Source: an uncultured delta proteobacterium (GTDB taxonomy: Bacteria > Myxococcota > UBA727 > VGSZ01). Taken from it: 64,000 nucleotides of DNA. Below, one piece after another: positions 1 to 64,000 of this stretch. The DNA is taken from positions 832,001-896,000 of the forward strand of contig CAVZJB010000016.1 in the NCBI GenBank assembly GCA_963775425.1. The letters are read 5' to 3'. How positions within the stretch are numbered: position 1 is the stretch's first letter; the number at the start of each line of letters is the position of its first letter. The position numbers and the translations under genes are program-made. Below the pieces are notes generated by a model. The model was not told the origin of the DNA. It made no database searches and worked only from the letters and a program-made list of their open reading frames with translations.

Positions 1-786
<786 letters not shown>

Positions 787-1036
787 GCGAGCGCCGCAGG
801 CGCGCCCCACGACGACGAGCGCGTTCACGGCCGGTCGAGGGCGGCGCCGAAAAGGCCGGCGGCCGACCGCGAGGCGGATCCCGGCGCCGGTCCCGACATC
901 CTCCGGGCCCGTCGCCGCCCGCCGCATCGCGCGCATGACCGAGGCCGCGACCGCCCGTCGGGGCGGGCGTGACGGGGATTGCGTCGTAACGCGTGACGTC
1001 ATGACCGTTCCATGAGCCGGGTGGTACAGCACGCAT

Positions 1037-2272
1037 ATGGCGATGAGCGCGTTCGAGGCGACGAACCTCTATTTCCGCAGGGCCGCGGACATCATGCAGC
1101 TCGGCTCGAGGATCGAGGCGGTGTTCGAGACGCCGTCTCGCGAGGTGAAGGTCGCGCTCGCCGTCGAGATGGACAACGGCGAGGTGCGCACGTTCCAGGG
1201 CTACCGCGTGCAGCACGACGACAGCCGCGGACCGTTCAAGGGCGGCTTGCGCTACCACCCGCACGTCGACCCTGACGAGGTGAAGTCGCTGGCGTCCCTG
1301 ATGACGTGGAAGACCGCGGTCATCGACGTCCCCTTCGGCGGCGCAAAGGGCGGCATCACCGTCGACCCGAAGGAGCTGTCCACCGCCGAGGTGGAGCGGC
1401 TGACGCGCAAGTTCATCGGCAAGATCCACGACGTCATCGGGCCTCACCTCGACATCCCCGCGCCCGACGTCAACACCAACGCCCAGCACATGGCGTGGAT
1501 CTTCGACGAGTACAGCAAGCTCCACATGCACAGCCCCGGCGTCGTCACGGGCAAGCCCGTCGAGCTGTACGGCTCGCTCGGCCGCGAGGCCGCCACCGGC
1601 CGCGGCGTCGCCATCGCCACCCGCGAGACGCTCAAGGCACAGGGAAAGCCCCTCGAGGGCGCGACCGTCGCCGTGCAGGGCTTCGGCAACGTCGGCAGCT
1701 ACGCCGCCCGCTTCCTCAACGAGATGGGCGCGCGCGTCGTCGCCATCGGCGACCACACCGGCGCCATCCGCAACCGCGACGGCATCGACGTCGACAAGGC
1801 CGCCGCGCACCAGCGTCACCACGGGCACATCGCCGAGCTCGACGCCGGCGAGCGCTTCAACGGAGGGGACATCCTCTACGAGGCCGTCGACGTCCTCGTG
1901 CCCGCCGCCCTCGGCAACGTCATCACCATGCAAAACGTCGCCGACATCCACGCGCGCCTCGTCGTCGAAGGGGCGAACGGCCCCATCGACCCCGAGGCCA
2001 ACGACGCGCTCGAGCGCCGCGGCGTGCTCGTGGTCCCCGACATCTACGCGAATGCCGGCGGCGTCACGGTGAGCTACTTCGAGTGGGTGCAGAACCTCCA
2101 GCACTTCACGTGGACGGAAGCGGAGGTCAACGACAAGCTCGAGGCCAAGATGGTGAAGGGCTTCGAGACGATCTGGCGCGTGGCGACGGAGCGGAAGGTG
2201 TCGCTGCGCACGGCGGCGTTCATCGTCGCCATCGGGCGTGTGGGAAAGGCGCGGGTGTTGCGTGGGCTCTAA
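1037..2272 (+). CDS. gdhA: Glu/Leu/Phe/Val dehydrogenase (glutamate dehydrogenase)
   Basis: GPFKGGLRYHP, MTWKTA, PFGGAKGG, DIPAPDVNT, QGFGNVG, EGANGP, ANAGGVTVSYFEWVQN. Confidence 0.96.
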   Translation: MAMSAFEATNLYFRRAADIMQLGSRIEAVFETPSREVKVALAVEMDNGEVRTFQGYRVQHDDSRGPFKGGLRYHPHVDPDEVKSLASLMTWKTAVIDVPFGGAKGGITVDPKELSTAEVERLTRKFIGKIHDVIGPHLDIPAPDVNTNAQHMAWIFDEYSKLHMHSPGVVTGKPVELYGSLGREAATGRGVAIATRETLKAQGKPLEGATVAVQGFGNVGSYAARFLNEMGARVVAIGDHTGAIRNRDGIDVDKAAAHQRHHGHIAELDAGERFNGGDILYEAVDVLVPAALGNVITMQNVADIHARLVVEGANGPIDPEANDALERRGVLVVPDIYANAGGVTVSYFEWVQNLQHFTWTEAEVNDKLEAKMVKGFETIWRVATERKVSLRTAAFIVAIGRVGKARVLRGL

Positions 2273-2810
2273 GGCCGAGATCTCGCATCAGCTCTGGTTG
2301 AAGTCGGTCATCGGCAAGGACCTGACCGACGGGGAGGCGCGCGAGCTGTTCATGATCAGCCGCCGCGAGCTGTACAAGAAGGGCGACCACCTCTTCGAGC
2401 AGGGCGACGACCCCATCGCGCTGTTCCTCCTCGCCGAGGGCACGGTGGAGATCGTGAAGACCACCGGCAACCGCCACACCACCACGCTGGCGGCGCTGTC
2501 GGGCGGCAGCATCGTCGGCGAGATGTCGCTGCTCACGCGGGAGAAGCGCTCCGCCGCCGCCGTCGTCACCACCGACCAGGCGATGGCGCTGCGCGTGTCG
2601 TGGAAGGACTTCGAGGAGCTGCTCGAGCAGAACCCGGCGGTCGCCTACAAGCTCATGTACGCGCTCGCCCGGGTGTTGGCGTCGCGCTTGCGCAACATCA
2701 ACGCGCGCCTCGCCGAGATGGCCGAGCGCAACGAGAACAACGCGCCGCACGAGCAGATCGAAGAGTTCCAGACGTTCAAGAAGAAGCTCTTCTCCGACTG
2801 GAGCTTCTGA
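2262..2810 (+). CDS. Stand-alone cyclic nucleotide-binding domain protein (Crp-like sensor without HTH)
   Basis: LFEQGD..LFLLAEGTVEI..GSIVGEMSLLTREKRSA cNMP fold plus C-helix; GTG at 2262 overlaps the gdhA stop (ORF track start 2238). Confidence 0.85.
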   Translation: MGSKAEISHQLWLKSVIGKDLTDGEARELFMISRRELYKKGDHLFEQGDDPIALFLLAEGTVEIVKTTGNRHTTTLAALSGGSIVGEMSLLTREKRSAAAVVTTDQAMALRVSWKDFEELLEQNPAVAYKLMYALARVLASRLRNINARLAEMAERNENNAPHEQIEEFQTFKKKLFSDWSF

Positions 2811-2838
2811 GCGCGCCGTTGTCGACCCCCTCGGGCTT

Positions 2839-3444
2839 GTGTACGTCGTGCGCATGGCCCTCGCGTACCGCTCCCTCACCCCGCGCACCGTGGCCGCCGC
2901 CGCCGGCGCCGCCGTGGGCCTGGCCGCGGTGTTCGTGGACACGCTCGTCCCCGGGAGCCCGCTCGACGTCGTGAAGGACCCGCAGGCTCCCCTCGGAGAC
3001 CTGGTGAACGCCTGGCTGTTCGTGGTGGCGAGCGTCCTCGAGCTCGCCACCATGCTGTTGTGGATCTACGCGGGCGCGCGGAACCTGGTGGCGCTCCGCC
3101 GCGAGGCGCTCCGCTACACGCCGTTCACGTCGGTGGCGTGGTTCTTCATGCCCATCGCGAACCTGTGGATGGGCTACCGCGTGCTCGCCGAGATCTGGCG
3201 CGCGAGCGATCCGGAGGCGCGCGATCCGGCGGCGTGGGTCGAGACCAAGGCGCCGCTCAAGCTGCTCGCCTGGTGGCTCATCACCCTGTGCGGCGTCCTC
3301 GGCGACGACGGCCCCACCGCCGCCGGCTTCGTCGGCGTCGCGGTGAACGCGGTGTCCGCGGGGATGTTCGTGCTGCTCGCGTTCGAGCTGCGCGATCGCC
3401 AGGATGCGCTCGCCGCGCGCCTGTCGCGATCCTTCAGCGAGTGA
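2839..3444 (+). CDS. DUF4328-like membrane protein
   Basis: Several TM segments and the WFFMPIANLWMGYRVLAEIWRAS motif. Confidence 0.7.
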   Translation: MYVVRMALAYRSLTPRTVAAAAGAAVGLAAVFVDTLVPGSPLDVVKDPQAPLGDLVNAWLFVVASVLELATMLLWIYAGARNLVALRREALRYTPFTSVAWFFMPIANLWMGYRVLAEIWRASDPEARDPAAWVETKAPLKLLAWWLITLCGVLGDDGPTAAGFVGVAVNAVSAGMFVLLAFELRDRQDALAARLSRSFSE

Positions 3445-4747
3445 CGTCGCCGGTGAAGCGCATGAGGTCGACGGCGGCGGCGTCGCAGCGGGCGCGGGCG
3501 TGCACGAGGCCGCGCTGGGCGCTGACGGCGCGCGCCTGCACCTCGGCGGCTCGGACCACGTCGGCCTGGCCGGCGTCGAGGGCGCGCTGCACGTCGGCGA
3601 GGCCCTCCTCGACAATCTCCTTCTGGCTGTCCTCGTAGAGCTTGACGAGCGCGGCGGCGCCCTGGAGGCGATCGAAGGCGCTGCGCACGTCGGCCTCGAG
3701 CTCGCGGGCGGCGTCGGCGTAGAGCGCGTCGATGCGTTGCTCGTCGATGGCGGCGGCGCGGCCGGTGTCGGAGAGCGGCTCGAGGAACGGCAGCGCGATC
3801 GAGAGGCGGGCGCGCACGCTGTTCTGCTTGTCGAGCGGCTCGTCGTAGTAGCCGACGAGCACGTCCTCGACGTACGGGGCCCAGGCCGCCCACGCGAGCG
3901 ACGCCTGGATGTGCGCGCGATCGCGGCGCGCCTTGAGGGCCTGCAGGCGGACCGACTGCGTGCGCGCGCGGCGCACGAGCGCGTTGACGTCGGCGGGCGC
4001 GCCCGCGCACAGCGGCGTCGCCGGCGGCGCCAGCGACAGGGGCGCCGCCCGGCCGACGAGCGCGGCGAGCCGGTGCTCGGCGCGATCCGCGTCGCTGCGC
4101 ACGTCCTCGACGTCGGCGGCCGCGTCGAGGCGGCGAAGCGCGACGAAGCGGGCGTCGAGCGCCGTGGCCGCCTCCGCCTGCAGTTGCGCCTGCGTCTGCT
4201 TTTCGAGCCGCGCCGCGATCGCGAGCGCGTTTTCGGCCAGGCGCTCTTCCCCCCGCAGCGCGAGCACCTGGGCGTGCAGGGTGCGCACCTCGGCGGCGAG
4301 GTCGCGCTCGCGATCGACGACGTCGAGGTCGTCGGCCTGGGCCGCGGCGTCGTCGGCGAGGAGATCGGTGAGCTCCGCGGGGTTCGGGGGCTTCCAGTCG
4401 AGGGTGATGAAGGTGTCGTCGAGCACGCCGTAGGCGTTGCCGTTGTTGTCGGTGTGGGGCGTGCCGAAGAGACCATCGGCGCTGCGGTCGCCGACTCGAA
4501 GGCGAAACGGCGCGTACGACAAACCGCGCCGGAGCTTGTCGCGCTCGGCGCCGAGCCTCGCCGCCTGTACGGCCCCGCTGCGCTGGAGCGCGAGGCGCAC
4601 GGCGTCGTCGGGTGTGAGCCCCGCGCGGGGGGGTGCCGGTCCCGAGGGGGCCGGCGCCGGCGACGAGGACGCGGCCGTTGGAGCGGCCGGGCCGGCCGCG
4701 CCCCACGACGACAGGACGAGCCAGAGCGCCGCTGCCGGGAGCGTCAT
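3434..4747 (-). CDS. TolC-family outer membrane efflux protein
   Basis: Signal peptide MTLPAAALWLVLSSWG, LTPDDAVRLAL start motif, two helical efflux repeats, ALDAGQADVVR..DLMRFTG end; ATG at 4747 overlaps the HlyD stop (ATGA). Confidence 0.85.
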   Translation of the reverse strand: MTLPAAALWLVLSSWGAAGPAAPTAASSSPAPAPSGPAPPRAGLTPDDAVRLALQRSGAVQAARLGAERDKLRRGLSYAPFRLRVGDRSADGLFGTPHTDNNGNAYGVLDDTFITLDWKPPNPAELTDLLADDAAAQADDLDVVDRERDLAAEVRTLHAQVLALRGEERLAENALAIAARLEKQTQAQLQAEAATALDARFVALRRLDAAADVEDVRSDADRAEHRLAALVGRAAPLSLAPPATPLCAGAPADVNALVRRARTQSVRLQALKARRDRAHIQASLAWAAWAPYVEDVLVGYYDEPLDKQNSVRARLSIALPFLEPLSDTGRAAAIDEQRIDALYADAARELEADVRSAFDRLQGAAALVKLYEDSQKEIVEEGLADVQRALDAGQADVVRAAEVQARAVSAQRGLVHARARCDAAAVDLMRFTGDVTR

Positions 4748-5877
4748 CGACGAAGCCCGACGACGGTTCCGGCGAACACGACGTCGAACGCCTGCCCCGG
4801 CAAGGGCGCCGGGAGCCCGTCCGCCGTCGACAGCGCGATGTAGATGGCGCGGCCGAACGTGGGCTGCGTGGGCACCACGCGAAAGCGCGGCGGCACCTCG
4901 GCGATCCCCGGCGCCAACGCCCGCACCACGCCCCGCCGCGGCGGCCCGCTCCGGTCCGACGGCCGCATGCTCACCTCGTCCCCGACGTGCACCCGCGGCG
5001 CGGCGCGCTCGTCGACGTACGCGACCACGCGCAGCGGGTGATCGTCGACGATGCTCACGAGCGCCTCGTCCTGCCGCGCCGTGTCCCCTTCGCTCACGAG
5101 CACGTCCGCCACCGACCCCGCAATCGGCGCCTTCAACACCAGGCTGCCCTTGAGGTTCTCGAGCTGCCGCACGCGCTCTTCCTGCGCCGCCACCTCCGCC
5201 CGCGCCGGCGCCACACGCTCCTCGAGCGGGCCCGCCTTCGCGTGCCCCTCCCGCCACGTCCCGAGGCAATCGTGGGTCGCCGCCTCGTGATCGCGGGCGG
5301 CCTTCAACAGGCCGTCGTACTCCGCCACCCGCTGCGCCAGCGACGCCCGGCGCAGCTTCAGCTCGTCGCGCTGCGCCGCCGACGCGAGCTTCTGCTCGAT
5401 GAGCTTGTCCTGCTTGGCCATCAGCTCGTCCAACTGCGTCAGCTCCGCGCGATCGCGCTTGGCCTCCGCCTCCAAAGCCGCGAGGTCCACGGTGGCGCTC
5501 TCCGCCTCCTGCGCCAGGCGCGCCGCGCTCTCGAGGTCGCTCCCCTGAAGATCCAGCTCACGCGCGACCGCGCCCGCCTTGGTGCGCTCGAGCTCCGCGC
5601 GCGCGATGGCGAGCTCGAAGTCGACGGACGCGGGATCGAGCTCCACCAGCGGATCGCCCGCGGCGACGACGTCACCGGGCCGCACCGCCACCTTCAACAC
5701 GCGCGCGGTGCGCGGCGCAGTCACCGACGCCTCCCGCACCTCCGCGCTCGCGGCCACCACGCCCACGGTGCCGATGCCCGGCGCCAGCACGAACACGACG
5801 ACGAGCACCGCCGCCCAGGCGATCCACGGAGACGCGCGCTTGATCCTCGGGTGCTTGCGCAGCGGATCAAAGCTCAA
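4744..5877 (-). CDS. HlyD-family periplasmic adaptor (membrane fusion protein)
   Basis: N-terminal TM helix, lipoyl halves (VAVRPGDVVAAGDPLVELD; LKAPIAGSVADVLVSEGD) flanking a long coiled coil. Confidence 0.9.
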   Translation of the reverse strand: MSFDPLRKHPRIKRASPWIAWAAVLVVVFVLAPGIGTVGVVAASAEVREASVTAPRTARVLKVAVRPGDVVAAGDPLVELDPASVDFELAIARAELERTKAGAVARELDLQGSDLESAARLAQEAESATVDLAALEAEAKRDRAELTQLDELMAKQDKLIEQKLASAAQRDELKLRRASLAQRVAEYDGLLKAARDHEAATHDCLGTWREGHAKAGPLEERVAPARAEVAAQEERVRQLENLKGSLVLKAPIAGSVADVLVSEGDTARQDEALVSIVDDHPLRVVAYVDERAAPRVHVGDEVSMRPSDRSGPPRRGVVRALAPGIAEVPPRFRVVPTQPTFGRAIYIALSTADGLPAPLPGQAFDVVFAGTVVGLRR

Positions 5878-6547
5878 CCGTGGACTCCTGCATCGAGATC
5901 GCCACGTCCTGCGCCCCCGGCAGCGCCGACAGCGCGTGGATGAGCGCCTGCTCCTCGTCGAGCTTCTTGAACGAGAGCTGGTAGGCGAGCTCCATCTCGC
6001 TCCCCTGCGCGACCTCCCGCAGCGTCACCAGGGCGAAGCGTGTGCAGTGCGCGCGCAACACCTCCCGGAGCTTTTCGCCGGGCTCCTTCCCCGACGGCAG
6101 TCGCAGGCGCACGATGCCGTCGTACTGCCGCTGCGCGCCGAACCCCGTCAGGCGCAGCGTCGCGGCCACCGCGCAAAACAGCGTGGTGCCGACGACCCCG
6201 GTGGCGTAGTTGCCGGTGCCCGCGGCGATGCCGGACCCGAACGCCGCGAAGATGAACACCATGTCGAGCGGGTCGCGCAGGTTGGTACGGAACCGGATGA
6301 GCGCCAGCGTCCCGACGATGCCGATGCCGCGCGCGAGGCTGTTGCCGATGGCGAGCATCAACATCGCCGCCACGATGCCGCCGACGACGAGGGCCTGCAC
6401 GAAAGAGCGCGAGTACGACAAGCCGCGATAGGTCCACGCGTAGACCGCGCCGATGGTCTGGCTCATCAGGTACGCGACGAGGATCGACGCCACCGCCTGT
6501 CGCATGGTGGCGACGTCGAGAGCGCCGAGCTCGGTCCAGGTATCCAT
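5867..6547 (-). CDS. DUF4956 membrane protein (MgtC-like TM bundle plus C-terminal ACT-like domain)
   Basis: YSRSFVQAL, IGNSLARGIGIVGTLALIRFRTNLRDPLD signature; typical neighbour of VTC genes. Confidence 0.9.
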   Translation of the reverse strand: MDTWTELGALDVATMRQAVASILVAYLMSQTIGAVYAWTYRGLSYSRSFVQALVVGGIVAAMLMLAIGNSLARGIGIVGTLALIRFRTNLRDPLDMVFIFAAFGSGIAAGTGNYATGVVGTTLFCAVAATLRLTGFGAQRQYDGIVRLRLPSGKEPGEKLREVLRAHCTRFALVTLREVAQGSEMELAYQLSFKKLDEEQALIHALSALPGAQDVAISMQESTVEL

Positions 6548-6612
6548 CGGTTCGCGGAGGAGAGCAGCCCCGCCTCCGATCCTCAAGTTACGCGCATCCA
6601 GCCGGTCCGCGA

Positions 6613-7395
6613 TCAGCCGGCGGCGACGGGCTCACGGCGCGCCGCGTCGAGGAGGGTGTCGCGGGCGTAGCTGCGCAGCACGCCGACGCCGTATTTGGAG
6701 AAGCCGCGGCGATCGAGCTCGAGCGTACGAAGCATGTGCACGATCCAACGCGGGACCTCGCGCTCGAACTTCACCTCGAGGAGCACCCGCGGATCGCTCT
6801 CGTCCATGGCGACGGGGTCGTCGGCGGCGCACCAGTGCGCGGGATCGCCCGCGAGGGTCCAGTCGCGGCAGCGCTGGAACTGGAGCCGGGAGTCGAAGGT
6901 CACGCGCGCGTAGCTCTCGGTGACGCCCTTATAGGCCTTGCGCTCGTAGCGCACGAGGAGGGCGGGCTCACAGCGGAAGCGGTCGCGGCGCGCACAGAAG
7001 TCGCGCTCGACGGCGGTGGTGCCCATCCCGCGCGCCCGCTCGAGCCACGCCTCCGGCGGGATCACGGCGCGGCGCTTGACGGTGATGTCCATGAGCTTCT
7101 GCTTCACCTCGAGGAACACCGGGCTGTCGCCCAGGCGCTCCCCGTAGCGCCGCACGCGCAGCTTGAAGCGCCGGCCGGTGCCGAGCTCCCACTCGCGCCA
7201 GAACGTGAGGCGAGGCGAGTCGAGGTAGAGGCTGGTGACGAGGTAGCGGCCGCCGGGCTCCTTCGCCGAGCTCTCGTCCTCGACGCAAAACGGCGCGATC
7301 AGCCGGTGCACCGCCTCCGCCTGCGCCAGCGTCAGCAGGAACTTGTGCTCGTAGCGCGGGGGGATGTCGTCGCCCGCCCCGCGCGCCTCGCTCAC
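6613..7395 (-). CDS. VTC-domain polyphosphate polymerase-like protein (CYTH superfamily)
   Basis: RYEHKF, SLYLDSP, KLRVRRY, FLEVKQK, RYERKAY, RVTFD, LLEVKF, FSKY; GTG at 7395 overlaps the ferredoxin stop (GTGA). Confidence 0.92.
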   Translation of the reverse strand: MSEARGAGDDIPPRYEHKFLLTLAQAEAVHRLIAPFCVEDESSAKEPGGRYLVTSLYLDSPRLTFWREWELGTGRRFKLRVRRYGERLGDSPVFLEVKQKLMDITVKRRAVIPPEAWLERARGMGTTAVERDFCARRDRFRCEPALLVRYERKAYKGVTESYARVTFDSRLQFQRCRDWTLAGDPAHWCAADDPVAMDESDPRVLLEVKFEREVPRWIVHMLRTLELDRRGFSKYGVGVLRSYARDTLLDAARREPVAAG

Positions 7396-7685
7396 GAGCC
7401 CTTCCGGAAGCGCGAGGGGAACCCCGCGGGGAAGGCCTTCTTCGGGTGCAGCCGTTGGGCGCGGCGCAGCAGCTCGACCTCGGGCTCTTCGCGATCGGGG
7501 TCGGGCAGGCACGCGTCCACGGGGCACACGCGGGCGCACGCTTCCTCGTCGTGGAACCCCACGCACTCGGTGCATCGCACCGGATTGATGACGTACAGCT
7601 GCTCCCCCGGCGAGATGGCGCTGTTCGGGCACGCCGGCTCGCACAGCCCGCAGTTGATGCAATCGTCGACGATGAGCGTGGCCAA
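7392..7685 (-). CDS. yfhL: YfhL-family 2x[4Fe-4S] ferredoxin
   Basis: CINCGLCEPACP and CTECVGFHDEEACARVCPVDAC. Confidence 0.93.
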   Translation of the reverse strand: MATLIVDDCINCGLCEPACPNSAISPGEQLYVINPVRCTECVGFHDEEACARVCPVDACLPDPDREEPEVELLRRAQRLHPKKAFPAGFPSRFRKGS

Positions 7686-7749
7686 GGTCTCTGCTCCGGA
7701 GCCCTCACTGTACTGGCCCGGCGCGCCAAACGCATGCTAGAGACCGGCG

Positions 7750-9375
7750 GTGGTGCCCCCCGAGTACGAGCCGAGCCCGCTGTCCGCCCCCTGGTTCCGC
7801 GCCGTCCTGGTCGGCGTCGCCGCGGCGCTCGTCGGCCTGCTCGCGGGCCTCATCGTCGAGGCGTGGTGGGCCGCGGCCGTCGCCGCCGGCGCCGGCGCCC
7901 TCCTCGGCACCTGGGTGGTCCTCGCCATGCCGGCGCCGGAGGCGGAGCTGCTCGCCCGTTGGACCGAATACCTCCTCGATCACCCCCACGAGCGGGTCCC
8001 CGAGGGCCTGCCGGGGGTCCACGGCGCCCTGGCCCGCCGGATCAACTCGCTGATCGCCCGCGACGCGCCCCGGCCCGGGGCCCTCGTCCCGGCCACGCCG
8101 GCGGCGCCGGCCAAGAGCGAGGCGCCCAAACAGCCGACGGAGATCATCACGGTGCTCGCCGAGGCCCAGCGGCACGCACAGAACCAGGGCAGCTCCCTCG
8201 ACGACACCAGCGCCGCCATGGCCGAGATGGCGGCCACCGTGCGCACCATCGCGGCCAGCGTCGACTCGCTGGCCACGTCGGCGGAGGAGAGCGGCTCGAG
8301 CATCCTCGAGATGAGCGCCATCAACGACGAGATGGCGGAGAACATCCAGGAGCTCGCCGGCGCCATCGAGGAGACGGCGGCCTCCATCGAGCAGATGATC
8401 TACTCCATCAAAGAGGTCGCCAAGAACATCGAGGACCTCGCGTTGGCGGCGGAGCAGACGTCGACGTCGATGAACGAGATGGAGGCCTCCATCAACCACG
8501 TCGAGGAGAACGCCACGGCCACGGCGCGGCTGTCCGAGGACGTGATCCGCGACGCCGAGCGCGGCGCCGACGCCGTCAAGCGCACCCTGTTCGGCATCGA
8601 CGAGATCCGCCAGTCGTCCCGCACCGCAGGCGAGGTCATCCGGCAGCTCGGCGAGCGCATCGCCGCCATCGGCAACATCTTGAACGTCATCGACGACGTC
8701 GCCGAGCAGACCAACCTGCTGGCGCTCAACGCCGCCATCATCGCCGCGCAGGCCGGCGAGCACGGCCGCGGCTTCGCCGTCGTCGCCGACGAGATCAAGG
8801 ACCTCGCCGAGAGGACCGGCGCCTCCACCAAGGAGATCGCCGAGCTCATCCGCTCGGTGCAGGAGGAGTCGAGGAACGCCGTCACCGCCATCTCGCGCGG
8901 CGAGCGCAGCGTCGAGGCCGGCGTGAACCTCTCGCAGGCCGCGGAGGGCGCGCTCACGGAGATCGTGAGCTCGGCGGGCAAGGCCACGGAGATGGTGAAG
9001 GCCATCGCGCTCGCCACCGTGGAGCAATCCAAGGGCAGCAAGGTGGTGGCCGACGCCGTCGACCGCATCGCCCGCACCGTCCAGCAGGTGGCGGCGGCCA
9101 CGGCGGAGCAGGCGCGCGGCTCCGAGCAGATCATGCGCAGCACCGAACGCATGAAGACCCTGTCCACCCACGTGGAGCTGTCGTCGCAGGAGCAGTCCAA
9201 GGGCAGCAAGCAGATCGCAGGCGCCATCGAGCACATCAGCGAGATGGTGCGGCAGCTCCACCAGGCGCAATCCGAGCAGGCCCGCGGCAGCGAGCAGCTC
9301 CTGGCGGCGGTGGAGCAGCTCCGCTCGTCGCAATTCCGCCAGATCGAGATCCTCGAGCGCGTCGCCCGCCGGTAG
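7750..9375 (+). CDS. Methyl-accepting chemotaxis protein
   Basis: Two N-terminal TM helices; [43 protein letters not shown] hairpin tip. Confidence 0.95.
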
Positions 9376-9559
9376 GCACCGCCGCGGCCACCCCTCGCCG
9401 CGGCCGGGAGCCCGCCGGCCGGATCCGCGGGACAGCACGCCCCGCGCGCCGCTGACGAGCCCGCCCGCGACGGCCGTCGTTGCGGCGGAGGGGCCCGAGG
9501 CGTACCTTGTCCCATCGCTTGGGACCCGTCGACGCGGTCGTCCCTTCGAGGAGGCCTGC

Positions 9560-10039
9560 GTGTTCGGCATCGGGATGAGCGAGATGGTGATCATCCTCGC
9601 CGTGGCGCTCCTGGTCTTCGGGCCCGACAAGCTGCCCGACATCGCCAAGCAGATCGCCAAAGGGCTGAAGGAGCTGCGGCGCGCCGGCGACGACCTCCGC
9701 GCCAGCATCGACTTCGACCTCGACGACGACAACCCGCGCCGCCGCCGCATCCCCCCGCCCCGCCAACCACCGGCGAACATCCCCAACAGCGCCCTCGCGG
9801 ACAAGCTGCCCGCCGAGGACGACGGCCCGCGCCTCAAGGACGTGTGGCCCAAGCCCGCCGACGGCGCCGTCGCGCAGAACGCGTCACCCTCGAGCCCCGC
9901 CTCCCCCGGCAGCGACGCGACCGCCGCGGAGCCGGCGGCTGCTGCGGCGCCGGCTGCGGCTGCGGCGACGGGGGCGGCGCCCGCTTCCCCGGCGCCGCCG
10001 TCCGCGGGCGCGGGGAGCGCGCCGAAGGGCGAGGCGTAG
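9560..10039 (+). CDS. tatB: Twin-arginine translocase subunit TatB
   Basis: MFGIGMSEMVIILAVALLVFGPDKLP; long Pro/Ala tail; GAGGAGG RBS; directly upstream of tatC. Confidence 0.9.
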   Translation: MFGIGMSEMVIILAVALLVFGPDKLPDIAKQIAKGLKELRRAGDDLRASIDFDLDDDNPRRRRIPPPRQPPANIPNSALADKLPAEDDGPRLKDVWPKPADGAVAQNASPSSPASPGSDATAAEPAAAAAPAAAAATGAAPASPAPPSAGAGSAPKGEA

Positions 10040-10885
10040 ATGGACGAGCGCGAGTACTCGTTGCTGGAGCACCTCACCGAGCTGCGCGGGCGGCTCGCCA
10101 AGGCGCTCATCGGCGTCGCCCTCGTCGCCGTCGCCGCCTTCGGCGTCTCCGATACGCTGCTCGAGGTCATCCGCGCGCCGATGCAGGTGGTGCTCGTCAA
10201 GCACTACGGGCCCACGGCGCACTTCGTCACCACGGGCGCCGCCGAATACTTCGTGTGCCAGATGAAGGCCGCCATCGTCGCCGGCATCTTCGTGGCGAGC
10301 CCATGGGTGCTCTACCAGATCTGGTCGTTCATCGCGCCCGGCCTGTACGAGCACGAGAAGAAGTACGTCGGGTGGTTCGTCGGCGCGGGCGCCTTCTGCT
10401 TCATCGGCGGCGCCGTCTTTTCGTACTTCATGGTCTTCCCGCAGATGTACGGGTTCTTCGTCTCCCAGCAGCCGGCGGACGTGCAGATGCTGCCGAGCCT
10501 CGACGAGAACTTCACGTTCACGCTGAAGCTGTTGGTCGCGTTCGGCGGCGTGTTCGAGACGCCGGTGGTGATCTTCATCCTGTCCATGGCAGGGATCATC
10601 GATCCCAGCACGCTCGGCAAGTACCGCCGCTACGTCGTCGTCGTCGCGTTCATCATCGGGGCCGTGCTCACGCCGTCGCCGGACATCTATTCGCAGTGCT
10701 TGATGGCGGGCCCGCTCCTGCTTTTGTACGAGATCGGGGTGCTCGTCTCGCGCATCACCGTGAAGATGAAGGGTCGTCCGCTCTCGCGGAAGGAGCGCGC
10801 CGCCGAGGAGGCCGCCAAGAAGGCCGGCACCGCCATCGTCCCCGCGGAGCCGCAGCCGCCGCCTGACGAGAAGCCGCCGCAGTGA
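10040..10885 (+). CDS. tatC: Twin-arginine translocase subunit TatC
   Basis: LLEHLTELRGRL, YQIWSFIAPGLYEHEK, FETP, LTPSPD, LLYE. Confidence 0.97.
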   Translation: MDEREYSLLEHLTELRGRLAKALIGVALVAVAAFGVSDTLLEVIRAPMQVVLVKHYGPTAHFVTTGAAEYFVCQMKAAIVAGIFVASPWVLYQIWSFIAPGLYEHEKKYVGWFVGAGAFCFIGGAVFSYFMVFPQMYGFFVSQQPADVQMLPSLDENFTFTLKLLVAFGGVFETPVVIFILSMAGIIDPSTLGKYRRYVVVVAFIIGAVLTPSPDIYSQCLMAGPLLLLYEIGVLVSRITVKMKGRPLSRKERAAEEAAKKAGTAIVPAEPQPPPDEKPPQ

Positions 10886-12438
10886 TCGGCCTCGTCGTCG
10901 CCGGGGCCCTCGCCGCCGGTGTCGTCGTCGACGCCACAGCCGCGGCCGAGACCCGCGCCACGGAGGCCGGCCCGACGTCCGCCACCGACACCGGCGGCGG
11001 CGGCCTGTTCGGTGCGCTCGTCCTGCGGCCGGGCCTCTCGGGCGCCGTCGAGCGCGGCGGCTTCGCGCTCGCGGCGTCGTACAGCCCGCAGCTCTCGATG
11101 GTCACGACCTCGCTCGCGCCGGCCATCCTCAACGCCGGCGACCTCCGCGCCGAGGTGCCGTTCGGACCGCGCTTTCGCCTGCGCGTCAACGCGGGCGGCT
11201 CCATCGGCGACCTCGACCCCGGCACCGCGCAGGGCGTGCTGTCGTCGAGCGCGGGCCTGCTCGCGCCGGTGGCCGCCCTCTCGTTCGCGAGCGCCAACGC
11301 GGGCGTGGGCGCGGCCGCGCGGCTGACCCGCACGGTCAGCCTCGACGTCGACGCCCGCGGCGCCGTCACGGGCTCCCCCGACGGCAGCGCGCTCATCGCG
11401 CCGTCCACATCGGGCGGCCTCGACGCGACGCTCGCGTGGCAAGCGTGGCGCACCGACGCGTTCACGGTCGGCGGCGAGGCCCGCTCGCTCGCGGTCGACG
11501 GGCGCGGCAGCGTCGTCGGCGGCGCACCCACCGTCGGCTGGCGCCACCAGCTCGGTCCGTCCTCCGGCGTCGACGCGCGCGCCGGCCTCGGCGCCGTCGC
11601 GCTCACCACCGGCGGCGCCGACGACGGCGTCTACGCCCTGCCCGCCTTCGCGGTGGCCGCGCACGCGCTCCTCGACGTCGCCGGCTCCCCCAAGCTCGAG
11701 GTGAACGGCGGGGCGGGGCTCGATCTCTCCAACGATCCGCTCGGCGCGCTCCTCGACGACCGGCTGAGCGCCAGCCTCGGGCTCGGCTTCCGGGCGACGC
11801 GCGAGATCTCGTTTCACGTCGACAGCGCGGGCTTCTGGTCCGTCTTCTCCGTGAACCCGCCGCGCAAGGTGAACGGCGTCGACATCGAAAACCCCGTCTC
11901 CACCGCGCTCGTCGCCAACCGCGGGAGCATCTCGTGGGAATTCACCGACGGCGCGTCCCTCGAGCTGTCGGCGCTCAGCACCACGCGTCTCGTCGGCAGC
12001 TTCCTCGCCACCGACGCCACCGTCGGCCTGAGCGTCAACGGCACCATCCCCGTCTTTCACGCAGGCGACCGCCCGGAGGGCTCCGATCCTCGAGCCGGCC
12101 GCGACATCGGCGTCGAGCGCGTGGCCGCGCCGCCGCCGCCGGGCTCGACCACCATCGAGGCGCCGCCCCCGTTGCCCGAGGTGCCCGAGGAGCCCCCGGT
12201 TCCCCCGGCGCTCGCGGCGCCGCCGCCGAACATCCCCATCCTCGAGGCGCCGCTCAACCTGCCGAGCCTCCACGAAGGAAACGACAAGCTGCGCGACGCG
12301 AGCAAGGCCGCGGACGACAAGCGCGACAAGAAGAAGCGCGACAAGAAGAAGCACGCGGGCGACAAGGCGCTGGGCCTCGACGACACCGCCCCCGCCCCCG
12401 TCGCGCCCAAGGACCCGCAGCCGGCCGCGACCCCCTGA
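10882..12438 (+). CDS. Hypothetical exported protein, possible beta-barrel with Pro-rich/basic tail
   Basis: Signal-like N-terminus, Gly-rich amphipathic beta segments; GTGA overlap with tatC. Confidence 0.6.
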   Translation: MIGLVVAGALAAGVVVDATAAAETRATEAGPTSATDTGGGGLFGALVLRPGLSGAVERGGFALAASYSPQLSMVTTSLAPAILNAGDLRAEVPFGPRFRLRVNAGGSIGDLDPGTAQGVLSSSAGLLAPVAALSFASANAGVGAAARLTRTVSLDVDARGAVTGSPDGSALIAPSTSGGLDATLAWQAWRTDAFTVGGEARSLAVDGRGSVVGGAPTVGWRHQLGPSSGVDARAGLGAVALTTGGADDGVYALPAFAVAAHALLDVAGSPKLEVNGGAGLDLSNDPLGALLDDRLSASLGLGFRATREISFHVDSAGFWSVFSVNPPRKVNGVDIENPVSTALVANRGSISWEFTDGASLELSALSTTRLVGSFLATDATVGLSVNGTIPVFHAGDRPEGSDPRAGRDIGVERVAAPPPPGSTTIEAPPPLPEVPEEPPVPPALAAPPPNIPILEAPLNLPSLHEGNDKLRDASKAADDKRDKKKRDKKKHAGDKALGLDDTAPAPVAPKDPQPAATP

Positions 12439-12535
12439 GTACGCCGACCGAGAGACCGCACGAGCATCGGGCGGCGGGCCGACGCGAGGCGACGGAGCGT
12501 CGACGATGCTGTGCGCGGGTGGACAGGAGGTGGGC

Positions 12536-13048
12536 ATGAATTTCGTTCCGCGGAGCCCGCGCCGCAGCACGCGCTTGCGTGCCGTCGTCGACATCGGGGC
12601 GCGCCGGGCCGTCGGGCGCGTGCGCGACGTGTCCACGTCGGGCGCGTTCGTCGAGGCCGACGCCGCGCTCGCCGTCGGCGACAAGGTCGCCGTCCTCTCC
12701 CTCGCCGGCGACGGCGCCGACGAGCGGCGCCCCGCCGAGGTCGCGCGGGTCGACCGCGGCGGCGTCGGCCTGCGCTATCTCGACGAGCCCGTCGCGGGCG
12801 ACGCGCCGGTGTTCATCCTCACCGACGACGACGACGACGGCGACGACGACGTCGGGCGCACGGCCGGCGGCCCGCGCGCGCTGCGCGAGCGCAACGCGGC
12901 CCTGCTCGAGGAAAACGGCGCGCTCAAGCGGCAGGTGATGGCGCTGCAGGCGCGGCTGTCGATGCGCTGGACCACCGAGGAGGCGCTGGTGAAACGCATC
13001 GCCACCCTCGAGGAGCTGCTGCGCCGCGGGATGATGGAAGGCTGGTAG
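12536..13048 (+). CDS. PilZ-domain protein with acidic linker and C-terminal coiled coil
   Basis: RSPRRSTR and DVSTSGA (RxxxR and DxSxxG); AGGAGG RBS at 12525-12530. Confidence 0.8.
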   Translation: MNFVPRSPRRSTRLRAVVDIGARRAVGRVRDVSTSGAFVEADAALAVGDKVAVLSLAGDGADERRPAEVARVDRGGVGLRYLDEPVAGDAPVFILTDDDDDGDDDVGRTAGGPRALRERNAALLEENGALKRQVMALQARLSMRWTTEEALVKRIATLEELLRRGMMEGW

Positions 13049-13108
13049 ACAGCGCACTCCGCGGCACGGCCAGTGCACTCACTCTGTCGTCAAAAGACGG
13101 AGGATAAG

Positions 13109-13450
13109 ATGGACTACATCATCGCTTTGGCCGGGCTCGCGCTCGTCGGCTCGCCCTGGCTGTTCCGCTTCAGCACCAACAACGCCGCAATGTCCTCGAG
13201 CGTGATCCTGGGCGTGATCGTGCTCGTCATTGCGGGCTATCGCGCGCTCGCCAAGGACAAGGGGAGCTGGGAGGAGTGGACGGTCGGTGTCGCCGGCGTC
13301 CTCGCCATCATCGCCCCGTTCGTCTTCGGCGTGTCCCAGGCCGCCATCTGGTCCATGGTGATCCTCGGCGTCATCGTCGCCGCGCTCGCCGCGTACCAGC
13401 TCTTCGCCGCGGCCCAGCAACCGCCACGCGTGTCGCCGCAGGCGCACTGA
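13109..13450 (+). CDS. SPW-repeat small membrane protein
   Basis: Two TM hairpin repeats with GSPWLFRF / IAPFVFG; GGAGG RBS. Confidence 0.8.
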   Translation: MDYIIALAGLALVGSPWLFRFSTNNAAMSSSVILGVIVLVIAGYRALAKDKGSWEEWTVGVAGVLAIIAPFVFGVSQAAIWSMVILGVIVAALAAYQLFAAAQQPPRVSPQAH

Positions 13451-13460
13451 GCTCTGCGCG

Positions 13461-14960
13461 TCAGGCGAGGCGGCCCTGAAGGGAGAGCGCCGACGCGCGC
13501 GTGACGGTGACCTGCGCGAGCGTGCCGACGAGGGCGGGGTCGCCGTCGAAGGCGACGATGTGATCGCCCCGGGTCCTCGACGTGAGCCGCACCGCCGCGC
13601 CGGCGGCCTTGCGGCGGCCGAGGCTATAGAGCACGGCGCCGTCGCCGTCGCGCGCGTTCGCCGGGTCGAGCTTGGCGTTGCCCTCGACGTAGACCTCGAC
13701 GGTCTTTCCCAGCAGCGCCTCGTGGTGCTCGAGCGCGATCTCCTGCTGCAGCTTGAGCATGCGCTGGTTGCGCTCGCGCTTGACGGCGTCGGCGACGTCG
13801 TCGGCGTCGCGGCGGTCGGCGACGGTGCCCGGCCGCGGGGAGTACTTGAAGACGTAGACGGTCTTGTAGCGGACCTCGCGCAGCAGGGAGAGCGACCTCT
13901 CGAAGTCCTCGTCGGTCTCGCTTGGGTAGCCGACGATCATGTCGCCGACCACCGCCACGTCCGGCATGCGCGCGCGGGCGCGCTCGATGAGGTCGAGGTA
14001 CTGCGCCCGCGTGTAGCCCCGGTTCATGAGCTTGAGCATGCGGTCGCTGCCGGACTGGGCCGGGATGTGCAGGAAGGCGCAGATGCGCTCGCGCGTCGCC
14101 ATGACGTCGAGCGCCTCGTCGGTGAAGTCCCGCGGGTAGCTCGTGAGGAAGCGCAGCCGCTTGAGCGCCGGCACCTCGTCGTGCACGCGGGCGAGCAGCC
14201 GGGCGAAGGACGTGTCGCCGTGCACGTAGTGGTTGATGGTCTGGCCGAGGAGCGTCACCTCGACGGCGCCGGCGTCGACGAGCTTGTTGACCTCGTCGAC
14301 GATGGCGTCGGGCGGGCGGTGCACCTCGGGCCCGCGGGTCATCGGGACGACGCAGAAGGAGCAGAACTTGTTGCAGCCGCGGGTGATGCGCACGTACGCC
14401 TGCGTGGACGCCGCGTCCGGGTCCACCAGGCGGCCCTGGTCGAGCGCCTCCAGCCGGTCCATGGCGGCCTCGAGCGTGCTGCTGCGCCGCACGGCGTGGC
14501 CCGAGAGCGCGACGTGGCGGCCGCCCGCCTGCAGGAGCGCGGGCAGCTTGTCGAGCTCGCTCGGGCCGACGACGAGGTCGAGGTGCTTCATCCGGGCCGC
14601 CAGCTCCGCCCCGGTGCGCTCGGCCATGCACCCGAGCATGCCGACGACGAGGTCCGGCCGCTCCGCCTTGCGCTGACGCATGACGCCGAGCCGGGAGAGC
14701 ACCTTCTGCTCGCTCTGCTCGCGCACGGCGCACGTGTTGTAGAGGACGACGTCGGCGTCGTCGACGCGCGGGGTGAACGCGTAGCCGCTCGCCGCGAGCT
14801 GGTCGCGCACGAGCTCGCTGTCGAGCACGTTCATCTGGCAACCGAAGGTCTCGATGAAGACCTTCTTGGGAGGGGCCGTCAAAAACCCCTCCCCCGCGTC
14901 GGGATTTCTGTCTTCGGTCGTCACGATGCCGGAGCGTAGCGCCAAGGCGTCAGGGCGCAA
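13461..14960 (-). CDS. miaB: tRNA-2-methylthio-N6-dimethylallyladenosine synthase
   Basis: ETFGCQMNVLDSE, NTCAVRE, GCMAER, GCNKFCSFCVVP radical-SAM motif, TRAM domain; exact start uncertain. Confidence 0.96.
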   Translation of the reverse strand: MRPDALALRSGIVTTEDRNPDAGEGFLTAPPKKVFIETFGCQMNVLDSELVRDQLAASGYAFTPRVDDADVVLYNTCAVREQSEQKVLSRLGVMRQRKAERPDLVVGMLGCMAERTGAELAARMKHLDLVVGPSELDKLPALLQAGGRHVALSGHAVRRSSTLEAAMDRLEALDQGRLVDPDAASTQAYVRITRGCNKFCSFCVVPMTRGPEVHRPPDAIVDEVNKLVDAGAVEVTLLGQTINHYVHGDTSFARLLARVHDEVPALKRLRFLTSYPRDFTDEALDVMATRERICAFLHIPAQSGSDRMLKLMNRGYTRAQYLDLIERARARMPDVAVVGDMIVGYPSETDEDFERSLSLLREVRYKTVYVFKYSPRPGTVADRRDADDVADAVKRERNQRMLKLQQEIALEHHEALLGKTVEVYVEGNAKLDPANARDGDGAVLYSLGRRKAAGAAVRLTSRTRGDHIVAFDGDPALVGTLAQVTVTRASALSLQGRLA

Positions 14961-15423
14961 TCGCTCCCGACGCGTCGCCGAGCGGGTCGCCGCCGAGCAC
15001 GGCGGCGACGGAGAGTCCCGCGAACAGCGCGAACAGGACCGCCACGGTGGTGAGGACCGTGACGCCGAGGGCGCGCCGCCAGCTCCGCTTGCCCGCGGAC
15101 GCGACGAGCTCGGCGGGGAAGGCGAAGCGGGCGGGCTGCCTGAGCGAGATGGCGAGGATGACGGGGATGAACCCGATGGGGCGCGTGACGAGCGCGCCCA
15201 CGACGCACAACAGCCCCGTGGCGAGGCCGCCGATGAGGACGGCGAGCCAAGCGCGCTGCTTGCCGAGCGCCACCATGTTCGCGCGCCACATCACGCCCGC
15301 GGCCATCGGCGTGCCGAGCAGCGCGCCGACCACGATGTGGCTCGGCGTGTACAGCGGCGACAGCGGCGCCGGCGGCGGCGGCAGCTCGGTGTCGGGGCGC
15401 GGGATGGCGGCGGGCTCGGTCAT
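14950..15423 (-). CDS. Hypothetical membrane protein
   Basis: MTEPAAIP..LYTPSHIVVGALLGTP, about four TM helices; ATGA overlap with tig stop. Confidence 0.7.
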   Translation of the reverse strand: MTEPAAIPRPDTELPPPPAPLSPLYTPSHIVVGALLGTPMAAGVMWRANMVALGKQRAWLAVLIGGLATGLLCVVGALVTRPIGFIPVILAISLRQPARFAFPAELVASAGKRSWRRALGVTVLTTVAVLFALFAGLSVAAVLGGDPLGDASGAIAP

Positions 15424-16739
15424 CCGCTCACCGACTTGTTCACGACCTCGACCTTGGCCTCCTCGATCACGCGATCGAGCATGCGGTTGGTGGCGAGCTG
15501 GAACTTGAGTTCCTCGAGGCGGCGGCCCTTCGTGTACACCTTGCGCACGGTCTTGACGTCGCTGCCGACCTCGGCCGCGAGCTTCTCGATGTGGGCGTCG
15601 ACGTCGGCGTCGGTGATCTCGACGCTCTCCTTCTTGACCAGCTCCTCGAGGATGAGGCTCACGCGCACCTGCTTCACGGCCATGGGGCGGGCGTCTTCCT
15701 TCAAGCGCACGTGCTGCGCCTGCCAGATGGCCTCCGCCTGCTGCTGCGGCAGCCGCGACAGGCGATCGGCGGCGATCTGCTCTGCCTGGCGGTCCACGAG
15801 GGACTGCGGCAGGTCGAACGGGTTCTTCTCGATGAGAGCCTCGATGGCGGCCTCGCGCGTCTCGCTCTGCGCGCGCTGCTCGGCGACGGACTTGAGGTTC
15901 TTTTCGATGGACTCCTTGAGCTGCGTGAGCGTCTCGAACTCGTCGCTCACGTCCTTGGCGAGCTCGTCGTCGAGGGCAGGCAGGAGCTTCTGCTTGAGGC
16001 CGAGCACCTTGATGCTGAGCACCGCGGTCTTTCCGCGCGCGGACTCGATGCGGAACTCGTCGGGCACCTTGACGTCGACGGTGAACTGCTCGCCCACCTT
16101 CTTGCCCACGAGCGCCTGCTCGGCCTCCTTGAAGGCGAAGCTGCCGCCGCCGACCTCGATGACGTAGTTGATGCCGGAGAGGCCCTTGACGGGCTCGCCC
16201 TCGACGGTGCCCGACCAATTGGTCTCGACGAGGTCGCCCTGCTGCGCGGCGTCGCGCTCCTCGATCGGGCTCACCTTGGCGGCGCGCTCGCGCAGGCCCT
16301 CGAGCTCCTTGTCGACGTCGGCGGCGCCGACCTCGAACACGGACTTCTTGATCTCGAGGCCCTTCCACTGCTGCAGCTCGATGACCGGCTTGACCTCGAC
16401 CTTGGCCGAGTAGCGGAAGTCCATGCCGGGGATGAGCTCGCCGGCGGTCTGGATCTCGGGGTTGGCGACGGGCTCGATGGAGTGGCTCTTCACCGCCTCG
16501 CGGAAGCTCTGCCCGAGGATCTTTTCGAGGACGCGCTGCTCGGTGTCCTGCTTGTAGTACTGCTCGAGGACGTAGCGCGGGACCTTGCCCTGGCGGAACC
16601 CCTTGAGCCGCACCTTCTGGCCGAGCTCGCGGTAGGCGCGATCGAGCTCCTTGGCGACCTCGGTGCCGGGGATGACGACGGAGAGCTCGCGCTCGACGGA
16701 GGAGAGCTCCTTGACTTCGCTCTGGATGGAAATTGCCAT
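15420..16739 (-). CDS. tig: Trigger factor
   Basis: LKGFRQGKVP ribosome-binding motif, FKBP-like domain, LPALDDELAK. Confidence 0.97.
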   Translation of the reverse strand: MAISIQSEVKELSSVERELSVVIPGTEVAKELDRAYRELGQKVRLKGFRQGKVPRYVLEQYYKQDTEQRVLEKILGQSFREAVKSHSIEPVANPEIQTAGELIPGMDFRYSAKVEVKPVIELQQWKGLEIKKSVFEVGAADVDKELEGLRERAAKVSPIEERDAAQQGDLVETNWSGTVEGEPVKGLSGINYVIEVGGGSFAFKEAEQALVGKKVGEQFTVDVKVPDEFRIESARGKTAVLSIKVLGLKQKLLPALDDELAKDVSDEFETLTQLKESIEKNLKSVAEQRAQSETREAAIEALIEKNPFDLPQSLVDRQAEQIAADRLSRLPQQQAEAIWQAQHVRLKEDARPMAVKQVRVSLILEELVKKESVEITDADVDAHIEKLAAEVGSDVKTVRKVYTKGRRLEELKFQLATNRMLDRVIEEAKVEVVNKSVSG

Positions 16740-16758
16740 ATGGGGAGGGGAGCTAGCG

Positions 16759-16840
16759 TGCGAGCGGGGGGAATTGAACCCCCACGAGTTGCCCCACTGG
16801 AACCTAAGTCCAGCGCGTCTACCAGTTCCGCCACGCTCGC
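16759..16840 (-). tRNA. tRNA-Leu (anticodon TAG), CCA not encoded
   Basis: Reverse complement GCGAGCGTGGCGGAACTGGTAGACGCGCTGGACTTAGGTTCCAGTGGGGCAACTCGTGGGGGTTCAATTCCCCCCGCTCGCA folds into a cloverleaf with long variable arm; upstream of tig. Confidence 0.97.
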
Positions 16841-17117
16841 CTGCCCCGACCCTACCCACCCGCGGGCGGCCTGCGTAGGGGGCGGCGCGAAAGCGGGCTC
16901 TGTAAAGCGTGCGTAAACATCGAGCGCTCCGGTCAAACGTGGGTAAAACGGGCTTTGTCGTCGCTGAGCGGAGAACCGATCGCGATTAGAGTCGTTCCCG
17001 CATGGACACCGTTGCGCCGGTGCGCGAGTTGACACGAGAAACGATCTGATGGGAGCGTCGCGCCGGCGTGAATTGCCAACAGCACGGTTCCATGGAGCCG
17101 TTGCAGAAGGAGCGAAG

Positions 17118-17510
17118 ATGAAGATCACCAGCATGGTTCTCGCGACGTCCCTCGCTCTCGTCCCCGCGACGGCTGCGTTCGCGGACGACGCGAAGAAGGC
17201 CGCCATGAAGAAGGCCAAGGAAGCCGCCAAGGAGAAGGCGATCGAGAAGGCCAAGGAGAAGTCCAAGGCCAAGCTCGACAAGGCCAAGACCGTGGCCGCC
17301 GCCAAGGAGAAGAAGGCCGACGCTGCCAAAGCCGACGAGGCCGCCAAGGCCGACGCGCTCAAGTCCGAGAACGAGCAGCACGCCAAGACCATGGGCGAGA
17401 TCGAGCGACTGCAGCAGATCGCCGATGCCACCAACAACGCCGAGCTCAAGACGGCGGTGCAGCGCCTGAGCGACAAAGAGTCCAAGCGCCACCAGATGGC
17501 CACCGAGTGA
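17118..17510 (+). CDS. Secreted Lys/Ala-rich helical hypothetical protein
   Basis: AAGGAG RBS, signal peptide ending AFA-DD, KA-rich coiled coil. Confidence 0.8.
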   Translation: MKITSMVLATSLALVPATAAFADDAKKAAMKKAKEAAKEKAIEKAKEKSKAKLDKAKTVAAAKEKKADAAKADEAAKADALKSENEQHAKTMGEIERLQQIADATNNAELKTAVQRLSDKESKRHQMATE

Positions 17511-17536
17511 GCTCACCAGCAGAAAAGAGGTTCGCC

Positions 17537-17839
17537 ATGAAGAACATCGTTGCCCGTGTTTTGCTCGCCGCCCTCGTCGCGGTTCCCGTCGCGGTCATCT
17601 CGGGCTGCCCCGAGGACACCAAGAAGGAGGAGCCGCCTCCTCCGCCGCCGCCGCCGCCGCCGCCGCCGGCCGCAGCGCCGGCCATCCCGGACTACAACCC
17701 CGTGGGTGACGACGCCGACCTGAAGAAGCAGGGCGCCGCCGGCATCGACGACAAGAACGCCGCGCAGAAGGCCGCTGAGCTCGAGGGTGCCCTCGACGCC
17801 CAGATCAAGGACCTCGAGGCCAAGAAGGCCACCAAGTAG
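17537..17839 (+). CDS. Small lipoprotein with poly-Pro linker
   Basis: Lipobox ISGC, poly-Pro tract, helical C-terminus. Confidence 0.8.
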   Translation: MKNIVARVLLAALVAVPVAVISGCPEDTKKEEPPPPPPPPPPPPAAAPAIPDYNPVGDDADLKKQGAAGIDDKNAAQKAAELEGALDAQIKDLEAKKATK

Positions 17840-17950
17840 GGCGGGGGCTCGTCCCCCGCCTCGTAGGGCGGGGGCTCGTCCCCCGCTTCGGTGGGCGGGG
17901 GCTCGTCCCCCGCCTCGTAGGGCGGGGGCTCGTCCCCCGCTTCGGTGGGC
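17836..17950 (+). repeat. Tandem array of four 27-bp GTAG-type REP palindromes
   Basis: Unit GTAGGGCGGGGGCTCGTCCCCCGCCTC (third copy begins GGTG) at 17836, 17863, 17890, 17917. Confidence 0.9.
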
Positions 17951-17975
17951 GCCTCCAGGGCGGCCGCCGGAACAG

Positions 17976-18005
17976 AGCGCCCCCGCCTTCGGGGGCGCTT
18001 TTTTT
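17976..18005 (+). terminator. Rho-independent terminator
   Basis: AGCGCCCCCG-CCTT-CGGGGGCGCT stem-loop followed by a T-run. Confidence 0.88.
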
Positions 18006-18020
18006 GTTAGAAGCGAGCCC

Positions 18021-20240
18021 ATGGCCGAACCCACCCGCGCCCTCCTCGAACGCTTCTCGGATTCGCTCTCCAGCGAGCACCGCGCCCGGCGGAGCATCTT
18101 GTCGTTCGAGGAGTACCTCGACGACGTCTACGAGCACCCCCGCCGCCACCTGAGGAACGCCGCCCAGTACCTGATGGACGTCGTGGACCACTTCGGCAGT
18201 GAAGAGGTCACGCTGCCCACGGGCAAGTTCGTCCGCCACAAGCTCTTCGACGCCGCCTTCGACGACGGCCGCGGGCGCGTCGCCGGCCAGGAGCGCGTGC
18301 AGCAGCAGATCGTGCGCGTCCTCGAGAACTTCGTGCGCTCCGGCCGCATCGATCGCCTGGTGCTCCTCCACGGGCCGAACGGCTCCGCCAAGACCAGCAT
18401 CATCCAGGCGTTCACCCGCGCCTCCGAGGTCTATTCGAGCACCGAGGAGGGCACGCTGTACCGCTTCAACTGGGTGTTCCCGACGGGCCAGGTCTCCAAG
18501 GGCACGCTCGGCTTCGGCGGCGGCGCCTCCCGCACGTCGGGCAGCTACGCGCACCTCGCGGCGGAGAACGTCGAGGCCCGCCTGCCCTGCGAGTTCAAGG
18601 ACCACCCGCTCTTGCTCCTGCCGCGCGAGGACCGCGCCCAGCTCTTCGCCGAGCTCCTGAAGGCCGACCGGGTCCCCCGCGACTGGGCCATCCCCGAGAT
18701 CCTCAAGGTGGGCGACCTCAGCGTCAAGAACCGCAAGATCTTCGACGCGCTGATGACGCACACGCAGGGCGACGTGCGCGAGGTGTTGCGCCACGTGCAG
18801 GTCGAGCGCTTCTACCTCTCGCGGCGCTACCGCACCGGCGTCGTCGCCGTGGAGCCGCAGATGAGCGTGGACGCGTACTCGCGCCAGGTCACCGCGGACC
18901 GCTCCTTGGCGATGCTGCCGGTGGCGCTGCAGCACCTCTCGCTGTTCGAGACGGCCGGCGCGCTCAACGACGCCAACCGCGGCGTCCTCGAGTTCAACGA
19001 CCTGCTCAAGCGGCCGCTCGACGCGTGGAAGTACCTCCTCGTCGCCACGGAGCAGGCGCAGGCCAGCCTCGACCACGTGAGCGTGTTCCTCGACGTGGTG
19101 ATGGTGGCGTCGTCCAACGAGCTGCACCTCGACGCCTTCAAGCAACACCCGGACTGGCCGAGCTTCAAGGGCCGCATGGAGCTCGTGACCGCCCCGTACC
19201 TCTTGCGCGTCGCCGACGAGATCAAGATCTACGAGGACCAGGTGCCGCGCGCGCTCACCGGCGTGCACATCGCGCCCCACGCCCTCGAGGTCGCCGCCCG
19301 TTGGGCCGTGCTCACGCGGCTCGAGCCGCCTGACCCCGACGCCTACCCCGAAGACGTCAAGCGCCTCGTGGGCGAGCTGTCGCCCATCGAGAAGATGCGC
19401 CTGTACGACAACGGCAGCGTGCCCGAGCGCCTCACCCAGAAGGAGCGCAAGGAGCTGCGCCAGGCGGCCTTCCTGCTGTACGACGAGCACGCCGCGCGCG
19501 ACGAGTACGAGGGCCGCTACGGTGCCAGCGCGCGCGAGGTGCGCACGGCGCTGTTGAACGCCGCGCAGGATCCGCACTTCGACCACCTGTCGCCCATCGC
19601 GGTCTTCGAGGAGCTGCGGACCCTGGTGCGGGCCAAGTCGACCTACGACTGGCTGCGCCGCGAGCCCACCCGCGGCTACCGCGACGCCTCGGACTTCGTG
19701 TCCATCGTCGAGGAGATGTACGTGAGGGACCTCGACGAGGAGATCCGCACCGCCATGGGCCTCGTGAAGGCCGGCAGCCACGTGGACATGTTCGGCCGCT
19801 ACATCCGCCACGTCTCGGCGTGGACCAAGCGCGAGAAGCTCCCGGACCCGGTCACCGGCAAGCTGGTGGAGCCGGACGCCGACTTGATGAAGCGCGTCGA
19901 GGACGTGCTCCTGCCGCCGCAGGAGTCACCCGAGGACTTCCGCCGCTCGCTCATCGGTCAGATTGGCGCGTACAAGCTCGAGCACCCCGACGACAACGTC
20001 GACTACGAGCTCTTGTTCGGCATGTACATGAAGCGCCTCAACGAGGACTTCTACAACCAGCGCAGAAAGGCCGTGCTCCGCCTCGAGCAATCCTTCTTCA
20101 AGGTGCTCGACGGCGACGACAAGGACATCGACGCCAAGGAGCGCGAGCAGGTGGAGACGTTCAGGAAGAGCCTCCACGCGCTCGGCTACAACGACGGCTC
20201 AGCGCGCAGCGCCATCGCGTTCCTCATGAGGCGCCGCTGA
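18021..20240 (+). CDS. prkA: PrkA/YeaG-family AAA+ serine protein kinase
   Basis: LLHGPNGSAKTS Walker A, CEFKDHPLLLLP, GALNDANRGVLEFNDLLK, YEGRYGASARE. Confidence 0.9.
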   Translation: MAEPTRALLERFSDSLSSEHRARRSILSFEEYLDDVYEHPRRHLRNAAQYLMDVVDHFGSEEVTLPTGKFVRHKLFDAAFDDGRGRVAGQERVQQQIVRVLENFVRSGRIDRLVLLHGPNGSAKTSIIQAFTRASEVYSSTEEGTLYRFNWVFPTGQVSKGTLGFGGGASRTSGSYAHLAAENVEARLPCEFKDHPLLLLPREDRAQLFAELLKADRVPRDWAIPEILKVGDLSVKNRKIFDALMTHTQGDVREVLRHVQVERFYLSRRYRTGVVAVEPQMSVDAYSRQVTADRSLAMLPVALQHLSLFETAGALNDANRGVLEFNDLLKRPLDAWKYLLVATEQAQASLDHVSVFLDVVMVASSNELHLDAFKQHPDWPSFKGRMELVTAPYLLRVADEIKIYEDQVPRALTGVHIAPHALEVAARWAVLTRLEPPDPDAYPEDVKRLVGELSPIEKMRLYDNGSVPERLTQKERKELRQAAFLLYDEHAARDEYEGRYGASAREVRTALLNAAQDPHFDHLSPIAVFEELRTLVRAKSTYDWLRREPTRGYRDASDFVSIVEEMYVRDLDEEIRTAMGLVKAGSHVDMFGRYIRHVSAWTKREKLPDPVTGKLVEPDADLMKRVEDVLLPPQESPEDFRRSLIGQIGAYKLEHPDDNVDYELLFGMYMKRLNEDFYNQRRKAVLRLEQSFFKVLDGDDKDIDAKEREQVETFRKSLHALGYNDGSARSAIAFLMRRR

Positions 20241-20306
20241 CGCCTTAGCTCCGGAGGCGCCGGATCGCGCGACGCGTGGGCGCTCCCGCACGTCGTGGGA
20301 TCCACC

Positions 20307-20555
20307 TCAGGCGTGGCTCTCGTGCAGGCCTCGGCTCGCCGCTTTCGTCCCGGGAAGGAAGAACAGCGCTCCCACGCCGCAGACGCCGACGATCGCATAG
20401 ATCACGCGGCTGAGCGTGCTCGTCTCTTCGCGGGCGCCGCCGCCGAAGATCGCGTCGACCAGGTTGAAGTTGAAGAACCCGATCAGGCCCCAGTTGATCG
20501 CGCCGATGAGCGCGACGGCGACGACGATGATCCCGATGACGTTGGTGCTTTTCAT
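20307..20555 (-). CDS. DUF378 small membrane protein
   Basis: LIGAINWGLIGFFNFNLVDAIFG...SRVIYAIVG signature. Confidence 0.9.
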   Translation of the reverse strand: MKSTNVIGIIVVAVALIGAINWGLIGFFNFNLVDAIFGGGAREETSTLSRVIYAIVGVCGVGALFFLPGTKAASRGLHESHA

Positions 20556-20745
20556 GACGAATCTCCTCCGATTCTCTGAGGCGATCTCCTGCACGTTCCA
20601 TGCGAGAGCCCGGCTGCGCACGCGCATGTGCGAAGCCGCCGTGTCATCGACGTGCGGCTCACGGCTGAACGAAGCGACGGCGAGACACGAGTCACCGAGC
20701 GCCCGCTCTGGCGAACGTGCCTGCTACGCTCGGCTTGGGGGACCG

Positions 20746-21249
20746 ATGCACCGAGCCGCACGCTTCGTCATGAGCCTTGTGTTGGTCTGCGGAGCCGCCG
20801 CGTGCGGCGCGGAGCGCTTCGAGGACCTGATTATCGATGAGGTCAGCCTCAGCAACTTCCAGTTCGGTCAGGCCGGGGTTGTCCTGGGCTACAGCGACGC
20901 CACCGCCGACATGGAGCTCCGCGACCTCGACGGCGAGACCCACCAGTTCGTGGCGCACCTCACGGGCCCCGCCATCGGCTTCATCCTCGACGCCGAATTC
21001 GCACAGCCCCCCATCGCCTTCAACGACGAGGATGTGAAGGTGAGCAAGCCAAACACGTCACCGGCGCTCGGCAAGGACATGCTGGGCGGGTACTTCGGCA
21101 GCACCTTCTCCGGGATGCTGGTGGGCGGCGCCGCCGGCGTCTCGATGACGAACGACAAGGGCGCCGCGATCGACGCCCTCGTGTACGGGTACGGGCTCGG
21201 TGGAGCCGTCGGGCTCACGTGGCTGAACCTGGACGTGCGCGACCCCTGA
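20746..21249 (+). CDS. Hypothetical lipoprotein
   Basis: Lipobox-like AAAC-G, Gly-rich beta segments, coding-like codon usage. Confidence 0.7.
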   Translation: MHRAARFVMSLVLVCGAAACGAERFEDLIIDEVSLSNFQFGQAGVVLGYSDATADMELRDLDGETHQFVAHLTGPAIGFILDAEFAQPPIAFNDEDVKVSKPNTSPALGKDMLGGYFGSTFSGMLVGGAAGVSMTNDKGAAIDALVYGYGLGGAVGLTWLNLDVRDP

Positions 21250-21321
21250 CGCACCCACCTGACGCGGCCGTGCCTCGAGTCGGCGTGCACCCCAGCCACG
21301 GCCGCGGCGCCACGCAGTAGG

Positions 21322-21822
21322 ATGGCGCTTTGGAACACGCGCCACGCCTCTCGTCCCTCATCGCAGTGGCTTGCTCGTCTCTCGCGTGTGGCCCGTCGGA
21401 TCCATCCGCGCATCGCAGAGATCCCGCGCAGCATCGATGCCTTCGATCAGGCGTTGCGCGCCTTCGGCAATTGGAGCGCCCAGGTCGACGCGAGCTCGCT
21501 CGGGACGCTGGTGGACGCTCCCGGCAGCGAGACAACGCTGCAGTCCCTTCAGCTCGACGGGCAGGCGGCCCTCTTCGATGCAGGCGTGAGTCTCTACCGC
21601 GACCGTATGGCGCCGAGGTGCATTCCCGGGCGCGACATCCTCGAAGCTGACGACTTGCTCGCGTGGCTCGAGGTACCGACGTCCATCAGGACGCGCCTCG
21701 AGCAAGGTGGCGTTGCCGGCTTCGCCGGCGCCGCAGTCGCCGGACGACCCCGGGCGGCTCACTCCTCGTCGGACACGTGCAGCACCGGCGGCGCCCCGAA
21801 GCGATCCTCGAACTCGAAGTAG
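21322..21822 (+). pseudogene. Possible frameshifted or degenerate lipoprotein gene
   Basis: Signal/lipobox-like LIAVACSSLAC in the 21330 frame, globular-looking body in the 21322 frame; overlaps the convergent gene. Confidence 0.3.
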
Positions 21823-22130
21823 AGGCGCTCCAGGTGCACGCGCGCCTCGTCGCCGCCGGCGTAGAAGCGGAACGCGAGCTCACCCTGGCCGCGGGCGCCG
21901 GGCTCGTCGAGCTCGTCGGCGAACAGGCGGCGCAGCGCCTCGCGGGCGGAGCGGGCGGCGTAGAAGTAGAAGACCATGGCGCTCTTGCCCTTCGGGTACA
22001 ACGCGAGGGACTTGTCCAGCCGCGACACCTGCACCGCCGCCGGCGCGTCCGGCGCGTGCTGCGTGACGCCGGCGGCGCTGAGCGGGAACCACTCGGAGAA
22101 GCCGGCCGGCTCGACGGGGGAGCCCGTCAT
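21759..22130 (-). CDS. Hypothetical protein, degenerate GIY-YIG-like fold suspected
   Basis: WFPL..APDAPAAVQV..YPKGKSAMVFY..FEDRFGAPP pattern; ATGA overlap with qor. Confidence 0.6.
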   Translation of the reverse strand: MTGSPVEPAGFSEWFPLSAAGVTQHAPDAPAAVQVSRLDKSLALYPKGKSAMVFYFYAARSAREALRRLFADELDEPGARGQGELAFRFYAGGDEARVHLERLYFEFEDRFGAPPVLHVSDEE

Positions 22131-23110
22131 GGCGTCAACACCAGCGCGCCGGTGGTCTTTCGGCCTTCGAGGTCCTCGTGGGCGCGCGCGGCCTCCGCGA
22201 GCGGGTAGCGGCCGCCCACCGCCGGGGTGAGCGAGCCCTTCTCGACGGCGGCGAACAACGCGTTGGCGGAGGCGCGGTACTCGCCCGCGTCGGCGATGTA
22301 GTCGAAGAGCGTGGGGCGCGTGAGGAAGAGCGAGCCCTTGCGCGCGAGCAAGGCCGGATCGAAGGGGCCGACGGGGCCCGAGGCCTGTCCGAACAACACG
22401 AGCATCCCTCGCGCGCGCAGCGCATCGAGCGACTCGGGAAAGGAGTCCTTGCCGACGGAGTCGTAGACGACGTCGACGCCGGCGGGCTGCAGCTCGCGCA
22501 CGCGCGCCGCGAGCTTGCCGTAGTCGCGGCCCGCGCCGGCGGTGAGCACGTGGTGCGCGCCCGCCTGCAGCGCCGTGCGCGCCTTCTGCTCGGTGGAGAC
22601 CACGCCTATCACCTTGGCGCCGAGCGCGCGGCCCCACTGGCACAGGAGCGTGCCGACGCCGCCGCCCGCGGCATACACGAGGATGGTGTGCCGCGCGTCG
22701 ACGCGGAAGGTGCGGCGCAGCAGGTACTCCGCCGTGAGGCCCTTCAACATCACCGCCGCGGCGACGTCGTCGGGGACGCCCGCGGGGAGCTCGAGCAGCG
22801 ACATGGCGGGGACGTTGCGCTCCTCGGCGTACGCGCCTGGCGGCTTGTAGACGTAGGCGACGCGCGCGCCGGGCTTGAGGTGGGTGACGCCCGAGCCGAC
22901 GTCGACGACGACGCCGGCGGCCTCCGTGCCGAGCACCGTGGGCAGCGGCAGCGGGTAGAGCCCGGTGCGGTGGTAGATGTCGATGAAGTCGACCCCGATG
23001 GCGGTGTGCCGCACGCGCACCTCGCCCGGCCCCGGAGGCGGGACGTCGATGTCGTCGACGACGAGGCTCGACGGCGGCCCCGGCTGATGGATACGGACGG
23101 CGCGGACCAT
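22127..23110 (-). CDS. qor: NADPH:quinone oxidoreductase (MDR family)
   Basis: AIGVDFIDIYHRTGLY, LGTEAAG, KGLTAEYLL, AAGGGVG, YDSVGKD, GSLFLTRP, GRKTTG. Confidence 0.93.
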   Translation of the reverse strand: MVRAVRIHQPGPPSSLVVDDIDVPPPGPGEVRVRHTAIGVDFIDIYHRTGLYPLPLPTVLGTEAAGVVVDVGSGVTHLKPGARVAYVYKPPGAYAEERNVPAMSLLELPAGVPDDVAAAVMLKGLTAEYLLRRTFRVDARHTILVYAAGGGVGTLLCQWGRALGAKVIGVVSTEQKARTALQAGAHHVLTAGAGRDYGKLAARVRELQPAGVDVVYDSVGKDSFPESLDALRARGMLVLFGQASGPVGPFDPALLARKGSLFLTRPTLFDYIADAGEYRASANALFAAVEKGSLTPAVGGRYPLAEAARAHEDLEGRKTTGALVLTP

Positions 23111-23187
23111 GCCCCACCAATAGCCCACGACAGGCGCGCGCGCACCCACCGGCACAGGGGCGGCGCCCGCGCAACGATGAACGCCGC

Positions 23188-25056
23188 TCAGGCCCCGCTG
23201 TCGTCGAGGACCAGCGTCGTCGGCGCCAGGATCACGTCGTCGCCCCGCGTCGCGGACACCTGGTACGTGAGGAAGTCCGCCTGGGCGAAGTCCGGGACCA
23301 CCGCGAACCGAATGGCCACGTCCCCCGGCGCGTCGGCCTCGAGCGCGTCGTTCCAGTTGTGGTGCGTGCTCGTGTAGCGCTGGGCGTCGAACGCATCGAT
23401 GAAGAAGCGCTGGCCCGGCAACAACAGCTCCGTCGACACCGCCGCGTACAGCGTGCTCGTCCCCGCGCCCTGCCCCACCGCGCGGCGGACGACGCGCAGG
23501 ATGACGGCGCCGTCGGCGCTGTGCAGGGAGAGCGTCTCGTCGGGATCCACCCGGATGCCCTCGAGGCGCGACGGCGTGACGAGCGCCCCCCAGGGGAAGC
23601 CGGCGCCGTCGTCGACGTCGACGCGCGCGGCGGCGCCGTAGTCGCTCACGGTCACCGCCGCGCCGCCGACGGTGAAGGAGAAGCCCGGGTGGTCGTCGAC
23701 GTCCACGTCGCCGTCCTTTTCGAAGCGCTGCCCGAGCACGCTCGTGTCGTCGCCGAACACCACGGGCACCACGGCGACGACGTCGTAGCCGGGCGCGGCG
23801 GCGCGCGGGCACGTAAGCGCCTGCAGAACGAACGAGTCGAAGCCGAGGACGCCGAGGCCACGGACGGCGGCGCCGTCACAGGAGAGCGAGCGCTCGAGCG
23901 CCGTGGCGTCGACGCGGACAGGCGGGCGGTCGACGCTCCAGGTGCTCGTGCTCTCCGCGCCCGTCGCGAGGTCGCGGTCGACGACGTCGATAGCAGCGGC
24001 GTCGCCGAAGCCGTTGATTCCCGACAGGAGCACGGTGCGCGGGGCGATCCCGCTTTGGACGAGGGGCGCGGCCGCGAAGAAGGAGGCGTACGAGGCGAGA
24101 TCGCGGTCGAAGTCGATCTCGCTGTCCTCTTCCCAGTTGTGGTGCTGCGCGGCGTAGGTGTGCGCCCAGAAGCCCGTGGCGCGGAAGGAGACGAAGGGAG
24201 CGTCGCTGCGCACGAGCAGCGTGCTTTGCCAGAGCACCGGCGCGCTGCCGGCGAAGGTGTCGGCGGTGACGACGTGGCGGATGAGCGCCGCGCGGTCGCC
24301 GCCGCGGGCGGCGGTGATGACCTCGAGGGCGTCGACGGGCTCGAAGACCGCGCCGCCGTCGCAGGGCTCGAGGTACGCGGAGACGCCGGCGGCGGCGTCC
24401 TCCCAGCCGAACGAGACCGCGGTGCCCTCGCCGTACACCACCGGCGCCGGCGCGGCGGCGTCCCGGGAGGTCACGGCGATGCTCTCGACGACGTCACCCG
24501 CGGCGCCGAGGACGTAGCGGTTCTGGGCGCGCAGGACGACGAACGACGGGTTCTGGTCGTCGACACGCCAGTCGACGACGACGGCGTCGCCCGGGCACGC
24601 GCTCGTCTCGAAGCGCTCGGAGGCGAGCACGCCGCGCTCGACGGCCACGCCGACCAGGCCGGCGGCCGCGAGGTCCGCGCGGCGGAAGCTCGGTCGCTCC
24701 TGCGACGGGATCACGATGCGCACCTTCTTGTTCCGCTCGTCGGCGCGCGACGCCCCCTCGCTCCAGGCGCTGCAGAGCGTGAGCGGATCGGGCCACGAGA
24801 TCGAGAGCGCGTCGAAGGGCGTCCCCGTGAGCGACCCGTCGTCGGGGCCGACGCCCGCGTGGCCCGGGCACTGCGGCGGCGGCGGCGGCGGGCCCTCTCC
24901 CTCACCTTCACCCTCGCCTTCACCCTCGCCCTCACCCTCGCCCTCGCCCTCGCCCTCGCCCTCGCCGGCGCCGGGGGGCGCGCATGACGCCGACGCGAGC
25001 GCCGCCAGCGCCGCGAACGCCGCAGCGAAGAGGAGCCAGGCCGCGTGCCGCTTCAT
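23188..25056 (-). CDS. Lipoprotein with poly-GE linker and a duplicated HHNW-motif domain
   Basis: Lipobox SASC, (GE)n, poly-Pro, YAAQHHNWEED and YTSTHHNWND. Confidence 0.8.
   Translation of the reverse strand: MKRHAAWLLFAAAFAALAALASASCAPPGAGEGEGEGEGEGEGEGEGEGEGEGEGPPPPPPQCPGHAGVGPDDGSLTGTPFDALSISWPDPLTLCSAWSEGASRADERNKKVRIVIPSQERPSFRRADLAAAGLVGVAVERGVLASERFETSACPGDAVVVDWRVDDQNPSFVVLRAQNRYVLGAAGDVVESIAVTSRDAAAPAPVVYGEGTAVSFGWEDAAAGVSAYLEPCDGGAVFEPVDALEVITAARGGDRAALIRHVVTADTFAGSAPVLWQSTLLVRSDAPFVSFRATGFWAHTYAAQHHNWEEDSEIDFDRDLASYASFFAAAPLVQSGIAPRTVLLSGINGFGDAAAIDVVDRDLATGAESTSTWSVDRPPVRVDATALERSLSCDGAAVRGLGVLGFDSFVLQALTCPRAAAPGYDVVAVVPVVFGDDTSVLGQRFEKDGDVDVDDHPGFSFTVGGAAVTVSDYGAAARVDVDDGAGFPWGALVTPSRLEGIRVDPDETLSLHSADGAVILRVVRRAVGQGAGTSTLYAAVSTELLLPGQRFFIDAFDAQRYTSTHHNWNDALEADAPGDVAIRFAVVPDFAQADFLTYQVSATRGDDVILAPTTLVLDDSGA
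24892..24966 (-). repeat. In-frame 6-bp Gly-Glu repeat
   Basis: (CCCTCG/CCTTCA)n on + strand. Confidence 0.9.
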
Positions 25057-25238
25057 GTGCGCATCACAGCAACGACCACGCCACCGCGCTCCGCCGCGTG
25101 AAGGCGCGCACAGCGGGTGCCCGCATCAGGAATCTGACGACCCGCGCGCACCAGCTCTCACAGTCAACCAACCGATACATGCGAAATTCGGTGTTCCACA
25201 CGACGCGGGCGGCACCGGCCCGGGCCTACTCTCGTCGG

Positions 25239-27641
25239 ATGACAAAACGTCGCGCCTTCGCCGCCGGGTCCGCGCCGATGATTGTCGCGATCGCCGGCGC
25301 CGCGCTGGCCGCGGCCGGCTGCGTGACGAAGCTGCCCCACGGGCCGACCCCGACCAAGGCGCCGGTGGAGGGCGAAGGCGAGGGCGAGGGCGAAGGCGAA
25401 GGCGTCGTCTTCGAGTGCCCCACCGACGCGAGCGCCGGCAGCCTCGACGAGATGGCGCAGCGCTACGCCACCGACATCGATCCGCTGATGACGCGCGCGC
25501 AGGGCGGCTGCATCGCGTGCCACGCCGCCGACAGCGGGCGCTTGATGACGCTCGCCGACACCGCCGAAAACAGCTTCTTCCGCATTCGCGCCAGCGGCTT
25601 CTTCCGCCTCGTGAACGGCATGATCCCCGAGCGCGTCATCCATGACTCCATGCCGCAGGGCGGCCCCGCGTGGACGCAAGACGAAAAGGACCTGCTGCTC
25701 AACTTCGCCTGCGACCTCGCCACGCTCGACGACGCCGGGGTCCCGCCGGACGAGGAATTCCCGCCCGAGCTGCTGTCGCCGTACACCGGCCCGGCCGTCA
25801 CCGACTACGACGACACCTTCCTCACCTACGAGCAGCTCCGCGGCCGCGTCATCCAGACCTTCGACGACGACTGGGTGCGCCTCGGCGTCGATCAGTTCTC
25901 GCAGAACATCTCGCTGTTCGGCGGCGCCGACTTCGTCACCACGTTCGTCCCCGCGCGCGACGCCGCACCCGAGTTCTTCGTGGGCCTCGACCTCCTCGCC
26001 GAGGACGTCTGCGGCCGCGCCGCCGCCGACGAGACCGGGCCGTTCGCCGGGCTCGACCTCGACGCCCCCATCGTCGCCGAGCCGCTGCCGGCGCTGCAGT
26101 CGCTCGAGGCCGAGCAGCAGACCATCACGGGCCTGCCCGCCGGCTGCATGCCCGGGCCCAACTCCACCACCGTGTCCCTTTGCACCAACGCCACCATCTC
26201 CACCACGCTCACGTTCCCCATCGGCGGCGACTACACCATCGTCGTCACTGCGCGCGGCACGGAGGCGGGGCCCGACCTGCCCGCCATGGACGTCTCCGTC
26301 GACGGCGTCGTCGCGCAGACCTTCGGCGTCCCCGCCGGCAGCCTGCAGGACTTCTCCGTCACCACGCACATCGACGGCGGCAGCCACATCGTGTCCGTCG
26401 CCTTCACCAACGACTTCGTCGATCCCGACACCAACGCCGACCGCAACCTCATCGTCGACAAGTACACCATCGACGGCCCCACGCCCGGCAGCACCGACGG
26501 CTCCGCCACCGGCCCCGCCGACGCCAAGGCGCGCCTGGCCGCCATCTTTCAGCGCATCCTGCTCCGGCCGCCGGTGCAGGACGGCGGCCCCGACGACGAG
26601 ATCAACCCGCTCTACGACACGCTGGTGCAGCTCGAGCAGTTCGACGGCGATCGCCGCGGCGCGTTCGCCGGCGCGTGTCAGGGGCTCCTGCAGCACCCGG
26701 ACTTCCTCTTCACGCGGCCGGCCGCGTTCGACACGGCCGTCGGCGGCGAGCGCGAGCGCCTGCTGCTCGTCAAGACCGCGCTCGACCTCGTGAACCGGCC
26801 GCCGTCGCCGGACGAATTCGGGCGCTTCGACACCGGCGAGAGCCGTGAGCAGCTCGTCGACGAGTGGCTGCACTCAGACGAGTTCAAGGCCGCGTACAAC
26901 CAGAAGGTGCGCGCCATCCTCGAGTTCGACGGCACGCCCGACGGCGACGAGCCGGCGCGGCTGTGGACCTACGTGATGGACAACGATCGTCCGCTCAAGG
27001 AGATCCTCACCGCCGACTACACCGTCGACGAGTCCGGTAACCGCGTGGCGCGCTCGGCCGAGCACGGGGCCACCGGGCTCCTCACCATGAAGGGGTACAT
27101 CAAGGGCAAGCCCGGCCTGCCCCACTACAACTACGCTGCGCGCGTGTTCACGGGCTTCATGGGCTTCGTGTTCAACGTGCCGCAGGAGGCGCTTGACGCG
27201 CGGGCCACGGCCACGGCGGCGTCGACGGTGGATCCCACGAGCATCTGCTTCTCCTGCCACCGCCTGCTCACGCCGCTCGCGCACCAGCGCCTGAAGTGGG
27301 ACGACGACGGCAACTACCGAGAGACCTTCGACGACGGCCGCCCCATCGACGACACCGACCACGGGCTCGTCGAGGACTACCCCTTCAAGGGCCCCGGCAT
27401 CGAGAGCTTCGCGTTGGTGGCCGTGCGCAAGGAGGGCTTCATCCGGCGCATGGCCAACGTGCACTGGGCGTTCTCGTTCGGGCGCAACCTGCGCCACGAC
27501 CAGGACGAGCGCGACGTCTACCTCGAGCTGTGGAACGCCGCCAACAGCGGCAACGGCACGTTCCGCGACGTGATGAAGACCGTGCTGTTCTCGAGGACCT
27601 ACGAAAACCCCAACCCGCCCACGGACGGAGGTGCCCCATGA
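25239..27641 (+). CDS. Lipoprotein with CXXCH motifs, carbohydrate-binding-like module and DUF1588/DUF1585-like C-terminus
   Basis: AAAGC lipobox, GE linker, CIACH and CFSCH, VAFTND..DRNLIVD CBM-like motif, GATGLLT. Confidence 0.75.
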   Translation: MTKRRAFAAGSAPMIVAIAGAALAAAGCVTKLPHGPTPTKAPVEGEGEGEGEGEGVVFECPTDASAGSLDEMAQRYATDIDPLMTRAQGGCIACHAADSGRLMTLADTAENSFFRIRASGFFRLVNGMIPERVIHDSMPQGGPAWTQDEKDLLLNFACDLATLDDAGVPPDEEFPPELLSPYTGPAVTDYDDTFLTYEQLRGRVIQTFDDDWVRLGVDQFSQNISLFGGADFVTTFVPARDAAPEFFVGLDLLAEDVCGRAAADETGPFAGLDLDAPIVAEPLPALQSLEAEQQTITGLPAGCMPGPNSTTVSLCTNATISTTLTFPIGGDYTIVVTARGTEAGPDLPAMDVSVDGVVAQTFGVPAGSLQDFSVTTHIDGGSHIVSVAFTNDFVDPDTNADRNLIVDKYTIDGPTPGSTDGSATGPADAKARLAAIFQRILLRPPVQDGGPDDEINPLYDTLVQLEQFDGDRRGAFAGACQGLLQHPDFLFTRPAAFDTAVGGERERLLLVKTALDLVNRPPSPDEFGRFDTGESREQLVDEWLHSDEFKAAYNQKVRAILEFDGTPDGDEPARLWTYVMDNDRPLKEILTADYTVDESGNRVARSAEHGATGLLTMKGYIKGKPGLPHYNYAARVFTGFMGFVFNVPQEALDARATATAASTVDPTSICFSCHRLLTPLAHQRLKWDDDGNYRETFDDGRPIDDTDHGLVEDYPFKGPGIESFALVAVRKEGFIRRMANVHWAFSFGRNLRHDQDERDVYLELWNAANSGNGTFRDVMKTVLFSRTYENPNPPTDGGAP

Positions 27642-29338
27642 CACGCGACCGCTCCCGGCCGCCCATGACACCCGAGCGCTCCCTCCGGTCGCCCATGAAG
27701 CGGCGCTCCTTCCTCGGAGGCGCCGTCGCCACCGGCGCCATCTCGGTGGCCGAGTGGCTCGGCTTCTTCAGTCGCCACGGCGTCCCCGGCACCGCCAGGG
27801 ACTGGGGCATCGCGCAGGCGCGCGCCCAGGAGGAACAGGAGGATCGCTTCCTCGTGTACTGGTTCGTGGAGGGCGGCTGGGACAGCTACTCGATGTTCGG
27901 CCCGGTGCACACGCGGAACGACTCGGCCATCGACGTCCCCGTCAACACGCTGAACCCCACGCCCCCGTGGAGCCAGCAGATCTATCGCGTGGGCAACTAC
28001 GGCAACGCGCCCTACCCCGTCCCGCAGACGGTGAACGGCATCGAGCACGGCTACCTCGCCGTCGACGGACAGCCGCTGTTCCCGGACATGGCCGTGGTGT
28101 CTTCGGTGAAGGGCAACCTGTTTCACTCGGGCGGCCGCTGGGACATGCACTACGGCACGTACAACCACTCGCTGACGGCCTTCCGCGGCGACGACGAGCG
28201 CACCGTGATGCAGGCGTTCGCCGAGGCCAAGGGCGGCTCGTTCCTGCTGCCGAACGTGTCGTGGCACCGCTGGCTCTCCGACGGCGAGCTCGACCTCGGG
28301 CAATACCCGCCGGGCACCGGCTACTACGAGAACCTCGGCCCCGCGTACGCGCACACCGTCTACGGACACACCCCGCGCGACCTGAAGGCGCGGCTGTTGT
28401 CCACGGGCGACGTCGCCACGCAGGAGCGGCGCCGCATCATTCGCGGCTACACCGACGCCATCCAGGCGCGCTTCCTGCGCGGCCGCGACAGCGCCAGCGT
28501 GCGCGCGTTCGCGTCGGCGCTCGAGATCCACAAGTCGCTCGCCGACCGCGGCGGCACCTTCGACGTGGCTTCGCTGTTCTCCGACGATCAGCTCAAGACC
28601 GAGTTCGGCGTGCGTGACGGCGACGAGCTCACCACCGCCACCGTCGTGAACGGCAACCCGGCCCGCAGCAAGGAGTCGCCGCACATCCGGGTGCAGGCCA
28701 TGATGGCCTACGAGCTGATGCGCGCGAAGATCTCGTGTGCGCTCTGGCTCGAGACCCGCGACGTGCGCCTGTTCGACAGCCACCGCGCGCGCAGGAACGT
28801 GCTCAACGCCGACACCAACTCCGATCAGCTCCAGCTCGCGCGCGACGAGATCTGGAACCCGCTCATCGCGTTCGTCGCCAAGCTCAAGACCACCGAGATG
28901 CTGGGGGAGCCGGGCGTGTCTTTGTGGGACCGGACCAACATCGTGCTGTGCTCGGAGATGTCCCGGACCCTCCAGGGCGACGTCGAAGCCATCTTGTCGT
29001 CAGGCGACGCCACGGACAGCAAGTACCAGCAGATCCTGGACCAGGACGTCTGCCAGCACTGGCACGTGTCGTCCGCGGCGTTCCTCGGGGCCAACGTCAA
29101 CGGCGGCACGCAGTTCGGGCGCGTGGGCGCGTCGACGCTGGAGAGCATCCCCATCCTCGCCGACGGCTCCCTCGACCCGGCCTTCGATGCCCAGACCGGG
29201 CAGCAGAGCGGCAACCAGACGGGCTTTGTCGCCGAGCCCGGCCACATCTACTCCACCGCCCTCTCGCTCGGCGGCGTCGACCCGACGAACGTCGGCAGGA
29301 ACACCAAGCCCGCGCTGTCCTTCATCAAGAAGGCCTGA
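27638..29338 (+). CDS. Tat-exported DUF1501-like protein
   Basis: KRRSFLG twin-Arg signal, EGGWDSYSMF, FDSH, SEMSRT, QHWH; ATGA coupling to upstream gene with GGAGG RBS. Confidence 0.75.
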   Translation: MTRDRSRPPMTPERSLRSPMKRRSFLGGAVATGAISVAEWLGFFSRHGVPGTARDWGIAQARAQEEQEDRFLVYWFVEGGWDSYSMFGPVHTRNDSAIDVPVNTLNPTPPWSQQIYRVGNYGNAPYPVPQTVNGIEHGYLAVDGQPLFPDMAVVSSVKGNLFHSGGRWDMHYGTYNHSLTAFRGDDERTVMQAFAEAKGGSFLLPNVSWHRWLSDGELDLGQYPPGTGYYENLGPAYAHTVYGHTPRDLKARLLSTGDVATQERRRIIRGYTDAIQARFLRGRDSASVRAFASALEIHKSLADRGGTFDVASLFSDDQLKTEFGVRDGDELTTATVVNGNPARSKESPHIRVQAMMAYELMRAKISCALWLETRDVRLFDSHRARRNVLNADTNSDQLQLARDEIWNPLIAFVAKLKTTEMLGEPGVSLWDRTNIVLCSEMSRTLQGDVEAILSSGDATDSKYQQILDQDVCQHWHVSSAAFLGANVNGGTQFGRVGASTLESIPILADGSLDPAFDAQTGQQSGNQTGFVAEPGHIYSTALSLGGVDPTNVGRNTKPALSFIKKA

Positions 29339-29443
29339 CCGCCGAAGCCGAGATCGGACGCGGCCGCGGGGGCCCGCGTCGGAAGACTCGCGGCGCCGGC
29401 TCACCCGTGGCCTCCTCCACGTCGACGAACCCGTCGACGACCC

Positions 29444-29467
29444 GTAGGGCGGGGGCTTGTCCCCCGC
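29444..29467 (+). repeat. Single GTAG-type REP copy
   Basis: GTAGGGCGGGGGCTTGTCCCCCGC. Confidence 0.85.
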
Positions 29468-29794
29468 GTCGGAGAGGCCCGGCGCCGGGGACGGTGCCGG
29501 TCCGTCGTAACGCCGCTGAGCTCGAAGGGTGAGGCGCAATGTGATCCATGCGGCGCGGACGTGCCGTGTCGACGCGTGCGGCGACGACGGCGACGACCGT
29601 CGCCCCGACGCGACAAAGGCGCCGAAGGCGCGGTCGATGATCGCGGTCGAGGCGCGCCGATGGCGAGGCGCGAGGAGGGAGCGTGGCCGTCGCCACGTGA
29701 CCGACGAGCAACGAAGCCAGCGGCGATGGATCGGCCGCGAGGGCGATCGAGTTGTTCATTCGGGGGCCCTAAGCTCGTAACGCCGCTCGACTCA

Positions 29795-30997
29795 TCAGAG
29801 CTTCGGCAACAACGTGCGCACGATGTCGAGCGGCAGCGCCGGCGCGAAGTGGCGGTTGGCGCCGCGCATGTCGCTCGCGGTGCACACCGCGTTCATGATC
29901 GCCTCCTCCACGCACTCGACGACGGCGCGGAACACCGGGTCGATGTGCTCGTCGGAGAGCGCGCGGATTGTGAGCACGCGCTCGGCTGACGTGCGCGGGT
30001 AGGTGTTGGCCGTCGAAAACGACAGGATGATCTCGCCCGAGCCGTGACCCGCGGAGCTGCCGGTGCGGCCGATGCCCAGCGCCGCACGCTTCGAGACGCG
30101 GTTGAGCTGGTGCGGCGTGAGCGGCGCGTCGGTGGCGACGACGCAGATGATGCTGCCGTACTCGCCGCCGCGCTTGACCACCGCCTTGTACAGCGGCGCG
30201 AGGTGCGGCCCCAGGTGGTCGCCGCCCATGCGCAGATCGACGACGTGGCCGAAGTTGGACTGCACCAGCACGCCGACGGTGAACCCGCCCGCGCGAGCGG
30301 GGAGGACGCGCGACGAGGTGCCGATGCCGCCGGCGAAGTCGAATGTGGTCATGCCGGTGCCGGCGCCCACGTTGCCCTCCGCGACGGCACCCGACGTCGC
30401 GCCCTCGAGCGCGGCGCGCACGTGCTCCGTGCGCACGTGGAGGCCGGCGATGTCCGAGAGCCAACTGTCGTCGCACTCGGCGACGACGGGGAGCACCGTG
30501 TCGTGCTCGCGGCCGATGCCCGGGTTCTTCTCGATCATGTACTGCACGCACGCATCCAGCGCCGCGCCCACCGCCAGCGTGTTGGTGAGCACCACCGGCG
30601 TCTCGAGCAAGCCCCACTCGAGGATCTGCGTCAGCCCCGTCATCTCGCCGGCACCGTTCAGCACCCAGCCGCTGGCCGCGAGGCGCTCGAGGAAGACGTT
30701 GCCCGGCGGCACGATGGCGGTGACGCCGGTGCGCGCGGGGCCCTTGCCCACCTCGAGCTTGCCGTCGCCGAAGACCACGGTGGTGTGGCCGACGCGCACG
30801 CCCTTCACGTCGGTGATCGCGTTGTTCTCGCCGGGCGGGTAGATGCCGAGGTCGATCTTGACCTCCTTGGCGAGGTCGCGAACGCGCAGGCGCGCCCCCG
30901 ACGACGGCACCTCCTCGACGGGCTCGCCCTCGACGGTCCATGCCTCGAAGCGCTGGTCGGCGTTGCCGGGGGCGTCATCGTCTTGTCGTCGCGTCAC
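29795..30997 (-). CDS. dmpA: DmpA/P1 (S58) family aminopeptidase
   Basis: NAITDVKGVRVGHTT, RTGVTAI, NGAGEMTG, LTNTLAVG, EGNVGAGTGM, GGIGTSSR, G/SIICVVATDAPL autoprocessing site, HGSGE. Confidence 0.9.
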   Translation of the reverse strand: MTRRQDDDAPGNADQRFEAWTVEGEPVEEVPSSGARLRVRDLAKEVKIDLGIYPPGENNAITDVKGVRVGHTTVVFGDGKLEVGKGPARTGVTAIVPPGNVFLERLAASGWVLNGAGEMTGLTQILEWGLLETPVVLTNTLAVGAALDACVQYMIEKNPGIGREHDTVLPVVAECDDSWLSDIAGLHVRTEHVRAALEGATSGAVAEGNVGAGTGMTTFDFAGGIGTSSRVLPARAGGFTVGVLVQSNFGHVVDLRMGGDHLGPHLAPLYKAVVKRGGEYGSIICVVATDAPLTPHQLNRVSKRAALGIGRTGSSAGHGSGEIILSFSTANTYPRTSAERVLTIRALSDEHIDPVFRAVVECVEEAIMNAVCTASDMRGANRHFAPALPLDIVRTLLPKL

Positions 30998-30998
30998 G

Positions 30999-33134
30999 TC
31001 ACACCTCGCCTCGTGGACCGGCCCCCGCGGAACCCGCGGCGGCTCGCGCGCGCCGGCGCGCCTCGAGGCGGGCGATGGCGGGCGCGAGGATCTCGCCGAT
31101 GAGCGCCTCGTATCGCATGCCCGCACCCTCGGCGATGAGGCAGAGATCCGACCAGCCCGGCGTCAGCCCGGGCAGCGGGTTCACCTCGATGACGCGCAGC
31201 GCGCCGGCGGCGTCACAGCGCAGATCGATGCGGGCGACGTCGCGGCAGCCGAGCGCGCGCCACGTGCCGCGCGCCACCCGCTCGATCTCGGCGGCGAGCG
31301 CGGCGTCGACGGTGGCCGGGCGGTCGTAGCGGATCCTGGTCGACCAATCGAGCTTGTCGTCGAAGGCATAGACCGGGCGCGGCGCGCCGCCCGCGAGGAA
31401 CACGATCTCCATCGGCGGCAGCACGCGCGGCGCCTCCGGCGGGCCGAGCAGCCCCACCGTGAATTCGCGACCGGGGAGGTACTCCTCCGCGATGACCTCC
31501 TGGCGGTAGCGCGACAGGAGCGTGCGCGCCGCCGCGCGCAGGGCGGGCTCGTCCTCGACGACGCTCTGCGCGAGGATGCCCTTGGACGAGCCCTCGGCGT
31601 TGGGCTTCACGATCACCGGGAACGCGATGCCCGCGGGGAGCGGCTCGTCGCCGGTGAGCATGCGCACCCCGCGCGGCACCGGGACGCCGGCGGCGCCGAT
31701 CACCGCCTTGCAGAGGTCCTTGTCGAGGGCCAGCGACATGGTGGCGGCGTCCGAGCCCGTGAAGGGGATGTCGAGCATCTCGAGGAGCGCAGGGACGTGC
31801 GCCTCGCGGCTGCGCCCGCGCAAACCTTCGGCCAGGTTGAAGACGACGTCGACGCCGGCGTCCGGGAGCGTCCGCACGATGTCGGCGCCGGCCTCGAGGC
31901 GCACCACCTGGTGACCGTGCGACTCGATGGCGGCCTGCAGCGCGTCGATGGTGGTGACGGAGTCGTACTCGGCCTCGGCGTCGTCGTCGTCGGCGTGCTT
32001 GGGCACGATGCGCTTCAGGTTGTACGTGACGCCGACGCGCAGCCGCGTCGCCTCGCCCCGCCCCGCCCCGCGCGGCGCCGCGTGCTCCTGCCCCCGGGGC
32101 AACGAGGAGCGGGCGGCCGCGCTGTCGACGACGGCGCCGAGCACGTCCTCGACGCGGGTCAGCCCCGCGAGCGCCGCCGACAGGTAGATGCCCGCGCCGG
32201 GCTCGAGGCTCGGCAGCGCGTTCACCTCGAGGAAGTACAGGCGGCCGTCGTCGGTGAGGCGCCAGTCGATGCGGCCGAGGTCGCGCATGCCGAGCGCGCG
32301 AAACGCCGCGGCGGACAGCTCCGTGATGCGGGCGCCGGCGGCGTCGTCGACGGGCGCGGGGCACTCGACGCTGACGGCGTCGGGCGAGACGCACTTCAGC
32401 TCGTAGTCGTAGATGCTGTACTTGCGCGCGCCGGTGACGGCCTCGTCGAACTTGTACGAGACCGGCGCGAGCACGCCGCCCGTGGCCGGCGAGGCGCGCT
32501 CGAGGAACGGCACCACGATGTCGCGGCCGACGATGAACTCCTCGACGAGGAGCCCCGAGGGGTACCTGGCGAGCATGTCGCGCACGCGCACCTCGAGCGC
32601 CGCCGCGTCTTCGACGACGCTGTCGACGGTGACACCCTTGCTCGATCCCTCGTAGTTGGGCTTGACGATGACGGGGAACGTGAGCGCCGCGAGCGCAGCG
32701 CGGGTCGCGGCGTCGAGCGCCTGGCGAGGCGCGGCCGCTCCGCCGCCGCCGGCGTCGACGAAGACCCAGCGCGGCGTCGGCACCCCGTGGTGGGCGACGA
32801 GCATCTTGGTGAGCTGCTTGTCGAGCGTGAGCGCGCAGACGTAGGCGTCGCTGCCGGTGTACGGCAGGCCGAGCTCCTCGAAGAGGCCGGGGTAGAAGGC
32901 TTCGCGGAACCTGCCGTGCGTGCCCTCCGCGGTGTTGAAGACGAGATCGGGTTGAAGCGTCTCGAGGCGCCGCACGAGCTCGCCGGCGGAGACGCCGCTC
33001 ACGTTGACGCGATCGACGTCGTGACCGAGGGCGCGCAGCGCGTCCGCGATGGCGGCCACCGTCTCTTCGCGGTCGAACTCCGCCTCGGCTTCGTCGTGGG
33101 AGGTCTGCAGGTTGTGGGTGAAGGCGATACGCAT
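30999..33134 (-). CDS. Fused tandem D-Ala-D-Ala-ligase-like ATP-grasp protein
   Basis: Two complete units, each with AE(F/Y)D, VFN(T/L)AEG, P(Y/F)TGSD, VIVKPNxEGSSKG, EEF/Y, RID, EVN(A/P)LP(S/G)L. Confidence 0.9.
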   Translation of the reverse strand: MRIAFTHNLQTSHDEAEAEFDREETVAAIADALRALGHDVDRVNVSGVSAGELVRRLETLQPDLVFNTAEGTHGRFREAFYPGLFEELGLPYTGSDAYVCALTLDKQLTKMLVAHHGVPTPRWVFVDAGGGGAAAPRQALDAATRAALAALTFPVIVKPNYEGSSKGVTVDSVVEDAAALEVRVRDMLARYPSGLLVEEFIVGRDIVVPFLERASPATGGVLAPVSYKFDEAVTGARKYSIYDYELKCVSPDAVSVECPAPVDDAAGARITELSAAAFRALGMRDLGRIDWRLTDDGRLYFLEVNALPSLEPGAGIYLSAALAGLTRVEDVLGAVVDSAAARSSLPRGQEHAAPRGAGRGEATRLRVGVTYNLKRIVPKHADDDDAEAEYDSVTTIDALQAAIESHGHQVVRLEAGADIVRTLPDAGVDVVFNLAEGLRGRSREAHVPALLEMLDIPFTGSDAATMSLALDKDLCKAVIGAAGVPVPRGVRMLTGDEPLPAGIAFPVIVKPNAEGSSKGILAQSVVEDEPALRAAARTLLSRYRQEVIAEEYLPGREFTVGLLGPPEAPRVLPPMEIVFLAGGAPRPVYAFDDKLDWSTRIRYDRPATVDAALAAEIERVARGTWRALGCRDVARIDLRCDAAGALRVIEVNPLPGLTPGWSDLCLIAEGAGMRYEALIGEILAPAIARLEARRRARAAAGSAGAGPRGEV

Positions 33135-33164
33135 TCGCCTCACGAATGCTAACTCCCGACGCCG

Positions 33165-34391
33165 ATGGCAAGACAGCACGGCGGCGCCCGGGGAAGATCA
33201 CGCGCGAGGCCACGGCAGGCGGCGGCGCCCGAGCGCGCCGACGTCTACCTCGGCGCGCCCGCGGTCGCCGACCTGCTCGCCGCCGAGCTCGCCGCCCTCG
33301 GGAAGAAGGGCGGCGTCGAGGTCGCCGCCGGCGCCGTCGCCGTCGCCGCCGGCGCGCTCGTCGACCCGTGCTTCGCGCGCACCGTGCTCCCCTCGGCCAC
33401 GCTCGTGTCCGCCCCGAACGCCAACGCCCTGGCCGCGGCCGCCCTCGACGCCGCCGCTCTCGATGCCGGGGCCCTCGATGCCGGGGCCCTCGACGCCGGG
33501 GCCCTCGACGCCGGGGCCCTCGGCGCCGGCGCCCTCGACGCCGGCGCCCTCGACGCCGCCACCCGCGACCCCGCAGCCCCCGTGCGCGGCGGCGAGGGCG
33601 CGCGGCCGCTCCCCGAGGACGCCGTCGTCGTGCTCCCCGACGTCGCGCGCCGCGGCAGCCGCGCGCTCGAGGAGCACCCGCTCACCGCGGCCCGGATCGA
33701 GCTGCAAGACGTCGTCGACAAGAAGCTCCTCGGCCGGCGCGACAAGCACGGCGCGCCCACCGCCCCCGGGCGCGCGCTCGACGTCCTCCTCGTCGACGCG
33801 TGGCGCGCGTGGGTCAGCGTCCACACGCGCGCCCCGGGGCCCGCGCTGCTCGCGTGGCCCGCGCGCTTCCCCGCGGGCCGCGCGCTCGCCGAGGATCCGC
33901 GCGACGCGCCGTCGTCGGCGCACAGGAAGCTCGACGAGGCGCTCGCCTGGCTCGAGATCGCCCCCGGCGAAGACGACGTCGTCTTGGACCTCGGCGCCGC
34001 GCCTGGCGGCTGGACCTGGACGTGCCTGCAGCGCGGCGCCCGCGTCGTCGCCGTCGACCGCGCCGACCTCGACCCGCAGATCGAGGCGCACCCGCGCGTG
34101 ACCCACGTGCGCGCCGACGCCTTCCGCTACACGCCCGAGCGCCGGCCCACCTGGCTCGTCTGCGACGTCATCGCCGAGCCGCAAAAGAACCTCGCGCTCG
34201 CCCAGGCGGCGCTGTCGTCGTCGGCGCTGCGCGCGCTCGTCGTCACCCTCAAGCTCAAGCGCCCCCTGGGCCTCGACGTCCTCGCGCAGGCCCGCGCCGT
34301 CGCCCGCCGCACCCCGGGGTTCTTCGGCCGCGTGAAGTGCCTGAGCGCCAACAAGCTCGAGGTCACCTTGATGATGAAGCGCGGCGCCTGA
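33165..34391 (+). CDS. rlmM: RlmM-like (FtsJ-type) rRNA 2'-O-methyltransferase
   Basis: APSSAHRKLDEA, LDLGAAPGGWT, VAVD, WLVCD, VTLKL. Confidence 0.8.
   Translation: MARQHGGARGRSRARPRQAAAPERADVYLGAPAVADLLAAELAALGKKGGVEVAAGAVAVAAGALVDPCFARTVLPSATLVSAPNANALAAAALDAAALDAGALDAGALDAGALDAGALGAGALDAGALDAATRDPAAPVRGGEGARPLPEDAVVVLPDVARRGSRALEEHPLTAARIELQDVVDKKLLGRRDKHGAPTAPGRALDVLLVDAWRAWVSVHTRAPGPALLAWPARFPAGRALAEDPRDAPSSAHRKLDEALAWLEIAPGEDDVVLDLGAAPGGWTWTCLQRGARVVAVDRADLDPQIEAHPRVTHVRADAFRYTPERRPTWLVCDVIAEPQKNLALAQAALSSSALRALVVTLKLKRPLGLDVLAQARAVARRTPGFFGRVKCLSANKLEVTLMMKRGA
33441..33560 (+). repeat. In-frame 15-bp tandem repeat, 8 copies (ALDAG)
   Basis: GCCCTCGA(C/T)GCCGG(G/C) repeated. Confidence 0.92.
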
Positions 34392-34401
34392 GGTCCCTTC
34401 G

Positions 34402-35739
34402 CTACGGGAGCCGGCGGCGGCGCACAGCGATGAGCCCCAAGAGCGCGAACGCGAGCGCCGTGCCGTCGACGCCCGCGCACGCGCAGGTGCCCGGCGGCGG
34501 AGGGCCCTCGCCCTCGCCTTCGCCGCCCACGTCGCCTTCGCCCTCGCCCTCGCCTTCGCCGCCGCCGCAGACGGCGTTGTCGCTGCAGTCGGGGTCATCG
34601 CAGTCGGTGAGGCCGTCGGCGTCGTTGTCCTCGTTGTCGTTGCAGGCGCTCTCGAGGAAGCGCGCGCACGCGGTGGCGCCGATGGTGCCGGTGGGGCACT
34701 TGCGGTAGCGGATGTCGTCCCAGCCCACCGTCGCCGTCCAGGTGGTGCCGTCCGTGCTTTCGGAGAACACGCCCGCCGACGTCAGCAGGTTCCTCCTGCC
34801 GCAGCCGACGAGCCCGGTGCCGTCGCGCCGGGAGAACAGGCAGTTGGTGGGCGTGTCGTCGGAGGTGGCGTCGACGAACGCGGCGTCGCCCGGGCCCATC
34901 TTGAAGTACGCGCCGCGCAACTGGGCGAGGGCGTAGCGCGTGTCGCCGAGGACGGCGACGTGCGTGACCGACGACGGCAGCGTGCCGAGAGCGACGGGGT
35001 TGTCGTACGGCGGCGCCGCCTGCAGCACGAAGCCGCCGCCGGACTGATCGAAGCCGCCGAAGAGCACGGCCTGGTCGTCGATGTCGAAGGTGGCGGCGAT
35101 GACCAGCGGGAAGTCCGCGTACGCCGCCGAGCAATCCTGCCAGGTGACGCCGCTGTCCTCGGAGGTGAACACCGCGGGCGCGGTGCTGGCGCCCACGTGG
35201 GTGCCCGAGATGACCATCCGCGTGCCGTCGACGCTGGCGGCGATGCGGGCGAAGGAGACGCCGTCCTGCTCGTCGAGGGCCGGCGACCACTGCTCGCCGC
35301 CGTCGATGCTGATCCACACGCCGTTGGCGCGCGAGAAGTCGGACGTGACGAGGAAGAGCGCGTCGTCCGACAGCGCCACCGCACCGATGCCGCGCGCCTC
35401 GAGCGGGCCCGACACCGCCTGGTACGAGCAGCCGAGATCCGACGACTCGAACAGGCCCGCGTGGCCCCCGATGAGCACCACGCCGTCGCTGCGCAACAGC
35501 GAGAAGGACGGCGGAAAGCCGGCGGGGTCGAAGGCCTCCTCGCACGCGCGCGCGTAGCCGCCACCGTCGGGCAGGAGCACGCCCGACGTCATGCCGCCGC
35601 CGACGAGCAGCCCGCTCTCGTTGATGTAGGGGACGAGCCCGCCCTCCTGCTCGCCCTCCGCCAGCGCGGGCAGCGCCGCCAGAGCCAGCGAGGCGAGCAG
35701 CGCGTATGCCCGGGGACCGGCCAGGAGAGCTCGGGTCAT
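34402..35739 (-). CDS. Secreted BNR/Asp-box beta-propeller protein with MYXO-CTERM-like sorting tail
   Basis: Signal peptide, SSDLGCSY/SIDGGEQW/SEDSGVTW/STDGTTW Asp-boxes, DNDADGLTDCDDPDC, GE linker, GTCAC...LLGLIAVRRRR. Confidence 0.8.
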   Translation of the reverse strand: MTRALLAGPRAYALLASLALAALPALAEGEQEGGLVPYINESGLLVGGGMTSGVLLPDGGGYARACEEAFDPAGFPPSFSLLRSDGVVLIGGHAGLFESSDLGCSYQAVSGPLEARGIGAVALSDDALFLVTSDFSRANGVWISIDGGEQWSPALDEQDGVSFARIAASVDGTRMVISGTHVGASTAPAVFTSEDSGVTWQDCSAAYADFPLVIAATFDIDDQAVLFGGFDQSGGGFVLQAAPPYDNPVALGTLPSSVTHVAVLGDTRYALAQLRGAYFKMGPGDAAFVDATSDDTPTNCLFSRRDGTGLVGCGRRNLLTSAGVFSESTDGTTWTATVGWDDIRYRKCPTGTIGATACARFLESACNDNEDNDADGLTDCDDPDCSDNAVCGGGEGEGEGEGDVGGEGEGEGPPPPGTCACAGVDGTALAFALLGLIAVRRRRLP

Positions 35740-35786
35740 CGCCGGGAGCCTAACGCATGGGTCGCGCGACGCCATACGCTACCGGG

Positions 35787-36443
35787 ATGAGCGGAATGCC
35801 CCTGTGGTGGATGGCCGTCGCCATGGTCGTGCCGCTGTGCGGCCTGCTCCTCGCCGAGCTGCGAGGGGTGCGCGCCTGGGCCGTCGTGTGCAAGCCGGTG
35901 GCGTCTTTGGCCTTCGTGACGGCGGGGGTGCTCTTCCTCCCGCTGTCGTCGCGGGCGGCGGTGATGCTGCTCGTGGGCCTCGTGCTCTCGTTCGTCGGCG
36001 ACCTGCTGCTCATCCCCAAGGGCAGAAAGCTCACGTTCCTCCTCGGGCTCGGGAGCTTCCTCTGCGCGCACCTGGCCTACTCGCTCGCGTTCGTGCTGCG
36101 CGGGGTGAGCGCGCGCGGCGTGCTTTACGGCGCCGTCGCGCTCGTCGCCGCGGGCGTGCCGCTCGCGCGCTGGCTCTTTCCCCACGTCGACGGCGCCATG
36201 AAGCCCGCGGTGGCCGGCTACGTCGTCGCCATCACCGCCATGGTCGCCCTCGCGGCGGGCGCGGTCTATCCCACGGGCGCGCCGCTCACGCTGCTCGCCG
36301 GCGCCGCGCTCTTCTACGCGAGCGACCTCACCGTCGCCCGCGAGCGCTTCGTCCAGCGCTCGATGTGGAACGGCATCGTCGGCCTGCCGCTGTATTACGT
36401 GGCGCAGCTCCTGCTCGTCGACGGCCTCAGCCGCGCAGCATGA
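35787..36443 (+). CDS. YhhN-family lysoplasmalogenase-like membrane protein
   Basis: CKPVAS, SFVGDLLL, SFLCAHLAY, LFYASD, PLYYVAQ. Confidence 0.9.
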   Translation: MSGMPLWWMAVAMVVPLCGLLLAELRGVRAWAVVCKPVASLAFVTAGVLFLPLSSRAAVMLLVGLVLSFVGDLLLIPKGRKLTFLLGLGSFLCAHLAYSLAFVLRGVSARGVLYGAVALVAAGVPLARWLFPHVDGAMKPAVAGYVVAITAMVALAAGAVYPTGAPLTLLAGAALFYASDLTVARERFVQRSMWNGIVGLPLYYVAQLLLVDGLSRAA

Positions 36444-36993
36444 AGAAGATGACGACGCCGGTGACGCTCACGTACAGCCAGATGGGGAACGCCACCCGCG
36501 CGACCTTCTTGTGCAGCCGGAACTTCTTCTTCGCCGCGAAGTAGACGACGACGGCGGCGAACAGGGGCACCAGCGTGGCGAGGATGGTGTGGGTGATGAG
36601 GATGCCGAGGTACAGCGGGCGGTACGCCCCCTGGTACGTGATGTGGCGCCCATCGAGGATGGCGAACGAGAGATAGCCGACGAGGAACAGCGACGAGGAC
36701 GTGAGCGCGGTGATCATCAGGTAGCGGTGGAGCACGCGCCGCCCGGTGCGCACCGCGATGAACCCCGCGAGGAGGAACGCGCCGGCGGCGCCGTTGAAGA
36801 ACGCGTCGTAGGGCCGGACGAACGACAAATCGACGTGGTCGCCGAGGGACGGCGCGCGGAAATAGACGAGGTAGAGCACGAACGCGGCGACGAGCGCCGC
36901 GGCGGCGACGGCGAAGGCGACGAAGCGGCGATCGGACGCGGCCGCTCCCTCCGGTCGACGAGCGGAGACCTCGGCGGCGCTCACGGCGCGCAC
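36427..36993 (-). CDS. DUF420 membrane protein
   Basis: HRYLM, LFLVGYL, ILITHTILA, HKKVARVAFPIWLYVSVTG. Confidence 0.9.
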   Translation of the reverse strand: MRAVSAAEVSARRPEGAAASDRRFVAFAVAAAALVAAFVLYLVYFRAPSLGDHVDLSFVRPYDAFFNGAAGAFLLAGFIAVRTGRRVLHRYLMITALTSSSLFLVGYLSFAILDGRHITYQGAYRPLYLGILITHTILATLVPLFAAVVVYFAAKKKFRLHKKVARVAFPIWLYVSVTGVVIFFMLRG

Positions 36994-37376
36994 ACGTCGT
37001 TTTTGTGGCGGACGCGGCCGAGGGCGTCGCGCTCCCAGGCGTCACCGGCGAAGGCGCCGCGCCGGGCGACGACCTCGACGCGGTAGCCGGCGGGATCCGG
37101 GCTCACGCGGTAGGCGAAGCGCTGCTGTGCCAGGGGCGTGTCCATGGCGCGCAGGGCGGCTGTCATGCCGAAGCCGGCGTGGTCACGCTCCTCGCCGCAG
37201 CGGGCGCGCGCGGTGGCGTCGTGCGCGGCCAGGCCGAGGGCGCACAGCGCGGCGACGGCCACGGCGGCGACGCTGCCCGCCAGCGCCCGCAGCGCCCCCT
37301 CGACGACGGCGCTCCGCGCCACCTTGCGCTGGAGCCCCTCGACGAAGTGCAGCCCGATGCCGGCCGACGTCTGCAT
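36981..37376 (-). CDS. Hypothetical membrane-anchored protein
   Basis: One TM helix and Cys-flanked periplasmic domain; same strand as neighbours. Confidence 0.55.
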   Translation of the reverse strand: MQTSAGIGLHFVEGLQRKVARSAVVEGALRALAGSVAAVAVAALCALGLAAHDATARARCGEERDHAGFGMTAALRAMDTPLAQQRFAYRVSPDPAGYRVEVVARRGAFAGDAWERDALGRVRHKNDVCAP

Positions 37377-37414
37377 CCCGCGATCGTAGCGGCTCGTTCG
37401 GCCCGCGCCAGGGG

Positions 37415-37861
37415 TTACAGGAACCGCGACCGCATTTCCGGCGTCGGGACCATGCACGCGTCGCGCCGGCCGAAGACGCGGTAGCGGACGCGGGCGAAGA
37501 GGTTGTAGCCGAGGTCCCGCACGGGCCCCGGCACGATCCACAAAGGCGGCGCGAGCAAGCGATACAGGCCCTTGAGGCGCCACAGCACGCGCACCGCCGC
37601 CGCCGAGCGGACGAAGGCCTTGCCGTCCACGAGGAGGACCACGGTGTCGACGTCGAGCGAGAGCCCGTGCGCCGTCAACAGCGCGCGGCCGACGTCGGAC
37701 TGGAGCGAGGCGAACTTCATCTCGGGGGCGCGCTCGTGCTTGAGGACGATCTGCACCACGGCGTTACACACGTTGCACACGCCGTCGAAGAGCAACACCG
37801 GCCCCGCCGGCGCCTCGACGAGCGCGCGCGGCTCGGCCTCGGAGGCGCTGCGGGCGACCAC
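37415..37861 (-). CDS. DCC-family (DUF393) thiol-disulfide oxidoreductase
   Basis: LFDGVCNVCN, FASLQS, RSAA, RDLGYNLFARVRYRVFG. Confidence 0.92.
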   Translation of the reverse strand: MVARSASEAEPRALVEAPAGPVLLFDGVCNVCNAVVQIVLKHERAPEMKFASLQSDVGRALLTAHGLSLDVDTVVLLVDGKAFVRSAAAVRVLWRLKGLYRLLAPPLWIVPGPVRDLGYNLFARVRYRVFGRRDACMVPTPEMRSRFL

Positions 37862-37862
37862 G

Positions 37863-40117
<2,255 letters not shown>

Positions 40118-40292
40118 CTCCCTGGCTCGACGACGACGGTGCCTGGCTGCGGAGGTGCACTGAACAGCCGTCCCCCGGGGCGACCAGCCCCGCGATCATT
40201 CGACGACCGACGAGCTGGTGACGACGACGGCGCCAAGAAGAGGACGCCCGTGAGCCGGCGCCGCGCTACCATGACCCGCTTTGAGGTCCCCC

Positions 40293-41909
40293 ATGCGCTC
40301 TTGCACGATTGCCCTGCCGCTCCTCCTGTGCACGCTGCTCCTCGGCGCGCTCTCCCTCGGCTGCCCGCCCAGCCCCGCGAGCGAGGGCGAAGGAGAAGGC
40401 GACGCCGGCGAAGGCGAGGGCGAGGGCGAAGGGGAAGGGGAAGGTGAGCCCGGCGAAGGTGAAGGCGAAGGTGAAGGAGAGGGTGAAGGAGAGGGAGAGG
40501 GCGAAGGAGAGGGAGAGGGCGAAGGAGAAGGAGAGGGCGAAGGAGAAGGAGAGCCCCCCTGCGTCGCCGACGGCGACTGCCACAACGGCCTGCGCTGCGA
40601 CGTCCCAAGCGGGGCCTGCGTCGTCTGCCTCGGCGACGCCGACTGCGATCAGCAGGCCGGCGAGAGCTGCGTCGACGGCGACTGCGTGCAGCAGTGCGCC
40701 CGCAGCGCCGACTGCGTCGCCGACCCCGCCCGCGCCGTCTGCGACACCACGCGCGGCCAGTGCGTGGGCTGCGTGACGTCCAACGACTGCGACTTCGGCT
40801 CCGTCTGCGTCGACGACGCCTGCGAGGCCGGCTGCACCGTCGACAACGACTGCGGCCCCGGCGCCGTCTGCGAAGGCGCCGCCGCCGGCGTCCTCGGCGA
40901 ATGCGTCGCCGCCTGCGCCGGCGACGCCGACTGCGCCCTCGGCACGCACTGCGACAACGGCACCACCTGCGTCCTCGGCTGCAACGGCGACGACACCCGC
41001 TGCGGACAAAACCAGGTCTGCGCCGGCGATCGCTGCGCCACGGCGTGCAGCGCCGCGCGCGACTGCCCCGCCGGCGAGCGCTGCGACGCCGCGGGCGGCG
41101 CCTGCATCGCCGGCTGCGCCACCAACGACGACTGCGCCGGCGCCATCTTCTCGACCACCCCGGTGTGCGACACCGGCACGGGCCAGTGCGTGGGCTGCCT
41201 CGCCGACGCCGACTGCACCGCCATCAACTCGAACCTCCAGTGCGACGAGCCCGCGCAGCAGTGCCGCAGGACTTGCGACCCTGCGCAGAACAACGGCACG
41301 TGCTTCGCCCAGTTCGGCGCCGGTACCTGCGACACCGACGGCCTCTGCGTCGAGTGCACCGTCGACGACGACTGCCGCGCCGGCGAGACCTGCACCAACC
41401 GGACGTGCACCGTGCCGCCGGCGGCGTCGCCGCTGTGTCAGGTGTGCAACAACAATCTCGACTGCGGCGGCAGCGGCAGCACGAACCAGTGCATCCGACA
41501 CCCCGAGAGCCCGAACGGCGCCAGCGAGACCGTCTGCGCCCAGGACTGCTCCGACGGCAGCGCCTGCCCGAGCGGCTTCTCCTGCGAGCTGGTCAGCGAC
41601 GTCGACGTGCGCGGCGGCGTCGTCACGGGCCAACAGTGCGTGCCGAGCAACAGCGCCGTCGCCTTCCCCACCTGCGACGCGCTCCGGGACACCCTCGACG
41701 CCGCGGCCTGCCTGGCCAACTTCGGCGCCGCCTGCGGCTTCGACGCGCCCGGGGCCGGCGACGGCGTCTGCCTGCCGCCCGACGCCAACAGCAACAGCGG
41801 GGTGTGTACCCTGCCCTGCGGGGCAGCCACCGACTGCCCCGACGGCTTCACGTGTGAATCCGTCGCGTTCCCGGATTTCCCGGTGGACGCCGCCTGCGTT
41901 CCTCTGTGA
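40293..41909 (+). CDS. Cys-rich repeat lipoprotein with poly-GE linker
   Basis: SLGC lipobox, (GE)n, many CxxDxDC repeats. Confidence 0.88.
   Translation: MRSCTIALPLLLCTLLLGALSLGCPPSPASEGEGEGDAGEGEGEGEGEGEGEPGEGEGEGEGEGEGEGEGEGEGEGEGEGEGEGEGEPPCVADGDCHNGLRCDVPSGACVVCLGDADCDQQAGESCVDGDCVQQCARSADCVADPARAVCDTTRGQCVGCVTSNDCDFGSVCVDDACEAGCTVDNDCGPGAVCEGAAAGVLGECVAACAGDADCALGTHCDNGTTCVLGCNGDDTRCGQNQVCAGDRCATACSAARDCPAGERCDAAGGACIAGCATNDDCAGAIFSTTPVCDTGTGQCVGCLADADCTAINSNLQCDEPAQQCRRTCDPAQNNGTCFAQFGAGTCDTDGLCVECTVDDDCRAGETCTNRTCTVPPAASPLCQVCNNNLDCGGSGSTNQCIRHPESPNGASETVCAQDCSDGSACPSGFSCELVSDVDVRGGVVTGQQCVPSNSAVAFPTCDALRDTLDAAACLANFGAACGFDAPGAGDGVCLPPDANSNSGVCTLPCGAATDCPDGFTCESVAFPDFPVDAACVPL
40383..40553 (+). 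repeat. In-frame 6-bp Gly-Glu repeat
   Basis: (GGNGAR)n. Confidence 0.9.
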
Positions 41910-41977
41910 AGTTCCTACCGTGAGAGGGTCACCGCGCCCCGTCGCAGACGCGGCCGCGGCAAGCACAGGAGACAGCG

Positions 41978-42589
41978 ATGTGGCGCTACGACGATGACGA
42001 CGACGATCACGACAACGACGGCAAGAAGAGCAAGAAGCCCGGTCGTATGGAGGACCGCCTCCTCGACGCGCGCACGCTGATCATCGCCGACGAGGTCAAC
42101 GACGCGCTCTATCGGCGGGTGGCCACCATGCTCACCCTCCTCGAGCGCAAGGATCGCAAGGCGCCCATCACGGCGTTCGTGAACTCGCCCGGCGGGTCCG
42201 CGGACTCGGGCTTCGCCATCTTCGACCTGTTCCGCTTCTCGCCCTGCCCCATCACCACCGTCGCCAACGGCGTGGTGGCGTCGGCGGCGGTGCTCATCTT
42301 CCTCGGCGCCCCCCAGGGCCGCCGGGTGAGCCTGCCCAACGCGCGCTTCCTCCTGCACCAGCCCTCGACGGCCACGCGCGGGCAGGCGAGCGACATCGAC
42401 ATCACCGCGCGCGAGATCTCCAAGCTGCGCCACCGCTACAACGAGGTCGTGAGCGAGGCCACCGGCAAGCCCATCGAGGTCGTCGAGAAGGACAGCGATC
42501 GCGACTTCTGGCTCACGGCGCAGGAGGCCGTGGACTACAAGCTCGCCAACCGCATCTTCACGTCGCGCGCGCAGCTCGAAGAGCTCTAG
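41978..42589 (+). CDS. clpP: ATP-dependent Clp protease proteolytic subunit (orphan paralog)
   Basis: VNSPGGS, GVVASAA (Ser), LLHQP (His), DRDFWLTAQEAVDY (Asp). Confidence 0.93.
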   Translation: MWRYDDDDDDHDNDGKKSKKPGRMEDRLLDARTLIIADEVNDALYRRVATMLTLLERKDRKAPITAFVNSPGGSADSGFAIFDLFRFSPCPITTVANGVVASAAVLIFLGAPQGRRVSLPNARFLLHQPSTATRGQASDIDITAREISKLRHRYNEVVSEATGKPIEVVEKDSDRDFWLTAQEAVDYKLANRIFTSRAQLEEL

Positions 42590-42668
42590 CGGACCGCTCG
42601 GAAGGCGCGAGCGCCCATCGGTGACTCGGGGCATTGCCCCGGGGCAGCGCCCTTGGGACCATCCGCGC

Positions 42669-44954
42669 ATGACGAGCATCCCCGGCTCCCGCACCAACAA
42701 GCACGTCCGCGGACACCAGCCCGCCGGCCTCGAGGGAGAGCGCCTCGACACCGCCGGACAGGTGGGCCCGGACAAGCCCGCGACGCTCGTGTCCGCCGAC
42801 CGCGTCGTGCACGGCGGCCGGCGCATCGGCGAGATGCCGGCGCGCATGTCCGCGGCGTCGGGGACGCGCGCTTCGAGCCTGCTCGCGGTGCGCACCACCG
42901 GGGCCGGCCGCAGCGGCGACGTCATCCACGAGATCGCCACGCGCAAGGACTTCGACGCGCTGTTCGCCAAGGGCGCGTCGGTGACGGCGGGCGCGCCGTC
43001 GGAGCTCAAGTTCCTCGTCGACAGGAAGACGCACGAGATCTACTTCCTGCCGCCGAAGTACCCCTTCCACTTCGACTTCTACAAAAACGTCCTCCATGGG
43101 CCCATGGACGTCTCCGACTTCGACGCCCACGCCTACAACCGGCCCGATCGCGACTTCATCGCCGGCACCGTCACCGCCTACGACAGCTACGTGGACCCGC
43201 ACAGCGGCGACAAGGGCCAGATCTGCTTCTCCTTGTGGCCGACGGATCGCTTCGACGCCAAGCTGCTCGCCGAGGCCCACGACGCCATCGAGGGCGGGCT
43301 CTCCTTCCTGCAAAACGGCGAGCACGTCGACTTCCGCCCGGGCGGGCCCATCCAGGACAAGCTCGTCGAGGACAACAAGCGCGGCATCGAGGCGGCGGGC
43401 ATCGAGGTCAAGTCCAACCTCGATATCTCCAAAGGCCTCAAGTACATGGCGCTGTCCGACGGCGACGCCGTCGGCCGCCTCGTCGTCATCGACAAGGGCG
43501 CGGCCATGCCGGCGCTCTCGCGCAAGGACGTGGCGCTCTTCCTCGGCGACGTCCCTCCCGACGCGCCGCCGGTCGCCGCCATCTTCACGACGACGGTGCA
43601 GACGTACAACTCGCACCTCGGCATCAAGTACCGCCAGGACGACACGCCCTACTTCTACAAGTCGTTCTCCGACCAGGAGCTCAAGGACCTCAAGGCGCTC
43701 GCCGGAAAGCCCGTCAGCGTCGCCTGCGACGGCAAAGACGCCACCGTCACCGCCGCCACCGACGCGCAGGCGGCGGCGTATTTGAAGAGCATCAAGCCCA
43801 CCGGCCACATCCGGCTCACGCCCAACCTCGGCGAGAACCGCGCGCGCACCTTCGACGAGCTGTCGAAGGCGCTCGTCGGGCGAAGCGGCCGCTGGGACCA
43901 CGACGCCCTGGCGGCCTACGGCCGAAAGACCGCCGGCGTCGTCGAGCTCGCCAAGCTGCACGAGTCCGGCGCGTTCGCCGGCGCGGGCGGCGCGGGCGCG
44001 CCGACGGTGGTGGCGCCCCTGAAGCCCATGGGCATCCCCGCCAACTGGTACACGCGCTTCATCAAGACCGCCAAGGGCGACGACGGCGTCACGTTCTCCG
44101 ACCGCATCAAGCAGATGACGGCGGACCCGCGCTTCAAGGAGGACGGCGACTGGAAGCTGCAGACGCTCGCCAAGCTCCGCCATGACATCGCGCACGCCGA
44201 CATGCCCGCCGAGCTCCTGAAAGACATCCGTGAGCAGGTGGCGGCGCCGTACATCGAGGACCACCCGGGCCTCAACCGCGCGCGCATGCGCTCGTCGTCA
44301 CCGGTGGTCGAGGACGGCGGCGCCGGCAAGCTGCCCAACATGGCCGGCGCTTTCGACTCCCACGGCGCGCACTGGAAGAAGGGCCGCACCAAGAAGGACA
44401 CCCTCGACCACGCCACCAAGGCGTTCGCCGAGGGGCTGCAGAAGGACTACGCCGCCGTCTTCAACGACCGCGCCGTCTCCGAGCTGCAGTGGCACAACGT
44501 CGACCTCGACGAGGAGTCGGTCACCATGGCCGTCCTCGTCATGCCCAACCAGGAAAACGAGAAGGCGAACGGCGTCATCCGGGTGAACCAGGACCTCGCC
44601 GGCTTCTTCTCCGTCACGGGCGAGACGCAGTTCGGCGAGAACCTCGTCACCAACCCCGAACAGGGCGCGTCTCCCGACACGTTCATCGACGGCAACTACG
44701 ACGTGTTGAACGGCGCTGCCAAGCAGGACATCGAGTACGAGCGCGTGAGCAACATCCAGTCGTCGGACCCGCAGCGCGCGCACGCGCTCACCGACGACGA
44801 GATCCACGCGGTGTACGACGCGATGCACATCGTCCGCGACCACTTCGCCGCCCTCGAGGGCAAGCGCCCCGAGGAGTACGTCGACGAGTCCGAGATCAAG
44901 GTCCTCGACGACGGAAACGTCATGTTCAAGCAAGAGCGCCCCTGGGTCGAGTAG
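42669..44954 (+). CDS. PEP/pyruvate-binding (PPDK N-terminal ATP-grasp) domain protein with upstream phospho-His-like motif
   Basis: YGRKTAG, RMRSSSPVVED..MAGAFDS, GENLVTNP, ESEIK..KQERP; TTVQTYNSHLGIKYRQ resembles the swivel-domain SH motif. Confidence 0.75.
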   Translation: MTSIPGSRTNKHVRGHQPAGLEGERLDTAGQVGPDKPATLVSADRVVHGGRRIGEMPARMSAASGTRASSLLAVRTTGAGRSGDVIHEIATRKDFDALFAKGASVTAGAPSELKFLVDRKTHEIYFLPPKYPFHFDFYKNVLHGPMDVSDFDAHAYNRPDRDFIAGTVTAYDSYVDPHSGDKGQICFSLWPTDRFDAKLLAEAHDAIEGGLSFLQNGEHVDFRPGGPIQDKLVEDNKRGIEAAGIEVKSNLDISKGLKYMALSDGDAVGRLVVIDKGAAMPALSRKDVALFLGDVPPDAPPVAAIFTTTVQTYNSHLGIKYRQDDTPYFYKSFSDQELKDLKALAGKPVSVACDGKDATVTAATDAQAAAYLKSIKPTGHIRLTPNLGENRARTFDELSKALVGRSGRWDHDALAAYGRKTAGVVELAKLHESGAFAGAGGAGAPTVVAPLKPMGIPANWYTRFIKTAKGDDGVTFSDRIKQMTADPRFKEDGDWKLQTLAKLRHDIAHADMPAELLKDIREQVAAPYIEDHPGLNRARMRSSSPVVEDGGAGKLPNMAGAFDSHGAHWKKGRTKKDTLDHATKAFAEGLQKDYAAVFNDRAVSELQWHNVDLDEESVTMAVLVMPNQENEKANGVIRVNQDLAGFFSVTGETQFGENLVTNPEQGASPDTFIDGNYDVLNGAAKQDIEYERVSNIQSSDPQRAHALTDDEIHAVYDAMHIVRDHFAALEGKRPEEYVDESEIKVLDDGNVMFKQERPWVE

Positions 44955-45001
44955 GGCGGGGGCGTGCCCCCCGCGTCGCAGGGCGGGGGCTCGCCCCCCG
45001 C
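44951..45001 (+). repeat. Two tandem GTAG-type REP copies
   Basis: GTAGGGCGGGGGCGTGCCCCCCGC and GCAGGGCGGGGGCTCGCCCCCCGC, 27-bp period. Confidence 0.85.
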
Positions 45002-45014
45002 GTCGGAGGAAACG

Positions 45015-46478
45015 ATGCCCGTGAACAACGTCGGAGACGTCCTCGCCACCGCGGTGATGCGCGAGCGCGCCGGTGAGCCCGAGACCAAGGCCGCGCAGGA
45101 CGCCATCGCCGACATCCTCGCCCACGGCGTGACGCGCGAAGAGCGCACCGAGGTCGCGCAGATGCTGCACAACCTCGAGGGCACGCCGCACGCGGGCCTC
45201 GCCCGCCGCATCTTCGACGGCGTCGCCCACGGCGCCGACGCGGGCCCGTTCGAGGAGCTCAAAGACAAGCTCACGGGCCCGGAGCCGGAGGGCGGGACGC
45301 CGTCGGTCACGTGGCGCGAGGAGGTCCCCACGGCCCCGCAGCAAAAGGCATGGAACGCGGTCATCACCCAGACCCAGCTCGAGCTGTCCGGGATCAACAA
45401 GACCGTCGGGCGCGGCTTTCACCAAAAGCAGATCTTCGGCGGCGCCGCCCGCATGAAGGTGAACCCGTCGCTGCCCAAGGAGGCGCAGATCCCGCCGTTT
45501 TGGGACGCCAACGCCGGCAAGCCGGTGGACCTGGCGGGGGTGGTGCGGATGTCCAACGGCCAGGGCTGCCCGTTCAAGGACGCCGGCCCCGACGTGCGCG
45601 GCCTCGCCGTGAAGCTCGTCGATCCGAACGGCAAGGGCTGGGACATCCTCTCCACCAACCGCCAGACCTTCGCCGAGGACGTCCCGCAGTTCATCGGCTT
45701 CACCAAGGCCAGCAAGGAGGCCAACCTGCGCGGCAACTCCGTCGTCGGCGAGCTCAAGCAGGCGGTGGTGCTCACCGAGGAGATCGGGCCCGTGCAGGCC
45801 ACGCGCATCTCCACGCAGCTCGCCAAGGACACCGTGCTCAAGCACGTCAACGGCCTCGCCACCGAGAGCTTCGACGGCGGCACGTTCAAGACGCCCGACG
45901 GACACCTCGCCAAGGTGTTGTTCACGCCGGTGCCCGGCGCCGTCGACTGCATGACGCGTCACGACGTCGAGAGGGACGAAAACGGGCTCACCACGGAGCT
46001 GTATCGCCACTTCGAGAGCGGTCCGGTGAAATTCCGCGTGCAGCTCAAGATCTTCTGCGGCAAGGGCGACGAGCTGAAGGCCAACGACCGCTGGGAGCCG
46101 TCCAGGATCATCGACGTCGGCGAGCTGTCCATCCCGCCGCCGGACAAGGCCGTCGATCAGAAGGTCCAGACCCTGGTGAACGGCATGCGCTTCAACCCGG
46201 GCACCGGCTTTCAGCCCGCCGGACAGATGACGCACGCGCGCGGGGCGCAGCCGGGCAAAAACGGCGACTACCTCGTCGACGGCATCTACAAAAAGAGCGC
46301 CGACAACCGCCTCGCCCTCGACGACACCCCCGCCGTGCTCTCCGTCGCCCGCGGCCTCGGCAACGGCGACGTCGACGCCGCCGTGTTTGGCGGCCTCGTC
46401 GCCGAGGTCGAAAAGCGCAACGCGCAGATGGCCGAGGAGGTCGAGGACGGCACCGTCGCCAAGCGGCTCGCGTCGTGA
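45015..46478 (+). CDS. Catalase-related heme protein with N-terminal helical extension
   Basis: RGFHQK (distal His), RMSNG..DAGPDVRGLAVK, DILSTN, FNPG, IYKKSADNR (proximal Tyr); GGAGG RBS. Confidence 0.8.
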   Translation: MPVNNVGDVLATAVMRERAGEPETKAAQDAIADILAHGVTREERTEVAQMLHNLEGTPHAGLARRIFDGVAHGADAGPFEELKDKLTGPEPEGGTPSVTWREEVPTAPQQKAWNAVITQTQLELSGINKTVGRGFHQKQIFGGAARMKVNPSLPKEAQIPPFWDANAGKPVDLAGVVRMSNGQGCPFKDAGPDVRGLAVKLVDPNGKGWDILSTNRQTFAEDVPQFIGFTKASKEANLRGNSVVGELKQAVVLTEEIGPVQATRISTQLAKDTVLKHVNGLATESFDGGTFKTPDGHLAKVLFTPVPGAVDCMTRHDVERDENGLTTELYRHFESGPVKFRVQLKIFCGKGDELKANDRWEPSRIIDVGELSIPPPDKAVDQKVQTLVNGMRFNPGTGFQPAGQMTHARGAQPGKNGDYLVDGIYKKSADNRLALDDTPAVLSVARGLGNGDVDAAVFGGLVAEVEKRNAQMAEEVEDGTVAKRLAS

Positions 46479-46521
46479 CGGAGCTCTCCGCGTGGGCCGC
46501 GGCGCGCGCGGCGGCCTGCCG

Positions 46522-46929
46522 GTGAGCGGCGCCCTGTCCCCGCTCGCCGAGGCGCTCTTGCGGCCGCTCCTCGACGGGCGCGCGGAGCCCGCGCTCACCG
46601 ATGACGAGCTCATGTCGCTCGCGGAGCGCGCGCAGCACCTCGCCGGCAACCAGGAGCTCGCGCACGAGCTCCTCGCCGTCGCGCGAAAGCTCGACGCCGC
46701 CGGCGCCGGCGTCGCCCGCGACCAGGCCATCGTCGTCGCGGCCGTCGTCCTCGAGGACGTGGAGCTCAACGGCGCGCTGTGCCGGAGGCTCTACGCGGGC
46801 AAGCGCAGCCTCGACAACGTCACCGGCCACCCCGAGGTCCGCCACGGCCCCGCGGCGCCGCCCGACCCCGCCCGCTCGGCCCTGTCCGCGCGGCTCGCCG
46901 CCCTGGCCGGCGTCGACCGAAAGCCCTGA
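46522..46929 (+). CDS. Small helical hypothetical protein, paralog of 50081..50365
   Basis: LTDDELMSLAERAQ..LLAVARKL..GAG..AAVVLEDVELN. Confidence 0.7.
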   Translation: MSGALSPLAEALLRPLLDGRAEPALTDDELMSLAERAQHLAGNQELAHELLAVARKLDAAGAGVARDQAIVVAAVVLEDVELNGALCRRLYAGKRSLDNVTGHPEVRHGPAAPPDPARSALSARLAALAGVDRKP

Positions 46930-46994
46930 GTGCGTGCGACGGTCACGCCCGCTGCGCCGCGGCCGGCGGTAGACTCCGGGTCCCGAGGTTCCCC

Positions 46995-49900
46995 ATGGCC
47001 ACCAGCATCAACAACAAGCAGGCCACCGCCCTCCCGCACATCAAAAAGCCGGACGTGTCGAGAGCCGGGCTCTCTAAAGTGGGGGCGCTCGTCGACAGCG
47101 GCGCCACCGACGAGGTGCGCGCCGAGAGCCGGATCGAGGGCACGGTCCCCCTGCAAAAGGCGCAGGCGTCGGCGCAGCTCCAGAAGGTCAGCGCCACGCG
47201 GATCCTGAAGCCGCCGCCGTTCGACCCCAAGCAGCCCGCGGACGCGCAGCTCATCGTCGCCGGCGCCGGCATCGGCGGCGGACCGATCTCGCGCCTCGCC
47301 GAGCAGGGCTTTCAGGTGAAGTTCCTCGAGGGCGGGCCCGCGCAGCGGGACTGGTTCGACGACGTGCCGCTGCTGCACGCCAAGGCATCGGACACCTCCT
47401 TCAACGTCGACGGCTATTCGCCGCCCATGGCGCTGCTCGCGTACTTCGTCGACCACTACGAAGCCCAACAGAAGAACCTCGACCTCAAGTTCCACGACGA
47501 GCTCGGCGGCATCCTCTACCCGCGCGGCCAGGGCCCCGGCGGCTCCGGCAACGTCAACGCCAACGTCGCCGTCGCGCCCGACAAGAAGTCGTGCGAAGGC
47601 CTCTTCGTCCAGTCGGGCAAGGACCCGCGCTTCTCGCCGGCCAGCCTGCAGAAGTACTTCGCGCGCGCGCAGGACACGGGGCCGCTGTTCTCGTTCCTCG
47701 AGACCGTCGGCCACGTCGCCAAGGCGCTGCAGGACAAGGGCCTCAAGCGCGAGGACTTCGCGCGCCTCACCGAGCCCGGCGGCTGGCAGCAGATCACCCA
47801 CGCCGTCGACCACCTGCGCCTGAAGGACCTCACCGGCGACCCGCAGCTCAGGGACATCACGCTGCACATCCTCGCGTACACGGCCAAGAAGCACAGCTTC
47901 GCCGACACGCTCATCCGCGTGATGACCCTGTTCGACTCCAACAACGAGCTGAACTTCGGGCGCGAGGGCTTCACCAACATGCCCATCTCCGTCGGCAAGG
48001 ACGGGCGGCGCTCGTCGGTGGTCGACCGCCTCAAGGCGGTGTTGCAGACGCGGCCGGACACCATGAGCCTCGAGTGCGAGACCAAGGTGCATAGCCTCAT
48101 CTTCAACAAGGAGGGCACCCGCGTCGAAGGCATGCGCGTGTTGAAGCCGGCCAAGGCGGTCCTCGAGCAACGGCAGCTCATCTACGCCCTGCAGGAGAAC
48201 CTGCCCAACATCCCGGCAGACAAGGTCGAGGACTACAACGCCCGCATCGGGCGCGAGATCGACAAGCTCAAGGAGCTCGAGGCCAACACGCCGCCGGAGA
48301 TGGAGATCAAACGCTCCACCAACGGCTACGTGCTCTCGGCGGGGACGTTCGAGGACCCCAACATCCTCATCCGCTCGGGCTACGGCCCCAAGGACGTCCT
48401 CGAGCGCCTCGGCATCCCGCCGGTGGGCGGCGCGTATCACGAGGCGGTGGGCAGGAACCTGAAGGACCGCCGCGAGATCACGGTGATGTACCACGCCAAG
48501 GACAAGTTCGCGCTCATCGACGGGCTCGGCCTCGGCAAGAACCCCCACAACGACGACGCCATGAAGGTCTGGGAGAAGTCCGGCCGCGGCCCCTACGCCA
48601 CCAACGGCGTCGTCTGCTCCTACCAGTTCAAGAGCGACCCTTCGCAGCCCGAGGCGGACATCTTCGCCTTCTTCGTGCCCGGTCCCTTCCGCGGCTACGA
48701 CACCGGCTACGCCGTCGACGCGACGAAGTATCCGCAGACGTTCACCGCGGTGCTTCTCGACAAGAACGGCAACCTCGTCTCCGACGACACCAAGCGGCTG
48801 ATGACGTCCGGCGAATTCGAGGAGCTGCGCGACAGGCTGGGCACCGTTCAGCCCGACCCCGAAGACCCCATGAAGTCTTCCATCAACTTCAACTACCAGC
48901 GGCCCAAGCCAGGCGAGAACCCGCCGCTGTACTCGGCCATGCTGCGCATGAAGGACCTGTTCAAGGGGCAGGACGTCCTCACCGAGCTGGTCCCCGGGGA
49001 CCCCTTCGACACGGCGCCCACCTCCAGCAAGGCGGACCTCATCCGCTTCGTCGAGAGCACCGACCTGTTCCCCAAGTACCCGGCCGACGATCTGCGCTCC
49101 GCCGAGGACTGGTTCCGCCAGATGGACGTGCCGCTGTTCGACAAGGACGGCAAAGAGCACAAGCTCACGCTGGTGCGCACGCCCCTGCCCGGCCAGGAGG
49201 GCGCGGAGAAGCCCGAGCTGTCCACGCGCGCCAAGCTCCTCGTCGACGGGAAGCCTGCGAGCGACAAGGCGCTCGCGGGGCTCTCGCTCGTCACGGGCAA
49301 GCCGCTGTCGGCGGCGGGGATGAAGGAGGCGCTGCAGCGCGGGTTCCTGATCGAATTCCAGGCTTCGCAGTCCTGGGGCCACCACGCCAACGGCACCTGC
49401 TCCATGGGGCCCGACGCGCAGAACAACGTCATCGGCTCGGACTTCCGCGTGCACGGCGTCGAGAACCTGTGGGTGGCGTCGGCGTCGTCGACGCCGGCGG
49501 CGGTGAATCCGGGCACCTTCATCCAGCTCTACGTCGCCGCGGCGGTGGGCGAAGCGGCCGGCGACGCCATCGGCGAACAGATGCGCGCCAACGAGAACCA
49601 CCTCGGGCGCATGTCGCCCCTGGCCACGCGCCTGCCGGCGGAGCAATCCAAGAAGAACACCCTCGGCGAGAACCTGCTCATCGCCATCGACCGGGCCCGC
49701 GGCCACGTCGGCGACTCCCAGGGCGTGCTCACGGGCGAAGCGGTGACGCAGCTCCTTGCCATGCAGAAGCAGCGCGGCTTCTCCAAGGACGACGTCGCCC
49801 TCGCGGAGAAGGTCTACGACCGCGCGGAGAAGCGCGAGGACAAAAACGCGCCCGTGTTGAAGGTGCTCGCCGGCGAGGTCCGCAAGATGAGGAAGGACCA

Positions 49901-50084
49901 GGGCTTCCTCCTCGACATCAAGGCGGCCCTGCGCCGCAACGGCGATCACCTCACGAGCGATCAGGTGCTGCGCGTCCTGCGCGAGGTCGGTCTTCGCGAA
50001 GACGAGATCGCGAAGACCACCGGCGCGCCGCCCGACGCCGGCGGCTCGGCCGACTGGGGTGCCGGCGGCGGGGTTGGATCATGA
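46995..50084 (+). CDS. GMC oxidoreductase with N- and C-terminal extensions
   Basis: VAGAGIGG FAD motif, YPRGQGPGGSGNVNA, LSAG..PNILIRSGYGP, VGRNLKDR, WGHHANGTCSMG, FRVHGVENLWVA. Confidence 0.9.
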   Translation: MATSINNKQATALPHIKKPDVSRAGLSKVGALVDSGATDEVRAESRIEGTVPLQKAQASAQLQKVSATRILKPPPFDPKQPADAQLIVAGAGIGGGPISRLAEQGFQVKFLEGGPAQRDWFDDVPLLHAKASDTSFNVDGYSPPMALLAYFVDHYEAQQKNLDLKFHDELGGILYPRGQGPGGSGNVNANVAVAPDKKSCEGLFVQSGKDPRFSPASLQKYFARAQDTGPLFSFLETVGHVAKALQDKGLKREDFARLTEPGGWQQITHAVDHLRLKDLTGDPQLRDITLHILAYTAKKHSFADTLIRVMTLFDSNNELNFGREGFTNMPISVGKDGRRSSVVDRLKAVLQTRPDTMSLECETKVHSLIFNKEGTRVEGMRVLKPAKAVLEQRQLIYALQENLPNIPADKVEDYNARIGREIDKLKELEANTPPEMEIKRSTNGYVLSAGTFEDPNILIRSGYGPKDVLERLGIPPVGGAYHEAVGRNLKDRREITVMYHAKDKFALIDGLGLGKNPHNDDAMKVWEKSGRGPYATNGVVCSYQFKSDPSQPEADIFAFFVPGPFRGYDTGYAVDATKYPQTFTAVLLDKNGNLVSDDTKRLMTSGEFEELRDRLGTVQPDPEDPMKSSINFNYQRPKPGENPPLYSAMLRMKDLFKGQDVLTELVPGDPFDTAPTSSKADLIRFVESTDLFPKYPADDLRSAEDWFRQMDVPLFDKDGKEHKLTLVRTPLPGQEGAEKPELSTRAKLLVDGKPASDKALAGLSLVTGKPLSAAGMKEALQRGFLIEFQASQSWGHHANGTCSMGPDAQNNVIGSDFRVHGVENLWVASASSTPAAVNPGTFIQLYVAAAVGEAAGDAIGEQMRANENHLGRMSPLATRLPAEQSKKNTLGENLLIAIDRARGHVGDSQGVLTGEAVTQLLAMQKQRGFSKDDVALAEKVYDRAEKREDKNAPVLKVLAGEVRKMRKDQGFLLDIKAALRRNGDHLTSDQVLRVLREVGLREDEIAKTTGAPPDAGGSADWGAGGGVGS

Positions 50085-50365
50085 ACAGCGACGACGTCAA
50101 CGCCATCGCCACCGAGGTCCTCGAGCGCTGCGCCCTCGCCGACGGCAAGCTCACGCTCGCTGACGGCGAGTTCGCCGCGTTCGGCAAGCGCATCCAGCAA
50201 GCCGACGACAAGAAGGCCTGGGGCACCGCGATGATCGCGCTCGCCAACCGCCTGCGCGGCGTCCCCGGCGCGGGCCCCGCCGCCGAGCGCGCCCTCGCCC
50301 TCGCCGCCGTCGCCCTCGGCGACGCCGAGCTCAACCGCCTCGTCAGCCGCGAGAACGCTCCTTGA
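50081..50365 (+). CDS. Small helical hypothetical protein, paralog of 46522..46929
   Basis: ATGA overlap with GMC stop; LADGEFAAFGKRIQ..MIALANRL..GAG..AAVALGDAELN. Confidence 0.75.
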   Translation: MNSDDVNAIATEVLERCALADGKLTLADGEFAAFGKRIQQADDKKAWGTAMIALANRLRGVPGAGPAAERALALAAVALGDAELNRLVSRENAP

Positions 50366-51192
50366 CCGTGCCGGCGCGGCGCTCTTTGGCCTCGCTTGAC
50401 GCCTACACGGTGGACTTCGCGCTCGACGGCCCCGGCAGCCTCGACCCCGGCGGCAGCGTGTCCACCCTCGATGGCCAGGCGTGCACCGGCTACGCGGCGC
50501 CCGATCCCTATCCCGCAGCAGGCGGCGAGGCCACGGTGCTCGCCGCGCTCGACGACGGCGTCGGCGCGGTGAGCGGCAGCGCGCAGATCGCGCTGCAGCC
50601 GACGTCGGGCGCCGCCGTGTGGAGCGGCACGCTCGAGGTGCACGAGGCGTGCACCATCACCACCATCGGCGAGAGCGGCCACCAGTGCGACGGCGCCTCC
50701 GTGCAGTGCGACCCGCGCGTCGACGAGGACGGCGTGAACGTGACCGTGGCGCTGCAGCTCGCGCGCGATGACGCGGGCACGTTCACCGCCACCGTCCAGA
50801 GCCTCGCCGAGGACCACCTCTTCGAGCTGACGTTCTGCGATCACCTCTTCTCGCACGAGGACGGGACCTCGACGGGCGTCGTCGACCAGGCCCTCGTCTC
50901 CGACGAAGGCGATGGGCTCGTGGTGACCATCTTCACCGAGGACGACATCCATACCGACGGCGGCGACGTCGACATCTGCACGCCGCGCAACCACACCGAC
51001 ACCAGCGCCCAACAGCAGCTCAGGCTCGCGCTCGTCGCCGACCCGCCGGGCGCGCCCGTGCCGACGCGCTTCGTGCTCGCCGATCCCCAGCCCGACATCG
51101 ACTCGTGCGTCGACGTGGACAACCCCAAGGACTCGGCTGTGGACACCTACGAGGGCGGCGTCACCCTCACCGGCGCGCTCACGCGCCCGTAG
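50362..51192 (+). CDS. Acidic beta-rich hypothetical protein with several Cys
   Basis: Coding-like codon bias; TTGA overlap with upstream gene; start uncertain. Confidence 0.6.
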   Translation: MTVPARRSLASLDAYTVDFALDGPGSLDPGGSVSTLDGQACTGYAAPDPYPAAGGEATVLAALDDGVGAVSGSAQIALQPTSGAAVWSGTLEVHEACTITTIGESGHQCDGASVQCDPRVDEDGVNVTVALQLARDDAGTFTATVQSLAEDHLFELTFCDHLFSHEDGTSTGVVDQALVSDEGDGLVVTIFTEDDIHTDGGDVDICTPRNHTDTSAQQQLRLALVADPPGAPVPTRFVLADPQPDIDSCVDVDNPKDSAVDTYEGGVTLTGALTRP

Positions 51193-51196
51193 GTGC

Positions 51197-51751
51197 TCAC
51201 CCCAACCAGCCGCGGATCTCGCCGTGCGGCTGCGGGATGAGCTCGATGCCGACGACGCGGTCTTCGCGCGCGCCGTCCTTCACGGCGTCGAGGGCGGCGG
51301 CGACGTCGGCGAGCGCGCCGGCGAGCGTGAACCAGCCCTTGCCGCCGACGCCGACGGCGAGGTGCATGCGCAGCACGGCGACGTCGACGGCCTTGAGCGC
51401 GGTGTCGGCGGCGAGCACCGCCGCGGCAGCCGTGCTCATCTCCACGATCCCGACGGCGTCGCCGGGCGCGGGCGCCACGGCCTGATCGATCGCGGGCAGG
51501 AGCTGCGGGTGCGCGCCGGGGAGGAACAGCTCGTCGACGAGGTCGGAGCCGGCGACCTCGAGGGCGACGGCGTGCGACTCGCGCGTGGCCTCGACGTCAC
51601 CCCCGAAGATCACGAGGAGCTTCCCGGGCGTGACCGGCTTCGCGTGCTTCACCGTCACCGGCGCCTTCTTCACGAGCGCGTCGAGCATGACGAGGCCGCG
51701 GGCGATGGACCCGGTCTCGACGACGGCGACGGCTTCGAGCGAAGAGCGCAT
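51197..51751 (-). CDS. Tandem-domain BMC shell protein (BMC-T)
   Basis: VETGSIARGLVMLDALVKKAPV..PGK..GDVEA and VGIVE..AADTALKAVDV..GVGGKG..IPQPH. Confidence 0.92.
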   Translation of the reverse strand: MRSSLEAVAVVETGSIARGLVMLDALVKKAPVTVKHAKPVTPGKLLVIFGGDVEATRESHAVALEVAGSDLVDELFLPGAHPQLLPAIDQAVAPAPGDAVGIVEMSTAAAAVLAADTALKAVDVAVLRMHLAVGVGGKGWFTLAGALADVAAALDAVKDGAREDRVVGIELIPQPHGEIRGWLG

Positions 51752-51808
51752 CGACCTTCCATGACGTCCGCGGGAGCGCCGATACACGGGCGCCCTACCC
51801 GTCGCCGG

Positions 51809-52360
51809 CTACACCTTCGGCGACGGCGCCTTCCTGGTGAACTTCTTTTCGTACGCGGCCAGGGAGCGCTCGACCACCTTCACGGCCTCGTCGAGCCCGA
51901 GCGGCGCGGCGACGCGCACGTCCTTCTCCTCGAGCGCCTTGTAGTCGCCGAAGAAGCGCATGACCTCGTTCATGCGGAAAGGCGCGAGGTCGTCGAGGGT
52001 GCGCACGCCGTCGAACATCGGGTCGCCGATCATCACGCCGATGATCTTGTCGTCGACGTCGCCCTGGTCGATCATCGGCATCACCCCGATGACGCGCGCG
52101 CTCAACAGCGCCCCCGGCTGCACGTCCTCCTGCGAGAGCACCAGGACGTCGAGGGCGTCGCCGTCGTCGTCGAGGGTCTGCGGGATGAAGCCGTAGTTGG
52201 CGGGGTAGTGGATGGCCCCGTAGAGCACGCGGCTCGCCCGCAGGAGGCCGGAGTCCTTGTCGATCTCGTACTTGACGCGGCCCCCGCGCGGGATCTCGAC
52301 GAAGACGTCCACGACGCGCGGGACGCCGCTTCCGGGGCTCAGATCGTGCCAGGCATGCAT
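51809..52360 (-). CDS. ppa: Inorganic pyrophosphatase (family I)
   Basis: VEIP, KYEIDK, YPANYGFIPQTL, DDGDALDVL, DDKI, FFGDYKALE. Confidence 0.96.
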   Translation of the reverse strand: MHAWHDLSPGSGVPRVVDVFVEIPRGGRVKYEIDKDSGLLRASRVLYGAIHYPANYGFIPQTLDDDGDALDVLVLSQEDVQPGALLSARVIGVMPMIDQGDVDDKIIGVMIGDPMFDGVRTLDDLAPFRMNEVMRFFGDYKALEEKDVRVAAPLGLDEAVKVVERSLAAYEKKFTRKAPSPKV

Positions 52361-52403
52361 GCGCGCGGTTGTAGACCGCCCGGGGTGCTCCCGTCGACGC
52401 CCC

Positions 52404-52427
52404 GTACGGCGGGGGCTCGTCCCCCGC
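52404..52427 (+). repeat. Single REP copy (GTAC variant)
   Basis: GTACGGCGGGGGCTCGTCCCCCGC; flanks resemble those of the 29444 copy. Confidence 0.8.
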
Positions 52428-52491
52428 GTCGTCATGATCCGGCGCGGTCGACGTTGCCGGTGCCCTCCCACGCGCCCCACAAGGGCGCGCC

Positions 52492-53946
52492 CTACGGCCG
52501 CTCCTGGAGCGGCCCGACGACGACGGCGGGCGCGACCAGCGTCGCGGCGGCGGCGGTGAGGCCCTGCTGCGACGCGCTTCCGACGGCGCCCCAGCGAAGC
52601 GCCGCCTCGTCGGACGCGGTGGCGAGGTCGAGGGGCACGGAGAAGACCATGGCCAGGTCGGCGGGGCCGGTGTTGGTGAGGCTCCCCGCGCCCGGCCCGG
52701 CGCCGAAGTAGGTGTCAAGGATCGCGTCGGTGTCGTCGCTGTCGAAGGCGTCGGCGCCCTCGACGAAGGCGGCGGCGCACCCGGGAGCGCCGCAGATGCG
52801 CATGGCGCCGGTGCCGGCGTCGCGAAACGACGTGTTGTTGTCGAAGGAGGGCACGTCGACGTCGAAGAGCAGGCGCACCTCGGCCGGCGCGGTCGTCGCC
52901 GCACCGGAGATGAAGCTCACGCCCACGAAGCCGGGAACGGCGTCGTCGAGGGCGACGAGCTCGCGGATGACGAGGCCGTCGGGCCCGGCCGCGCTCTGGC
53001 CGACGACGGTGAAGCCGCCGTCGACGAATTTCCGCCGCGCGCCGCTCACCGGCGACAGCAGCGCGGGCGGCGCAGGGGGAGAGCCGCCGCAGGAGCTCGG
53101 CGCGAACGCCTTGTCGGCACCGTCGACGAGCCCGATGGCGCGCTCGAAGAAGAGGTCGTCCTGCGAGGAGAACATCTCGTTGCCGTGGAGCGTGAGCGGC
53201 GCGTCGCCGGAGTTGCCGCCGTTGCGGCCGAAGCGCATGGGCGCGCCCGCGCCGGCGTACATGGAGAGCAGCCAGAAGTCGTTGCGCCACGTCGGCGGCG
53301 GCGCGGCCGTGCCGTCGTCGAAGTACACGGTGAGCGGGTGGGGGCCGCTGCCGGCGGGGAGCCGCGCGAAGAGCCAGACGCGCCCGGCGCCGCGGTCGGC
53401 GAACGCGGGGACCAGCGCGCCGTCCTCGGCGTGCACGCGCAGCGACGGCGGGTCCGCGACCGCGCCGCTGTGTCCGGCGGCCGCGAGCAGGCCGTCGAGA
53501 TCGAGCGGCACGATCGCCGTCGCCGGCCCTGCCTCGTCGATCGCGACGTCGACGGCGAAGGCGAGCCCGGGCTCGAGCCACGGGTCGCCCTCTCCTTCGC
53601 CCTCGCCCTCCCCTTCTCCTTCGCCTTCGCCTTCCCCTTCGCCCTCTCCTTCGCCCTCTCCTTCGCCCTCTCCTTCGCCTTCGCCTTCTCCCTCGCCCTC
53701 TCCTTCGCCTTCGCCTTCGCCTTCTCCCTCGCCTTCGCCTTCGCCCTCCCCTTCACCGGACTCGCCCTCCCCTTCACCCTCGCCCTCGCCCTCGTCGCCG
53801 GCGAGCGCCACGATGCACGCCCCCGCCGCGCACGTGTAGCCCGAGACGCAGGCGTGGGTGTCGTCGCAGCTCTTGCCGCCGAGCGCGACGTCGTCGACGC
53901 AGGAGGAGACGGCGCAGGCGGTGATGAGCAGGAGTGCGAAGCGCAC
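52492..53946 (-). CDS. Lipoprotein with Cys-rich N-domain, long poly-GE linker and beta-rich C-domain
   Basis: VRFALLLITACAVSSC lipobox, CDDTHACVSGYTCAAGAC, long (GE)n. Confidence 0.8.
   Translation of the reverse strand: MRFALLLITACAVSSCVDDVALGGKSCDDTHACVSGYTCAAGACIVALAGDEGEGEGEGEGESGEGEGEGEGEGEGEGEGEGEGEGEGEGEGEGEGEGEGEGEGEGEGEGEGEGEGEGEGDPWLEPGLAFAVDVAIDEAGPATAIVPLDLDGLLAAAGHSGAVADPPSLRVHAEDGALVPAFADRGAGRVWLFARLPAGSGPHPLTVYFDDGTAAPPPTWRNDFWLLSMYAGAGAPMRFGRNGGNSGDAPLTLHGNEMFSSQDDLFFERAIGLVDGADKAFAPSSCGGSPPAPPALLSPVSGARRKFVDGGFTVVGQSAAGPDGLVIRELVALDDAVPGFVGVSFISGAATTAPAEVRLLFDVDVPSFDNNTSFRDAGTGAMRICGAPGCAAAFVEGADAFDSDDTDAILDTYFGAGPGAGSLTNTGPADLAMVFSVPLDLATASDEAALRWGAVGSASQQGLTAAAATLVAPAVVVGPLQERP
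53586..53793 (-). repeat. In-frame 6-bp Gly-Glu repeat (longest in window)
   Basis: (CCTTCG/CCCTCT)n on + strand. Confidence 0.9.
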
Positions 53947-53968
53947 GGCCCCAGAGTAGCACCCCCCG

Positions 53969-54666
53969 TCAGCGCCGGATCGTTCCGGGTCGGGGGTGCG
54001 GCGGGCTCCGGGGAGGGGGCTCGTCGCCGCTTCCGGTGGCGGCGGCGCGCACGCCGCGGTCCGCGTCATGGGCGAGGGCGTGCAGGACGTCGGCCGCGCC
54101 GTGGACGCCGCGCAGGGCACGGGCGACGGCGGCGCGCACGGCGGGGGCGGCGTCGGCGCGCAGGCCGAGGGTGACGCCGAGATCGCCCGGCCCCCGGCGC
54201 GCGGCGAGCGCGTCGACGGCGCGCGCGAGGAGCGCCGCGCGCCGTTCGCCGCCGCCCGCCCTCTCCCGCGCGATGACCGCGAGCGCGACCTCGCGCACCC
54301 GCGGCGCGCCCGGCGCCGCGGCGGCGCGCCGCGCGAGGCAGTCGAGCGCCTGCAGCTCGGTGCTCTGCGCCCCCGCCGACGGCGCCGGCGCCTGCGCGAC
54401 CGCCGCCCCCTCTGCGGCGAGGAGCCCCGGATACGCGGGCGTGTCGACATGGCGGCACATCGCGTCCGCGACGAACGCGCCGACGGAGCGCTCCACGCCC
54501 GCGTCGATCTCGAACACGAGCACGAGCGCGTCGTCGGCGAGGAGGGCGCGAAGCTGGACGCGAGCACGGCGAGCGCCTTGTCGTCGACGCGATCGGCCGG
54601 GTCGTTCACCGGGGGCGGCGCCGCAGCGAGGACCAACGCGAGGGCGAGCGCCGCCGGGCACCTCAC
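53969..54666 (-). pseudogene. Exported HEAT-repeat-like protein split by a frameshift near 54560-54570
   Basis: Signal peptide MRCPAALALALVLAA..DKALAVL in one frame; body RVQLRALLADD..DAAPAVRAAVARAL..DADRGVRAAA in another. Confidence 0.55.
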
Positions 54667-56184
54667 ACGATGCGGAAGTAGTCCTTCAGCGTGCAGCGGC
54701 GCTCACGGGAAAACGAGAATCGCCGTCGTGAGGCCCTCACCCGTGGGCGAAGCGATGGTGAAGCTGGTGTAGCCCTCGCCGCCGAGGCCGAGGCCCGCGA
54801 ACGTGGGCGCGTTCTTCACGTAGATGGAGCAGTCGATGGCGCGGGCCATCTTGTGCAGCGTCTCGATGTTGGTGGAGTAGCACGTGGCCGTGTGCCCGAA
54901 GCCGTGCTCGCAGCGCACCGCGGCGGCGATGGCCTCGTCGACGTCCTTGACGCGCACCATGGGGAGCACCGGCATCAACAGCTCGGTCTGCACGAAGGGG
55001 TGGTCCTCGCCGTCCACCTCGCACAGCAGGACGCGCGTGGACTCGGGGACGGTCTTGCCGATGGCGCGGGCGATCTTGGCCGCGTCCTTGCCGACCCAGT
55101 CCTTGTGGGGGTGGGCGCCGTCGTCGGCGAGGACGAGCTTCTCGAGCTTGCTGATGTCCGCCCGCGACATCTCGGCGCCGCCGGCAGCGAGGATCTCGCG
55201 CTTGAGCATGTCCGCGATCTCACGGACCGCGAACACCTCCTTCTCCGCGATGCACACGATGTTGTTGTCGAGCGACGCGCCCGCGACGATGCCCTTGCCC
55301 GCGCGGCGCATGTCGGCGGTCTCGTCGACGACCACGGGCGGGTTGCCGGGGCCGCCGCAGATGGCGCGCTTGCCCGAGGTCATCGCCGCCTTGACCACGC
55401 CCGGCCCGCCGGTGACGACGACGAGGCGGATGCCCGGGTGGCGCATGAGCGCGTTGGCGCTCTCGATGGTGGGCTCGCCGATCATGGCGATGAGCGAGTC
55501 CGGCCCGCCGGCGGCGACGATGGCGTCGTTGAGTTGCTCGACCAGGAAGCGGCAGACCTTCTTGGCGCCCGGGTGGACGTTGAACACCACCGAGTTGCCC
55601 GCGGCGATCATGCCGATGGAGTTGCAGATGATGGTCTCGGTGGGGTTGGTGGTGGGCGTGATGGCGCCGATGACGCCGTAAGGGGCCCGCTCCATCAACA
55701 CGAGGCCGTCGTCGCCGGACTGCGCCCACGGCCGGAGGATCTCCGTGCCGGGCGTCTTGTCGGTGACGAGCTTGTTCTTGTTGATCTTGTCGTCGAACCT
55801 GCCGAGGCCCGTCTCGTCGACGGCCATCTGCGAGATCTGCTGCACGATCTGGTGGCAACGCGCGCGGATGGCGGCGATGACCCGGTCGCGGTCCGCCAGG
55901 TGCATCTCGTGGACGAGGATCTCGTGGGCGCCGCGGGCGGCCTTCACGGCGCTGTCGATGTCGTCGAACACGCCGCGCCTGGCGGAGCCGTGCACCGCGA
56001 ACGACCGGCGCCCGCCCCCGCCGCCGATGGACGCGCGCCACGCGGGCTCGGGGGGCGTGGGGGCGCACACCTCGCCGCGGGCGGGCGTGGGCACGGGAGG
56101 CGCGCGACGCTCGAGCGCGGGGGCGAGCCGCTCGACCACGCGGGCGACGATCTCTTCCACCTTGCGGTCGTCGAAGCTCGCCAT
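54663..56184 (-). CDS. eutE: Acylating aldehyde dehydrogenase (EutE/PduP type) with N-terminal encapsulation peptide; frameshift near 54719
   Basis: PYGVIGAITPTTNP, VTGGPGVV, GPGNPP, LDNNIVCIAEKE, ELLMP, TIASPTGEG; expected tail SFSRERRCTLKDYFRIV lies in a shifted frame ending 54663. Confidence 0.93.
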
Positions 56185-56187
56185 GGG

Positions 56188-56490
56188 TCAGCTCGCCGCT
56201 TCCGACTTCCGGTAGCGGGACTTCCCCTGCACCGTGATCTCGTCGACGATGGCCATGATGACGTGGTCGACGGGCTTGTTGCGCGTGACCTCGGTCTGCC
56301 GCGCGGACGAGCCCGCCGCGTAGAGCACGAGCTCGCCCACACCCGCGCCGACGGCGTCGGCGGCGACCACGACGGAGCTGGTGAGCTTGCCGTCGAGGTC
56401 CACGCCCCGCACGACGAGGAGCTTGATGCCCTCGATCTCCGGCTCTTTGCGCGTGGACACCACGGTGCCGACAATCTGCCCCATCAACAT
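56188..56490 (-). CDS. eutN: BMC vertex pentamer (EutN/CcmL family, BMC-P)
   Basis: [43 protein letters not shown]. Confidence 0.95.
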
Positions 56491-56506
56491 GGCTCAACTC
56501 CGAAAG

Positions 56507-56625
56507 GCGGGGACGAGCCCCCGCACGAAGCGGGGGACGAGCCCCCGCACGAAGCGGGCGACGAGCCCCCGCACGAAGCAGGGGACGAGCCCCCGTTCGA
56601 AGCGGGGGACGAGCCCCCGCCCTAC
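56507..56625 (-). repeat. Tandem array of five REP palindromes, about 24-bp period
   Basis: GCGGGGGACGAGCCCCCGCACGAA-type units ending in CCCTAC (GTAG on minus strand); same core as the 17836 array. Confidence 0.9.
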
Positions 56626-56924
56626 TTCTTGGTGGCTCCGAGGGGAAGGACGTCGTCGATGTTGGCGTGCGGCCGCGGGATGACGTGCACGCTCACGAGC
56701 TCGCCGACGCGCTCGGCCGCGCGGGCGCCGGCCTCGGTGGCGGCCTTCACGGCCGCGACGTCGCCGCGGACGATGGCGGTGACGAACCCCCCGCCGTAGC
56801 CCTTCTCGTAGCCCACGAGGCTCACCTTGGCGGCCTTCACCATGGCGTCGCTGGCCTCGACCATGCCGACGAAGCCCTTGGTCTCGATGAGACCCAACGC
56901 CTGCCCAACCACGCTGTCTGCCAT
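56622..56924 (-). CDS. eutM: BMC hexamer shell protein (EutM/PduA type, BMC-H)
   Basis: [43 protein letters not shown]; GGAGG RBS. Confidence 0.96.
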
Positions 56925-56938
56925 CTCTGTCCTCCGAG

Positions 56939-57574
56939 CTATTTGTCCTTGGACGTCGCCGGAGCGACGCCGGTGATGCCTTCGAGCGCGGCCGTCGCCG
57001 CGGCCGCCGCGCTGTCGATCTCGCTCTCGCTGCCCGCCATGTACAAGCGCCCGAAGGCGCCGAACGGCAGGAAGTCCACGAGGCGCACGTTGGCCGCTTT
57101 CTCGGCCTCGTTGGCGGCCAACGCGATGTACGCCGCGGGCTCGCACTCCATGATGAGCAGCGACAGGCCCGGCTCGATCATCGCGCCGAAGCGGATCTTG
57201 TCGATGATCATCGCGTGCATCGGCTCGATGGCGCGGATGATGGTGTTGGACACCACGCGCGGCTTGATGCGGTCGTCGACCTTGTTGCCGAGCTGCTTGA
57301 GGATGGCGTCGCCCGCGGAGAGCACCTCGCCCTTGTCCTCGTGGTGCACCTCGAGCATACCGTAGGCGCGCTCGACGACGAGCGTGGCCGGCTGCGCGCG
57401 CGTGTTCTTGAGCGCGGAGTCGAGCAGGCGGTGGATGGCCATGCCCGGCGCGATCTCGACGAAGAGGGACGCGACGCCCGGCACCGGGAAGTAGCCGCGG
57501 CACGTCGTGCAGATGTGCGCCGCTACCTGCGGCTGCAGCGAGTCGAGGAAGGTGTAGCTGCGCAGAGTCGCCAT
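56939..57574 (-). CDS. Permuted tandem BMC shell protein (CcmP-like BMC-T)
   Basis: [54 protein letters not shown]. Confidence 0.93.
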
Positions 57575-57683
57575 GATGGCGCGCGGAGTAGCACTGCGGA
57601 GCGGTCGGTCGCAAGCGGTACGAGCCACTTCGGACGCCGCCGAGGCGGAGACGTCCGGCGGTGCGGCGCAGTAGCCTCGTGGC

Positions 57684-60077
57684 ATGTCGTCGCTGGTGGC
57701 CAAGGGACGCCGGATCGCCGGCCGGTACCGCCCCGTCCGCCGCCTCGGCGCGGGCGGCATGGGCGAGGTCTGGCAGGTCCACGACGAGTCCCTCGACGAG
57801 GACGTCGCGCTCAAGCTCATCACCCACCAGGCGGCCGCCAACGCCGGGGCGCGCTTTCGCCGCGAGGTGAAGCTGGCCCGGCGCGTGGTGCACCCGCGGT
57901 GCGCGCGCGTGTTCGACCTCGGCGAGGACGGCGGCGAGCTGTTTTTGACCATGGAGCTCGTGACGGGGACGTCCCTGTCGAAGCTCCTGCGCGGCTCGCC
58001 GCCGCCGGGCGCCCTGCTCGCCGTCCTCGCCGACGTGTGCGGCGCCCTGGCCGCCATCCACGAGGCCGGCATCGTCCACAGAGACCTCAAGCCCGGCAAC
58101 ATCCTCGTCGACCGCCGCGGCCACGGCGTGGTCATCGACTTCGGCCTCGCGCGCGATCTCGGGGAGCACGGCCCCGCCCTGACCCACGGCTTCATCGGCA
58201 CCCTCGACTACATGGCGCCCGAGCAGGTGGCGGGCGACCCCGTCACCTCCGCCACCGACGTCTACGCGCTCGGCACCGTGATCTTCGAGTGCATCGCGCA
58301 GCGCGTGCCGTTCACCGGCGAGGAGGCCCAGCGCCTGATGGCACGGGTGGAGCGCGACGCGCCCCGGCTCGGCGACGTCGCGCCCGCCGTGCTGCCGCCC
58401 GGCCTCACCGCCGTCGTCGACGCGTGCCTGGCGCGCGATCCGTCGGCGCGGCCCGGCGTGGCCGAGGTGCACCGGGCGCTCGAAGACGCCGAGCGGCTCC
58501 TGCGGGCCAGCAGCGACGGCGTCGGGGACGCGCCCATGGCGTCCCTCGCCGGCGACGAGGTCACGCAGGTCGACGGCGTCGCCGTCGGCTTCCAGCGCAT
58601 CGTGGTGCGGCCCTTCGCCGGGGGAGACATCGGCCCCCTGCTCGCCGAGGAGCTCGCCGACGCCCTCGCCCGCGGCGCGGGCATCGAGGTCGTCCCGCCG
58701 CACGCCGTGGGCCTCGAGCCGCACACGGACCCGGACGTCCACGCCCCCACCGCCGAGGAGCTGCCGCGCCCGCGCGCCCCCCGTGCCGCGCGCATCAAGC
58801 GCACCGAGCCCATCGAGGAGGAGGAGCGGGCGACGGCGGCCGCGTTCCACGCGCGCTGGGTGGTGAGCGGCACCGTCGAGGTCGTCGATGAGGGCCTGCG
58901 CGTCGACGCGCGCCTCGTCGACGACCGCGGCGAGGTGCTGTGGACGGACACATTCGTCGCCCGCACCGCGGAGCTCCTCGGCGCCGACGGCCTGCTCGCG
59001 CAGCGCATCGCCGAGGCGCTCCGCGTGGAGCTCGGCGCAGTGTCGGACCACGACGTCCCCGACGAGGCGGCGCTCCTGTATCTGCGCGCGCGACACGCGC
59101 TGCGCCGCTCGGCGGTGGTCGAGGTCGACGCCGTGCTCGGACAGCTCGATCGCTGCCTCGCGCTCGCGCCCGAGTACGCCCCCGCGCTCGCCGCGCGCGC
59201 CATCGCGTGCGCCCGAGCGCGCTTCGTCCCCACGTTCCACGGCAGCGCCATCGAGGCCGGCGACGCGGCGCAGGCCGTGGAGCGCGCGCTGCTGCTCGCG
59301 CCCGACGCCCCCGACACGCACTACGCGGCGGCGCTCCTCGCGGGGCAGGAGGGGAACACCGCCGCGTGCGTCGATCGGCTGCGCGACACGCTCTCGCTCG
59401 CCCCCGCCCACCCGCTCGCGCTGCAGTTCCTCGGGCGCATCGCCTGCGAGGTGGGCCGCGTCCGCGAAGGCGTAGCGAACATCCGGCGGGCCGTGCGCAT
59501 CGATCCCGGGTGCGGCGGCGCGCTGTCCTCGGCCGCGCGCGCGTACGCCCTGCGTGGGCACATCGACGTCGCCCGCGACCTCCTTCGCCGCGCGCGCACG
59601 CTCGCTGACGGCCCCGACTGCTGGGCCGTGGGCATCCGCATCGCCGAGTACTGCGGCGATACGGCCGGCCTCGACGATGTCCAAAAGGCCATCGGTGAGC
59701 CCAACGACGCCCTCGGCGTCTTTCTCGCCACGCACGCGCGCCTCGTCGCCACCGGCGAAGGCCTCGACGAGATCCGCCAGCTCCTCGCGCTCGCAGCACA
59801 GCTCCCGCTGTCGCCGCGGACGGGCTCGTATGTCTGCCAGCTCGGCGTCGAGGTCTTCGCGCGCCGCTCCCCCGAGGAGGCGCTGGCCCACCTCGAGCGC
59901 GGCGCCGGCATCGCCGTGATGGACGTCGACTGGCTCCGTCGTTGCCCGCTGCTCGACGGCCTCCGCACCGAGCGGCGCTTCACCGCCGCCGCCGCGTGCA
60001 TCGAGGAGCGGGCCCGGGCGGCGTGGCCGAGCGAGAAGCCGCGCCTCGAGCTGTCCTCCGACGCCCCGCTGAGCTGA
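57684..60077 (+). CDS. Hanks-type Ser/Thr protein kinase with TolB-like/TPR C-terminal region
   Basis: [42 protein letters not shown]; helical repeats. Confidence 0.93.
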
Positions 60078-60125
60078 GGCGCCGCACCCTTGTGGCGCTC
60101 GCGCGCGCCACGGTACACGGCGGGC

Positions 60126-60896
60126 ATGGCAAACGCGCTCTCCGGCCGCACCGCGGTCGTCACCGGGTCGTCCACGGGCATCGGCTTCGCCGTCGCCAAG
60201 GCGCTCGCCGCCGCCGGCGCGGACGTCGTCGTCAACGGGCGCGACGAGAGCTGGCTCGGCGCCGCCGTCAAGCTCCTCAAGCACGAGGTCCCGGGCGCCA
60301 CGGCGCGCAGCGTGGTGGCCGACCTCGGCACCGCCGAGGGCGTCCTGCTGTTGGTGGAGTCGGAGCCGCGCGCCGACATCCTCGTGAACAACCTCGGCGT
60401 GTTTTCGCCGGCGGGCTTCTTCGACATCGATGACGACGCGTGGGATCGCTACTGGCGCGTCAACGTCATGAGCGCCGTGCGGCTGTCGCGCCACTACACG
60501 CGCGGCATGGTCGAGCGCGGCTTCGGGCGCGTGCTGTTCAACGCCAGCGTCACCGGCGGCTTCCGCCCCGGCGAGATGGTGCACTACGGCACCACCAAGG
60601 CGGCGCTGCTCGGCTTGTCGCGCGGCCTCGCCGAGACGGTCGCCGGCAGCGGCGTGACCGTGAACGCGTTCATCCCCGGGCCCACGCGCACCGAGCGCGT
60701 CGGCACCGCGCTCGACGCCGACGCCGACGCCGCCGCGGACGCCCAGGCGCTGGTCGAGCGCGAGTCGTTGTTGAAGCGCTTCAACACGCCCGACGAGGTG
60801 GCGGCGCTCGTGGCGTTCCTGGCCTCGGAGGCGGCGTCGGGGATCACCGGATCGGCGCTGCGCGTCGACGGCGGGTTCGTGCGCTCGCTGCTGTGA
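60126..60896 (+). CDS. Short-chain dehydrogenase/reductase
   Basis: [30 protein letters not shown]. Confidence 0.94.
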
Positions 60897-60944
60897 ACGG
60901 GCGGAGGTTCGCTCCGCTGGCGAGGGCGGTGTAGGCTGACACCC

Positions 60945-61604
60945 GTGCCTCTCCTCCTGTGCCTCGCGTTGCTGGCACCCGCCGGGGGGAAAATGTACCT
61001 GTCCATCGGCAAGGACGGCACGCCGGTGGTCACCGACTACCCGCACAAGCACGCCGTCCGCTACGCGCCGGGCGACTTCGAAAAGATCGCGATGCACGAA
61101 CGGGGCATCCCCCACCGCGGCCTCGCGTTCGACGACGACGGCTTCGGCGGGCCTCCCGTGGTCATCACCCTGCGCGGCGCCCCTGCGCGCAGCACCAGCT
61201 TGGCGCCGCCGGCGATCGAGAGGCTCATCGCCAGGGCGAGCGCGAAGTACGGCGTGCCGCAGGCCCTCGTGCGCGCGGTCGTCGCCGTGGAGTCCGCGTT
61301 CAAGCCGGACGCGGTGTCGCACGCCGGCGCCCTCGGCCTCATGCAGCTCATGCCCGACACCGCGGCCGATCTCGGGGTGAAGGACCCGTTCGACCCCGAG
61401 CAGAACGTCATGGGTGGCACCCGCTACCTCGCGTTCCTCCTCAAGCACTTCGGCGACGAGGAGCTCGCCGTGGCCGCGTACAACGCCGGCCCCGCCCGGG
61501 TGGCGCGGGAGGGCGCGGTGCCGGACATTCCGGAGACCCGCGCCTACGTCCAATCCGTCCTTGGACTTCGCAGGGCGTATGGGGGCATTCTCTCCACGCG
61601 CTAG
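60945..61604 (+). CDS. Soluble lytic transglycosylase (SLT domain)
   Basis: [30 protein letters not shown]. Confidence 0.93.
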
Positions 61605-61622
61605 CCGACCGGAGGACTGGGG

Positions 61623-63308
61623 ATGGCCGACACGGACAAGCCCGCACGCGACGAGGAGTTCTACTACCTCCTCACGGAGGGCTCGGAGCTGTTGCAGGCC
61701 GGGAAGGTCGACGACGCGCGCAAGCACTTCGAGCGCGCGCTGTCGATGAACCCGACCCACGAGCAGGCGCTCAACCTGCTCGGGCTCTCCTTGTTCCGCC
61801 TGAACCAGCTCGACCGCGCCCGCCAGATCTTCGCCGACCTCGTCCACAACAACCCCGTGGAGCCGTCGCTGCGGCTGAACCTGGCCATGGTCCACCTGAA
61901 GACCGGCCACCTCGACGACGCCAAGCTCGAGCTCGAGCGCGTCCTCGAGCTGTCGCCGGAGCACCCGCGCGCCACCAGCTATATGGGCCTCGTGCTCGAA
62001 CGCCAGGGCGACCTCGACCGCGCCGCGGAGTTCTACGAGCGCGCCGGCAACAAGAAGCGCGCGGACGAGATCCGCGCGTACCGCCCCACGGCCACGGGCA
62101 CGTTCCCGCTGCCGAACCTCCAGGCGATGATCGCCGCGGCCAAGTCCGAGCCGCCGAAGGAGGAGGCTTCTGCGAAGCCGAAGCCGGTCTCGTCCATCAC
62201 GCCGCTCAACGCGGTGACGGGACAGGCCGCGTCCACGCCGCCCACGTCGGGGGCGGCCACGTCGGGGGCGGCCACGTCGGGGGCGGCCACGTCGGGGGCG
62301 GCCACGTCGGGGGCGCCCACGTCGGGGGCGCAGGCGGCGGCGCTCACGGCGGCCACCGCGGCGCACCTGAACCGCGACGAGCCGCCGCCCGCGGCGGACG
62401 CGGTGCAGAGCGTACGCGGCGCGTCGCTCGGCTTCACGCTCGAGGTCGACGAGCGCAACAAGAAGGCGCCGTCCCCTTCCGCGTCCCCTTCCCCGTCGCT
62501 CGTCCCCACGCAGACGCCGTCGGCGGCCACGCCCGCGGCGCCGGCCGCGCCGTCGCCGACCGCGCCCTCGTCGACCGCGCCGTCGCCGACCGCGCCGTCG
62601 TCCACCGCGCCGTCGTCCACCGCGCCGTCGTCCACCGCGCCGTCGTCCACCGCGCCGTCGTCCACCGCGACCCCGCGTGGCGCGCGCCTCGCCGCGAGCA
62701 CGCTGCCCGAGATCATCGCCTCCGCCGTCACCGCGGAGGAGCCCACGCTCCGCGACGACGGCATCCTCGCGTTCCCGGTCCCCGACGTCGGCTACGTGCG
62801 CACCGACCTCCTGGTGGCGCTCGCGGGCCAGTTCGAGATCGAGCCGGTGAACCGCCGCTACCGGGGTAAGCGCACCGACAGCCTCTTCGGCGGCCCCGAG
62901 GCGGCCATCGTCGCCCTGCTCGGGCGGGGGCTCGCGCTGTTGTACCCGGACAAGCTCCACCCGCGCCTCGTGACGCTCAAGAGCGAGGAGCTCTACCTCG
63001 TCGAGGCCGCGCTGCTCGCGTTCACGCAGGGGCTCGTGTGGGAGAACGGCCGCCTCCCGTCGGAGAGCGACCGCGACCTCGACATCGTGCACCTGCGCGG
63101 CAGCGGCCGCCTGGTCCTCGGCACGCGGAGCCCGCTCATCTCGCTCCCGGTGCGCCAGGAGCACCCCGTCACCGTGCACGCCTCGCGGCTCGTCGGCTGG
63201 AACGGCCAGCTCGTGCCCTATCGCGCCCCGCTGCCCGGCCTCCCCGACGCCGCGCGCCGGATCCCCGTGGTGCGGTTCGAGGGGAACGGCGTCGTCCTCG
63301 CCATCTAG
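61623..63308 (+). CDS. TPR protein with low-complexity linker and AIM24-like C-terminal domain
   Basis: N-terminal TPRs; [38 protein letters not shown]; GGAGG RBS. Confidence 0.8.
62244..62333 (+). repeat. In-frame 15-bp tandem repeat, 6 copies (TSGAA)
   Basis: ACGTCGGGGGCGGCC repeated. Confidence 0.92.
62547..62666 (+). repeat. In-frame 15-bp tandem repeat, 8 copies ([10 protein letters not shown])
   Basis: GCGCCGTCGTCCACC repeated. Confidence 0.92.
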
Positions 63309-63388
63309 CGCCGCCGTCGTGGCGTTTTCGTGACGCGGCGGCGCGTCCGACGCTGGCGTCACGGCTGCGTTTCGCGCTACTAAGCGGC

Positions 63389-63892
63389 ATGCGCTTCGTC
63401 GCCATTGCCGCCCTGTGCTGTTCGTTCGCCGCGCCCGCCTTCGCGCAGGCCCCGCCCGCCGCGGCGCCGCCGCCACCGCCGACGCCGGCCGCGCCCGCGG
63501 CCGCCGCCACCGAGGACGTCGAAGAGCCGAGCGTCGAGGAGCGCCGCCTCGTGGCGTACGTCGCCACCGGCGTCTCCGTCGCGAGCCTCATCTCCGGCGT
63601 CACCTTCGGCGTGCTCGCGCAGACCGAGTTCGACTGCGCCAAGGACGTCATCAACTGCAACAAGGGCCTGCAGAACAAGATCGTCGGCACCGAGCTGTTC
63701 GACATCCGCTCGGAGATCGAGCAGAAGGCGCTCGCCGCCGACATGTCGTATCTGTTCGCCATCGCCTCCGGCGTCGTCGCCACCGCCGGCTACCTCGCGG
63801 GCTTCGTGTTCGTCGACGAGGCCGATGCCACCGCCGCCCTCCCGCCGCCGCCCGCGGTCAGGCCGCTGCGGCTCGCCGAGGTGACCCGATGA
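63389..63892 (+). CDS. Exported/membrane hypothetical protein
   Basis: Signal peptide ..APAFA, Pro/Ala linker, two hydrophobic helices around a Cys pair. Confidence 0.75.
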
Positions 63893-64000
63893 GCCGCCTC
63901 GTCCGCGTCGCCGCCGTCGCCGCCGCCGTCATCGCCGCCGCCGGCGGCTGCACCCTCCTGCTGCCCACCGACGAGCTCATCACGCCCTGCACCGTGCAGC
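63889..64000 (+). CDS. Lipoprotein, 3' truncated by window
   Basis: [21 protein letters not shown] lipobox; ATGA overlap. Confidence 0.7.
   Translation, partial: MSRLVRVAAVAAAVIAAAGGCTLLLPTDELITPCTVQ

Follow-up and report, generated by a model that had tools for sequence, protein, structure and literature searches.

Our findings suggest an undescribed exporter, found in dozens of two-membrane bacteria, in which four adjacent genes encoding a Vtc4-like triphosphate-tunnel protein (VTC), the membrane protein DUF4956, an HlyD-family adaptor and a TolC-like channel (together, the module) would form a trans-envelope machine, with VTC and DUF4956 replacing the pump and perhaps extruding polyphosphate; we give this reading a probability of roughly 0.45. 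In the proposed mechanism, the usual ABC, RND or MFS pump would be exchanged for an enzyme-plus-membrane-protein pair, and the four-gene machine would span both membranes. The cytoplasmic tunnel enzyme would build a polyphosphate chain from the gamma-phosphate of nucleoside triphosphates and pass it to a DUF4956 oligomer, whose conserved arginines, in the YSR and RFR..R loops, are predicted to lie on the cytoplasmic side. Next, the chain would pass through the adaptor-TolC duct and emerge at the cell surface or in the medium, and the inside-negative membrane potential could help drive the polyanion outward. We infer that the product is polyphosphate, that DUF4956 acts as the conduit and that the four proteins are in physical contact.

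The window, by which we mean the whole 64-kb stretch of DNA analysed, carries the module on its minus strand behind a ferredoxin gene, and the five co-oriented genes at 3434-7685 described in the sequence-only reading were recovered in the order ferredoxin, VTC, DUF4956, HlyD, TolC:

7392..7685, minus strand: YfhL-type 2x[4Fe-4S] ferredoxin; TTG start, 97 aa
6613..7395, minus strand: VTC (Vtc4-like triphosphate-tunnel) protein; GTG start, 260 aa; PF09359
5867..6586, minus strand: DUF4956 inner-membrane protein; ATG at 6547 giving 226 aa, or TTG at 6586 giving 239 aa; PF16316
4744..5877, minus strand: HlyD-family periplasmic adaptor; TTG start, 377 aa; HlyD_3 and HlyD_D23
3434..4747, minus strand: TolC-family outer-membrane channel (TolC/OEP); ATG start, 437 aa; PF02321

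The junctions, read directly, agree with the GTGA, 11-nt and ATGA overlaps and the single gap of about 65 nt reported earlier. GTGA joins ferredoxin and VTC, the 11-nt overlap joins DUF4956 and HlyD, and at the ATGA junction the TolC start codon overlaps the HlyD stop. The gap between VTC and DUF4956 is 65 nt with the ATG at 6547, the start that matches the N-termini of homologues in alignment, or 26 nt with the TTG at 6586. Third-codon-position GC backs the frames of all five genes.

The linkage of VTC to HlyD and TolC, on which the sequence-only reading turned, is not unique to this genome. We compared the best 80 of 268 matching loci and, because these were picked by likeness to the window's VTC, the figures apply to this clade and not to all bacterial VTCs. 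VTC, DUF4956 and HlyD occur in the same order and on the same strand in 78 of these 80, and the phyla with module loci are, by their labels, Myxococcota, Acidobacteriota, Kiritimatiellota, Verrucomicrobiota, Lentisphaerota and Omnitrophota. A TolC-like gene comes next in 65 of the same 80, 64 by our own profiles and one (L010) by hhalign (97% probability); 24 Pontiella-type genes that lack a Pfam match are divergent TolC relatives (hhalign 99.5%, E 3e-22). Among the 15 loci of this best-80 set without a TolC-like gene, eight end inside HlyD or no more than 400 nt past it, one stops inside DUF4956 and one is an orphan VTC, while in five the gene is absent after the adaptor in spite of sufficient room. 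Spacing is tight, with medians of 16 nt between VTC and DUF4956, 12 nt between DUF4956 and HlyD (74 measured loci) and -4 nt between HlyD and the TolC-like gene, the last two genes overlapping in 49 of 64 loci. An order that recurs in this way in 78 of 80 related loci is far beyond chance.

The ferredoxin stands apart from this unit. It is identified by Pfam (Fer4_7 and Fer4) and by the NCBIfam YfhL equivalog NF033683 (103.9 bits, cutoff 86), and it is probably co-transcribed with VTC because its stop overlaps the VTC start. A ferredoxin nevertheless adjoins VTC in none of the best 80 of 268 loci, where the lone weak match lies 3.6 kb downstream of the adaptor gene (L020). The ferredoxin is a lineage-specific passenger, outside the conserved four-gene unit.

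The operon contains no ABC, RND or MFS pump, as had been claimed, and neither does the rest of the window, where none of 46 ORFs matched an ABC, RND or MFS protein or a CotH kinase in Pfam and no ORF of at least 60 aa carries an ABC-ATPase motif. TatC is the sole real ORF of the window with many membrane-spanning segments; a ten-segment minus-strand ORF at 40269-42080 (third-position GC 0.66) was rejected as a shadow frame and is not a transporter gene. Across the best 80 of the 268 loci, the only clusters recurring in at least five loci were module genes, shadow frames, CotH giants, Cthe_2159 and one unknown family, and neither the ABC-type ATPase motifs (4 of 80 loci) nor the ORFs with at least eight membrane segments (9 of 80) fell inside the module. 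Ten same-strand membrane ORFs within 4 kb of modules were assigned by Pfam to ion channels, Rce1-like proteases, CNNM, RnfD and one FUSC protein, with no recurrent pump among them. The FUSC protein, found near one module, belongs to a separate second system.

The window adaptor matches HlyD_3 (65.3 bits) and HlyD_D23 (50.5 bits). Its N-terminal tail is short and basic, and its other parts are a single membrane helix, a lipoyl domain, a helical hairpin some 170 residues long and a beta-barrel; sequence comparisons matched no membrane-proximal domain. It carries [RK]-x3-L, which we take to be the known adaptor hairpin motif and which is kept in most members. The best solved match of the family profile is EmrA (4TKO, 2.6e-29). 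The partner of EmrA is EmrB, which belongs to the MFS pumps and has no large periplasmic domain, and an EmrA-like adaptor would suit a small membrane protein like DUF4956 as its partner. We checked whether the adaptor belongs to an ABC or RND operon family and found that it does not, for it scores under every NCBIfam adaptor-subfamily cutoff and no pump recurs nearby. The module adaptor profile finds its own copies at 1e-22 to 1e-138, the weakest (near 1e-22) being contig-truncated or divergent, and ordinary adaptors elsewhere in the same loci at 1e-8 and 1e-21; judged by these scores, the module adaptor is a family of its own, distinct from those ordinary adaptors. The putative synthesis-and-export machine of the sequence-only reading is thus supported in part, by the recurrent linkage, the lack of a pump and an adaptor outside the ABC and RND operon families. 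The window TolC-type protein has an N-terminal signal-like peptide and matches PF02321 at 60.5 bits over two stretches, and its family profile aligns with SilC, VceC, OprJ, CusC, OprM and TolC over nearly full length (best E 7.8e-23). These proteins are acidic overall (net charge -11 and pI 5.15 in the window, median net charge -10.5 in the Pontiella type), and, judged by this overall charge, a rough indicator, nothing points to a duct with positive charge.

The window VTC (PF09359, 114.9 bits, cutoff 23) is a stand-alone protein without a signal peptide, SPX domain or membrane domain, and we propose that it may be the cytoplasmic polymerase. Among solved structures, the family profiles match only yeast Vtc4, Vtc2 and Vtc3, with Vtc4 best (5.8e-18). 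The invariant residues K18, R80, R82, K98 and E207 align with Vtc4 K200, R264, R266, K281 and E426, and K234, invariant in A1/A2 and at least 90% conserved in A4, aligns with K458. Mutation of Vtc4 R264, R266 or E426 is described as inactivating yeast VTC in the accessible text of PMC9911596. We found no report of a bacterial VTC making polyphosphate in the literature searched. DUF4956 (PF16316, 44.6 bits, cutoff 30.6) has, by hydropathy, about five hydrophobic segments and ends in a soluble domain of about 90 aa, and its RFR motif (R98-F99-R100) is invariant across the module loci and four monoderm relatives. Comparison with Vtc membrane chains, including the yeast Vtc membrane domain, and with other solved structures gave no sequence match, and no true fusion to VTC or HlyD was found. 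We propose that it could serve as the membrane partner or conduit of VTC.

The monoderm relatives offer new support for the exporter interpretation. In all four loci of this sample (Paenibacillus, Acetoanaerobium, Nonomuraea and Enterococcus), VTC and DUF4956 are adjacent without an adaptor or channel, and the monoderm VTCs lie on one side of a tree branch with support 90/99. The neighbours CotH and Cthe_2159 point outward from the cell: 14 CotH ORF N-termini from module and monoderm loci were judged by eye to be mostly signal-peptide-like or lipoprotein-like, with three unclear, and Cthe_2159 N-termini were likewise signal- or lipoprotein-like. The three unclear CotH cases are probably over-extended starts.

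Several other explanations have to be weighed against the exporter. Most enzymes of the triphosphate-tunnel fold hydrolyse triphosphates, and VTC could instead be a hydrolysing motor that energises DUF4956 while another substrate (a small molecule, ion or peptide) leaves through the adaptor-TolC duct, which would make the module a pump powered by a tunnel enzyme. The conserved four-gene order without a canonical pump fits this equally well, the TolC-like proteins are acidic like ordinary efflux channels, and bacterial VTCs have R-x-E-x-K where Vtc4 has R-x-T-x-K, the extra glutamate presumably recalling hydrolytic enzymes of the same fold. We nevertheless hold it unlikely, as the VTC profile, even with matches up to E 10 admitted, found only Vtc4, Vtc2 and Vtc3 among solved structures and no hydrolytic tunnel enzyme, the Vtc4-type residues are kept, including the S-K-Y/F lysine equivalent to K458 that we take to be essential, and we are aware of no case in which this fold drives transport. 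Quite unlikely, in our estimate, is that DUF4956 acts, in the manner of MgtC, as a regulatory or anchoring subunit in a module that senses or adjusts envelope phosphate or magnesium, with the adaptor and channel serving a remote transporter. The adaptor gene lies at a median of 12 nt from DUF4956 in the 74 measured loci of several phyla, the adaptor is a family apart from the ordinary ones, and adaptor and channel are missing exactly where no outer membrane exists, a pattern that a remote pump would not explain. These points outweigh weak MgtC (PF02308) matches over the membrane part of 29 of 36 DUF4956 members (best E 1.6e-5), the five roomy loci among the best 80 of 268 without a TolC-like gene after the adaptor, and the link of Salmonella MgtC to phosphate homeostasis through partner proteins, as presented in the accessible parts of PMC6658541 and PMC7980370.

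Type I secretion systems likewise have an adaptor and TolC as their outer part, and the module might on that basis secrete the giant CotH proteins with lamin-tail domains often encoded beside it. Of the best 80 of 268 loci, 27 have CotH kinase genes no farther than 10 kb away (21 of the 37 that span at least 18 kb), and many of these genes encode proteins of 1,300-2,100 aa. Most of the CotH N-termini inspected suit Sec export rather than type I, however, the module lacks an ABC ATPase and is present in the window with no CotH within 64 kb, and CotH genes sit beside VTC-DUF4956 in Enterococcus and Nonomuraea without adaptor or channel; this makes the explanation very improbable. To the notion that the adjacency reflects chance or a genome-specific local rearrangement we give practically no credence: the ferredoxin is truly lineage-specific and nothing else speaks for it, whereas an order kept in 78 of the best 80 of 268 loci, from Myxococcota to Omnitrophota, refutes it.

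The exporter we favor shares parts with several known systems. In MgtC the membrane domain precedes a small soluble domain at the C-terminus, and DUF4956 has a similar layout, though every MgtC match scores under the Pfam gathering threshold of 31.4 bits (23.1 bits in L055, for example). MgtC has no known pairing with VTC, adaptors or TolC, and the accessible descriptions have MgtC acting via partner proteins and not as a channel. The Gram-positive cluster of CotH, polyphosphate-polymerase and DUF4956 (and DUF4832) genes, set beside pel genes in streptococci, clostridia and bifidobacteria (10.1101/768473), has the same VTC-DUF4956 core with CotH often linked, but it differs in lacking both adaptor and TolC-like genes (4 of 4 loci, with neither mentioned in the accessible text of that source); the window, for its part, is without CotH. 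Tripartite systems (EmrAB-TolC, MacAB-TolC, AcrAB-TolC, HlyBD-TolC) use the same adaptor and channel families (the closest solved adaptor is EmrA), and the module resembles them in its hairpin motif and in its operon-like, overlapping adaptor and channel genes. It departs from them in having no ABC, RND, MFS or PET inner-membrane transporter and an adaptor under all NCBIfam subfamily cutoffs, its inner-membrane side being an enzyme and a protein of about five helices.

The eukaryotic VTC complex (Vtc4/Vtc3/Vtc1) has a catalytic domain of the same Pfam family with the same tunnel residues, and the module VTC is likewise obligatorily paired with a small membrane protein bearing conserved basic residues; the yeast complex couples synthesis to transit through a five-subunit channel lined by basic residues, according to the accessible text of PMC9911596. 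The module VTC, at 260 aa, differs in having no SPX or fused membrane domain, its partner resembles MgtC rather than the three-helix Vtc membrane domain, and its target would be the exterior, across two membranes through an adaptor and TolC-like channel, instead of the vacuole. The nearest concept is synthase-dependent exopolysaccharide secretion. In cellulose, alginate and Pel secretion, an inner-membrane polymerase passes the growing chain directly to an envelope-spanning export path, using glycosyltransferases, periplasmic scaffolds and dedicated beta-barrel porins where the module has its adaptor-TolC pair, and the product of the module would, unlike theirs, be inorganic.

The arrangement that the sequence-only reading had described at 3434-7685 of the window, namely five co-oriented genes joined by a GTGA overlap, a 65-nt gap, an 11-nt overlap and an ATGA overlap, is confirmed when the junctions are read directly, and all five genes pass curated Pfam or NCBIfam cutoffs. 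Coding frames were picked by Pfam and by third-codon-position GC, the latter because the window is about 72% GC, which gives the following layout.

7685-7392, minus: YfhL-type ferredoxin, 97 aa, above the curated Pfam/NCBIfam cutoff
7395-6613, minus: VTC protein, 260 aa (PF09359)
6547 or 6586 to 5867, minus: DUF4956 protein (PF16316)
5877-4744, minus: HlyD-family adaptor, 377 aa (HlyD_3, HlyD_D23)
4747-3434, minus: TolC/OEP protein, 437 aa (PF02321)
7750-9375, plus: chemoreceptor gene, divergent flank (Pfam)
2839-3444, plus: DUF4328 gene, convergent flank (Pfam)

The 65-nt gap between VTC and DUF4956 holds for a DUF4956 start at ATG 6547, the start that agrees with homologue N-termini. No promoter-like site was found in 3200-7950 of the window, and the single terminator-like site there equals the number expected by chance. 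A DndD match (PADLOC, E 3e-4) to the coiled part of the TolC protein was weak and was disregarded, and no other defence-system match appeared. Rfam recognized no family in the window beyond one tRNA (16759-16840, minus, 58.5 bits), which lies within the longest trigger-factor ORF call, so that the gene must in fact begin downstream of the first start codon in that ORF. Elsewhere, at 51197-56493 on the minus strand, the window carries a bacterial-microcompartment locus, in which the presence of a pyrophosphatase is unusual.

51197-51808, minus: tandem BMC-domain shell protein
51809-52714, minus: inorganic pyrophosphatase with an N-terminal extension of ~136 aa
54703-56187, minus: aldehyde dehydrogenase
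56188-56493, minus: EutN/CcmL vertex protein

The association of VTC and DUF4956 with HlyD and TolC genes proved to be recurrent. When 185,579 species genomes were scanned with a VTC alignment of 13 sequences (an earlier 28-sequence version was too diverse), 268 relatives matched, and in the best 80 of these 268 loci VTC, DUF4956 and HlyD genes lie in this order on one strand in 78 (phmmer); the two exceptions are L003, which stops inside DUF4956, and L056, a lone VTC paralogue from the same MAG as a full module (L047). This sample is biased towards the clade of the window VTC, its top VTC match is 49% identical, and the window's own genome is not among its members. The 80 loci come from Kiritimatiellota (35, our own count by record label), Verrucomicrobiota (20), Myxococcota or 'Deltaproteobacteria' (9), Lentisphaerota (7), Bryobacteraceae (2), Omnitrophota (1), the PVC group (1), a 3-kb contig binned as Bifidobacteriaceae (1) and unclassified sources (4). 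ORF clustering within these best 80 gave two families directly after HlyD, one with matches to the TolC-type channel family OEP (37 loci) and one 409-aa Pontiella type without a Pfam match (24 loci), the latter being a divergent TolC relative (hhalign 99.5% probability, E 3e-22, 366 columns). With alignment-built profiles the full order VTC-DUF4956-HlyD-OEP is present in 64 of the 80, and hhalign (97%) adds one further OEP gene in L010. The 15 loci without OEP consist of L003 and L056, eight that end inside HlyD or within 400 nt after it (L002, L030, L044, L050, L051, L068, L070, L076), and five in which OEP is absent despite room (L042, L045, L059, L061, L062). Within this sample the median spacing at the three junctions is 16, 12 and -4 nt, with start codons chosen by the profile-expected N-terminus rather than by proximity to the upstream stop, and HlyD and OEP genes overlap in 49 of 64 pairs. 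This comparative evidence indicates that VTC, DUF4956, adaptor and channel very likely constitute a functional four-gene unit, here called the module.

The window VTC protein matches PF09359 with 114.9 bits (cutoff 23) over profile positions 2-232 of 235, and among 177,635 solved sequences the VTC family profiles find nothing other than yeast Vtc4, Vtc2 and Vtc3, even at E up to 10, the catalytic Vtc4 being the best match. Counted along the printed alignment, Vtc4 residues K200, R264, R266, K281, E426 and K458 correspond to K18, R80, R82, K98, E207 and K234 of the window protein; the first five are invariant in alignments of 28, 13 and 31 sequences, and K234 is invariant in the former two and at least 90% conserved in the third. 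We take K200 and K458 of Vtc4 to be functional tunnel residues. The bacterial motif reads R-x-E-x-K, whereas that of Vtc4 reads R-x-T-x-K. According to PMC9911596, R264A/R266A/E426N is a catalytically impaired VTC mutant, and immediately below the tunnel exit five subunits of yeast VTC form a channel whose lining residues are basic. By Pfam the 260-aa window protein is a VTC domain only, with neither the SPX domain nor the C-terminal membrane domain of eukaryotic Vtc4, and a search for longer VTC relatives as possible fusions found none, which is weak evidence. At E up to 0.001 it has 559 relatives of similar length, the best non-self matches being 62-64% identical and the named sources Deltaproteobacteria, Myxococcales and Acidobacteria MAGs. 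A full-text literature search, with most subscription journals outside its scope, found no paper on a bacterial VTC enzyme or on the module.

The DUF4956 protein of the window matches PF16316 (44.6 bits, cutoff 30.6), as do all 36 aligned members of its family, in which some five hydrophobic segments precede a conserved soluble domain of ~90 aa at the C-terminus. On the topology inferred for it, conserved R60, R98, R100 and R104 would lie in cytoplasmic loops if the C-terminal domain is cytoplasmic, and the RFR motif is invariant in four homologues from single-membrane (monoderm) bacteria too. The family gave no sequence match to solved structures, Vtc membrane chains included. It has 7,188 representatives at E up to 0.001, of which the best 150 are all stand-alone proteins of at most 284 aa. 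A search for longer relatives returned two proteins: P0121, considered as a DUF4956-HlyD fusion, reads as two neighbouring genes run together through a frameshift, and P0122, which combines half a DUF4956 with a glycosidase-like portion, was likewise rejected as a true fusion.

The remaining two components belong to familiar families. The window adaptor matches HlyD_3 (65.3 bits) and HlyD_D23 (50.5 bits) in Pfam, and the best solved relative of the module adaptor is EmrA (4TKO, 2.6e-29); against the EmrA/EmrK subfamily model TIGR00998 it scores 54.2 bits and does not reach the cutoff of 390.8, and it likewise falls below every cutoff of the DevB, RND, type I and CzcB adaptor models (NCBIfam). 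Module adaptors have a short basic tail, one membrane helix, a lipoyl domain, a hairpin of 88-187 residues and a beta-barrel. Two Bryobacteraceae adaptors reach 688 aa, with ~300 extra C-terminal residues (L004, 11485-13548; L028, 11488-13551); a Phytase-like domain (PF13449) considered for this extension is marginal in L004 (30.1 bits, cutoff 27.6) and without a match in L028 at E<=1e-3. The window channel scores 60.5 bits against PF02321, and the channel profile gives near-full-length matches to SilC, VceC, OprM and TolC. The TolC-like proteins of the module are acidic overall, and their bulk charge does not point to a duct with positive charge.

That the operon lacks an ABC, RND or MFS pump, as the sequence-only reading had noted, held up on a wider search, with none among 46 ORFs of the 64-kb window that were compared with Pfam. 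No PET-class transporter was found in the operon or window, and none is recurrent in the best 80 of 268 loci; six-frame scans of the window for ABC motifs, hydropathy and CotH returned only TatC and shadow frames. Nor is there a conserved pump among those 80 loci: once antisense shadows of module genes were set aside in the ORF clustering, the only non-module clusters present in at least five loci were CotH giants, Cthe_2159 and one uncharacterised 390-aa family. In the same sample, ABC-ATPase-like motifs were seen in 4 loci, always outside the module, ORFs with at least eight hydrophobic segments occur in the flanks of 9, and a looser rule finds a same-strand membrane-like ORF within 4 kb in 14. 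Pfam on ten of these 14 ORFs gave two ion channels, two Rce1-like proteases, CNNM, RnfD, FUSC and three without a match; the other four are three giants (two matching CotH, that of L014 not) and one ORF in L056. In two Pontiella-group loci an Ion_trans/Ion_trans_2 channel gene lies on the same strand just upstream of the module (L005, 8683-9675; L008, 4507-5544). Separate, ordinary second systems lie directly downstream of the module in L075 (14308-19336, OEP-HlyD-FUSC) and in L034 (9344-13419, OEP then ABC ATPase).

Bacteria with a single membrane offer a comparison of another kind. A tblastn search of PLSDB with the VTC protein gave four records, from Paenibacillus, Acetoanaerobium, Nonomuraea and Enterococcus; DUF4956 follows VTC in all four loci, and none has an ORF matching the adaptor or OEP profile. 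The presence of adaptor and channel with an outer membrane, and their absence without one, is as an export function of a VTC-DUF4956 core predicts. Near these monoderm pairs lie genes for CotH, Cthe_2159, two-component regulators and a phospholipase-D-like protein. For streptococci, clostridia and bifidobacteria, the preprint 10.1101/768473 places a polyphosphate polymerase gene beside pel genes, together with cotH, DUF4956 and DUF4832. In a maximum-likelihood tree of 35 VTCs (the window, 30 of the best 80 of 268 loci and the four monoderm proteins), from which L070, L075, L079 and L080 were left out as their start calls clipped the N-terminal motif, the monoderm VTCs all lie to one side of a branch supported at 90/99, and the window VTC clusters with those of the Myxococcota loci L001 and L002 (99/93). 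The window also encodes a PrkA-type serine kinase (17724-20240, plus) and a Hanks-type serine/threonine kinase (57675-60077, plus), both in keeping with the Myxococcota-like placement of the module genes in the tree.

Among the neighbours of the module, CotH is frequent. Of the best 80 of 268 loci, 27 have a CotH gene no more than 10 kb from the module, and the figure is 21 of 37 when only loci with 18 kb or more of sequence are counted; none accompanies VTC-DUF4956 within the 64 kb of the window. Many of the module-adjacent CotH proteins, in many PVC-group loci, have 1,300-2,100 aa and several lamin-tail domains, examples with signal-like N-termini being those at L069 from Pontiella sulfatireligans F21 (5068-9960), L036 (5826-9923), L071 (3498-9269) and L013 (2725-9090). 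Beta-helix proteins of the Cthe_2159 type also adjoin VTC-DUF4956, at L081 (9482-11377) and L057 (8121-9995). In Paenibacillus the gene directly follows VTC-DUF4956 and its product has a lipoprotein-like N-terminus; the ORF family of L057, whose representative is only weakly Cthe_2159-like (E 5.8e-9), is present in six module loci of the best 80 of 268. In Bacteroides thetaiotaomicron, adjacent DUF4956 and DUF2490 genes (BT3498-BT3499) are co-regulated according to a table in PMC10434189, and in Bacteroidota the outer-membrane partner might instead be DUF2490.

The exporter interpretation of the sequence-only reading is supported in part. The survey of loci strengthens it, and that the module is a trans-envelope exporter with VTC and DUF4956 as its inner-membrane part appears probable; polyphosphate (polyP) is proposed as the cargo because of the homology to Vtc4 and the logic of coupling, and for the whole statement, exporter and polyP cargo together, we would put the probability at roughly 0.45. 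We count against it the acidic channel proteins, the lack of fusions and the clade-biased sample. The main rival keeps this architecture, and the conserved gene order with it, and would make VTC a hydrolytic motor for some other cargo; what speaks for polyP over such a cargo is the kinship with Vtc4. A second rival, in which DUF4956 is an MgtC-like regulator, draws on weak MgtC (PF02308) matches in 29 of the 36 aligned members (best 1.6e-5), though that of L055, at 23.1 bits, lies below the cutoff of 31.4, and the window protein has no MgtC match at E up to 0.1. Proximity to CotH genes could also suggest that the module is the secretion system of CotH proteins, but the CotH N-termini inspected resemble, by eye, signal or lipoprotein peptides and argue for exit from the cytoplasm by Sec; they raise instead the idea that an exported product may serve extracytoplasmic CotH proteins.

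In its boldest form, the polyP-export reading would have a Vtc4-like polymerase sit on a DUF4956 pore and make polyphosphate from ATP, and the polymer would be threaded through the EmrA-like adaptor and TolC-like channel to the cell surface, with the membrane potential helping; there it may act as a substrate or scaffold for secreted CotH kinases or polyanion-binding surface proteins. If true, this would give adaptor/TolC systems an inner-membrane engine of a fifth class, and the coupling of polyP synthesis to translocation, to our knowledge known so far only from eukaryotic VTC, would exist in bacteria in a different membrane setting. It would also supply the missing route by which bacteria place polyP outside the cell: some bacteria are reported to secrete or accumulate extracellular polyP, and excerpts of the sources found on this (PMC10653871, PMC12772234) name no exporter. 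The mentions of bacterial VTC, DUF4956 and CotH genes found in the available portions of the literature are gene-cluster descriptions and transcriptome tables only. We advance only tentatively, and consider somewhat improbable, the view that the module is the first bacterial system dedicated to secreting an inorganic polymer, with a Vtc4-like polymerase, DUF4956, adaptor and TolC as the route to the surface. What recurs in at least five phyla among the best 80 of 268 loci is a polyP-polymerase homologue with an envelope-spanning duct and without a pump, and the four-gene module is a small construct for probing extracellular polyP and the function of VTC, DUF4956 and CotH.

In comparison with known systems, the window shares the core of CotH-VTC-DUF4956 clusters, whereas CotH is missing from its 64 kb. 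With eukaryotic Vtc4 its VTC protein has the tunnel residues in common, whereas the SPX and membrane domains are on the Vtc4 chain only. Tripartite adaptor/TolC systems have the same adaptor and OEP families as the module, which lacks their ABC, RND, MFS or PET transporter; it is a variant of adaptor/TolC export with an unprecedented inner-membrane engine and, if polyP export is proven, would represent a new kind of secretion system.

Follow-up and report, generated by a model that had tools for sequence, protein, structure and literature searches.

Introduction

The closest described parallels to the locus reported here are type III secretion effectors and the chaperones encoded next to them (class I, SycE/CesT; class II, LcrH-type TPR proteins), in which a small nonenzymatic protein likewise lies beside a larger enzyme. 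Class I chaperones of the SycE/CesT type have an α/β fold with a five-stranded sheet. According to PMC6140923, the type III signal is variable, polar and unstructured, and chaperone-binding domains follow this N-terminal signal. The type III gatekeepers YopN–TyeA, MxiC, InvE and SepL carry four-helix modules that are split or fused.

Catalase-related heme domains fused to an oxidative enzyme occur in the coral proteins cAOS-LOX and cHPL-LOX, where the fusion partner is a lipoxygenase. Among proteins of solved structure, the catalase-like enzyme described below is best matched by the small catalase-related protein of PDB entries 3e4w/3e4y, which has peroxidase activity and corresponds to the core only. 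GMC oxidoreductases, among them choline oxidase/dehydrogenase and alcohol oxidase (8rpf), are presumably defined by an active-site His plus a His/Asn pair, and we assume a catalytic role for the second of these positions. The reference residues of cAOS are R64, H67, N137, Y353 and R360; despite having these catalase-type residues, cAOS does not scavenge H2O2 (PMC5617202).

Here, we describe a run of four genes in a 64 kb stretch of DNA (referred to below as the window) in which a catalase-related enzyme and a GMC flavoenzyme are each followed by a small helical protein. A first-pass annotation had aligned the two small proteins by eye, recognised no family for them and proposed that, together with their enzymes, they resemble effector–chaperone, effector–adaptor or effector–immunity modules.

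Results and discussion

Organization of the locus

The features of the gene run are as follows.

45015-46478, + strand: catalase-related heme enzyme (small-catalase/cAOS type), 487 amino acids, matching PDB 3e4w
45015-45281, + strand: N-terminal domain of the catalase-related enzyme (residues 1-89), probably a diverged copy of the GMC tail and candidate docking site for partner A
46475-46525, + strand: 16-codon reading frame, read from the sequence, which shares one GTGA with the stop of the catalase gene and another with the start of partner A
46522-46929, + strand: partner A, 135 amino acids, GTG start, with the family core and a C-terminal extension of ~40 amino acids; catalase-linked clade
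46995-50084, + strand: GMC-family flavoenzyme, 1029 amino acids, with a low-complexity leader of ~80 amino acids, two insertions and a C-terminal helical tail
49635-49934, + strand: C-terminal helical tail of the GMC enzyme (residues 881-980), a candidate site for the docking of partner B
50081-50365, + strand: partner B, 94 amino acids, ATGA-coupled to the GMC gene, with five helices and a short β-hairpin

All four open reading frames have a coding-type GC3 of 0.95–0.97. The start codon of partner B and the stop codon of the GMC gene share the sequence ATGA, as originally reported. The catalase stop and the partner A start are separated by 43 nt with no direct coupling between them, and the 16-codon frame that spans this gap may relay translational coupling or may be due to chance. 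No sigma-70 promoter was found and terminator-like sites were no commoner than expected by chance.

Partners A and B belong to a new family

Sequence comparison confirms that partners A and B are paralogues. They are identical at 25 of 74 positions (34%), and although BLASTP with composition adjustment gives an E value of only 0.055, their Smith–Waterman score of 87 was reached by none of 20 000 full shuffles (maximum 64) and none of 20 000 block shuffles (maximum 67). The two proteins are also reciprocal best non-self matches among the 469 reading frames of the window, and their subfamily profiles match with z scores of 12.6 and 7.2 (0 of 150 in both nulls). Three members (P0023, P0025 and P0027) bridge the two types, combining a B-type N-terminal half with an A-type end (ELNGxLCR). 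Thus, the alignment that had been made by eye is significant against shuffled controls, and the peptides on which it was based are present in the translations.

The family comprises 52 small helical proteins, and all of the members with names are from Myxococcota. In a tree from which two fragments (P0024 and P0038) were excluded and in which rows were trimmed to 100 residues, clade A (support 99/99) and clade B (support 100/95) are separated, and there is a distal group of 15 sequences. The conserved positions are mostly Ala, Leu and Gly with one Asp, and carry no catalytic signature.

We regard the family as new and unnamed in databases, in agreement with the original failure to assign it: no consistent match was obtained in Pfam, NCBIfam, PHROGs, PADLOC or the PDB. 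Pfam returned nothing for partners A and B and three weak single-member hits among 20 members, NCBIfam gave 11 scattered one-member matches among 51 members with none in common, PADLOC matched none of seven proteins and the PDB sequences yielded nothing below E = 0.6. PHROGs had no match for four partners and the GMC tail; the catalase N-terminal domain matched one entry of unknown function (E = 3e-4). The ESM Atlas contained only unnamed matches under 0.9 for partner B and none for the tail, Foldseek found no match at E ≤ 0.001 for either, and the best VIA Z scores (7.7 for the partner and 7.4 for the tail) are both to generic helical structures. A search of plasmid and phage records with P0025 found no family members.

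The model of partner B (pLDDT 94.9) consists of five helices and two three-residue strands and does not have the SycE/CesT class I fold. The partner is predicted to be almost all-helical, and no chaperone or TPR Pfam domain was matched among 20 members; helical-repeat proteins are present among its weak structural matches.

Linkage of partners and enzymes outside the window

The same small-protein family does follow two different enzymes, and the pairing recurs elsewhere. At locus L001 of a Myxococcaceae genome, the sole locus returned, a partner is seen directly to be ATGA-coupled behind a homologous GMC enzyme, and the coupling is conserved between GMC proteins that are only 30% identical. 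Catalase orthologues are likely to be paired with clade A partners in two further assemblies: P0065 (VGO62_03765) and P0009 (VGO62_03760) are consecutive in locus-tag order and hence presumably adjacent, and P0068 and P0007 are on contigs of identical length, which suggests that they too are paired. Adjacency of the kind displayed by type III chaperones is therefore found twice in the window and in L001, with these two as probable additions.

Only seven of the 52 members could be connected with these enzymes, by observation or deduction. Clade B includes 14 partners, whereas only two window-type GMC enzymes were found, and none of the GMC matches is on a contig equal in length to those of P0016, P0019 or P0021 (clade B, on contigs of 8–14 kb), the neighbours of which may be other genes. 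These unbalanced counts, the 45 members without such a connection and the distal group of 15 would suit a broader family of Myxococcota proteins that has its own function, placed behind the enzymes by local duplication and linkage and binding neither directly. We consider this very unlikely, as coupling is retained between such divergent GMC enzymes, a separate clade tracks the catalase, and fusions of tail and partner exist in which the two types agree (see below).

Other relationships were sought around these loci. A link to nearby microcompartment genes was dismissed, as these lie on the opposite strand, are missing from the called reading frames of L001 and have nothing connecting them to the run. 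A likeness noted by eye between the catalase N-terminal domain and the N-terminus of a peptidase-like reading frame in L001 was not recovered by an HMM. No extra copies of the partner, tail or catalase N-terminal domain were present in 630 frames of the window and L001.

The two enzymes

The catalase-like enzyme matches PDB 3e4w with E = 2.2e-10 (1.1e-13 with a profile) over core residues 174–381 only. Arg133, His136, Asn215, Arg409, Tyr425 and Arg432 are invariant in six of six orthologues and Arg178 is kept in four of them, so that the heme-protein residues of the small catalase/cAOS type (distal His and Asn, proximal Tyr and heme Arg) are all present. By motif and spacing, all five cAOS reference residues (PMC5617202) have counterparts in this enzyme, which differs from cAOS in a Phe at the position of Thr66 and an insertion between Arg409 and Tyr425.

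In the GMC enzyme, both GMC_oxred_N and GMC_oxred_C of Pfam score above cut-off and the FAD-binding GxGxxG motif is located at residue 90. His796/His797 are invariant among the homologues, and the first active-site His of the GMC type is present. The second His/Asn position aligns to Thr841/Phe842 or to Ser/Phe, with the nearby Asn838 and Gln844 invariant, and the production of peroxide is for this reason not assured. The enzyme thus shares the FAD motif, fold family and first active-site His of GMC oxidoreductases, but falls far under the NCBIfam cut-offs for any named subfamily, from which its second active-site position, leader and helical tail also set it apart.

The leaders of all eight GMC homologues are 55–80 residues long and unconserved, with aromatic, Leu and Cys residues making up 1–9% compared with 15–17%. 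In a simple scan, all eight lacked a twin-arginine motif as well as any hydrophobic stretch of the Sec type. By simple composition, these variable polar leaders resemble the type III signal as characterized in PMC6140923. The catalase-related enzyme has no disordered leader.

A natural polypeptide, P0062, joins a GMC enzyme, a tail and a catalase (Pfam GMC N and C and Catalase domains). The window catalase is 39% identical to its C-terminal part over 401 columns (E = 2e-67), and the window GMC enzyme matches it with E = 2e-61, the tail region contributing a further match at 1e-25. No description of a GMC–catalase fusion was found in the literature searched. P0062 recalls the coral proteins in fusing a catalase-related heme domain to an oxidative enzyme, except that the latter is a GMC flavoprotein rather than a lipoxygenase and that accessory helical domains and small partner proteins are involved. 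Judged from these sequences, the two enzymes quite probably belong together as a functional pair. Their description as unrelated is thus correct as to fold but not as to independence: because they are fused in P0062, they cannot be counted as independent cargo.

The fusion also indicates that proximity matters, and raises the alternative of a cytoplasmic scaffold in which each partner contacts a docking domain and also the other partner (A–B), so that the split oxidase and heme enzyme are tied into one complex in place of the covalent link of P0062 and peroxide is channelled without export. The location of both enzymes and both partners in a single gene run and the absence of signal peptides agree with such a scaffold; cofactor-bound enzymes are, moreover, awkward substrates for unfolded export. 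It would leave the unconserved low-complexity leader of all eight GMC enzymes unexplained, and L001 has a GMC enzyme and partner, whereas none of the reading frames called in the 10 kb to each side of it is, read by eye, catalase-like. We therefore consider it rather unlikely.

Helical tail and catalase N-terminal domain

A helical tail of ~100 residues is present on all eight long matches, all of which are GMC enzymes, and the AF2 model of the GMC tail is helical (pLDDT 73). In P0028 and P0031, which could be partial gene calls, a partner domain is fused to the last two tail helices (z = 16.8 and 14.1, respectively, against the L001 tail). Their tail halves score 87–114 against L001-type GMC tails and 25–44 against window-type tails. 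In the tree, the partner domains of these two fusions fall with the L001 partner (96/91), so that the type of tail corresponds to the type of partner. No full-length GMC–partner fusion occurred among 15 long proteins, and none of 34 matches exceeded 151 amino acids. The fusions give binding of the partner to the helical domain a slightly better than even chance. A complex prediction for GMC residues 862–1005 with partner B scored 0.01 in two runs (mark 0.32), but the controls were not folded, so that it counts neither way.

The catalase N-terminal domain is conserved in six orthologues, two of which are shorter at the N-terminus. The BLAST alignment of the catalase with P0062 starts at residue 53 and extends into the tail of the fusion, and the domain is in register with this tail when anchored at a shared PSxTW linker (summed z = 4.0; 2 of 5000 shuffles). 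Two of the six catalases fail the anchored tail alignment as well, and unanchored comparisons are weak (z = 2.1–2.8; HMM, 379 of 5000; hhalign not significant). On these alignments, we regard the domain as a probable, if diverged, version of the GMC tail. That one partner family serves both enzymes would follow from such a shared docking domain.

The helices of tail and partner correspond in length when offset by ~19, and the two have several weak structural neighbours in common. The notion, formed by eye, of the tail as a copy of the partner domain received no support from sequence (profile z = 0.9–2.3; hhalign 0.2%). A related proposal, that partner and tail are repeats of a four-helix module akin to the X-bundle of type III gatekeepers (SctW: YopN–TyeA/InvE/SepL) and act as a split secretion-timing tag, could draw on the same helix correspondence and shared neighbours, on the presence of InvE (Z = 5.8, r.m.s.d. 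3.0, 72 aligned) and SepL (Z = 5.3, r.m.s.d. 3.6, 79 aligned) in the top 20 of the partner, and on YopN and TyeA being split or fused in the manner of tail and partner (PMC2724173). These Z scores are in the generic helical-bundle range, below unrelated hits, InvE and SepL are absent from the top 50 of the tail, and the profile comparison just given is not significant. The likeness to gatekeepers consists of weak structural matches at background Z with no sequence match, and the module is on enzymes rather than in a secretion gene cluster; we regard this as the most improbable of the explanations considered.

Proposed mechanism

We envisage that, in this four-gene module of a probably myxobacterial-type organism (Myxococcota), the GMC enzyme would oxidize a substrate to give peroxide, which the heme enzyme would consume, either as a catalase or in a peroxide-driven second step. 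Each enzyme would carry an accessory four-helix domain of ~90–100 residues, evident as the GMC tail and probable at the catalase N-terminus. Each small partner would dock onto the accessory domain of the enzyme made from the preceding gene and serve as its chaperone-like subunit in near-stoichiometric amounts, the partner:enzyme ratio being set by translational coupling, and docking domain and partner would have diverged into cognate pairs as fused and split forms arose. In the least certain step, the partners would hold the enzymes and offer them to a type III-like export route that needs no signal peptide. As a whole, this reading of a coupled oxidase/heme-enzyme pair with a shared docking domain, individual chaperone-like partners and possible export falls just short of an even chance in our judgement.

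An export role for the partners is, taken by itself, possible but doubtful. A type III chaperone binds a 20–50-residue domain after the N-terminal signal, whereas the candidate suggested here by the fusions is a folded domain of ~90 residues, C-terminal in the GMC enzyme and N-terminal in the catalase. The C-terminal position of the GMC candidate and the lack of a disordered leader on the catalase argue against export, passage in the unfolded state would require FAD and heme to be inserted afterwards, and no type III genes were present among the 35 reading frames scanned in the 64 kb window.

The effector-type module put forward in the first-pass annotation is upheld insofar as one family follows two enzymes, the pairing recurs and two tail fusions exist; the enzymes that it cast as cargo, however, form one pair and are not independent. 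Among the three roles it listed, immunity is the least likely. In toxin–immunity pairs a small immunity gene usually lies directly downstream, the order found for the ATGA-coupled partner, and a peroxide-forming oxidase could be toxic, so that the partner might inhibit the enzyme upstream and protect the producer. Effector–immunity pairs are used by myxobacteria (PMC10433427). One fold would nonetheless need to block two unrelated active sites, the catalase-like enzyme is no obvious self-toxin, and P0028 and P0031 direct attention to the accessory tail and away from the catalytic core; such toxin–antitoxin-like inhibition is distinctly unlikely.

A more far-reaching form of the docking and export proposal is that a single new four-helix docking module exists in two forms, as the tail/catalase N-terminal domain and as the partner. 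Myxococcota would graft it onto unrelated enzymes at either end, its free cognate copy would represent a new, all-helical class of export chaperone, and the oxidase and heme enzyme would be delivered together to make and use peroxide on prey. We hold this to be unlikely.

Conclusions

This analysis defines a protein family and a helical domain carried by enzymes, neither of which has a name and which appear to work as a pair. Effectors of T3SS* were unknown as of 2023 according to PMC10433427, and if the docking-module and export reading is true, these enzymes would become candidate substrates of the type III-like systems of myxobacteria, and their domain a tag for such substrates. If the partners act as a scaffold, the locus would represent a compact natural coupling of a peroxide-making oxidase to a heme enzyme; if they are export chaperones, the helical domain would serve as a tag by which predatory Myxococcota could be searched for secreted enzymes.

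Gene organization

Partners A and B, two small paralogous proteins, are encoded behind a catalase-like enzyme and a GMC-family flavoenzyme, respectively, in the following run of genes.

42669-44954, +, PPDK_N (PEP/pyruvate-binding) protein, assigned by Pfam
45015-46478, +, catalase-like gene
46522-46929, +, partner A
46995-50084, +, GMC gene
50081-50365, +, partner B

Successive gaps are 60, 43, 65 and -4 nt; the last is an ATGA overlap, which bears out the first-pass reading that partner B is coupled to the GMC gene. GC3 is 0.95-0.97 in the module genes, in a window of about 0.7 GC, giving codon-position GC as in real genes. The PPDK_N protein, encoded 60 nt 5' of the catalase gene on the same strand, has a low-complexity N-terminus and a weak phosphohistidine-like domain, and may be an extended enzyme as well, the operon's third, without a partner gene of its own. 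A 16-codon frame (46475-46525, +) has a GTGA overlap with the catalase stop and with the partner A start, and could on this arrangement relay translational coupling.

Downstream, the earliest possible start (TTG) of a 276-codon ORF (50362-51192, +) overlaps the partner B stop; this ORF has no Pfam or NCBIfam match and no counterpart among the ORFs read at L001, an outside locus in a Myxococcaceae genome. Bacterial microcompartment genes follow (51197-58201, -), encoding BMC-domain proteins, EutN/CcmL, a pyrophosphatase and an aldehyde dehydrogenase whose short N-terminal helix we take to resemble an encapsulation peptide. Three ORFs (23188-25056, -; 40281-41909, +; about 53500-53800, -) have a signal-peptide-like start followed by long repeats of Glu-Gly (EGEGEG).

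Partner family

The kinship of the two partners, first proposed by eye, withstood statistical comparison. They are identical at 25 of 74 residues, and composition-adjusted BLASTP returns E = 0.055, unconvincing taken alone; no full shuffle and no block shuffle (20,000 of each) attained their local score of 87, and among 469 window frames each is the best non-self match of the other. The subfamily profiles align at z 12.6/7.2 and intermediate sequences bridge the two. Profile searches retrieved 20 proteins (65-145 aa, including the window's own two) with the two-sequence profile and 34 representatives (58-151 aa, in 1.84 billion) with the 20-sequence profile, giving a family of 52 sequences with the L001 protein included. 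The tree (50 rows, two fragments omitted) resolves clade A (support 99/99), clade B (100/95) and a clade (96/91) in which the L001 partner joins two fusion proteins, besides a distal group of 15 with weak support. Those relatives that carry names belong to Myxococcota or Myxococcaceae, and the window, with its GC of about 0.7, presumably comes from this phylum too. As at first reading, no family could be recognized: none of the libraries searched yields a consistent name, and by these comparisons the partner is not placed in any known family.

The AlphaFold2 model of the partner (pLDDT 94.9) comprises five helices and a short hairpin, with only generic helical structural neighbours. Most of the conserved positions hold Ala, Leu or Gly, with D81 in addition, a pattern that would suit a role in binding rather than in catalysis.

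Helical accessory domain

The C-terminal helical domain of the GMC protein (the tail, residues 881-980; model pLDDT 73) is kept in 8/8 GMCs. In P0028 and P0031 a short linker joins the last two helices of the tail to a partner domain (z 16.8 and 14.1, respectively, against the L001 tail). Both proteins carry a tail half of L001 type, and by their partner halves they cluster with the L001 partner. Their shared start position argues for real proteins; they might still be partial gene calls. No full GMC-partner fusion was found among the long proteins and partner-family matches searched. Helix lengths and weak structural neighbours common to both suggest that the tail may be a copy of the partner domain, a kinship to which sequence comparison gives no support.

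Searched against longer proteins, the tail gave eight matches, all GMCs, including P0062 (1139 aa), in which a catalase domain follows the tail. The N-terminal 89 residues of the window catalase occupy the place of the tail in P0062, and the BLAST alignment of the two proteins extends into it. Anchored at the shared linker, the catalase N-terminus and the tail align with a summed z of 4.0 over six catalases (individual z from 0.4 to 4.2), reached in 2/5,000 trials in both nulls. Tests without the anchor were weak or negative and the idea came by eye before the test; the domain is thus graded only a probable copy of the tail.

Enzymes

P0062 is homologous to both window enzymes (catalase domain 39% identical, E = 2e-67; GMC part E = 2e-61), so that two enzymes first described as unrelated cargo occur fused. 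Their independence does not hold, and they appear to form one unit; that one partner family lies behind two different enzymes stands. Residues R133, H136, N215, Y425 and R432 of the catalase are kept in 6/6 orthologues and match the heme residues listed for cAOS, the coral allene oxide synthase that is related to catalase, in PMC5617202, where cAOS is described as unable to scavenge H2O2. Catalase-like residues thus do not fix the reaction of the window enzyme. The P0062 fusion resembles coral cAOS-lipoxygenase in joining a catalase-type domain to an oxidative enzyme, but the oxidase is a different one, a GMC.

The window GMC retains the FAD motif and H796/H797; the position that we take to be the second active-site residue of GMC enzymes aligns to T/S or F. 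GMC oxidases generally produce peroxide, and the fusion together with this behaviour suggests that peroxide may couple the GMC to the heme enzyme, although with that non-canonical second position its production cannot be taken for granted. Two insertions, at about residues 385-432 and 700-790, occur only in P0063 and the window GMC and define a second GMC subfamily; this pair shares 62% identity, against about 30% with the remaining GMCs.

Linkage to enzymes

A single genome scan with a narrow pattern matched 478 stretches, of which one, L001, was confirmed. ATGA coupling links its partner to a preceding GMC that shares only 30% identity with that of the window and has a leader (the low-complexity N-terminus) and tail of the same kind. 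About 3.5 kb from this GMC lies an ORF (L001 2323-4074, -) that by eye resembles a calpain-type peptidase, is extended by helices at its N-terminus and lacks a signal peptide; it matches neither the tail HMM nor the catalase-N HMM. The first 205 catalase residues retrieved six proteins, itself included. Catalase orthologue P0065 (VGO62_03765) and partner-A orthologue P0009 (VGO62_03760) are both listed with a 2,287-bp contig, and a second such pair, P0068 and P0007, are each listed with a 3,140-bp contig; locus tags and contig size in the first pair, and contig size in the second, point to adjacency, order and strand aside. The expectation that homologues lie consistently downstream of large extended enzymes agrees with every context seen or inferred, which cover five members and two fusions of 52. 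Counts are unbalanced (14 clade-B partners, two window-type GMCs), and the tail search, limited to 8,000 candidates, gave no GMC whose contig equals in length those (8-14 kb) of three clade-B proteins.

Proposed function

In the simplest account, each partner would bind the accessory domain of the enzyme encoded upstream as a chaperone-like subunit, so that one family could serve two enzyme folds. The module would then work as an effector with its adjacent cognate chaperone does, although the partner does not show the fold tested for in class I type III chaperones. The analogy with chaperones and adaptors fits one partner family behind two enzymes; its third form, an effector-immunity pair, is less likely because a single fold would need to block two unrelated active sites.

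Partners and leaders may serve export, the enzymes passing through a type III-like system without a Sec/Tat signal; this is the least certain part of the account. In a simple scan, nothing Sec-like and no Tat feature turned up in the leaders of 8/8 GMCs (55-80 residues, unconserved), which resemble type III signals as given in PMC6140923; PMC10433427 describes a type III-like system conserved in myxobacteria, with effectors not known. Against export, the catalase has no leader of this kind, cofactor loading would be difficult after unfolded export, the candidate docking domain of the GMC is C-terminal, and the 35 window ORFs scanned include no type III genes; the chief alternative is a scaffold in the cytoplasm. 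Neither the partner family nor the GMC-catalase fusion was described in the literature searched, mostly papers open without subscription. As judged from sequence, the module is real, conserved and, in that literature, undescribed.
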